Shown here: piece after piece, positions 1 through 37,604 of the stretch
How positions within the stretch are numbered: position 1 is the stretch's first letter
Layout of the letters: each line of letters starts with the position of its first letter
Assembly: GCA_049517415.1 (NCBI GenBank)
Contig: JBEKSC010000026.1
Coordinates: 1-37,604, forward strand
Direction of reading: 5' to 3'
Source: Candidatus Bathyarchaeia archaeon
Lineage (GTDB): Archaea; Thermoproteota; Bathyarchaeia; 40CM-2-53-6
DNA: 37,604 nucleotides
Notes under the pieces: model-generated
Database searches by the model: none
Told to the model about the DNA's origin: nothing
What the model saw: the letters and a program-made list of their open reading frames with translations, nothing else
Translations under genes and position numbers: made by a program

Positions 1-2
1 TC

Positions 3-248
3 GGCAACGCGCTCGAGGTGGCCGAGTCCGTCGAAGTGCTCTCCGGTGGCAACGACTCATCCGATCTCGTCGAGCTCACGCTCGCTCTCGCCCGACAGAT
101 GCTCGAACTGGCAGGGATCGAGGCCGACCCCGCCGTCGCGCTCCGAGACGGCTCGGCCCTGGAGCGGTACCGGGCAATGGTTACCGCCCAGGGAGGCGAC
201 CCGGACGCTCCCCTGCCTCGCGCGGCCCACATCGAACTGGTGGCCGCC
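3..248 (+). CDS. deoA: Internal fragment of a thymidine/pyrimidine-nucleoside phosphorylase (high-GC bacterial, Actinobacteria-like); truncated by the window start and a probable chimeric junction
   Basis: The frame from nt 3 reads GNALEVAESVEVL...VELTLALARQML...AMVTAQGGDPDAPLP. GNALEV and AQGGD are hallmark segments of the DeoA/Pdp family. Line 121-180 is 46/60 GC. Confidence 0.8.
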
Positions 249-689
249 GACCGCCCGTTCCTGTTCGCCTCGGTGGCCGGAACGCTTTCCAGTTTCGGTA
301 TGAATATTCTCAAGGCCGAGGCATTTGCTAACCGCCGCGGCCTGGTGCTGGACACGTTCACGTTTGACGATCCCTTGCGCACGCTGGATCTGAATCCCAC
401 GGAGGCGGGCCGCCTGCGCGCCACCACTGAGCGCGTGCTGGCGGGCAAGACGGACGTTCGCGAGCTGCTGCGCAACCGGCCGAAGCCCGTGCTGCCCAGC
501 CGCAAAGCGCGCATCCCCGCCACGGTCTCATTCAACTCGGAGGCCGGCCACACGGCGACGCTGGTGGAGATTGTGGCCGAAGACCGTCCCGGCCTGCTCT
601 ACGACCTGGCCTCGGCGATTTCCTCCTGCGGCGGCAACATCGAAGTCGTCTTGATCGACACCGAAGCGCACAAAGCCATCGACGTTTTC
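249..689 (+). CDS. glnD: Fragment with the two C-terminal ACT domains of GlnD (PII uridylyltransferase), bacterial; probable chimeric segment
   Basis: DRPFLFASVAGTLSSFGMNILKAEAF...LDTF and TLVEIVAEDRPGLLYDLASAISSCGGNIEVVLIDTEAHKAIDVF match the tandem ACT pair of GlnD. High GC (line 421-480 is 43/60). Confidence 0.8.
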
Positions 690-1139
690 TTGGACAAACT
701 CGAAATGTGCCATGTGATAGATTACAAGGACCGGTTGGAGTTGGACACGCCAACAGTTCCCCTAGCTGAGCTTCTGCTTCAAAAGCTTCAGATCGTCCAA
801 ACGAACGAGAAGGATATCCAAGACACGATAATACTTCTTATAGAGCATGACCTTGGAAAAGGCGACAAGGAAGAGATTAACGCTGATTATATCGCTAAAG
901 TTCTGGCGAACGAGTGGGGCTTCTACTACACGGTTTCATTGAACTGCGGCAAAATAAGGGAATTTCTGGGAAAATACGAACCCTTGACTAAGCAGGACAA
1001 AGCGGTTGTGATGGAGCGGATTGATAAGCTCCAGGAGAGGGTCGAGAAACAGCCCAAGACGTTTCAATGGAAGATGCGGGCCAAAGTTGGGCCATCGGTC
1101 AAGTGGTATAACCAAGTAGAAGAAGTACAGCGCGACTAG
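678..1139 (+). CDS. C-terminal part of an uncharacterised nucleotidyltransferase-like protein (5' end lost at the chimeric junction)
   Basis: DVFLDKLEMCH...TVPLAELLLQKLQIVQTNEKDIQD...WGFYYT...WKMRAKVG...WY resembles the family often found upstream of the next gene's metallophosphoesterase family. GC drops abruptly (line 781-840 is 23/60) to the level of the rest of the window. Confidence 0.6.
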   Translation: MDVFLDKLEMCHVIDYKDRLELDTPTVPLAELLLQKLQIVQTNEKDIQDTIILLIEHDLGKGDKEEINADYIAKVLANEWGFYYTVSLNCGKIREFLGKYEPLTKQDKAVVMERIDKLQERVEKQPKTFQWKMRAKVGPSVKWYNQVEEVQRD

Positions 1140-1197
1140 TCGTACCGAGAACAAAACTGAAATATGGATAAGCGACCGTAACGGCCGGAGTCATTAC

Positions 1198-2148
1198 TTG
1201 GCTAAGGTCACAATTATCTTTGCCTCCGACTTTCATGGTAGCGAGGTTGTCTGGCGCAAATTTCTGAACTCCGCAGCAATGTTCAAGGCAAACTGGTTGA
1301 TTATGGGCGGAGACCTTACCGGCAAAATTCTGACACCTATAGTGCGTCAGGCCGATGGTACATACAAATCCGAATTTTTGAACGAGACACACATTGTTCA
1401 ACCTGATCAAGTCGAGAACTTCAAACGACGAGTAAGAGAGCAATGCTACATACCATACGTATGCAGCGAAAGTGAATTCGAGACCCTGAAGAATGCTTCT
1501 CAAGATGAAATAGAGAAAATATTCGCTGAGCTTGAATGCGAGACGTTGAAGGACTGGTTAGAACTGGTGCCGAAGAAGATCCCACAAGGGACTAAGGTCC
1601 TCATTCATCCTGGCAACGACGACAAATTTGAACTGGATGGGGTGATAAAAGCCAGCCCATACGTTACCTACGCCGAAGAATCCGTAGTGGATCTAGATGG
1701 AGAACATGAAGCGGCCTGCTGCGGATGGTCGAACCCAACACCGTGGAACAGCCCGCGAGAATGCTCCGAAGAAGAGTTAATGGTCAAGCTCGAGAAAGCG
1801 GCCTCTCAAGTTCGCAACGTTGACAGATCCGTATTTTGTCTACATTGTCCGCCGTACCAGTCACAGATTGACAATGCACCTCAGTTAGACAAGAATTTCA
1901 AACCCATAATGGAGGGAGGTCGACCAAAGATCATCCCAGTCGGCTCAAAATCGGTTCGAACCATCATAGAGAAATATCAACCTCTCCTAGGAATGCACGG
2001 CCACATCCACGAATGCAGAGGATGGATGAAGATCGGTAGAACTCAATGCATGAATCCGGGCTCGGAATATACAGAAGGAATTCTGAGCGCTTACCTGATC
2101 GAGATAGATGGCGAAAAGATAAAACGACTACAACGCGTTGAAGGCTAG
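1198..2148 (+). CDS. Calcineurin-like metallophosphoesterase (Icc-related)
   Basis: Metal-ligand motifs DFH, GGD, GNDD, HCPP and HGHIHE in the canonical order; 316 aa. Confidence 0.9.
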   Translation: MAKVTIIFASDFHGSEVVWRKFLNSAAMFKANWLIMGGDLTGKILTPIVRQADGTYKSEFLNETHIVQPDQVENFKRRVREQCYIPYVCSESEFETLKNASQDEIEKIFAELECETLKDWLELVPKKIPQGTKVLIHPGNDDKFELDGVIKASPYVTYAEESVVDLDGEHEAACCGWSNPTPWNSPRECSEEELMVKLEKAASQVRNVDRSVFCLHCPPYQSQIDNAPQLDKNFKPIMEGGRPKIIPVGSKSVRTIIEKYQPLLGMHGHIHECRGWMKIGRTQCMNPGSEYTEGILSAYLIEIDGEKIKRLQRVEG

Positions 2149-2200
2149 CTGTTCATTAATCCGCGCAGCATCTCTCTACAAAACGAAAAAGCCGCCCAAC

Positions 2201-2311
2201 TCAAGGCCGCTTCGTCGTGAGTATGGTAAAAACGATAAAAGCCAAAATTATAAGGCCGATAGTGATTCCAATGATGCTCGGATGCTCGGTAAGCAACTTT
2301 CGTACATTCAT
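2201..2311 (-). CDS. 36-aa single-pass membrane microprotein (not in the ORF track)
   Basis: The reverse strand reads ATG...TGA: MNVRKLLTEHPSIIGITIGLIILAFIVFTILTTKRP. It has one clean ~19-aa hydrophobic helix with basic flanks and sits in an otherwise empty 310-bp gap. Confidence 0.6.
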   Translation of the reverse strand: MNVRKLLTEHPSIIGITIGLIILAFIVFTILTTKRP

Positions 2312-2457
2312 GTTTCGTCCGACGAGCCCTCTATTCCGCGCGCATATGGTTCTTGCGTATTTACTCTAGAGAGTTGAATTGCCTCTCCAATAGGTAGCGA
2401 TTTCACGTTTCCTTAGAGAAGATTACTAAGCTTCAACTCGACGAATGCTGAACCATT

Positions 2458-3429
2458 TTAGTAGGCGAGATATTTTCTCCGCAGTAGGTCGCTTACTAGG
2501 CGGTTCAGGCGCATTTGGTTCGCCATGCTGCGTCCCAACTGGTTAGGGCTCGTGCTCATTTCACCCGTAGAGATGTTAACGTAACCCAACCCGACGTCTC
2601 TGTTCCCAAACTGACTGATAACATTGTTCACAGAGTCGGGAGCAGGTTCGTCGCTCAGAAGAAGCAACCATGACCATTTGATGTCCTTCTGATCGCGCTG
2701 AGTCTCGACAATCCTCAGAAGCCTCATCAATTGTTCTTTTGTACGGGACCCATCAACCCAATGAGCGTACATGCACACATTATAGTTGGGCATGACCGTG
2801 TACGCCAAGAACCGGGAAAGAAGGAATCCTTTGGAACGAGTACCACCTCGAGCCAGTAATGGGAACACTTCTCCAGATAGCTGATAATCCCTGAAGGTTT
2901 CGCTCAGATCAGCCAACCATCGTGCTCTCCCACGCTGAAGTTCTCTCTCCAGACCACCAACCAAATCAGGCGGACGATCCTCAGGTGCGTGCGAGTCGAT
3001 GCGAGAAGAAACAAAATCACGGAACACGTACGGATCAAGGCCGCAACCAGATGAGTCGATGTCGCAATGAATCCCATCTCTCTCGAAGTAGACTCTAACC
3101 TTATGTCGTCCGTAACTGTCCTTAACCAAAGAGCATTCTTTGAACTCTGACCATTGATGAGGGTCTAAATCTCTTCTACCTATTCTCTCTTGATACCCGC
3201 GATCGTCATACTCCAACTCTCGATGATCACGCAGGAAATAGAGAACCACGGATGATACTATTCCCAGCAAGATCGGCCCAACAAGGCTGAAGGCAGGTAT
3301 AAAACCAGACAGCCCAAGAAGATTAATGACGACCGACCAAAGAATCGAGAAACCCACGGTCAGAGGAGCCCAGTAAACCGCTATCCTGGAGTACTGCACC
3401 TTTGACCTTCGAACCAACTTTATCCCCAC
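2458..3429 (-). CDS. Hypothetical membrane protein (2 N-terminal TM helices, probable PH-like domain, alpha/beta C-terminal domain)
   Basis: 323-aa ORF with two hydrophobic segments. The LEYDDRG...WSEF pattern is typical of bacterial-PH-like domains after a TM hairpin. Confidence 0.7.
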   Translation of the reverse strand: MGIKLVRRSKVQYSRIAVYWAPLTVGFSILWSVVINLLGLSGFIPAFSLVGPILLGIVSSVVLYFLRDHRELEYDDRGYQERIGRRDLDPHQWSEFKECSLVKDSYGRHKVRVYFERDGIHCDIDSSGCGLDPYVFRDFVSSRIDSHAPEDRPPDLVGGLERELQRGRARWLADLSETFRDYQLSGEVFPLLARGGTRSKGFLLSRFLAYTVMPNYNVCMYAHWVDGSRTKEQLMRLLRIVETQRDQKDIKWSWLLLLSDEPAPDSVNNVISQFGNRDVGLGYVNISTGEMSTSPNQLGRSMANQMRLNRLVSDLLRRKYLAY

Positions 3430-3516
3430 TCAGCTATGACTTGAGATGAAATATAGCTTTGAGTATACCGACCGCGATTTCGGAGCTTTGGAATTAGCGA
3501 AGGCCGGAATCAATTG

Positions 3517-4104
3517 TTAGATTTTACCGAGCACTTTTCTCACATAGGTTCCCACATTCTGCGTCGACAAGTGCTCTTTGAAAGTGTGACCTTCCGTTTT
3601 GCTCAGTCCTGGGCATAGCGGGTCGACTCGCAGGCGAGTTCCCGAGGGGATGAGTGGGTATAGTCGGCATGCGATGGGTCTGATATTGTATATTGAGCAT
3701 CTGGGCTTGTCTCCTTCGTATTTGAGAAATATGCATGCGCCGTCTTTTCGTCTCTTGAGCCAGTGATGGTTTCCACGACGTTCAATGATTGTTTCATCAA
3801 TTCCGTTTTCTTTCGCATATTGCAGAACCCTATCCACGTCGTCTCTCCCTAGATTGACCCTTAAATGACAGGAGGCTCCGCAAGCCACACATTCATGTCT
3901 GACCTTGCCCGAGCTGAAATCTTCGAAACTCCGAAAAGCCAAGTATCGTTCAAAATATAGGTAAATCGATACTCGCGTTACGATGACCGATGCAACGAGG
4001 AGCGCTATCGAGTTCGCGACTCCTTGCCCAGAAAAGTATGCGATGGCGGCTATGACGGCGCTGGCAGAATAGCCACACCTCAGCAGAATACGGTCCAGTC
4101 TCAA
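3517..4104 (-). CDS. YkgJ/CxxCxxCC-family cysteine-cluster (Fe-S/Zn) protein with N-terminal membrane hairpin
   Basis: CVACGASC...GACIFL...CSIYNIRPIACRLYP...CPG matches the family signature (CxFL, CxIYxxRPxxCRxYP). Confidence 0.85.
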   Translation of the reverse strand: MRLDRILLRCGYSASAVIAAIAYFSGQGVANSIALLVASVIVTRVSIYLYFERYLAFRSFEDFSSGKVRHECVACGASCHLRVNLGRDDVDRVLQYAKENGIDETIIERRGNHHWLKRRKDGACIFLKYEGDKPRCSIYNIRPIACRLYPLIPSGTRLRVDPLCPGLSKTEGHTFKEHLSTQNVGTYVRKVLGKI

Positions 4105-4156
4105 GGCAAATGACTTCGGCGCTGGGTTGATTTAGGGAGTTAAATGGCTTTACGCA

Positions 4157-4186
4157 GGAAAAAGGAAAAAAGAGGAAAGAAAAGGG
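4157..4186 (-). terminator. Pyrimidine/oligo-T tract, probable archaeal terminator of the APC permease gene
   Basis: A pure purine run on + (GGAAAAAGGAAAAAAGAGGAAAGAAAAGGG) gives a T-rich tract on -, 13 nt after the stop at 4199. Confidence 0.6.
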
Positions 4187-4198
4187 TTAGGGCTTAAT

Positions 4199-5899
4199 CT
4201 ATTCGGGTGGGATTTGGGCGAATATCGTGCTGTAGTCGACTTCTTTGGCCTTCCCGTACTTGTAGTAGGCGTAGATTAGTGCTGCGATAACGCCTGTTGC
4301 CAATAGCATCCAAAACGCTTGGTATTCGGCTGAGATGATCATGTAGTCCAGGTAGAGGTTTGCAATTACGCCGACCACTCCGATAGTGGCCATGCCTACC
4401 TTCCCGCCGTACTTGACTGGAGCAGTCTCGTAGATTCTAGCGGCTGACTTTCTATAGGGTAGGAAGACAAGCGAAAGCGCGAAGAGGGTGAAGAAACACG
4501 CGTCGAAGATGTCGGTGGAAGCGACACCGGTCGAGAAGATGAAGTCTAGTCCGCCTCCTAGCATTCCTGGTCCCGGGTTCCAGCTTCCTCCATGACTCAG
4601 AACGCCTGATTCGGAGAAGCAGCCCAAGATTGCGAAGATACCGCACACTATGGTTGCGTTTACTGGGGAGTGGAATCTCTCGTTTACATTAGCCAATGAA
4701 TTGGGCAATACCCGGTCGAAGGCCATTGCGAAGAGAATTCTCGAGGCGGTCAGGATGAATGGTGGAATGTCGTTTGCAACCCAAAATATCGCAAAGATTA
4801 GAACAAGCCAGTTGAGACTTGAAAGTCCAAGGCCTATACCAGTCATACCCGCGATTGTTGTGCTCCATGCTTTGATTAGTGGCAAACCAGTGTTTTTGAG
4901 ATGTCCGGCCCCGTAGGACAGGTAAGCGTACGCCTCGAAGAATGACCAGACGTTGCCGTTGGGGAGCGTTATTCTGCCGAGTGCAGCAGATGCGTATGCT
5001 GCTAGCGAGGATACAAGTACGTACATGATGATGATTATGAATGAAGAGAGGAGCAGCACTTTTGGTAAGGTCCTGTTCGCCTCTTTCACCTCGCCTGCTA
5101 CGAATGTCGACGCTGCGTATCCGACGTAAGCAAAGTACGCGCCAATCATCGCCGTGCTCACCGCGGACCAATAGTTGCCGACGTTAGCTGCGTCGAGTCC
5201 TTGGCTAAGAGCTGCAGTCACATAAGATGAGGGAGTTACTCCGGCGAAACCCTGCGCAGTGGCGAATGTTGAAACGCCCAACGACAAGGCAGTTGGATTA
5301 GCGATTGATGTGGCAAGTAAGTAGATGATGTAGATCGTAAGGACTGCTGGTATCCAGAACATGACCTGAAGCAGCATCCCTGCTAGTCGCACTCCCAGTG
5401 AGCCGACTGCCGTGAAGAGAATCACTAGCAAGAGGCCTCCTCCGAATAGGGCGACATCAGTGATTCCCGCTCCAGTAATTCCCACCATGGGTCCGAAGAT
5501 GAAGAAGATACCTTCAAAGACGGCGACGGCTATGATTCCGAAAGACCAAGAAATGGTCATGAATTCCCACGATGAACTGACAAACGCCCAAAATGGGCCG
5601 ACCATTCTTGAGATTACGACGTAGCCTCCCCCTGAGCGTGGCATTGCAGCTATTAGGATTGAGAAAGCAAACACAGAGAGTAGGATGATGATTCCTCCAA
5701 TGATAAACGCCATAACCATTGGTGGAATACCTGCAACCCAAAGGTTCTCGGGAAGCGGCGCTTTGCCCGTAAATTGAAAGATTCGTTTCTGCCAGCCGAG
5801 GCCCATGACGTTACAGAGTATGATGATGACCGCTGTGAACATACCGATTTCCCTGACGAGCCCTGTAGCTTTTCTTGCAAATAGTTTCTTTTCTGACAT
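4199..5899 (-). CDS. APC-family amino acid/polyamine permease
   Basis: 566 aa with 12 or more TM helices; N-terminal FARKATGLVREI, AMPRSGGGY, AGEVK, SRILFAMAFDRVLP, C-terminal IPPE. Confidence 0.92.
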   Translation of the reverse strand: MSEKKLFARKATGLVREIGMFTAVIIILCNVMGLGWQKRIFQFTGKAPLPENLWVAGIPPMVMAFIIGGIIILLSVFAFSILIAAMPRSGGGYVVISRMVGPFWAFVSSSWEFMTISWSFGIIAVAVFEGIFFIFGPMVGITGAGITDVALFGGGLLLVILFTAVGSLGVRLAGMLLQVMFWIPAVLTIYIIYLLATSIANPTALSLGVSTFATAQGFAGVTPSSYVTAALSQGLDAANVGNYWSAVSTAMIGAYFAYVGYAASTFVAGEVKEANRTLPKVLLLSSFIIIIMYVLVSSLAAYASAALGRITLPNGNVWSFFEAYAYLSYGAGHLKNTGLPLIKAWSTTIAGMTGIGLGLSSLNWLVLIFAIFWVANDIPPFILTASRILFAMAFDRVLPNSLANVNERFHSPVNATIVCGIFAILGCFSESGVLSHGGSWNPGPGMLGGGLDFIFSTGVASTDIFDACFFTLFALSLVFLPYRKSAARIYETAPVKYGGKVGMATIGVVGVIANLYLDYMIISAEYQAFWMLLATGVIAALIYAYYKYGKAKEVDYSTIFAQIPPE

Positions 5900-5967
5900 T
5901 TTCCTTCAGTCCATTGTGGCCGGTTGTAGTGAATTTAACACTATTGGTTGCACTTGAAGTTGACATC

Positions 5968-5989
5968 TGTCCGAATCAAAATTCGGACA
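5968..5989. promoter_or_regulatory. Perfect inverted repeat, candidate transcription-factor operator
   Basis: TGTCCGAAT-CAAA-ATTCGGACA (9-bp arms), ~30 bp upstream of a TTAAAT TATA-like element (- strand, ~5933-5938) of the permease gene. Confidence 0.5.
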
Positions 5990-6316
5990 CTAATGTGTCG
6001 TATCAAGGATATGCAACAATTGACGACCCCTGCGAAACCGTTCCCTTTGCCTCCCCTTTCGAGAATGACTTTTCAATTCGGTCTTTGCTTCACTCGTAGA
6101 GAACCCGCAGGAAACGTTCCACGTTTAGAATTTGAAGCCTTACGGCACCACAACTTCCGCGAATATCTGTAGCGACGGCGTCTCAAAGACCGTTTTTCTA
6201 CTTCCGTCCTCTTAGAAATCGACATCGCTTGGATTTGCGATCTCAAGAAGACGCATACTGTAAAGAGACAAGACTTTTCTCCACGAAACTTTCAAAGCCA
6301 CGGTTGGGTTTACGAC

Positions 6317-7642
6317 TTGACACAGGCTCAAATGGCCCGAATGAAACAATCCCAAATATCACTTTCTGTGGATGAACTCCCCAAGAAGTGGTACAACATT
6401 CTTCCAGACTTACCGACCCGCATCGCTCCCCCTAAGGACCCTGAAAAAGGCCCTTCGCGGCTCGAGTTGCTCGGCAAGCGCTTAATAGGAGAATGCTTGC
6501 GGCAGGAGAATTCTGAGTCACGATGGATTGACATCCCCGAAGAAGTGAGAGAGCTCTATATTCACGCGGGAAGACCGAGGCCGTTGTACCGAGCCTACAG
6601 ACTTGAGAAAAAACTCGGTCTAAAGAAAGTTCGCCTTTACTATAAGCGCGAAGACCTGAGCCCTACGGGTTCTCATAAAGTTAACACAGCACTCGCCCAG
6701 GCTTACTATGCCCAGAAGGAAGGTAAGAAGGTCCTAGTCACAGAAACGGGTGCCGGTCAATGGGGTTCAGCATTATCATACGCTGCGAGCCTAATTGGCC
6801 TGTCAACATTCGTATTCTGGGTTAGAGCAGTCTACAACTGGAAGCCCGAACGTAGGATTCTCATGCAGATGTATGGAGCTAAAGTGCATGCGTCACCGAG
6901 TAGAGAAACGTCCTGCGGGAGCAAACTCCTCGATCAGGACCCGAATCATCCGGGATCCTTGGGAATCGCCGTTTCAGAAGGTTTAGAGTATACTGATGGT
7001 TCACCTGACCGAGTCTATTGTCTCGGTTCCGTGCTGAACCATGTCCTGCTTCACCAATCAGTAGTTGGCTTGGAAACCATCAAGCAATTTGAACAAGTGG
7101 ATGATTCCCCCGACCTCATTGTGGGATGCGTAGGCGGAGGATCGAATTTTGGCGGCATCGCTCTCCCGTTCATGGGAGAAGTTTTAGCAGGAAAACGACG
7201 CTGTGAATTCCTCGCTGCTCAATCTGAATCATCGCAGAACCTAATCAAGGGTGAATACAAGTACGACTTCGGCGACCATGCTGAGCAGACCCCACTTTTG
7301 ATGATGTACACCTTAGGCCATCAGGCAGTGATGCCTCCCATACGGGCAGATGGTCTACGTTACCATGCTGCAGCGCCCATCCTAAGCGCACTTAGGCATA
7401 GTGGCCATCTCAAGGCAGTGGCTTATCCAATAGACGAAGTCGTAGTTTTTGAGGCAGCAAGGATGTTCCTGCAAACTGAGGGATGGTTAATCGCAGGCGA
7501 ATCGGCTCACGCAGTGCGAGCTGCAATCGATGCTGCGAAAGCCGCGGAGAGCAGAGGAGAGGAGAAATGCATCTGCATGAACATAAGCGGTCACGGATTC
7601 TTGGACATTGACGCCTATCGAGCCGTTCTCAAAATAGAATAG
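6317..7642 (+). CDS. trpB2: TrpB2 (stand-alone tryptophan synthase beta-like PLP enzyme)
   Basis: LPKKWYNILPDLP N-terminal extension, GSHKVNTA (PLP Lys), TETGAGQWG, HPGSLGIAVSE, CVGGGSN, GLRYH, SGHG. Confidence 0.93.
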   Translation: MTQAQMARMKQSQISLSVDELPKKWYNILPDLPTRIAPPKDPEKGPSRLELLGKRLIGECLRQENSESRWIDIPEEVRELYIHAGRPRPLYRAYRLEKKLGLKKVRLYYKREDLSPTGSHKVNTALAQAYYAQKEGKKVLVTETGAGQWGSALSYAASLIGLSTFVFWVRAVYNWKPERRILMQMYGAKVHASPSRETSCGSKLLDQDPNHPGSLGIAVSEGLEYTDGSPDRVYCLGSVLNHVLLHQSVVGLETIKQFEQVDDSPDLIVGCVGGGSNFGGIALPFMGEVLAGKRRCEFLAAQSESSQNLIKGEYKYDFGDHAEQTPLLMMYTLGHQAVMPPIRADGLRYHAAAPILSALRHSGHLKAVAYPIDEVVVFEAARMFLQTEGWLIAGESAHAVRAAIDAAKAAESRGEEKCICMNISGHGFLDIDAYRAVLKIE

Positions 7643-7766
7643 GACCGCGAACGAGAGACTTCCGCCCGCCATTAGATTCTAGGCGCAAGCAGGTCTCATT
7701 TACCTTCAACCATTGTTCTCAGAATCCACATTGGTGAACCTCTATGCCGAGCGCTGTGATATAGCA

Positions 7767-7952
7767 ATGGTCTCGTGGCGCCCTTTCAAGATGCTCGTTT
7801 GTTTATTCATTGGACACAACGACTCCACAGTCGTAATGCAGCTGGGCAAACTCATCACTCAAGAATTTGAAGCGAGAAAATGTTCTAGGTGCAGTAGAAT
7901 TCTTGTCCCCCTCCCGAAGAATAGCGCGGCGATTGCAGAAGATTCAACGTAG
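7767..7952 (+). CDS. Small putative Zn-binding protein (C-x3-GH...CxRC, DUF1660-like)
   Basis: From ATG 7767: MVSWRPFKMLVCLFIGHND...RKCSRCSRILVP. Three Cys plus one His in a pattern seen in small Zn-ribbon proteins. Confidence 0.5.
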   Translation: MVSWRPFKMLVCLFIGHNDSTVVMQLGKLITQEFEARKCSRCSRILVPLPKNSAAIAEDST

Positions 7953-8154
7953 CTACTACGCGAATGCCGAAAGGAAGAGAGGCGGAGAGGAGGGCTTGCT
8001 TGCCTATTCTGGCGGAATTTCTGCGAAGCGGTGGAATGTCGTCCGCAATCGGGCATACCGAAGATGAAGAGAAGCCGGTTTAGTCCGCTTAGCCCAAGAT
8101 AGATGCGCGTCATTTAGCTCCGCGAAAACATGCAAGCAGCTCTTCCGGTTGTGC

Positions 8155-8370
8155 CTATCTGCGGAGCAACGTGAGTACTAGAAACAGAATTGGAAACATC
8201 ATGAGGACAACGATGAAAGTGTACTTTCTCTTTCTTTCCGACCGTTTGAATTGATCCTCACAGATTGACCCACAGAATTCCCTATCCATTCCGACTGGTG
8301 TTGAACATACGGCGCAATGTCGATGCTTCGGGACCGTTACTTTCTCCGCTTGTTTCATATACTTGGACAT
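8155..8370 (-). CDS. DUF2116-family Zn-ribbon membrane protein
   Basis: HRHCAVCSTPV...FCGSIC followed by a basic stretch and a C-terminal TM helix. Confidence 0.85.
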   Translation of the reverse strand: MSKYMKQAEKVTVPKHRHCAVCSTPVGMDREFCGSICEDQFKRSERKRKYTFIVVLMMFPILFLVLTLLRR

Positions 8371-8429
8371 GAACGCTTCACACTCAGCATTGGTGCAAGT
8401 CTAGAAAAACCTGCCGAATTACTGGACTC

Positions 8430-8609
8430 TTATTCTGGAGCTTCTCTTCTTTTCCTCCAAAATCTTCCCTCCTCCTCAGCTAGGCCTGCATGCCGCCTCT
8501 CCCACGCCATGTGTTTCGGGTAATCCTCTTCGCAGAACATCTCCCCGCAGTACTGACACTTTTCTAGTTTGGGCAGTTCTCTTCCGCACGTTGCGCATTT
8601 TGGCAACAT
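8430..8609 (-). CDS. Small AN1/B-box-like zinc-finger protein
   Basis: From ATG 8609: MLPKCATC-x9-CQYC-x4-CEEDYPKH...H; 59 aa. Confidence 0.7.
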   Translation of the reverse strand: MLPKCATCGRELPKLEKCQYCGEMFCEEDYPKHMAWERRHAGLAEEEGRFWRKRREAPE

Positions 8610-8689
8610 TAACCCCAAATTACATTGGGGTACCAACATTAAAAGTAAGGAGTGGGCAAATGTTCCCCTGTCCCGGGGCGCCTCGTTGT

Positions 8690-9487
8690 TTGAGATGTGA
8701 GAGGTGTGGAGTGGAGGTCGACCTTCCCTTCAAGTGCAATTACTGCGGGCACTACTATTGCCCCGACCACAGATTACCGGAAAATCACGAGTGCAGTGAA
8801 ACATGGCGCGTGAAGGCCGTCAGGTCTGCTAGGGCGAACGCTTCAACCATGCAACTCGCGTCCGGGGCTCGGAGCATGCTCCTTTCACCCAGCTTACGTG
8901 GTGTCCGTTTCAGTCGGACTGAGTTGCGCCATTTGGCGTTGGGTACAGTATTGGTGACGGCGGCCGGCGTTTCCTTTATCCTCGGAAACGCATTCACGCT
9001 ACCCGGGTTGATACTGGCAGCGTTAATTTTCTCGATGGGCTTCATACTACATGAGCTTGCTCACAAGTATGTAGCCCAAGGGTATGGGCTTTGGGCTGAG
9101 TTTCGAGTAAATGCAACTGGGTTAATTTTGACAGCCCTTTCCATTGTCTCTCCCATAAAATTCATCGCGCCTGGGGCGGTCGTGATCTCAGGGTTCGCAG
9201 AGAAAGACCATATCGGCCGCACCGCCATCGCGGGGCCCATTGTAAATGTGATAATTACCATAGCGCTTCTCACTCTTCTTCCGAGCCTTCAGCAATCACT
9301 CGTGTACCTTCCGATCTTGTTCGGCGCTAGCATCAACGCGTTTCTCGCCCTGTTTAACATGATTCCGTTCTCAGTTTTTGATGGTCGGAAAGTTTACTAT
9401 TGGAATAAACTTTACTGGGCGGCCTTGTTCTTTGTGTCACTTGCCCTTACGATCTATACGAATTTCGTTCTCAGGCCCTTCTCGTAG
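8690..9487 (+). CDS. AN1-type zinc finger fused to an M50 (site-2) intramembrane metalloprotease
   Basis: CERC-x9-CNYC-x4-CPDHRLPENHEC is an AN1 finger. HELAH, AGP and NMIPFSVFDG are M50 motifs. Start placed at TTG 8690 (ATG 8660 is an alternative). Confidence 0.88.
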   Translation: MRCERCGVEVDLPFKCNYCGHYYCPDHRLPENHECSETWRVKAVRSARANASTMQLASGARSMLLSPSLRGVRFSRTELRHLALGTVLVTAAGVSFILGNAFTLPGLILAALIFSMGFILHELAHKYVAQGYGLWAEFRVNATGLILTALSIVSPIKFIAPGAVVISGFAEKDHIGRTAIAGPIVNVIITIALLTLLPSLQQSLVYLPILFGASINAFLALFNMIPFSVFDGRKVYYWNKLYWAALFFVSLALTIYTNFVLRPFS

Positions 9488-9498
9488 GCCGCGCGATC

Positions 9499-9717
9499 TT
9501 ATTCCTTTACTACCTTAACCAGCAAGAAAGCACCGACTAGGAAGAGCACTAGCGCCATTAAGGCTACGACAGAAATATCGAGCTTCAATCGGTGAAGCAT
9601 AACAAGGCTGAGGTAGCTCGGTGACATGATTAGGGCTGCCGCGACCAGCACCAACACAACATCACGGAAACCACGTTTCTTCTCCGGTTCTTGCTCCGCC
9701 AACGGTACATACCTCAA
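9499..9717 (-). CDS. Small 2-TM membrane protein
   Basis: 72 aa with two hydrophobic helices after a basic N-terminus; exact start uncertain. Confidence 0.65.
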   Translation of the reverse strand: MRYVPLAEQEPEKKRGFRDVVLVLVAAALIMSPSYLSLVMLHRLKLDISVVALMALVLFLVGAFLLVKVVKE

Positions 9718-9952
9718 GCTACGCGCACTTGCCGTGTCGGCAAATAAATACTCCTACGTTCTTCAACACCCACCGCCGAAATCATGCCGCTTACTCTGCC
9801 ATTCATTATTTCTCACGAAAGTTCCCCGGCGGCGACCAAAATCAGTATGGCAGTAAGGGACCTACGTTATTTCTGGACCGGTTTTTCTGCCAGCGATTTC
9901 CACCGTGTCTTCGCGTTGTTGTCATTTCTTGATATAGAAATTTCCCGTAGAC

Positions 9953-10001
9953 TTTATACATGATGGTTGTGTGCGCCAGCTTAACTCGAAATGAAAGGTG
10001 A
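9953..10001 (+). promoter_or_regulatory. TATA box and Shine-Dalgarno of gdhA
   Basis: TTTATA at 9953-9958 and AGGTGA at 9996-10001, 6 nt before ATG 10008. Confidence 0.5.
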
Positions 10002-10007
10002 ACGTGA

Positions 10008-11369
10008 ATGAATGATTATGTTTCAAAGCTAATGGCCGAAGTTAAAGCAAAGAATCCCGCCGAACCTGAATTTCATCAAGCAGTTCAGGAAGCCGCCGAG
10101 TCAGTTAGCATCGTTATCGAACGACATCCGGAATACAAGAAAGCCAAGATCCTGGAGCGAATAATCGAACCCGAACGCGTTCTGATGTTTAGAGTACCCT
10201 GGCAAGATGACAAAGGCAACTATTGCGTAAACCGAGGCTTCCGGATTGAGATGAATAGTGCCATTGGGCCGTACAAGGGCGGCCTCAGATTCCATCCCAC
10301 CGTCAACCTTGGGATACTCAAGTTCCTTGCCTTCGAGCAAGTCCTCAAGAACTCCTTGACCACTCTTCCGATGGGAGGAGGCAAAGGAGGATCCGACTTC
10401 GACCCGAAGGGGAAGAGTGACGATGAGGTAATGCGCTTTTGCCAAAGCTTCATGAGCGAACTCTTCCGGCACATAGGCCCGAACACGGACGTGCCAGCCG
10501 GTGACATTGGAGTTGGTGGACGCGAAATCGGCTACTTATTCGGGCAGTACAAGAGACTGAAGGATGAGTTCACGGGCGTATTGACTGGGAAAGGTTTGAG
10601 CTGGGGAGGCTCATTGATTCGCGCAGAAGCCACAGGCTATGGAGCGGTATACTTCGCCGAAGAAATGCTCAAGACCCGCAACGAGAACCTGAAGGGAAAG
10701 ACAGCCCTAGTCTCCGGTAGCGGTAATGTAGCCCAATACACTGTTGAGAAACTGAACCAATTAGGAGCGAAAGCCGTTACACTATCCGACTCAAGCGGCT
10801 TCATCTACGACAGTTCTGGAATCGATACTGAGAAGCTCGCTTTTGTCATGGATCTTAAGAATGTCAGGCGCGGAAGAATTAAGGAATATGCAGACAAATT
10901 CAAGAGCGCAAAGTACACACCAGTTGATTCGAAGATGGATCACAACCCGATTTGGGACATAAAGGCACAATGCGCATTTCCGAGCGCTACTCAAAACGAA
11001 ATCAATGCCAAGGACGCCGCCAACCTCCTCAAGAACGGAGTTTACGTTGTATCTGAAGGCGCCAACATGCCGTCGACTCTTGATGCGGCTAAGCTGTTTG
11101 TAGACAAGAAGATCCTATACGGCCCCGCCAAAGCCGCGAACGCAGGCGGAGTCGCAACATCTGGTCTCGAGATGTCACAGAACAGCCTAAGACTAAGTTG
11201 GACGCGCGAAGAAGTCGACAGCAGGCTACACGAGATAATGGTGAAGATTCACAAAGCTTGCTTCGAGACCGCCAACGAGTACGGTACGCCGGGCAACCTC
11301 GTTAACGGCGCGAACATGGCAGGATTCCTGAAAGTAGCCAACGCAATGCTGGACCAAGGCCTGGTCTAA
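10008..11369 (+). CDS. gdhA: NADP-specific glutamate dehydrogenase
   Basis: GPYKGGLRFH, LPMGGGKGGSDFDP, DVPAGDIGVG, EATGYG, GSGNVA, EGANMP, KAANAGGVATS. Confidence 0.97.
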   Translation: MNDYVSKLMAEVKAKNPAEPEFHQAVQEAAESVSIVIERHPEYKKAKILERIIEPERVLMFRVPWQDDKGNYCVNRGFRIEMNSAIGPYKGGLRFHPTVNLGILKFLAFEQVLKNSLTTLPMGGGKGGSDFDPKGKSDDEVMRFCQSFMSELFRHIGPNTDVPAGDIGVGGREIGYLFGQYKRLKDEFTGVLTGKGLSWGGSLIRAEATGYGAVYFAEEMLKTRNENLKGKTALVSGSGNVAQYTVEKLNQLGAKAVTLSDSSGFIYDSSGIDTEKLAFVMDLKNVRRGRIKEYADKFKSAKYTPVDSKMDHNPIWDIKAQCAFPSATQNEINAKDAANLLKNGVYVVSEGANMPSTLDAAKLFVDKKILYGPAKAANAGGVATSGLEMSQNSLRLSWTREEVDSRLHEIMVKIHKACFETANEYGTPGNLVNGANMAGFLKVANAMLDQGLV

Positions 11370-11420
11370 GCCAATACCACACGACTAAATTCACGAGGGC
11401 TTTCTTCAAGCCCCCGTCAA

Positions 11421-11442
11421 CTTTTTCTCTTTCCTTCCCCTT
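11421..11442 (+). terminator. Pyrimidine tract, probable terminator of gdhA
   Basis: CTTTTTCTCTTTCCTTCCCCTT, ~50 nt after the stop. Confidence 0.5.
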
Positions 11443-11464
11443 ATCGCATCTAGGGTATCGACCT

Positions 11465-11842
11465 GTGAGGATTCTCCACACCTGCCTGAACGTTTCCAAT
11501 ATTGACCGCTCGATTGAGTTCTACACGAAACGGATCCGCTTGCAATTTGTTAGCCGACGCGAGGTCAAGCAAAACAACGCCGAGATCGCCTTCTTGCAGG
11601 ATAAAGACGGTGGAGCAATCGAGTTGACTTATTGGCGGGACAAGAAAGAGTTGAAGGAAGGCGACAACTTCGACCACATAGCATTCGAAGTCAGCGACAT
11701 AGATTCAACCATCCAAGACTTGAGAGGTCACGGAGTAACAATTACCATGGAGCCGTTCTCACTCCAGGGCTCCTCCAGCAAGATCGCATTCATCAAGGAC
11801 CCCGACGGAAATTGGCTGGAACTCATAGAGTCACACAAATGA
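11465..11842 (+). CDS. VOC-family protein, lactoylglutathione lyase (glyoxalase I)-like
   Basis: ILHTCLNV...SIEFY...IELTY...FDHIAFEV...AFIKDPDGNWLELIE; H/E/H/E metal ligands present. Confidence 0.88.
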   Translation: MRILHTCLNVSNIDRSIEFYTKRIRLQFVSRREVKQNNAEIAFLQDKDGGAIELTYWRDKKELKEGDNFDHIAFEVSDIDSTIQDLRGHGVTITMEPFSLQGSSSKIAFIKDPDGNWLELIESHK

Positions 11843-11993
11843 ATACGGCTCAGAATTGGTAAACGGTGTTCTAAGAATCGCTGACGTCCCCGTTGTCGCG
11901 GGTGCTGCACTGGTTACATGGGTTGGGGTTCGGCGGCGAATAAAACCCAGCTAAGCCAGAGTGTTCGCGTTAGGCTACCGACTGGGATGGTGT

Positions 11994-12776
11994 TCATCGC
12001 TGTTGAGGAATTATCTTTTGGGCGAACGTCATGTATCCCGTATGGCCGACCATGATTGTGGCGGGCCTCGTCTTTCCGGTGTCAGCCCTGATTTCTCGAA
12101 TGAAACATTCTAAAGTGTGCACGTTGACGAATCCCACTTTCGTGAACGTCTCGGTTGTCTTCTCGACTTGATTGAATGTCGGGCTGAAAGAGACCACCGG
12201 AGCGCCCCCCAACAAGGCATTGTGAATATGAGGGACCAGGGGCCAAGGATCTCCGACATCGATTATGGCCGCGTCAAAATCGCTTCCTTCCACACCCCCA
12301 TTCGCATCGGCTCTATGAACCGTCACATAGTCCGAGACGGAGGCTCGTCTCAGGTTGCGTTCGGCCACATCCGCAAATTCATTGCGAGCTTCGTACGTGT
12401 GCACGTGACCGCCTGGCCTTACAGCTGTCGCAGCTGCGACTGTCATTGCGCCGCTGCCCGTCCCAATCTCGAGAACCTTCATACCTGAGCTTAGGGAGAG
12501 TTTCAACACAATGATGCCGATATCTTTCGGGTACATTATCTGAGTCTGCCGAGCGGTGTGCATTATGAAATCGTGGGTAGTCGGCCTGAGAACCCAAAAG
12601 ACCTCGCCCAATGAGCTCTTCACTGAACTTCCAAAGGTTGATCCGATTAGGTCGTCTAGTTTTATGAAGCCCTTATGCGTGTGGAACTGTTTGCCTTTCT
12701 CTACCCTCAGGAGCCATTGACGCCTTAAATCCCAGTAGAGAAGAACCAATGAACCCTCCGCGATCATGCTACCCAA
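11994..12776 (-). CDS. trmI: tRNA (adenine-57/58-N1)-methyltransferase
   Basis: FHTHKG, RQTQIMYPKD, LEIGTGSG, DVGDPW, SPTFNQV, RP...VGHTGY. Confidence 0.93.
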   Translation of the reverse strand: MGSMIAEGSLVLLYWDLRRQWLLRVEKGKQFHTHKGFIKLDDLIGSTFGSSVKSSLGEVFWVLRPTTHDFIMHTARQTQIMYPKDIGIIVLKLSLSSGMKVLEIGTGSGAMTVAAATAVRPGGHVHTYEARNEFADVAERNLRRASVSDYVTVHRADANGGVEGSDFDAAIIDVGDPWPLVPHIHNALLGGAPVVSFSPTFNQVEKTTETFTKVGFVNVHTLECFIREIRADTGKTRPATIMVGHTGYMTFAQKIIPQQR

Positions 12777-12795
12777 ATCGATTAACTCAGCTCCA

Positions 12796-13236
12796 TTACG
12801 ATAATTCTTGAAACTTCTGGGCTAAACGCTTCCCGGGGCGCAGTGGGACGAAGCCCACGCGGAATGTTGTTGGATTGCCATTCCAAGTAATTGAAACACT
12901 AACGAAGAATATACGAATCAGTGTCGGAATAGCGCTGACTACAGAAATGAGGAGTGCGTATGAGCTTACGGTTTGCTCGTTTTGGGGTGTTAGATTGACT
13001 AAAAACCAAAGCGCATTGAATCTCGTCACCAGCATAGTAGCCGCGGCGATTAACATGAGTGTAGCGAAAGGGATTACACTCTTGCGCTCAACTACAACTG
13101 ACCTTATTCGGTTAATGGGAAGTTGATAGGACTTGGAGACACCCCACTCTTTGCTATTGATGACCATCCGGTCATTGTAGAGGTTGATGGACCCCACCAA
13201 CCCACCGCAGTTGAAAGACTCCTTATGTGAGAGCAA
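12796..13236 (-). CDS. Hypothetical membrane protein (beta-rich N-terminus with a 2-TM insertion)
   Basis: 146-aa ORF co-oriented with and tightly packed among its neighbours; two hydrophobic helices. Confidence 0.65.
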   Translation of the reverse strand: MLSHKESFNCGGLVGSINLYNDRMVINSKEWGVSKSYQLPINRIRSVVVERKSVIPFATLMLIAAATMLVTRFNALWFLVNLTPQNEQTVSSYALLISVVSAIPTLIRIFFVSVSITWNGNPTTFRVGFVPLRPGKRLAQKFQELS

Positions 13237-13283
13237 TGACCGTATCCTCGGTTATGCTTATCGGCATTGTCTAGCTGGGTTCG

Positions 13284-13916
13284 CTAGTTAAAGTATTGAA
13301 GAATTTGAGTGAGGTCGTCATCTTCCACGACAAAGTCAGCTTGGCGCCTCGCGATGTCATTTTTCGGTTTAAATGCGATTCTCATGCACGCTGGATGAGA
13401 GAGATCGAAAGCTTGGTCACCGACGAGGGCGACTTCTTGCAGGGCAATCTGAAGTGAGGTAGCGACTTGTTCAATGATTTCTCGCTTATTGTTGACCGCG
13501 ACTCGCACTCTGATTCCACCCGTCAACCTACCATCCCTGGTCTCAAGTTCATTTGAAACGGACGCGTCTGCCTCAAGTTCCTCTGCGATCTTATTTGTTA
13601 GAAGTGACAGCCCCGCGCTAACAATGGCGGTCTTTACTTGCCTGCGTTTAAGCTCCGCAAAGATCTCCCGTGCCCCCCTTTGATACGGTATTTTCTCGAG
13701 GGCCCTCATTACGTTTGAAAGCGAAACTCCCGCCCAGCATCCAGCATCACTCTCAGCCCACTGCTTGTAGGATATCTCGCCGCGGCTGTACTTGAGGGCG
13801 GTTATCTTCCCTTGCTCCCAAGTACCAAAGGTTTCGTGAAGGTAGCGCCACAAGCTTTCTACGGGAGTTAAGGTTCCGTCTAAGTCGAAGATTACTAAGC
13901 GAACGTTACGATTCAT
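13284..13916 (-). CDS. HAD-superfamily phosphatase (SerB/phosphoserine phosphatase-like)
   Basis: Motif I FDLDGTL, motif II VSAG, motif III K, motif IV VGDQAFD. ATGA overlap with the upstream kinase. Confidence 0.88.
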   Translation of the reverse strand: MNRNVRLVIFDLDGTLTPVESLWRYLHETFGTWEQGKITALKYSRGEISYKQWAESDAGCWAGVSLSNVMRALEKIPYQRGAREIFAELKRRQVKTAIVSAGLSLLTNKIAEELEADASVSNELETRDGRLTGGIRVRVAVNNKREIIEQVATSLQIALQEVALVGDQAFDLSHPACMRIAFKPKNDIARRQADFVVEDDDLTQILQYFN

Positions 13917-15568
13917 TCTGCCCGACTGGCCTCGTGAAGGATCTTTAATATCTCAAGTATGACTGGCGTTGCAGTCCAGAAAGAGAATGCCTTCACATAT
14001 CTGACTCCGGTAGCTCGTCTCAATTCTACAGGACGTCCCTTTCGTAAGTACCCCTTTATGAACGCCTCAACTAGCATGCTAAGCCCGCGAGTGGGAATCT
14101 GACTTGCACTATAGTGTCCAGTGTAGAAGAGCAGCTCGGCTATGTCCCACGCGTAGTCGCCGCGTTTACCTGCCTGTTCCAAGTCGACGGTAAAGATTTC
14201 ACCGTTACTTGCCACAAAGTTCTCCGGTTTAGCATCCCCGACTGAAACCCCAACATCGTGAATCCTCGCCAGTGTCTCGCCGAGCAATTCGGCAAGTCGA
14301 CGTGGCCCCTCGGTAAATGTGCTCTGGTTAACGGCTGAAGTTACAAAATCGCTCATTGCGGTCCCAACCACATATTTTTCAACCAAGATTCTCTGACTGA
14401 GGTTCGCGTGAATTATCTGCGGGACTTGCAACCCCTTCTTGGCTAGGTAGCGGTTGATTCCATATTCATTGGTCATTCTGGTCTTTCCAGATACAGCAAA
14501 CACTTTGCTGCCGAATGATACAAGGTTGAGTGTGAACCACTTGAACCCATGCCAATCCGTGAACTTCTTTGCAACAAATTTCTCCCTCCCAGCCGTCACG
14601 AGGAATACTTCGTTAAGAACACCGGCCAATGGCGAAATTGTTATCGGACGACCGGGTCGCAGTTTTGACGCAATTTCGAATAACGATGCCGTCTCATTGA
14701 ATGAAGTGAAACCTTCGGCGGTTCTAAGGTAGAGGTAATCTTTTGGATTCTCGGGCTTCGTCCCCAGCAGTGCTGGATCTATTCCCAGCCTTATTGGCTC
14801 GCTGAGTTCGCGGGCAAGGAGATCTAGGCTAAGGTAAATTGAACGCCCCTTCGTGAGGTAGGAGTAGAATGCCCTTTGGCTCTGTCGTAGTATGTCCACT
14901 GCTTGCTCCGAAGTTCTGTCCTTCAACCATCGGTCGATAGCGTTGTCCTGGAACGCAACGTGGTCATCTTGAAGTTCCACCACATCGCCCTTCATCGCTG
15001 AAATTGCTGCTTTGAAAGCATCATGAATTGTGACAATGTTGCGTTTGCGAACTGAGGAATCCAGGAGCTTGAGGTAATCAGCCATGCTAGGCGCGAAAAC
15101 GCGTGCGCGTTTTCTCATACGCGAAATTCCGAAGAACTCTGGTTTCGCAACCAAGCCGCGGCACATTTCGCCGTATTCCACGACGAGATCTCGAGTTTCT
15201 TCCTTCACGATGCGTGTCTTAGCCTGGGTGCTTATTGTCTCAAGGTAGTCACTATTCGCTAGTGGGCGATGTGGATACAGGAATTTGTCGGTGATGAAAT
15301 CACCGAGAGTACCCCTCTTGATATCTGACTCTATCAGATCTCGATCGGCTATGAGGAACCTAATTTGTTGGCCTTCGACAACTCTAAGATGGGCTCGCAG
15401 CCCATTTCCGTAGCTTTCGCATACGACCATAACGTCTTGGCCCTTGTACGAGCCTGGCCTTGCGTAGACAGAGGGCCCGTATTCGCAGATTGCTACCCTT
15501 TGAGACGGCGGAGCCAGCTCCTCTAGTTTGCCTAGAGCGACTTCCCTTAGGTCCGTCACTGATGTCAA
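13913..15568 (-). CDS. Kinase-like protein: degenerate nucleotidyltransferase-like N-terminus plus C-terminal Kdo/WaaP/Bud32-type kinase domain
   Basis: VAKKF (beta3 Lys), NEY (alphaC Glu), GDAKPENF (catalytic loop), VDLEQ (metal binding). N-terminal YGPSVY...QDVMVV resembles a Pol-beta NTase motif. Confidence 0.75.
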   Translation of the reverse strand: MTSVTDLREVALGKLEELAPPSQRVAICEYGPSVYARPGSYKGQDVMVVCESYGNGLRAHLRVVEGQQIRFLIADRDLIESDIKRGTLGDFITDKFLYPHRPLANSDYLETISTQAKTRIVKEETRDLVVEYGEMCRGLVAKPEFFGISRMRKRARVFAPSMADYLKLLDSSVRKRNIVTIHDAFKAAISAMKGDVVELQDDHVAFQDNAIDRWLKDRTSEQAVDILRQSQRAFYSYLTKGRSIYLSLDLLARELSEPIRLGIDPALLGTKPENPKDYLYLRTAEGFTSFNETASLFEIASKLRPGRPITISPLAGVLNEVFLVTAGREKFVAKKFTDWHGFKWFTLNLVSFGSKVFAVSGKTRMTNEYGINRYLAKKGLQVPQIIHANLSQRILVEKYVVGTAMSDFVTSAVNQSTFTEGPRRLAELLGETLARIHDVGVSVGDAKPENFVASNGEIFTVDLEQAGKRGDYAWDIAELLFYTGHYSASQIPTRGLSMLVEAFIKGYLRKGRPVELRRATGVRYVKAFSFWTATPVILEILKILHEASRAE

Positions 15569-15625
15569 CTGAACTTAGCCCAAGTATGTCTGCCCGAATT
15601 GAAGTTTAAACATCTTGTAGCCTTG

Positions 15626-16357
15626 CTACGCCATGTAAATCCTGTAAAACAGGGCCAGCATGCCGCTTCCATGAAGCCATATGTCCTTTAGTAGACGTTT
15701 GATGGGTGTTCTTCGCCCCTTCTTCTCGGTCCAGTAGATCGGTATTTCCTTAACTTTGAACCCTAATTTCTTGGCGAGAACGATAACCTCTGTATCCCAG
15801 AACCAAGAATCGCTTTTGGCCTCAATGGCCAGTCGCTCAACTAATTCACGTGAAAAGGACTTGAACCCACATTGGTGGTCGTGAACCCCGGTCCGGAACA
15901 TCATTTGGACCCACCAGTTGTATGCAATTGATGCGGTTCTTCGAAGCCAAGGGCGGGCGGTTAACGAAGCTGCAATATACCGTGACCCAGTAACGAGGTC
16001 AAAATCCCCTTGCAGATTGATCAGGTTCGCGTATGCATTGAGTTTCGTGAGGTCTGTCGCCTCGTCCACATCGACGTAGGCGTAGATGTTACCTTGAACC
16101 TTCTTCCAAGCTTCCCGCAAAGCCTTTCCCCTACCCAACCTGCGATCGTGTTGAAAGTAGATGATGTTTCGATATTTCGTTCGGAGTCTCTCAACTATTT
16201 GCGAAGAGTTGGACCCGTCTTCTGCGATCAAGAGGATGAAATCCTTCGAGATAGAAGGAGTGATTTCTTGTAGGGCGTCAGCTGTCTTCTCAAGCAACCC
16301 TGTGTCCTTATAGACTGGGAGTGTAACGATAAGGTTGGAATTTTGAGATCTGGACAC
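15626..16357 (-). CDS. GT2 glycosyltransferase (dolichyl-phosphate hexosyltransferase-like)
   Basis: LPVY, AEDGS, GRGKALR, YVDVD, GSRY, DHQCGFK, WFWDTE. The GTG start at 16357 overlaps the epimerase TAG. Confidence 0.88.
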   Translation of the reverse strand: MSRSQNSNLIVTLPVYKDTGLLEKTADALQEITPSISKDFILLIAEDGSNSSQIVERLRTKYRNIIYFQHDRRLGRGKALREAWKKVQGNIYAYVDVDEATDLTKLNAYANLINLQGDFDLVTGSRYIAASLTARPWLRRTASIAYNWWVQMMFRTGVHDHQCGFKSFSRELVERLAIEAKSDSWFWDTEVIVLAKKLGFKVKEIPIYWTEKKGRRTPIKRLLKDIWLHGSGMLALFYRIYMA

Positions 16358-17322
16358 TAGGCCAAGAGCTCCTTCTCCGCCTTCCGTATTGCAGCTTCGC
16401 TGTTGAGTTTCGGAGTCCAACCCAGCCTTCGCAATTTTCCTATGGAGAGATGCATTTGTTTGACGTCCCCTAACCATCCCCTCCCGCCGTCGACACCCCC
16501 CGTAAAATTCATCTTTACTCCATGCAGGCCCATTTGTTCGGCGACGATTTCGGCAATGTGTTTGACGGTGATTTGGTCCGCCGAACTTACGTTGTATACG
16601 TCGACACGTAGTTCAGAGGATAAGAAACGATCTTTAATGAAGCTGGCCGCGCCGAGGAGATCTTCGACATGGATGTAGGATTTTTTCTGGGTTCCGTCGC
16701 CTAGGATCTCTAGTGCGCTGGCATCTGCCTTCAGTTTCCTTAAGAAATCCACTACGACTCCGTGCGTCGCTCGTGATCCTACGCAGTTGCCAAAGCGTAA
16801 GATTAGGGCGCGCATCCCGTGCGTATATGCGTAAGAGCTGATGAGAGCCTCACAGCCTAGCTTGGTGGCACCGTAAGTAGAGATGGGTAAGAGTGGCCCG
16901 TAATCTTCAGGCGTGGGTAATTTAGACGCCTCGCCGTACACCGTGGAGGTGGATGCAAAAACGATATGTTTTGCGGTCTTGCTCTTGCGCAACGCTTCGA
17001 GTAACATGAAGGTTGCGAAGAGGTTCTCTTGGAAGTGCAAGGCTGGGTTGGTTTCGCCGACATTTACCTCAGGATTGGCGGCAAAATGATAAACCAGACT
17101 CACTCCATCCAGAACGTCATTCCATCCGCTAAATTTCTTCAGGTCTGCCTCGACAAATTTGAAGCCAGGTTTGGCGGACGAACTACGTAGGTTATCCAAA
17201 CTACCGCTACTGAGGTTGTCGATTACGACAACGTCGTCGCCCTCTGCCATCAAAGCTTCGACGAAATGACTCCCAATGAACCCAGCCCCACCAGTTACAA
17301 GAACATTCATCGAGCTACCCAT
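16357..17322 (-). CDS. NAD-dependent nucleotide-sugar epimerase/dehydratase (UDP-glucose 4-epimerase-like)
   Basis: VTGGAGFIGSH, HFAANP, STSTVYG, YGATK (YxxxK), LGDGTQ. Start placed at ATG 17322 after GGAGG. Confidence 0.92.
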   Translation of the reverse strand: MGSSMNVLVTGGAGFIGSHFVEALMAEGDDVVVIDNLSSGSLDNLRSSSAKPGFKFVEADLKKFSGWNDVLDGVSLVYHFAANPEVNVGETNPALHFQENLFATFMLLEALRKSKTAKHIVFASTSTVYGEASKLPTPEDYGPLLPISTYGATKLGCEALISSYAYTHGMRALILRFGNCVGSRATHGVVVDFLRKLKADASALEILGDGTQKKSYIHVEDLLGAASFIKDRFLSSELRVDVYNVSSADQITVKHIAEIVAEQMGLHGVKMNFTGGVDGGRGWLGDVKQMHLSIGKLRRLGWTPKLNSEAAIRKAEKELLA

Positions 17323-17410
17323 ACCCTCCGTTCTGCTAATTATCTCGCCAGTGGGATTTAATCGATAAAGGTAGAAGGCAGGCCTAATCACCATTGTGGC
17401 TTGAGGATTA

Positions 17411-18157
17411 ATGCCTGCCAGAACGCGAGAAGGACTGGTTTCAGTGGTCCTTTCAACTTACAACGAGCGCGAAAATGTATCTAAGCTTGTCCCAATCATC
17501 GAAAGCATTTTGAAGAGCAGTAAGATTCGGGGCGAGATAGTAGTAGTAGACGACAACTCGCCTGATGGTACTTCTGACCTGGTGAGGAAGCTAGGCAGGA
17601 AATATGGGAACGTTCGATTACTCTGGCGTCCTAGAAAGATGGGACCCGGCTCCGCCCATGCTGACGGTTACAGATTCGCCAAGGGCGACATCATCGTAGG
17701 TATGGATACTGACTTTTCTCACAGCCCGTACGACATCCCTCGTTTCGTCGCAAAAATCAATGAGGGGTATGACTTAGTCGTCGGCTCACGCTACATCAAG
17801 GGAGGTCAATATGAAGTGAAATCATTCCAAACCTTGGAAAAGAGTATTGCAAGTAGGCTGGGGAACATCCTCATAGTCTTGCTTTCACATGTGCCGGTAC
17901 ACGACTTCACGACAGCCTTGCGTGCCATTCGACGGGAAGCAGTCTGGGGAGTTGAAACGAAGTCGAAGGGGAATTCGTTTTTCATGGAGTTCATCGTTAA
18001 GGCGTACTGGAAAGGGTATAGGACAACTGAGGTTCCAATCGTATTCAGGGATAGGGTGATCGGGAAGTCAAAGTTGAAATTGGGCAGTCAATCGTTCAAG
18101 ATGCTCGCGGACCTTGTGAGGCTGAGTTCGCAAGCTAACGCTTCGTCAATGGTTTAA
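17411..18157 (+). CDS. Polyprenol/dolichol-phosphate mannosyltransferase (DPM1-like GT2)
   Basis: TYNEREN, VVDDNSPDGT, MDTDFSH, GSRYIKGG, EVPIVFRDR, GKSKL. Confidence 0.9.
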   Translation: MPARTREGLVSVVLSTYNERENVSKLVPIIESILKSSKIRGEIVVVDDNSPDGTSDLVRKLGRKYGNVRLLWRPRKMGPGSAHADGYRFAKGDIIVGMDTDFSHSPYDIPRFVAKINEGYDLVVGSRYIKGGQYEVKSFQTLEKSIASRLGNILIVLLSHVPVHDFTTALRAIRREAVWGVETKSKGNSFFMEFIVKAYWKGYRTTEVPIVFRDRVIGKSKLKLGSQSFKMLADLVRLSSQANASSMV

Positions 18158-19442
18158 GTAAGCCGGAGCTGAATCCTTCTAAGAAAAAGCCCAGCTCCCA
18201 AACAGGCTTGGCCAGAGCTGCCGCTATGCGTTTCAGCTTCTTCTGTAATTTCAGGTTAAAGCACACGAAATATGCTCCTAGGAATATGAGTTGCCGGAAA
18301 GCGGCTGACATGTTGATCAGTCCGAACGGTGTGAGTTGGTCAGTTATGTATCTTGGAAATTGGGGATGAGCACCTCCGATGAAGTAGAACAGGATTATGA
18401 ATGCGTTCAGTACATCAGCAATTCTGTAGAAGAGGAAATTGAAGTCCGGGGTTAAGATTATAACGGGAAAGAGTTGGATGAACATCTGTGGGTCGAACAG
18501 GTAGATTGCTCCGTACCAGGCGTACCAGGAGAGAAGGATTTTTTCCAGAGGTGTCTTCCTGCTGGCAATAGCCCGCATGATCAAATACGCGATTATCGTG
18601 AAACTCAGGATTTGCCCATATCTTGCGCCTGAGACTATGTCGCCAAGGCCTGCTGTAGTTATGACCCACGAGATCCAAGTGTTTTGTAACTGATGATTGG
18701 GCCCAGCGTATCCTATGAACAGCTTAATCCAGACGTTGAAATTTAGGACGGCGAAAGGTGCGTTCACCAGTGCCCACGCCGTTGCAGCAATCGCGGTGAA
18801 CCTTAATCGAGCCCTATTGTTCGGAAGCCCGGCAACCATCGCAAAGTACATTATCCCTGGGATAAACTTCGTCAGAACAGCTGCCGTTAGAGTAAGTGCG
18901 CTCGCGTCAAACCTTTTGTCGAGGTACAGCCAAATCGTCAGGCTGACAAAATAAGCCACTACAAAATCCCAGTTGTAAAACCCGTAGATGACAAAGGTAA
19001 GAGTAGTTAGCACGTACAGGTACAAGCGTTTTCGGTTCAGCCGGAGCTTCCCACACAACATGTACAGGTTGAATAATGTTCCAATCATGAAGGGGTACTG
19101 TAGAACGGATTCGGCTACGACGAACGTGTTATAATTGTCGACCACTATCGGAAAATAGGTTGATATTGCCTGACCGAGAAAAATGAGAAAACCGATGACC
19201 TGCGGGTATTCAAGCTCGTACTGCACGTATGGTATCTGGAGATTATGATGGCCCAGATACACATCTCTAATCCATAGCCAGCCCACATCACTATAGAGGC
19301 TCGGCTGCACAAAGGGCAGTTTCAAGATTGATGAGTAAAGCCATAGGGAAGTAGCCACGAGGAAGATCAGTCTGAACTCAAAGTCGCGTTGAGCGAGGTT
19401 CCAGAAGCCACGGAACCCATACCTCCACGCCGCAGATGCCAT
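18135..19442 (-). CDS. GT-C fold polytopic glycosyltransferase (GT87/DUF2029-like)
   Basis: LYSDV in the first external loop, PY...LEYP, NWD, K-x-x-P, VNAPF; about 11 TM helices. Confidence 0.78.
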   Translation of the reverse strand: MASAAWRYGFRGFWNLAQRDFEFRLIFLVATSLWLYSSILKLPFVQPSLYSDVGWLWIRDVYLGHHNLQIPYVQYELEYPQVIGFLIFLGQAISTYFPIVVDNYNTFVVAESVLQYPFMIGTLFNLYMLCGKLRLNRKRLYLYVLTTLTFVIYGFYNWDFVVAYFVSLTIWLYLDKRFDASALTLTAAVLTKFIPGIMYFAMVAGLPNNRARLRFTAIAATAWALVNAPFAVLNFNVWIKLFIGYAGPNHQLQNTWISWVITTAGLGDIVSGARYGQILSFTIIAYLIMRAIASRKTPLEKILLSWYAWYGAIYLFDPQMFIQLFPVIILTPDFNFLFYRIADVLNAFIILFYFIGGAHPQFPRYITDQLTPFGLINMSAAFRQLIFLGAYFVCFNLKLQKKLKRIAAALAKPVWELGFFLEGFSSGLLKPLTKR

Positions 19443-19464
19443 AGCGCCAAGTCGAGCACATCTA

Positions 19465-19485
19465 TCTTTAGAAACTTTCTAAAGA
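19465..19485. promoter_or_regulatory. Perfect palindrome over the predicted promoter of the GT-C gene; candidate operator
   Basis: TCTTTAGAAA-C-TTTCTAAAGA (10-bp arms), 23-43 nt upstream of ATG 19442. Confidence 0.5.
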
Positions 19486-19742
19486 GTTTCCGTTTTGGGC
19501 GGACCAAGCATTTCGTCCGAAACAAGCTCCTCGGTCGATTCTGAGCAAGCTGCGGGGGAGATAGAGTTGAGAATTTGCAAGACTCTTGGAAATCTACCCA
19601 GTCGGCTTAGAAGGTTCGGTTTCGCGACTCTTGCAGGGAGTAGTAATCGCGCCAATTGAGTTCATCCAACGGCTTTGAACCTAGTTCTTCAGGCTCTCGG
19701 GTATCTTCGCTAGGTTAAGCTTGGTTTGAAGTTGTTTTGCCT

Positions 19743-21356
19743 TTATTGGACGAAGATGTTCCCAGGACACAGTATCCAGTTCGGATCAAGGGCGCTCTTG
19801 GTGGCTTTCATCTCTTGAATCTTCGTTTCGTCGTACATGATTCTCAGAAAATCTTGTTTGAGCTTTCCGATTCCGTGCTCGGCTGAAACAGCTCCGCCGA
19901 GGGCGACAGCGTCCCGCGCCATGTCTTTCACCAGTTGTTCTGCCATGTTCGACTCTTCTTGTCTATGTGGAATAAGATTGACGTGAAGATGATTCTCTGC
20001 GATGTGACCGAACACGTAATTTTCAAGCGCACACTTGTCGAGTCGTTCACGATACATATTCATCAAATCCTGGAGCTTATCATCTGGAACGGAAGTGTCG
20101 GTTCCAAGCTTATGTAGGCCTGGAATCTGGTTTTTCCTTGCCGCTATTGATTTGTTAATGGCTTCAGGAAGGGCGTGCCTCAATGCCCTTAGACGGTCTT
20201 TGTCCACTTCGTTCATTCCAACGATCGCATCGTTTGCAGAGCTGTGAAATTGCTCGAGTGCTGCTATTAGAGGTTGGATCGCATCAACATCGCCGTACCC
20301 AAATTCTGAGAGAATGGCCGCGCCTCTCTCGGGCAGCCTCATTCCACCGCGGATTTCCTCGATCTCCTTGAGCTCTCGCACTAACTTGAGCGAGTTTTCG
20401 TCGAAGTACTCCATTGAGTGAACGCTCAACGATGTATCGTCTCCCCTCTGCCGCCGAACGTGCAGCACAAAGTCCACGGCATTACGGGTTGTAGGGAAAA
20501 ATGCCAGAAACATTGCGGTCTGGGGTTTCGACTTCAATGCGATCTCGATTTGAGTTATAGCTCCAAGAGTGCCTTCTGAGCCTATGAAGAGGTCAATCAG
20601 GTCCATGTTCCTTCTGCTGTAGTACCCAGCAGCGCATTTCACATCGGGGCTCTCATAGGTAGGAATAGGAACCTCGGTCACATTGCCATCCAAATGACGC
20701 AAAGCAACAGTCCTGCTGGAATCAATTGAATTCTCCCCTCGCCGCAACGAAAGGACTTCACCATCGGCTAACACGACCCTAATCGCAAGAACATGCTTAC
20801 GAGTGCGCCCATAGAAGTATGTCCGTGCGCCCGAAGCGTCTGTCGCGACAGTCCCGCCTATGGATGCCGAGTCCTCCGTTGGGTCGGGAGCGTAAAAGTA
20901 GTCATGGGGATCGTCTAAGAATCGCTGCAGGTCTTTCCAATTTGAATCATTCATTTCCCGGTCTTTTCGCAACGTCTTAGCTGCAACGGCCTCTTGGAAA
21001 TCTCGCAGCCTAATCCCAGGTTCGACTGTTACTCTCCACTCTTGACTTTGAATATCCCACTTTACACCATGGATGTGGTTCATGTGATCCAGAGAAATCA
21101 GGGCGCCTCCCTCTGGAACAGCCCCGCCAACGATTCCAGTGCGGCCTCCTGAAATTGTAACAGGGATTCGTCGTCTGGACATCTCGCTTAGGAAGTCAGC
21201 TACTTGCCCCTCATTGGTTGGGAGAAAGACGGTTTCAACCTTCCCAGGACCGAGCCCTGACTCGTCGGAAAGATATGACTCATATCTCTCTTGAATCAAC
21301 GTCTCGGAGTCCACTCTGACAGGCTGAGTGTTTTTGCCCCGGATAGCTTCAACCAT
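19743..21356 (-). CDS. FAD-binding oxidoreductase, D-lactate/glycolate dehydrogenase (GlcD/Dld) family
   Basis: GGRTGIVGGAVP, PDPTE, ATDASG, FIGSEGTLG, FGHIAENHLH, SAEHGIGKLK, LDP...PGNIF. Start placed at ATG 21356. Confidence 0.9.
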   Translation of the reverse strand: MVEAIRGKNTQPVRVDSETLIQERYESYLSDESGLGPGKVETVFLPTNEGQVADFLSEMSRRRIPVTISGGRTGIVGGAVPEGGALISLDHMNHIHGVKWDIQSQEWRVTVEPGIRLRDFQEAVAAKTLRKDREMNDSNWKDLQRFLDDPHDYFYAPDPTEDSASIGGTVATDASGARTYFYGRTRKHVLAIRVVLADGEVLSLRRGENSIDSSRTVALRHLDGNVTEVPIPTYESPDVKCAAGYYSRRNMDLIDLFIGSEGTLGAITQIEIALKSKPQTAMFLAFFPTTRNAVDFVLHVRRQRGDDTSLSVHSMEYFDENSLKLVRELKEIEEIRGGMRLPERGAAILSEFGYGDVDAIQPLIAALEQFHSSANDAIVGMNEVDKDRLRALRHALPEAINKSIAARKNQIPGLHKLGTDTSVPDDKLQDLMNMYRERLDKCALENYVFGHIAENHLHVNLIPHRQEESNMAEQLVKDMARDAVALGGAVSAEHGIGKLKQDFLRIMYDETKIQEMKATKSALDPNWILCPGNIFVQ

Positions 21357-21459
21357 CACGATCTCAATCAAAAGCCTGCACTGAACCGCACGTGGAAATG
21401 TGGGACACAATTAAACAGATACTGGCCAATTGACTAAGCTGAGAAGAAGGCGCGCTTGA

Positions 21460-22695
21460 ATGAAGACCCGCATCGCTTACGGAGATCAATGGATGCTCTT
21501 GGAAACGAGGGATGAGGTAACTGAGGTTGCGTCTCCGAAGCACTTCAAGGCCAAGGAGGATTCGGTTGCGCTATCCCTTTCAAACCCGAAAGGTTCAGCA
21601 GACTTGGCGTCGTTCCTTTCACAGATGAAACGGATATTGGTCGTGATCAACGACCATACCAGACCCGTTCTGTCCGCTGTGCTCAAGCAGCTACCCCTCA
21701 AAGACAAAGAAGTCACCACAATAGTGGCAACGGGAACCCACCGTTCGCCGAACCGTGAGGAATTGGAGCGCCTCCTTGGGGGCAGTGGGCCGCCCTATGG
21801 TGGAAGGATGGCGGTTCATAATGCCACAGACTCAGCGGCGCTAAGGCCTCTAGGTTGCACAAGTAGGGGTACTGATGTGTATCTGAATTCAGAGGTTTTC
21901 GGTGCCAATGGGATCATTGTCATCGGTTCCGTTGAGCCACATTATTTCGCGGGATTTACGGGAGGACGCAAGTTCCTCCTTCCCGCCCTGGCAGGCTTCA
22001 AGTCGGTGGAGATGAATCATTCGTTGGCATTGGACGAGCGGGCCAAGATTCTTACCCTCGCCGGAAATCCGGTTCATGAAGATTTCATGGACGCCCTCCG
22101 CATGTTCAACAGGAATGAAGATGTTTTCTCAATCCAAGTTGTTATGAATTCGGAACATCAAATAAGTTACACGAGCTCAGGGCATATAATAGACTCATTC
22201 ACGGACGCCGTTGAACAAGCAACTCGAACCTACACCTGTAAGATTCAATCCAAGGCGGACATTGTAGTGGCCGTCGTGAATGCCCCACTAGATATTGACT
22301 TTTACCAGGCCCACAAAGCCATAGAGAATGTAAAGCCGGTGTTAAGCGACGCAGGTATCCTGATACTGGTCGCCAGATGCAAGGATGGAGTTGGAAATCG
22401 CACTTTCTACGACCTGCTTGCATCGAAACAAGATGTCTTCCAAGTTGTGAATGAGAAGTACACCCTCGGACGGCACAAGGCATTGAGGATCGTACAGTTG
22501 CTCAACAGAGCCCGAATACTCGCCGTGACCGACCTTCCCCCAAAAATGTTGCAGGATATTTCAATAGCTCCATTTGCTAACATTCAAAGCGCCCTTGACG
22601 AAGCCGTGAAACTCAAGGGCTCCGACGCTAGAGTCCTAATTGTGAATGATGCAGGTGTTGCTGTCCCCGTAGTGGGGCGGGAAGAATCTTCTTAG
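21460..22695 (+). CDS. larA: Nickel-pincer-dependent lactate racemase (LarA family)
   Basis: NDHTRP, ATGTHR, EPHYFAGFTGGRK, NH and YQAHK; the catalytic and cofactor-binding residues known from LarA are present. Confidence 0.88.
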   Translation: MKTRIAYGDQWMLLETRDEVTEVASPKHFKAKEDSVALSLSNPKGSADLASFLSQMKRILVVINDHTRPVLSAVLKQLPLKDKEVTTIVATGTHRSPNREELERLLGGSGPPYGGRMAVHNATDSAALRPLGCTSRGTDVYLNSEVFGANGIIVIGSVEPHYFAGFTGGRKFLLPALAGFKSVEMNHSLALDERAKILTLAGNPVHEDFMDALRMFNRNEDVFSIQVVMNSEHQISYTSSGHIIDSFTDAVEQATRTYTCKIQSKADIVVAVVNAPLDIDFYQAHKAIENVKPVLSDAGILILVARCKDGVGNRTFYDLLASKQDVFQVVNEKYTLGRHKALRIVQLLNRARILAVTDLPPKMLQDISIAPFANIQSALDEAVKLKGSDARVLIVNDAGVAVPVVGREESS

Positions 22696-22789
22696 GCCTG
22701 AGAGAAAATCAGAGGACGTTCACAACTCTTCCCCTTGGAATGAGCTAGTGTGACTGTTTCACGCGTGCGGCGTTGCATTATGGTTGAGA

Positions 22790-23869
22790 TTATTTTTCGT
22801 TTCGTGCCCGCGAAGGCTTGTTCAGTTCTGCAGCAAGATGCTGGATTTCGTCCCAAGCGGGTTCGGGGACATCGATTCCTTCTGTTAGACGTTTTTCGCG
22901 GTCTCTCCATTCGTAATCTCCCGGAACCTGCACCTCACTATATTGGAATTCTGGGTTGACTGGTGCGCTGTGGACTTTCTTGAACAGCGAATCCATTCTA
23001 TTCTTGAACCGTTGGAGTGGTGTGAATTTCTTGATATCGAGAGCAATGGCGAGAAGCCCATTCTCGTACAAGTGGGCGTCTTCGTCATCGATGGATCCTC
23101 CACCAGGCAATATTCCTCCCAGGATTTCCATCAGGATTGAGAGACAGTAACCCTTGTGTCCGTCCCTGGCTCCAAAGCTGAGTAACCTGCCGCTTTCTCC
23201 AACCGAACCATCCTGTAAGGAAAAATCGAGGGGGTCATCCGTGTCATGCCCATCATTATCAACAATCCAACCGGGAGGAATCTTCTCCTTATTAATAGCC
23301 GCCACTCCCACCTTTCCTTCAGCTACAGAGGAGGTAGCGAAATCCAGCAGGAACGGTTTTTGTTCCCCTGCGGGGGCTGCGACTGAGATTGGGTTCGTTC
23401 CGAAGACGCGAGACGCTCCGCCGAACGGTTGGACGACTGGGTGAACTACGTTAACCATCAAGAACCCGATCATGTCACTTTCAGCCGCAAGCATCGTATA
23501 CGCCCCAAGTCGTCCGATGTGATTGCAGTGAATGGCTCCGACAGCGCTGATCGAGGTCTTCTTCGCTTTCTCGATTGCTAGCCGCATTGCCTTGGTGGCG
23601 GTTACCTGCCCGAAGGTCCAATGCCCATCAATAATCGCGGTGCTCGGAGTATCATTGGTTACTTCGGGTCTTGCCGTTGGATCAATAATTCCATTCTTGA
23701 TTCTTTCAGCATAACGGGTGACGTAGCGGATTCCATGCGAGTCGTGACCTACAAGGTTAGCTTCGATGAGCATGTCGACAACTAGTTCAGCGTACTCGCT
23801 TGGGGCACCTAGACTAGTGAATATGGTCACTCCAGTTTCTCTGAGTTCATTGACTGGAATTCTTGGCAC
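22790..23869 (-). CDS. Ldh_2-family (type 2 malate/L-lactate/sulfolactate) dehydrogenase
   Basis: GHDSHG, DGHWTFGQ, NHIGRLG, GTNPIS, LDFATS, GHKGYCL, VPG. Probable start GTG 23869. Confidence 0.9.
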   Translation of the reverse strand: MPRIPVNELRETGVTIFTSLGAPSEYAELVVDMLIEANLVGHDSHGIRYVTRYAERIKNGIIDPTARPEVTNDTPSTAIIDGHWTFGQVTATKAMRLAIEKAKKTSISAVGAIHCNHIGRLGAYTMLAAESDMIGFLMVNVVHPVVQPFGGASRVFGTNPISVAAPAGEQKPFLLDFATSSVAEGKVGVAAINKEKIPPGWIVDNDGHDTDDPLDFSLQDGSVGESGRLLSFGARDGHKGYCLSILMEILGGILPGGGSIDDEDAHLYENGLLAIALDIKKFTPLQRFKNRMDSLFKKVHSAPVNPEFQYSEVQVPGDYEWRDREKRLTEGIDVPEPAWDEIQHLAAELNKPSRARNEK

Positions 23870-24189
23870 CGTCCCATTCCTCACAGTTCCACTTTTCTCT
23901 GTTTGGTCCCCAATCCATTCAGCCCAGTCATAAACTCGGTCGCCTGGACCAGGGTCTAGACGGGCCAACCAAGAAAGACATCGTATAAAACATCCGTCAT
24001 AAAGTCACACACGAAACTGAAGTTCCCGGAATCACCGAAAACAGAAAGATAGAGTTGAAGTACATGCTGGTAAATCGCAGTGTGCTCCCCATAAGACTAA
24101 GCGCAAAAAGAACACTAATACGACCGAAAAGAAGAGTTATTGGTGTAAGTTGCGGTGGCTTTGAATACACCACAGCTTAGATATCCGGG

Positions 24190-27054
24190 TTGCGGATCCG
24201 CGTGCCTCACAAGAAATTGCTGATGATAGTTGCAGCCATTGGAGTTCTGATCCTTTCTGCAACTCTTCAGTTAGGCTACGTAAACGCGTCACCACCGATA
24301 GCTAAAATCATCTCCTTGAATTACCCCCACCACGTTCTATCCGCCACTGTTTTTCCTCTGACCGTTGTTGTTGATTATTCGGATAAAGTCGGAGTGGACA
24401 TCGGCATTTGGGATGCCGAGAGGGGGGTTGTCGTACAGAGCATATCGATTCCTTTGCGCGACGTAGGGCCAATGACCTTCACTTTTAATTTGACAGCCCC
24501 CAACGAAACGACCGAATGGCGCCTCCTTGCGATCACGAGAATCTGGTGGCAGAACGCATGGTACCAGGACCCGCTCGAAGGTTCAAGCTCTTTCACGGTC
24601 GACGTGTCTAATGCTGCTATCCTAACGTTAGCTTCTTCAGGTCCGTCTTCATCGATCGCTCTGGATGGCACCACATATCCCGTAAATGCTTCGGGTCCCG
24701 TTAATCTTTCGGTCACGCCAGGCGTTCACAGCCTAGCCGCGACGCATATAATCCCGGGTACAGCTGGAGAGCGCTTTGTGTTCGCAGGTTGGAGTGACGG
24801 ATTCACCTCGAATCCCCGCCTGCTCGTAATCAGCAACACCGCGAACCTAACGGCGCTATATCGCACGGAATACTACCTTTCCGTGAAATCTGAACATGGC
24901 CTAAGCGCCGGTCAAGGATGGTACCCAGCAGGTTCGAATGCGAATTTCACTGTCGTCCCAGCTTCCAGCGGCCAGAATTGGGTGGAGTTTGTGGTGGGGA
25001 CCTATAGGTTCGCAGGTTGGTCTGGTGACAGTAGTTCGAACGACGCGCTCGCATCAGTAGTCATGGACGGGCCGAAGAACGTGGAAGCGCGTTGGGTACC
25101 TTCAGAAACAGCAACAGGCTCACTGCTCATATTCAGCGCTCTCATGCTTGGTAGTTTGATTCTATTCATCAGAGCGATCCACCGCCTTCCCAGAAGGCGT
25201 ACCCCAAGAATTCCACCCCACCTTGTCCAACAGTGGAAAAAATGGGCATGGGTCGCCACAATCTTGATCCTTGTTCTGATCCAAATTCCCACCTCGCACG
25301 CCCAACTTCCAGTGCAACCGGGGAGGTCAATCGTAAGGATCGGTGACGCTTCTTGGTACTACTGGAACAATACTGCTAGCGATACTTGCATAATCTGGCT
25401 CGGCGGCGGGACAACGTATGAACAACAGATAGGTTACTATTCCTACATGATTAACCCCTTCGAGTACGAGTCTTTCGGGACAATCAAGTTCCTTCAACAC
25501 CTGACTACGTACTACTGCTTAATCGCGCTCCAGAAAGGGTCATACGAATACTATAGCCCTGAGTCAAATCGCACAATCTACCAGGAACCATACCAAATGG
25601 ATTCCAGGATCATTGGTGACGTTCATGATTGGATAAGAAAGCAAGGATATGCTCACACATTTCTTGTGGGATACTCTACGGGGGCTCAAGTTGCAGCTAT
25701 GGAAGCGGCCATACGCGCTCCCGAGGAATGGGTGAGCCCAGATGGCATTGTGCTCATTACGCCGCGACTGTCCGAACTCATATCGAAGAGCGCGCATCGA
25801 ATGCAAGCGAGCCTACTGGTTCTTTACGGTGGAAGTATAGAAACACCGGCCTATGTCAGCACGGGGTATGAATTCTTCTTGGACGCCCCGAAAGACGGCT
25901 GGCATAATTCGTCCTACCTCCACAAGAGCTTCCAAGTAATTGAAAAGATGGGCCACGAAGTATGGACGGTGTATCAGACGGGGACATACGATACACAAGC
26001 GGAGGGCATCCTAGTAAACTTCGTAAGCAACGTGAAGGCGCTCCAATTTACCGATAACGACGTAGATGCAATTGAGCACGCGGCTGAAGAAACCTCTGCG
26101 CCTATCAACTCTGGCCTTGATCTGACGTCAGCAAATGCGCCCAGCGAAGTATCCACATCTACGATAGTGAAGGTCAGAGTTTTACTCGCGTATGGTAAGT
26201 ATTCGACAGGAACGGCGCAGGTAATCGCATTCAACCTTCAGCGGGGGAATATTGAAAGTAGCCAAGAAGTCTTTCTTGTCGGAAGCGGCGATCGTGCTCT
26301 TCTCCTCGGCTTCTTGCCCCCGCCCAATTCAACTGAACTTCCACTCGCCATCATCCTGGTAACAGAGGCAGGCGGCGGTTGGAAACTGGTTTCCGGCCCT
26401 CTGCTGACGAAAACGAAGGTATTGAACACAATCACGGTCACAATCGCATCAACCGTCCCAGGCATCTCCTTCGCGTTCGACGGAAGTGAATTGAGAATTC
26501 CCGACACAGGTAGTGTCTATCTGGAGGCCAGCCAGGGATCCCACACCATCCAAGTCAAACCCATGGCTTACCTTACTTCGCAAACGAGAGTTGTCTTCAC
26601 GGGTTGGGAGGATGGGAGCACTGATGCAACACGATTGATCACCATACAGAATGTCACCAGCATACTTGCCAATTACCGGGTACAGTACTTTGTCAACGTA
26701 ACGTCGGCGTACGGGATAGCTTCAGGCTCCGGTTGGTACGACGAGAATAGTACGGTGTCCGCATCGGTCGAGCCTCCTGCAGTCAACGAATCAAAAGTGA
26801 TATTTGCACAATGGCGGTGGGATGTGGAGAGTAGCGACTCCAGAATTCTCTTGACTGCAGATTCACCGAAAACGGTACAGGCTGAGTGGGCCCCGTTTCC
26901 GAGTTACGAATGGGTGGGAACGAATATTGTCCTCTTGCTGTTTGGATCATTCCTCTTTTTGCTAACTGTTCTTTGGAACCTCAATCCGTTCCACAGAACC
27001 CGTGCCGAAGATGACCTGCAATACTTCGTGAAGCGGGGAGGTCGGTCTAAATAA
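24190..27054 (+). CDS. Large multi-anchored surface protein with a duplicated beta-sandwich module and a central alpha/beta-hydrolase domain
   Basis: 954 aa; N-terminal signal; two copies of the F-x-G-W-x-D-G...Y-Y/F-x-x-V-x-S-x-x-G-x-x-x-G-x-G-W-Y module; GYSTG nucleophile elbow (25669-25683) and GHE His; three further hydrophobic helices. Confidence 0.8.
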   Translation: MRIRVPHKKLLMIVAAIGVLILSATLQLGYVNASPPIAKIISLNYPHHVLSATVFPLTVVVDYSDKVGVDIGIWDAERGVVVQSISIPLRDVGPMTFTFNLTAPNETTEWRLLAITRIWWQNAWYQDPLEGSSSFTVDVSNAAILTLASSGPSSSIALDGTTYPVNASGPVNLSVTPGVHSLAATHIIPGTAGERFVFAGWSDGFTSNPRLLVISNTANLTALYRTEYYLSVKSEHGLSAGQGWYPAGSNANFTVVPASSGQNWVEFVVGTYRFAGWSGDSSSNDALASVVMDGPKNVEARWVPSETATGSLLIFSALMLGSLILFIRAIHRLPRRRTPRIPPHLVQQWKKWAWVATILILVLIQIPTSHAQLPVQPGRSIVRIGDASWYYWNNTASDTCIIWLGGGTTYEQQIGYYSYMINPFEYESFGTIKFLQHLTTYYCLIALQKGSYEYYSPESNRTIYQEPYQMDSRIIGDVHDWIRKQGYAHTFLVGYSTGAQVAAMEAAIRAPEEWVSPDGIVLITPRLSELISKSAHRMQASLLVLYGGSIETPAYVSTGYEFFLDAPKDGWHNSSYLHKSFQVIEKMGHEVWTVYQTGTYDTQAEGILVNFVSNVKALQFTDNDVDAIEHAAEETSAPINSGLDLTSANAPSEVSTSTIVKVRVLLAYGKYSTGTAQVIAFNLQRGNIESSQEVFLVGSGDRALLLGFLPPPNSTELPLAIILVTEAGGGWKLVSGPLLTKTKVLNTITVTIASTVPGISFAFDGSELRIPDTGSVYLEASQGSHTIQVKPMAYLTSQTRVVFTGWEDGSTDATRLITIQNVTSILANYRVQYFVNVTSAYGIASGSGWYDENSTVSASVEPPAVNESKVIFAQWRWDVESSDSRILLTADSPKTVQAEWAPFPSYEWVGTNIVLLLFGSFLFLLTVLWNLNPFHRTRAEDDLQYFVKRGGRSK

Positions 27055-27220
27055 TCGCCCTAGGCGATTCTCACAAGATGGCACCCCCTCCATAGAAACT
27101 CTATAATAGCCGGCTCAAGCACGTGAAAAACGGTGGGGCAGGTCAAATAGTCATTTGGCTAGCTATGCGTCGGATGCTTATCCTGCAAGAAAGTGAATGT
27201 AAGGAGCAAATGGTTTTTCT

Positions 27221-28063
27221 TTGAAGCTGCGACGTCTGACAATATTTTTCGTCGTATACATTGTCGCGCTCAGCTTCATACCTTTAGTTCACCAGACCTT
27301 TGTTGCCCAAAGTACGTGGTTGGGGTACGGTGTTGGCGCCTATGCCTTCCAGAGCCCCAGCTACTTTGTTCTGTTCAATGACCCTTACGATGGTAGCAGC
27401 AAACCAAACATTCACGTGAACCCGTCCTTTGCTCCGAACGAACGAATCAGCCTAATCGAATTCAGCGATTGGACGAGCTATGTGGACGGATACAACCTGT
27501 TCAACGATTTCAACGCAAGCATCAGCACCACTCCCAAGACCCTGGATGTAACTTACACGGGTCATGGCTTGGTTATTCACAAATTCGTTGAGGTACCCAC
27601 GGGAGATTATGTCTCAGTTAAGATCATTGCAAACAAGGAAATCACCGCCCACATCGAAATGTGGAAGTGGGTGTTTACCTCGGTCAATGGGGTAACCGTA
27701 ACAGCCGCCCCTAAGCCTACGCTGCTCCCGATTTCTCAAGACATAAACCTCACTTTTCTCGACCAATCCTCGGGTGTGAGCGGAAGTGGCTCAGTTAAGA
27801 TGTCTCGTGTCCCGTCTCAGATTGAGGTGTGGCCTTTTGAGAACGGTTTCAATAGAGTTACTGTAGATTACATCAACAGGGAGATGGAATTTACGGTCTC
27901 AGGGTCGGCTGGAGGCAATCAGCAGCCTTTTCCAACTTGGAGTTATACTGACATCCCATACGTCTTACCCTTAGTTGCGATTGCCGCAGTATCCCTCTAC
28001 CTGCTGTTGGTTGAAAAGCATGGAAAGAAGAATAAGGCTCGTTCTCGCCGCTCTCGCAGTTAG
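27221..28063 (+). CDS. Exported beta-rich protein with C-terminal TM anchor and basic tail
   Basis: N-terminal K/R plus hydrophobic signal; N-x-S/T sequons (NAS, NLT); ends IPYVLPLVAIAAVSLYLLLV-EKHGKKNKARSRRSRS. Confidence 0.75.
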   Translation: MKLRRLTIFFVVYIVALSFIPLVHQTFVAQSTWLGYGVGAYAFQSPSYFVLFNDPYDGSSKPNIHVNPSFAPNERISLIEFSDWTSYVDGYNLFNDFNASISTTPKTLDVTYTGHGLVIHKFVEVPTGDYVSVKIIANKEITAHIEMWKWVFTSVNGVTVTAAPKPTLLPISQDINLTFLDQSSGVSGSGSVKMSRVPSQIEVWPFENGFNRVTVDYINREMEFTVSGSAGGNQQPFPTWSYTDIPYVLPLVAIAAVSLYLLLVEKHGKKNKARSRRSRS

Positions 28064-29321
28064 ATTGGCGATAGCGCCTTTCTTCATGCATGCGGGCGAC
28101 TTAGGGACAGTTTATGAATCAAGTCGAATCGTTCTCAGCGGCGGAAACGTCTACAACTACGTCTACCAACAGACTCTCCTGATGCAACATGCCTCAGGGC
28201 TGCCTGTGTTTTTCGAAGGTTACGCATACCATCCCCTACTCATCTATTTCTTTGTTCCATTCTACTGGCTTTTCACGGTTGTGGCAGGGCATTCCCTCGT
28301 TATCATTGGGGGAAGCGCTGCGAGTCTGCCCGTTTTGATTTACCCTTGGGCGCTCCTTGCTATCTTCATGCTGAAAATTCCAATCGTGATCGCTGATATC
28401 GCGGTAGTCTATGTTTTGGCTAAGTTTGATTACAAGAAGGCTGAGATCTACGCGTTCTGCCCCTATGTCATCTTCATCTCGGTGGTCTGGGGAATGTTTG
28501 ATGCCATTGTCGCAATATTTCTTCTCCTCAGTTATCTCACCTTTTCAAAGCATTCGTATTTCCTGGCGGGCCTGACATATGGCGTAAGCTTAGTGAAACT
28601 GTATACCGCCGTGCTAGCACCACTTTACGTATACCGGTTATTGGGTAGGTGGAAGGAACTCGGCGAATTTCTGTTGGGGTTTTCCCTTACGCTCCTTCCC
28701 GTAGCATACTATTTCATAATTAGCCCATCTGCGTTCTGGAATGTGGTTGTTGTCTTCCAAGGCCTACGAGTTATGGGAGGCGTCAACCTCTATAATTTCA
28801 TCTGGAACGTGCCCGATGTCAGATTTGATATTTTGCTCTCAGCCGTCGCGAGCGCGGCTACAATCATTAGTGTTGCATACGTCACTCTGAAGTATGGACG
28901 GAGGCTACCGCTACTCGAGGCAGTATTGGCGGTAATGTTGGTAAGTTTTCTTTTCGGAAAAATCATGAATGAACAATTTCTAGTCTCGATTCTTCCTTTG
29001 ATTCTATTATCCAAGAAATGCGATTATAGGTTGTGGGCTGCGCCTTTCATATTCATATTCCTGCGTTCCCCGTTTTACTATTTCGCAATCCCAATCTTAT
29101 GGGCCAGTCCATATTTCTACGACCTCTATTTTCTGGCGAACAATGTCTGGATGCAAATTCAAACCGCAGGGTACCTTATGGTACCGATCTATGCTACGGG
29201 AGTAGCTTTTTCACTCTTGATCTTATGGAATTTACTTCAGCTCTTGAGGCCTACTCGCTCATGGGGGGACATTAGCCTCTCTTGGGCTTTCTCCCGTGTC
29301 GTACGAAGCCGTCGTAAGTAG
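28020..29321 (+). CDS. GT-C fold polytopic glycosyltransferase (PIG-M/GT87-like)
   Basis: RLAIAPFFMHAGD, YAYHP, LKIPIVIAD, CPYVIFISVVWGMFD, KLY, NEQF. Start ATG 28020 overlaps the upstream gene by 44 nt. Confidence 0.8.
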   Translation: MERRIRLVLAALAVRLAIAPFFMHAGDLGTVYESSRIVLSGGNVYNYVYQQTLLMQHASGLPVFFEGYAYHPLLIYFFVPFYWLFTVVAGHSLVIIGGSAASLPVLIYPWALLAIFMLKIPIVIADIAVVYVLAKFDYKKAEIYAFCPYVIFISVVWGMFDAIVAIFLLLSYLTFSKHSYFLAGLTYGVSLVKLYTAVLAPLYVYRLLGRWKELGEFLLGFSLTLLPVAYYFIISPSAFWNVVVVFQGLRVMGGVNLYNFIWNVPDVRFDILLSAVASAATIISVAYVTLKYGRRLPLLEAVLAVMLVSFLFGKIMNEQFLVSILPLILLSKKCDYRLWAAPFIFIFLRSPFYYFAIPILWASPYFYDLYFLANNVWMQIQTAGYLMVPIYATGVAFSLLILWNLLQLLRPTRSWGDISLSWAFSRVVRSRRK

Positions 29322-29869
29322 TCAACGGAGAAGCATGAGATTGCGAAGATTAGAACCACTAATTTCGCCGCGAACACGACGTTTATCGCATACGGGTTAG
29401 CCGGCCACCAGTTGACAATAATATCAGGGTTCTGTAAGCCCTGAACCGATAATCCCGCGGACCAGAGAACGACTTGATATAGGACTTCAAAGCCGCTTAG
29501 CATTACGAAGAACCAAGAAATTACGTAAAGCGATTCGAAGAACTGGTCTCCTATGCCCAGCAGCCTCCGCTTGGATATTGGTGAGTTCAATCCGAACGCG
29601 AAGGATAGGAAGAAGAAGTATGTGAACAGCGTCATTGGTTTGAACTGGAAGAGAACCAGATTGACCTCAGCATCGACCATGTTTTCTCCGATAATGTACG
29701 GCGCGCTAAGGCTGATGGAGTAAGCCGCAAGCACACCAAGTGCCAAAATCCCGAAAATTACGGAGAGCACGTTCATGACTGGCATTGATCGGCCTTTCGT
29801 TCCATACATTGATCGTAGCTGTTCTGAACTCAGATCGCCTAGGCCGACCCTCGCCTCTCTTCGGTTCAT
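29237..29869 (-). CDS. Hypothetical 4-TM membrane protein
   Basis: 210 aa with four hydrophobic helices; conserved-looking NPD...N...FAAK loop. Confidence 0.7.
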   Translation of the reverse strand: MNRREARVGLGDLSSEQLRSMYGTKGRSMPVMNVLSVIFGILALGVLAAYSISLSAPYIIGENMVDAEVNLVLFQFKPMTLFTYFFFLSFAFGLNSPISKRRLLGIGDQFFESLYVISWFFVMLSGFEVLYQVVLWSAGLSVQGLQNPDIIVNWWPANPYAINVVFAAKLVVLIFAISCFSVDYLRRLRTTREKAQERLMSPHERVGLKS

Positions 29870-30083
29870 AGCAATACACGTGTCGCGTGTTTCTCTGGGT
29901 ACGCTTAAGTCTTTAGTCAGAATTTCGAGAGGTCAATGTTGCGGGGACGAGTATCAGAAGAATGCCTAGGAAGGACGCGCTTGAACGTGTCCATGTTCGC
30001 CAGCGAGTATGTACATCTTTCCGCGCCACAAGGGGCCTTCGACATCAGAAGCGCATCCGTGGGTTTCCTCGTAAATTCGATGT

Positions 30084-30863
30084 TCACATGAAGGCGTCAG
30101 CGCAGCTGTACTTGGGATTGAAGCAGGCTGCGAAACTCGAGTCTGTTGTCTGGGATGTGTAAGGAGAGTTGCTCATGACCGTTAACCTATTGAGATATGC
30201 GTAGTGCCATCCCAAGGAACCTTTCGCAACTCCGAAAATTATGCTGAAGGTTACACTGTTGGGAAGGAGCCAATTAGCTGCCGCATATTCTTTGGCGAAA
30301 TTGAACTCTTCGAATGTCCAAGTTCCCGATGGGGTGGACCTGAACTCGATCCTGTGATTCAGCAGGGTAAGAGTGTCACTAGACTTGTCTGAGAAGAGAA
30401 TGCTAATCGTGTGAACTCCGTCATTGACTTCAACGACAAGCGTTACTCCGGTTCTGTTGAAAGGATCATCGTCACAATGACAAGGCTCCTTCATAAACCA
30501 CAAACCAACGGTCGAAGTGAAAAGCGCGGATAAACGGCCACCGTCTAACGTCTGAGTAAGGCTCTCGTATACTCCTCCAGGCGCCTCGCCGCTTTGGAAG
30601 ACTCCTAATGCAACTGCGTCTCTCCCATCGGCTACGGTTTCGTTCAAGGTCACCCGATCGAATGAGCCTTTAACGGACTCGCGATCCCAAACCATCAACT
30701 GAGGGCCCGTAGAGGTATTGGCCCACAGTTTGAAATTTGGGTCAAGTATCGGGGGCAGGCCGGAATAGCTACCTTGCAGATTCGCAAAAGCAAGTGCGCC
30801 GACCAGTATGAGTAAACTTACAGAAGCTGTTGCGAAGTATTTTCGAACCTGGCGGGCCTTCAA
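30084..30863 (-). CDS. Exported, N-terminally anchored beta-sandwich (CBM/jelly-roll-like) protein
   Basis: From TTG 30863 (TTGA overlap with the upstream stop): MKARQVRKYF plus a hydrophobic helix, then DPNFKLW...GTWTFEEFNF...YLNRLTV; sequons NTS, NET, NRT. Confidence 0.7.
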   Translation of the reverse strand: MKARQVRKYFATASVSLLILVGALAFANLQGSYSGLPPILDPNFKLWANTSTGPQLMVWDRESVKGSFDRVTLNETVADGRDAVALGVFQSGEAPGGVYESLTQTLDGGRLSALFTSTVGLWFMKEPCHCDDDPFNRTGVTLVVEVNDGVHTISILFSDKSSDTLTLLNHRIEFRSTPSGTWTFEEFNFAKEYAAANWLLPNSVTFSIIFGVAKGSLGWHYAYLNRLTVMSNSPYTSQTTDSSFAACFNPKYSCADAFM

Positions 30864-32113
30864 GTTGAACGCCTTCTGTTGTGGGAGTAGTCGGTTGAAT
30901 TGTACCACAATACTAGGGAGACTAGCATGAGTGGGATCCAGTAGATTACGTAGCTGGTTAGCGCGCGATATGAAAACCACAGAATTATGCCTGGCAGTAT
31001 CCACACAACGTATCTTAGCTGGCTAAAGTAGACGTAGTAATTGGTGACGAGTACGACCAGCACACCAATAGCCAGTAGAGTGTAGAATGTTCTTCCTACG
31101 TTGATTAATCCCACTTGCGAAAGTACCGCTGGCCCTTGACTTAGTATAACTAGGTTTGAGGTGATTGGCGTAACGATGTTCCGAAGCCAACCGAGGGGGT
31201 CACTGAATGCGAATGGCAAATTCACAAGAAAGAAGAGGCCCAACGCTGGTCCAACGAACTTTGCGATTCTCACTAGCTTGTCGCGGGTTTCTCTTGTGTG
31301 TTGGGTTCGAACTAGATAGATGATGATGAACGGAGCCAGGAGCCAGGGGGGCTGTTTTATCGCACATGCAATACCGTAGAGGACGCCTGATAATGCAGGT
31401 TTCTTGTCTATTGTGAATGCCACTAGGACTAGGGGAAGAACCCAGAGCATGTCCGTTACGCTTGAGGCAGTGTAGTTGATCATTAAGTCTGAGCCTGCGT
31501 AGAGGGGTAGAATCAGCATTGGCCTGAGATTTTCGGGGCATTTGATGTATAGGACGGCTATGATGCCTAACTCGAACATCACGAGAACCCATCTCATGTC
31601 TTTCAAGCCCATTAAGACAAATGGAACAAAGATGAGAAAGTGAAGGGAGGGATATTGGAACGTGGCTAGGTAACTTCCCGTGCTCAATGGGGTAAGGTCG
31701 GAGGGCTGAACGGCGAACATGGATAGGGCAGGCGTTAAGTCTTGAGTGTACGGGTTGAGGCCCTTGGTCACTAGGATGGCCGCGTACTGGCTGAACGCTA
31801 ACACATCGGTTCTATAAGACGCCTTGTACGCAATTTCCGCGACTACGTAAACACTGGTAATCGTTGCCAGTACGAGCGGCAGGAGGGAGAAGTCTTTGAG
31901 CTTGAAGACGGTTGCATCCGGCATTAGAGACAGTGCGATGACGAAGAGCGAGATGGCGTAGATGAGCAAAGTTGCAACGGCAACTTCTGGGTGAATATCA
32001 GCCCTTCCGCGATTCCAATCTTGAAATCCCTCGTAGAGAGAGAATTGCCCAACGAAGAGAAATGAAAGCCTTAGAATGAACGACTCGTACTTAACGCGAT
32101 TGAAATGGCTCAC
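30860..32113 (-). CDS. GT-C fold polytopic glycosyltransferase (GT87-like)
   Basis: RTD...YAA...GLNPY, FQYP, TD, ACAIKQPPW, VNLPF; about 11-12 TM helices. Confidence 0.75.
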   Translation of the reverse strand: MSHFNRVKYESFILRLSFLFVGQFSLYEGFQDWNRGRADIHPEVAVATLLIYAISLFVIALSLMPDATVFKLKDFSLLPLVLATITSVYVVAEIAYKASYRTDVLAFSQYAAILVTKGLNPYTQDLTPALSMFAVQPSDLTPLSTGSYLATFQYPSLHFLIFVPFVLMGLKDMRWVLVMFELGIIAVLYIKCPENLRPMLILPLYAGSDLMINYTASSVTDMLWVLPLVLVAFTIDKKPALSGVLYGIACAIKQPPWLLAPFIIIYLVRTQHTRETRDKLVRIAKFVGPALGLFFLVNLPFAFSDPLGWLRNIVTPITSNLVILSQGPAVLSQVGLINVGRTFYTLLAIGVLVVLVTNYYVYFSQLRYVVWILPGIILWFSYRALTSYVIYWIPLMLVSLVLWYNSTDYSHNRRRST

Positions 32114-32128
32114 CTTTCGATTGCATCC

Positions 32129-32848
32129 TCACTTCCGATTTCTCCTCGAAACGCTACGAGCCTGGCGAGCTTGCTTAATCCGCCGATGAATCAATTCGAG
32201 GAGTGGAAAGTTCATTATGATTATGGTTGCGACGACGATGCCTAGCCAAGTAATTACGACTGAGCTTTCAGTGCGTCCTGGGTGAAGGAAGGGCTGCGGG
32301 GACATCACCCGTCGTACTTGCTGCGTGACCGAATTGCCAACAATGATGTCTTGCCAGATTGTCCCGCCGGTCGCTGGACTTGTTATTTGGAAGGTGGTGG
32401 TTCCATTTCCTCCACCCATTAGCCACACGTAAACCTGCGGGAGAGACGCGTCAACGTTTAGAACGAGGTCGGCGTAGACCTCTGTGTAGTGAAAATCATT
32501 CAGGCCCTTGAAGAATTCTAATAAGTCCCCGTGCCGGAGCACTATCCGTCCATAAACTTGGTCAGGCCATGTAAGCTTCCTGCCCGTTTGCAGAACATCG
32601 TCAAAATCCTGACCCGTTGTCCATCCACTCCCTAGGACGCTGCTAATTCCGAGGCCGTTCGAGTTAGTGCCGTTCAGGTCATCGAACAGAATGCGGCCCC
32701 AGTCGGATGTTGACTGGATAATGACTTTAACCGGCTCCTCGTGCCAATCCGGACCGACTTCAGCGGCCGCGAAGAAATAGGAAGTGGCCAAGGCTGAGGT
32801 TGTTATGGCTAACAGGAGTAACAGGCTCAGGGTTTTCCGGCTTGACAT
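32129..32848 (-). CDS. Exported protein with C-terminal TM anchor and basic tail
   Basis: Signal MSSRKTLSLLLLLAITTSALA; two NGT sequons; ends VVITWLGIVVATIIIMNFPLLELI-HRRIKQARQARSVSRRNRK. Confidence 0.75.
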   Translation of the reverse strand: MSSRKTLSLLLLLAITTSALATSYFFAAAEVGPDWHEEPVKVIIQSTSDWGRILFDDLNGTNSNGLGISSVLGSGWTTGQDFDDVLQTGRKLTWPDQVYGRIVLRHGDLLEFFKGLNDFHYTEVYADLVLNVDASLPQVYVWLMGGGNGTTTFQITSPATGGTIWQDIIVGNSVTQQVRRVMSPQPFLHPGRTESSVVITWLGIVVATIIIMNFPLLELIHRRIKQARQARSVSRRNRK

Positions 32849-32850
32849 AG

Positions 32851-33984
32851 TTACTTGGCCAACTTGCGAGTTCTAATCTTTTTCGGCACACTTTTCTTAC
32901 GTTTTCTGGGGGCCCGGCGGGGGCGCGTTAACCTGTTTTCAATTTCAATTATCAAGAATAGGTAGGCTACGATCCAGAATAGGAAAAGTACTTCGCCAAC
33001 CGTATTGTGGAAGGCGTCAAGTTGCTGGCCGCTAGTGGCATAGGCATAGCCGTAGTAGGCGATTGAGAAGACCCTGACCACATTCAGAAGCACCGTAACC
33101 AAGACGCCCACCGCTGCGTAAATTATCTTTCGGATTCTGGGCGCCTGCAATTTTGCCGCAATCACGACCATAACCACAGAGTAGATCAGGATGCTCTGTA
33201 CGCCAACGCTCGGCCAATAGACAACCAAGCTGTAGTAACCGTGGAGACCGACTATCGTCAGATGATTCGTGAACCCATAGATCGGAAGCCCGAAAACCAT
33301 AGCGAGGAGGGCGACGCCCGCAACTATGAAGTTCGCCCAAAACTGCAAGGGGCCAATGGAGCCATAGGGTAGGAAAGCATCAAGGAGATAGAAGAACAAC
33401 ATCCCCAGGCCGAACAAGAGTGGCGTGACGATTCGTCGAATGGCACTTGCGGTGAAGAGGATTATGGACAATACTGCGATATAGATCGTGTCAGCGATGA
33501 AGTCTGTTGCCATCAAGAAGCTATTGCTGTAGTCGCCCGACGCTCCGAGCACTCGTCCTATGGCATAGATGAAATTCGTAAGTCCACCCTGAAGAATCAA
33601 GCCAAAGTCGATATGGCCTTGGTTTAATCCAAGTGCCAGCGCGTCCACGGCTCCTGGGGAGTATCCTGCCTGACTTACCCCCACTTCGACAAAGTAGAAC
33701 ACGCCAATTACGACTATTATGACGGCTTCGAGCTTTCGCCTCATGGTCCACTGTATCTTGCCTTTCTTGAAATCTAGAAGATCTAGCCCTAGGAAGAAGA
33801 GGATAATGAAGAGCCCGCCTCTACCGAGTTGGCCGAACCCCGCCCAGCTCAACTCGAATGTTTGCGGTGCAACGATGAAGAGAAATACGATCGGCGTTGC
33901 AGCAAGGATGAGCAGCACATCTCGACCGCTGACAGACCGCAGAATATTCACTAGGCGACTTAGCGGCCTCACCCTAACTGGCAT
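32851..33984 (-). CDS. Archaeosortase/exosortase-family transpeptidase, Ser-nucleophile (thaumarchaeosortase-like) type
   Basis: Polytopic protein; VYWPSVGVQS (Ser259 at the Cys position), LNVVRV (Arg304), AFHN (His326); two genes from a PEF-CTERM protein. Confidence 0.85.
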   Translation of the reverse strand: MPVRVRPLSRLVNILRSVSGRDVLLILAATPIVFLFIVAPQTFELSWAGFGQLGRGGLFIILFFLGLDLLDFKKGKIQWTMRRKLEAVIIVVIGVFYFVEVGVSQAGYSPGAVDALALGLNQGHIDFGLILQGGLTNFIYAIGRVLGASGDYSNSFLMATDFIADTIYIAVLSIILFTASAIRRIVTPLLFGLGMLFFYLLDAFLPYGSIGPLQFWANFIVAGVALLAMVFGLPIYGFTNHLTIVGLHGYYSLVVYWPSVGVQSILIYSVVMVVIAAKLQAPRIRKIIYAAVGVLVTVLLNVVRVFSIAYYGYAYATSGQQLDAFHNTVGEVLFLFWIVAYLFLIIEIENRLTRPRRAPRKRKKSVPKKIRTRKLAK

Positions 33985-33994
33985 TCGCGGCTAC

Positions 33995-34744
33995 CTAGAA
34001 AACGCGGTCCTTTGGAAATACCTCTATTCCCGTTGAACCAATTTGATATGGGCGAAGCTGCGAATCGTGGCTTATGCCGCGCATCTTTTCGACCTGTAAC
34101 CCGCGGATTACGTTTCCTTCGTGCACCATTGTGTGAAGTAGGACGACGCCTTGCGAGAGGTACTCTTCGATTTGAAATCGGCGGGCGAGCATAGAGGTTC
34201 GGAGTTCGGTAGTTACGATGCATGAGCATCCAGTGGATTCCAGTGCGTCGAAGAAGAGCAACAGTGCACGCCTCCGCTTCGCTTCCTCCGGATAGCGAAG
34301 CATAAGCGACGTAATAGGGTCAACGATGATCCTCTGTGTGCCTTCCTCCGCGGCCACCCGCCTTATCGTTCGAACCAATGACCCGAGCGTCAGTTCGGGG
34401 AGAGTTAGGCCTACCGGGTTCTCCGGCTCTATGGGCGGCTGGATCATTCTGTGCCCTGGCCGTTTCAGTTGTGTCGCGTCGATGAACGTAAGCTTACCTG
34501 CGTTCTCCAGGGAATCCAAGTCCCACCCGAAGGAAGAGAGGTTAACTTTGATGCGTTCGGGTTTCTCATCAAGAGCTACGTATAGGCCCGGCTCATCCGC
34601 CCTCGCTCCACCAACGAGGAATTGTATGGCGAAGGTCGTCTTTCCAGAGCCCGGGCTTCCGACTACGAGTATCGTTCTGGCCTTTGGAAGGCCCCCGTTG
34701 AGAACTTCATCAAGCCCCTTGATGCCTGTTGCAACTCTATCCAA
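33995..34744 (-). CDS. Single-domain KaiC/RAD55-family ATPase
   Basis: TGIKGLD, Walker A GSPGSGKT, Walker B IIVD, TTE, EYLSQGVV, VEKMRG. Confidence 0.92.
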   Translation of the reverse strand: MDRVATGIKGLDEVLNGGLPKARTILVVGSPGSGKTTFAIQFLVGGARADEPGLYVALDEKPERIKVNLSSFGWDLDSLENAGKLTFIDATQLKRPGHRMIQPPIEPENPVGLTLPELTLGSLVRTIRRVAAEEGTQRIIVDPITSLMLRYPEEAKRRRALLLFFDALESTGCSCIVTTELRTSMLARRFQIEEYLSQGVVLLHTMVHEGNVIRGLQVEKMRGISHDSQLRPYQIGSTGIEVFPKDRVF

Positions 34745-34887
34745 TTCCCTTACACCACGCGCCGCTTTGCAACGTTATCTTGGCCCATATTATTTAGTTG
34801 CTGATGACCCGGAAATCTAGGCTACTAGACCGCTCGAAAACGGATTCGGTTAATGTGACATAGACTCTCGTCTTACGGATTTTGAAT

Positions 34888-34907
34888 AGAAAAAGAGGGG
34901 AAGGGAG
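34888..34907 (-). terminator. Pyrimidine tract, probable terminator of the PEF-CTERM gene
   Basis: The + strand AGAAAAAGAGGGGAAGGGAG gives a C/T tract ending in oligo-T on -, ~20 nt after the stop at 34927. Confidence 0.55.
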
Positions 34908-34926
34908 TTTCTACGCGCGCAGGCGC

Positions 34927-37602
34927 CTAGCGGCGTCTGCGTCGTAGTATGTATAGTGAAGCTGCAAGCGCTGAAAATGCTACTACTCCGATTGCGCTGA
35001 ATTCGGGGACTGGAATGTTGCTCTGTTGCAGGTACACGTTCTGGCCTACTCCGAATTGGCCTGGTGAGACCACTACGGAGAAGGTTTGAGCCGTGACACC
35101 TGGACCTGCTATGGTGAACTTGTACGTGCCGGGTGGCAGGTACGCTTCGTAGATGCCGTCGAAGGTGTAGAAGTTAAACGACGCACCACTTGCGCCCACT
35201 ACGCTAACGGTGTACCAGCTTACTGGCCGGAACTCGTTAGCCCACGTGAACGCTAGAGCGTTGCCTGATACGAGGCCGTTCAAGTCGACTTCGAAGATTG
35301 CGCTGGCCTCACCGCTTAGGTGAGCGTTGCTGATTTGCCAAACACCTTGTTGTGAGTATGGGCCTAAGTGGTTCATGGACAACGTATGTCCTACGAACGT
35401 AGAGCTTTCGGCCCCGTCTTCTGTGTATCCCGCACCAAACGAATTCTTCGCTGTGGTTCCTGGGATGATGTGGAAGGATTCTCCCATCAGTAGCCCTTGA
35501 ACCGGCGGGTAGTAGTTGGTCACTGGGAAGGTGCTTGTGTTGTTGCCGTACCAGTTTACGAAGTCTACTTCAGCAGTCCATCCGCCCGTGTAGTCAGGCG
35601 CTCCGAGGATGCCTGAGTTAGCGTATGGGTACTGAGCGTAGGCTCCTGGATAGCAGTCGAGTTCAAAGTCGCATCCAGGCGTGAATACCGGGTCGCCATA
35701 GTATGGGCCGTTGATGTGATTTCCTCCTGGCGGCTGCTGTGGCAGTCCAGCCATAAGGACGTGGAGCAGTGTTGTGTTTGATGGCACGTAATTGTAGGCA
35801 TATGTGCCTGACGACGGTACCTGTATGCCACCTTGGTATGATGCGAATGGATATAGCGCGTTCGGAATGTAGTCTACCTGTCCTACAGTGTTCGTGACGA
35901 AGAATGGACTTGAAAAGGCGTCTGGTGTGAGTTGTCCGTTCGCGGCTATGGCTGTGTGTGCCGGCACCGTACAGATTGTTGAACATGTGGAGTTGGTTAC
36001 GTACACGCCTTCAGAGGACATCCAATCGGCGACCAGGTTACCCGAGTCGTCGAATAGGCGTACTCTTGCAGACATGTTGTTCAGCGTACCCGTTATGATG
36101 CTCTCCTTCTTGAAGAGCACATCGAGCGTTACGTTGACACCGATCAACAGGTTGACCCGCATGTCAGCGACTTGCCCGTTCATGGCGTACGCTGTGAAGT
36201 CTTGGTCCTGTATGTATCCGTACGTGTAGGCTCTGAGGTTGTATTGGCCTTCTTTGAAGTGGCGTGGCAGCTCTGTTGTCCACATGCTGCCCGTCAACAG
36301 CTTGGTAGCCGTTAGGAATTGCCACCATTGCCCGGTGTATCCACCTACGTAGCCGAACCTTCCGGATTGGCCGAAGAACGCATCGTGAGCAGCGGATGTT
36401 GCTCCGCTAAGCCCGCCGAGGACGTTTCGTCCACCACCGTCCATTTCGGCGCAGGTGGAGTTGTCGGGGACACCGTTTCCTTGGAATGGGCATGGGATTT
36501 CGTTAGTAGCGTATCCTCCCTGGTAGAGTCCGCTCAAACCGGCCTCTATAGAGAGAGGAGGTGCATAGCTGTTGGCACTTGGTTCGTCGCCGTAGAAGTC
36601 CGCGAGTTTACCAGCTGTGCCGTTAACTACCGGGTACCATCCGAGATCGATCTCAGATCCGGCGCATACGGCCGCTGGAACTGGTCCTCCAGCTTGTGAT
36701 CCTTGCAAGACGTGGCCATAGCCTCCTGCATCTTGGCATCCACCCCAAACCCACGGTCGGGCGACACTTGGCCGTTCCCAGTCGATGCTGGATACGGTCA
36801 CGTTGAAGCCTGGCCCTCGGAATAGGTGGTCGCTGATGCTGGTTGGGTTGCCGCTTAATGTCACTGATACCTGCTCCTCCGGACTTTGTGGGACGTATCC
36901 CTCAACTGAAATGTTGGGGGTGTAGGTTCCTGACGGAATACCGTAGTTCTCTCCGCCCCACGTGTCGTTGAAGCCAAAGTATTGGATTGTTGCCTTTCCA
37001 CTGGCTAGTGAATCAGCATTGCCGTGTGCCCTGTTGAGTTGGTTCGAGTCGTGTGGGCATGATAAGCCAGGAGCACCCGTTTCTCCTGAGCCGATATACT
37101 GGACGTTGGTGTAGATGCTCGTGTAAGTGCCGAAGGTTGTGTCTGAAGCGAATGCACTGCCATCACCTTGCCATCCGTCGTAGTTGCACTGGTAGTACAG
37201 GTCGTTGTAGCCTAGGTTGGTTACGTTGTAGGCGTAAACGTTGCCGTCGCCACCTACTAAGCTACCCCAAACTAAGCCTGCGCCCGTTGTGATTGGACCG
37301 GTCTGAATTGTGTTGTCTGTGTTGTGGAAGTAGAGGGTCTTGTTGACCCAGCTTGATAAGCGTAGGTCAAGAGGCAACGTCACATCTCCAGCCCACTCAT
37401 TCGGCGTTATGTCAAAGTAGTACTCTTGGAAGGTAGAACCATCCAAGGCTGTTTGAACATAACGGAAGACCCATGCACGCACATAGTATCTTCCCGGGGT
37501 TAGGCCGTTGATCCAAGTCGCATAGACCTGCGGTACTTCACCGCTGAGGTCAGTTGGAGCACCGTACTCACCCTTAAGCCCGAACTCGTAAGCGAACGGA
37601 GT
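34927..37602 (-). CDS. Large PEF-CTERM cell-surface glycoprotein (S-layer/adhesin-like); 5' end lies outside the window
   Basis: The frame stays open to the window edge (TPFAYEFGLKGEYGAP...GRYYVRAW precedes the tracked ORF), giving at least 891 aa. C-terminus IPVPEF-SAIGVVAFSALAASLYIL-RRRRR is a tripartite sorting signal. Many N-x-S/T sequons; repeated G-x-Y-x-h-x-h carboxypeptidase-regulatory-like strands. Confidence 0.88.
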   Translation of the reverse strand, partial: TPFAYEFGLKGEYGAPTDLSGEVPQVYATWINGLTPGRYYVRAWVFRYVQTALDGSTFQEYYFDITPNEWAGDVTLPLDLRLSSWVNKTLYFHNTDNTIQTGPITTGAGLVWGSLVGGDGNVYAYNVTNLGYNDLYYQCNYDGWQGDGSAFASDTTFGTYTSIYTNVQYIGSGETGAPGLSCPHDSNQLNRAHGNADSLASGKATIQYFGFNDTWGGENYGIPSGTYTPNISVEGYVPQSPEEQVSVTLSGNPTSISDHLFRGPGFNVTVSSIDWERPSVARPWVWGGCQDAGGYGHVLQGSQAGGPVPAAVCAGSEIDLGWYPVVNGTAGKLADFYGDEPSANSYAPPLSIEAGLSGLYQGGYATNEIPCPFQGNGVPDNSTCAEMDGGGRNVLGGLSGATSAAHDAFFGQSGRFGYVGGYTGQWWQFLTATKLLTGSMWTTELPRHFKEGQYNLRAYTYGYIQDQDFTAYAMNGQVADMRVNLLIGVNVTLDVLFKKESIITGTLNNMSARVRLFDDSGNLVADWMSSEGVYVTNSTCSTICTVPAHTAIAANGQLTPDAFSSPFFVTNTVGQVDYIPNALYPFASYQGGIQVPSSGTYAYNYVPSNTTLLHVLMAGLPQQPPGGNHINGPYYGDPVFTPGCDFELDCYPGAYAQYPYANSGILGAPDYTGGWTAEVDFVNWYGNNTSTFPVTNYYPPVQGLLMGESFHIIPGTTAKNSFGAGYTEDGAESSTFVGHTLSMNHLGPYSQQGVWQISNAHLSGEASAIFEVDLNGLVSGNALAFTWANEFRPVSWYTVSVVGASGASFNFYTFDGIYEAYLPPGTYKFTIAGPGVTAQTFSVVVSPGQFGVGQNVYLQQSNIPVPEFSAIGVVAFSALAASLYILRRRRR

Positions 37603-37604
37603 AG

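Follow-up and report, generated by a model that had tools for sequence, protein, structure and literature searches.

Does an archaeosortase whose gene lies among genes for GT-C glycosyltransferases pass its substrates onto a glycolipid that these enzymes build, or does the locus merely place C-terminal processing beside glycan extension? We addressed this question for a window of 37,604 nt, the whole stretch of DNA analyzed here, from a Candidatus Bathyarchaeia archaeon. All nine open reading frames of the first-pass annotation were confirmed in position and strand. The gene order of the minus-strand run and the converging plus-strand pair is real and, since it recurs in relatives, far from a chance arrangement. 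The spacings of 10, 2, 15, and -4 nt between the KaiC gene and the gene for a supposed jelly-roll protein hold if the latter starts at the TTG at 30863.

The archaeosortase and its candidate substrates

The gene at 32851..33984 (minus strand) encodes a thaumarchaeosortase-like archaeosortase with Ser259, Arg304, and His326 in the catalytic columns. The protein scored above the cut-offs of PF09721 (26.0 bits; cut-off 25.7) and TIGR04178 (47.4 bits; cut-off 23) and thus carries the exosortase/archaeosortase superfamily signature; a PDB sequence search gave no match. Ser259 takes the place of Cys in the catalytic column, which, together with these two profiles, bears out the earlier call of a Ser-archaeosortase. 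Among 34 aligned sortases, Arg304, His326, and Asn301 are invariant, and position 259 is occupied by Ser (22) or Cys (12) and nothing else. The best family match is thaumarchaeosortase (TIGR04297), the partner of PEFG-CTERM (TIGR04296), which shares the catalytic Ser, the conserved Arg and His, and a PE(F) tail. However, the score remained below the family cut-off (128.7 versus 250 bits), the window sortase forms a separate clade in the tree, and the tails encoded in its genome miss the PEFG model. Haloferax volcanii ArtA, which processes PGF-CTERM proteins, belongs to the same superfamily and follows the same tripartite signal logic (PMC9263693, PMC7157517), but differs from the window enzyme, which has Ser for Cys, His at the third site, and a PEF motif. 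We also considered whether Ser marks GT-C-coupled sortases and rejected this idea: Cys forms are linked in families f9 and f10, and Ser forms are unlinked in 12 thaumarchaeosortase loci.

The likely substrate next to the sortase is a large surface protein (34927..37602, minus strand). Only its C-terminal 891 aa are encoded, the 5' end being lost at the contig end; about 580 aa are missing relative to a 1473-aa ortholog, to whose residues 582-1456 it is 75.7% identical (locus L031). These 891 aa contain 12 N-glycosylation sequons, and several paralogs are present in the genome. The annotation as a PEF-CTERM substrate holds for the VPEF-TM-RRRRR architecture of the tail but not at the TIGR03024 (PEF-CTERM) cut-off (17.2 versus 23 bits). 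Genome-wide, one of 17 tails passes TIGR03024 and none of 17 passes TIGR04296. About 17-20 PEF-TM-basic tails occur in the genome, and we therefore rejected a sortase dedicated to its neighbor. Across genomes, the PEF tails are linked to the sortase by co-occurrence: of 79 genomes not belonging to the g2/g3/g154 group, 73 have them, versus none of the 26 genomes of that group, among which the sortase signature occurs once (1/26). A second, short sortase is encoded on contig C8 with an adjoining PEF protein and could serve some of the tails.

Glycosyltransferases, their partners, and sugar-donor genes

A Pfam search gave no match for any of the window's three GT-C proteins themselves. The 417-aa protein (30860..32113, minus strand) is GT87/PIG-M/ALG3-like, and 18 of 23 members of its family match GT87. 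Its structure model (pLDDT 81, compared with only 44 for a single-sequence fold) had GPI mannosyltransferase I as top structural match (Z 22.9; for 9wno_A, Z 22.9 with an rmsd of 3.6 Å over 311 residues). All 17 matching chains with a Z of at least 9.9 have the GT-C fold, the closest being GPI mannosyltransferase I, ALG3, ALG6, PimE, and PIG-U; Foldseek alone returned nothing for the model at E 0.001 or better. Asp103 in the first external loop is invariant in 33/33 aligned relatives, and a conserved acidic residue at this place is a GT-C criterion (PMC6801728). The protein thus resembles the GT87 (PimE) and ALG3/ALG6 elongases in fold, loop Asp, and the GT2 donor genes in its vicinity, but sequence identity is only 11-14% and the extra partners of the island belong to no known family.

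The second GT-C (28020..29321, plus strand; 433 aa from a conserved ATG) is PIG-U/GT87/PIG-M-like by transitive homology. None of seven close members has a Pfam match and a PDB sequence search was negative, but three of four distant relatives match PIG-U, GT87, or PIG-M, and the loop Asp is invariant (120/120). The third (18135..19442, minus strand; 435 aa) is GT87-like, with GT87 matches in 4 of 14 relatives, and is part of the island in 15 of the 32 loci. The three families matched one another weakly when their profiles were compared. Of the GT-C calls, that for the 417-aa protein therefore stands by its fold, and the other two are putative assignments made through relatives. Within the 32 loci, the second GT-C is present in 20 and an unrelated PF10131 GT-C in six, never both; other sortases of the same class are flanked by unrelated GT-C or GT2 genes. 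Such exchange is as expected for variable glycans.

The supposed jelly-roll gene (30084..30863, minus strand) encodes an exported, membrane-tethered GT-C partner, possibly carbohydrate-binding. In relatives it lies downstream of the GT-C, and in genus g2 it forms a single protein with a paralogous GT-C (E 1e-13). A search for longer fusions of this kind returned none, yet they exist in g2. Two proteins had been described as exported and anchored, one of no known family and without atlas match (32129..32848, minus strand), the other traveling with the second GT-C (27221..28063, plus strand). Both do have N- and C-terminal membrane helices, but neither carries a sorting motif, and we rejected them as sortase substrates. 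PDB sequence searches with the exported proteins were negative, and profile comparisons linked these neither to each other nor to the PF10131 GT-C. The small protein with 3-4 TM helices (29237..29869, minus strand) belongs to an unnamed archaeal family: no NCBIfam name was found among 58 relatives, atlas clusters consist of Bathyarchaeota hypotheticals, and the island copies form a clade of their own. A GtrA-like flippase was considered, but no family match supports this identity. Co-folding of the small TM protein and the GT-C with the sortase scored 0.00 and was counted neither for nor against coupling.

A Dol-P-sugar synthase and the third GT-C had been noted ~10 kb away, and the donor genes found there are part of the island. 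The GT2 enzyme at 17411..18157 (plus strand; PF00535, E 9e-30, below NCBIfam cut-offs) likely makes a polyprenol-phosphate sugar donor. Another GT2 enzyme, likewise of the type that makes polyprenol-phosphate sugars (15626..16477, minus strand), and an NDP-sugar epimerase/dehydratase (16357..17394, minus strand), both assigned by profile matches, co-occur in island loci. So does a 954-aa multi-domain membrane/surface protein with InlB-B-repeat-like domains (24190..27054, plus strand). The soluble KaiC-like ATPase (33995..34744, minus strand; PF06745, E 7e-59) has an intact Walker A motif; in relatives, KaiC is paired with a membrane-anchored exported-domain/KaiC fusion.

Linkage of sortase and GT-C module

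Linkage of the GT-C and exported genes to the sortase was retained in related genomes: in 32 of the 39 genomes having both, sortase and GT-C lie at most 5 kb apart. In four lineages the genes have been rearranged, the sortase standing before or after the module, yet the linkage has persisted. In the window, both belong to one apparent operon with overlapping or 2-15 nt spacings.

Nevertheless, a pathway in which sorting requires the GT-C is not supported. Sortase and PEF tails occur without the island GT-C in families f5, f7, and f8 (sortase in 7/9 genomes, 417-aa GT-C in 0/9) and in thaumarchaeosortase genomes, where it was not found in 5/5 and where 12 of 12 sortase loci, unlike the island, lack GT-C or KaiC neighbors. 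In f2, the two are linked in none of six genomes, and in one of these they lie 423 kb apart on the same contig (G290). Because the PEF tails follow the sortase and not the GT-C, the module is an optional partner, which most likely extends surface glycans and is no required anchor builder. The alternative in the first-pass annotation, in which C-terminal processing stands next to glycan extension, agrees better with these data. For both the GT-C and the small TM protein, the island clade was seen only in lineages possessing a sortase and PEF tails as well, so that a one-way dependence of the GT-C on the sortase system is possible. The copies in g2 do not prove that the same GT-C works without a sortase, since they are out-paralogs of the island clade in the tree. 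The lineage losses behind the separation of sortase and GT-C amount to few independent events, which weighs against reading the module as optional.

Similar arrangements are known from bacteria. The XrtG system is a sortase-associated glycosyltransferase system, and for the XrtP-associated glycosyltransferase (NF053846) an exosortase-family gene is likewise kept beside glycosyltransferases. Unlike the island, with its three GT-Cs, KaiC pair, and many dispersed substrates, these are bacterial systems of the GT2 type.

Lipid acceptor and alternative readings

To our knowledge, the only worked-out archaeosortase anchor needs PssA and PssD. PssD was not found in the window's genome (control genomes were positive in 7/14) nor in 5/5 thaumarchaeosortase genomes, and its route was found in only two of 105 genomes from the order. 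No separate PssA was found either: the single CDP-alcohol transferase most resembles archaetidylinositol phosphate synthase (164.9 bits, slightly under the cut-off of 180), and an inositol-phosphate synthase gene is present. With PssD this rare and the one head-group transferase of the inositol type, the archaetidylethanolamine proposed for Haloferax is unavailable. The PEF acceptor therefore probably differs from it, which leaves room for a glycolipid.

Our leading but tentative reading, held at a little less than even confidence, is a three-module island for surface-glycoprotein biogenesis in which the GT-C serves the surface of the sortase and is dispensable for sorting. By analogy to ArtA, the sortase would cut the PEF-TM-basic tails of about 17-20 surface proteins, and the cleaved proteins would probably be passed to a lipid that housekeeping genes make and that is not archaetidylethanolamine. 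The GT2 enzymes would load sugars onto polyprenol phosphate, and the three GT-Cs, together with the exported and small membrane proteins that accompany them, may add these sugars to a lipid-linked glycan outside the membrane in the manner of ALG3/ALG6. The glycan would then be transferred, probably by AglB, to the surface proteins with their many sequons, and soluble KaiC with its membrane-anchored partner may regulate envelope output. The glycan-elongating fold neighbors, the presence of AglB, and the 12 sequons of the substrate support this reading; the GPI mannosyltransferase as top fold match, the location of AglB on another contig, and the short second sortase oppose it.

Alternatively, the GT-Cs could make free glycolipids or a PIM/lipomannan-like lipoglycan, built on an archaeal lipid of the inositol or glycosyl type and without contact to the sorted proteins, the envelope genes merely clustering. 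The GT87/PimE similarity, the inositol-type head-group synthesis, the unlinked genes in f2, and a paralogous GT-C/partner fusion kept by 17 of the 22 genomes in a sortase-free genus agree with this, but the shared apparent operon and a linkage that survives rearrangement do not, and we regard it as an unlikely, if serious, competitor.

Somewhat less probable is a GPI-like pathway, in which the GT-Cs glycosylate a glycolipid derived from archaetidylinositol that then receives the cleaved PEF proteins from the sortase, with a bare or differently decorated lipid as anchor in lineages lacking the module. The rarity of PssD, the inositol-type genes, the frequent linkage, and the confinement of the island clade to sortase lineages are all in line with it, and so are the resemblances to the eukaryotic pathway in GT-C fold (GPI mannosyltransferase I first, PIG-U among the high scores), hydrophobic C-terminal signal, and inositol lipid. 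However, the scores of ALG3, ALG6, and PimE come close to the top, so that the fold match is not specific to GPI; the sortase occurs without the GT-C in genomes that lack PssD too; and whether the site holds Ser or Cys bears no relation to GT-C linkage. The archaeosortase is unrelated to PIG-K, and no PIG-K-type (C13) transamidase (PF01650) was found in this genome, rated 100% complete, nor any match to PF01663 or PF00884 for an ethanolamine-phosphate transferase (PIG-N/O/G). Its one PIG-L-family gene lies on another contig in unrelated context. Of the proposed glycolipid anchoring, the room for an acceptor remains, but the transferase and the protease were not found. That enzymes of the thaumarchaeosortase clade attach PEF proteins to an archaetidylinositol-derived glycolipid whose variable glycan is built, in this order, by PIG-M/PIG-U-like GT-Cs is a doubtful proposition.

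Least probable is that the sortase only cuts and releases, or that its Ser form is slow or inactive with the PEF tails kept and the short sortase perhaps processing them, as the missing ethanolamine lipid route, the second sortase beside a PEF protein, and the critical Cys173 of ArtA (PMC9263693) could suggest, since only Ser or Cys is found at site 259 beside an invariant Arg and His, 12/12 thaumarchaeosortases examined have Ser, and 28/28 genomes of the family retain a single copy each. This last explanation concerns the sortase alone and can be combined with either glycan reading.

A GPI-like pathway, if true, would be an archaeal GPI analogue with an archaeosortase instead of PIG-K; parts of the eukaryotic GPI pathway are argued to be of Asgard origin (PMC12872458). 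Sortases and substrates kept without PssD, in this order and in the thaumarchaeosortase genomes tested, imply a second anchoring chemistry, or none. For an abundant group of uncultured archaea, the island points to genes that may make the surface glycans.

Island layout and sortase

All nine ORFs of the first-pass annotation were found where it had placed them, and its spacings of 10, 2, 15 and -4 nt are correct provided that the putative jelly-roll gene at 30084..30863 (- strand) starts at TTG 30863. We refer to this gene as the GT-C partner because it is fused to a paralogous GT-C gene in genus g2 of the order (17/22 genomes). The window spans an entire contig, and the PEF protein is truncated at the contig end; what remains of it aligns to residues 582-1456 of an ortholog of 1473 aa, and the same genome encodes several paralogs of it. 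The opposite end (1-1139) is probably chimeric: its first ORF is a composite of part of a pyrimidine-nucleoside phosphorylase, ACT domains like those of GlnD and a C-terminus of archaeal type, and the GC content is 64-71% in the first 600 bases versus ~48% beyond. At 19743-23968, the island is interrupted by genes for an FAD oxidase, a LarA-family racemase and an Ldh_2 dehydrogenase. This trio looks like an insertion, since the third GT-C gene directly follows the 954-aa gene in the related locus L031. About 176 bases of the gap at 29870-30083, before the small TM gene (29237..29869, - strand), are also absent from L031.

The sortase (32851..33984, - strand) scores above the cut-off on superfamily models. 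Its nearest family is thaumarchaeosortase TIGR04297 (128.7 bits, cut-off 250). Among 34 relatives, Asn301, Arg304 and His326 are invariant, and the catalytic column holds Ser in 22 and Cys in 12. The Ser is not new, as all 12 true thaumarchaeosortases fetched carry it; their family description reportedly states the same. In a quick tree, one unresolved fork gives rise to four groups: the clade of the window's sortase, another Ser clade from the same genus, the thaumarchaeosortases, and the order's Cys forms. Ser as a mark of coupling to GT-C genes was rejected, because Cys sortases are GT-C-linked in families f9 and f10. By title, 8/9 loci fetched with the sortase are from Bathyarchaeia or Bathyarchaeota. 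Locus L033, titled as a Methylomirabilota bacterium, bears this archaeal island, with a sortase that nests among archaeal sortases in the quick tree, and is probably a mis-binned contig. Most genomes of the genus possess a second, short sortase. In this genome it has 177 aa (L155:3419-3952, on contig C8), and is nearest to heimdallarchaeosortase/ArtH below the cut-offs. Its neighbours are a PEF protein of 157 aa, a KaiC fusion anchored in the membrane, and a paralog of the giant PEF protein. Some of the PEF tails of the genome may be substrates of this second enzyme.

GT-C proteins and their linkage to the sortase

No Pfam match was obtained for the 417-aa protein (30860..32113, - strand) itself; 18/23 members of its family match GT87. 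Its structural model, built with an alignment (pLDDT 81), was compared with 48,161 chains. The best match was GPI mannosyltransferase I (Z 22.9, 3.6 A, 311 residues), followed by ALG3 (Z 20.1), ALG6 (18.9), PimE (17.5) and PIG-U (17.4), so that the predicted fold upholds the GT-C assignment. Foldseek also ranked GPI mannosyltransferase I first, but with an E of 0.017. Asp103, past the first core helix, is invariant (33/33), and this position is described as essential in GT-C enzymes (PMC6801728). The converging 433-aa protein (28020..29321, + strand) is a putative second GT-C: its seven close family members lack any Pfam match, 3/4 distant relatives match PIG-U, GT87 or PIG-M, and a loop Asp is invariant in 120/120. 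Likewise, sequence matches of 4/14 relatives to GT87 suggest a third GT-C in the 435-aa protein 10 kb away (18135..19442, - strand).

Linkage was scored in 47 genomes whose long sortase had been located and which had been searched throughout for the GT-C (G026 and G037, not searched in this way, were excluded), counting the linked copy where two long sortases occur. A close GT-C is held by 39 of the 47 and lies within 5 kb of the sortase in 32/39: 19/19 in g1, 7/7 in g109, 2/2 in f9, 4/5 in f10 and 0/6 in f2. The third GT-C, often with GT2 and epimerase genes, is present in 15/32 island loci, and we therefore assign these genes to the island. The second GT-C occurs in 20 of the 32 loci and an unrelated PF10131 GT-C in 6, with both in 0 and neither in 6, so the two substitute for one another. 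Among 21 membrane proteins near other sortases, 6 match GT-C-type families (PMT_2, Alg6/8, GT87 and DUF2079, the last of which we take to be GT-C-type) and 6 match GT2. Thus, glycosyltransferases of many kinds recur next to sortases of this class. Haft reportedly noted a linkage of sortases to glycosylation genes in 2012, and a sortase-associated glycosyltransferase model already exists in NCBIfam (NF053846). The island is real and conserved, consists of parts of known kinds plus four unnamed families, and varies a known theme. It is apparently undescribed: the portions of the literature searched, including those available of PMC9263693, PMC7157517, PMC5744192, PMC6801728, PMC9723798, PMC3387779, PMC12872458 and PMC12462473, contained no description of it, no Bathyarchaeia sortase system and no glycolipid acceptor for an archaeosortase.

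Evidence for proposed separable modules

A motif scan of this genome picked out 23 ORFs whose tail has the PE(F/Y/L)-hydrophobic pattern, 17 of which were retained as plausible substrates; one of these tails passes TIGR03024 and none TIGR04296. The profile built from the 17 matches, by construction, 20 places in this genome. It matches 73/105 genomes of the order: 0/26 in g2, g3 and g154, and 73/79 elsewhere. The sortase signature occurs in 1/26 genomes of the same three genera, versus 20/22 in g1 and 9/10 in g109. This joint absence, probably one loss event, ties the tails to the sortases. The operon's two exported proteins lack a sorting motif. In f2 (L107:6614-7483, L109, L112), a PEF-tailed Omp28/thioredoxin-like protein replaces the 239-aa exported protein heading the GT-C module.

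Sorting does not require this GT-C module, because sortase and tails occur without a close GT-C. In f5, f7 and f8, sortases were found in 7/9 genomes, PEF tails in 11/12 and a close GT-C in 0/9, with two weak matches in f7; neither five thaumarchaeosortase genomes (0/5) nor the neighbours at 12 thaumarchaeosortase loci (0/12) yielded one. The GT-C fusions and small TM proteins of g2 fall outside the island clades (FastTree), so island-type copies are seen only in sortase lineages. In g2, a run of genes resembling those for archaeal lipid synthesis (L100:9801-15369) begins with the paralog of the small TM protein; it includes a DUF2070 gene, and its other members are presumably reductase-like, GGGP-synthase-like and G1P-dehydrogenase-like. 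In relatives, the soluble KaiC gene is accompanied by a membrane-anchored KaiC fusion. The pair adjoins the sortase without the GT-C module in f5, f6 and f7 and the module without a sortase in f2, and is a candidate receptor-transducer pair. The anchored protein combines an exported domain, a helix and a cytoplasmic KaiC (L048:706-3009, L052:10562-12439, L031:2201-4393).

Possible lipid acceptors and anchor chemistry

Our preferred reading, held tentatively at somewhat under even chances, is that three separable modules serve one surface. PEF proteins would be cleaved and sorted onto a non-ethanolamine lipid, a lipid-linked glycan destined for them would be extended with sugars on the outside of the membrane, and control of the KaiC type may regulate the system. 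Families, fold, residues, linkage, co-occurrence and the missing PssD are observed, whereas cleavage, lipid transfer, the acceptor, the sugar and the regulation are inferred. A possible but distinctly less probable alternative is that the GT-C enzymes make a free glycolipid or lipoglycan, sortase and GT-C genes being merely clustered.

According to PMC7157517 and PMC9263693, Haloferax ArtA requires PssA and PssD, and archaetidylethanolamine is its proposed nucleophile. A PssD search that matched 7/14 control genomes had no hit in this genome, which is rated 100% complete, and hit 2/105 genomes of the order and 0/5 thaumarchaeosortase genomes. The sole CDP-alcohol transferase of this genome has archaetidylinositol phosphate synthase as its closest family (164.9 bits against a cut-off of 180), and an inositol-phosphate synthase is encoded. 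Most genomes of the order have a single such transferase each, the head-group type being read in this genome only. AglB is also present. The inositol-type transferase and the missing PssD favour an inositol lipid or glycolipid as acceptor, or plain cleavage. The first of these would suit the GPI-like anchoring proposed in the first-pass annotation, with the GT-C enzymes decorating the anchor. Evidence against a genuine GPI pathway is that PF01663, PF00884 and PF01650 have no match in this genome and its only PIG-L-family gene is unlinked to the island. The GPI-like reading is possible but not favoured by the evidence, and slightly less probable than free glycolipid or lipoglycan synthesis. Cleavage only or an inactive Ser enzyme is the least probable reading. 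Most useful among these findings is the absent PssD route, which turns the anchor chemistry used by this clade of sortases into a question that can be put directly.
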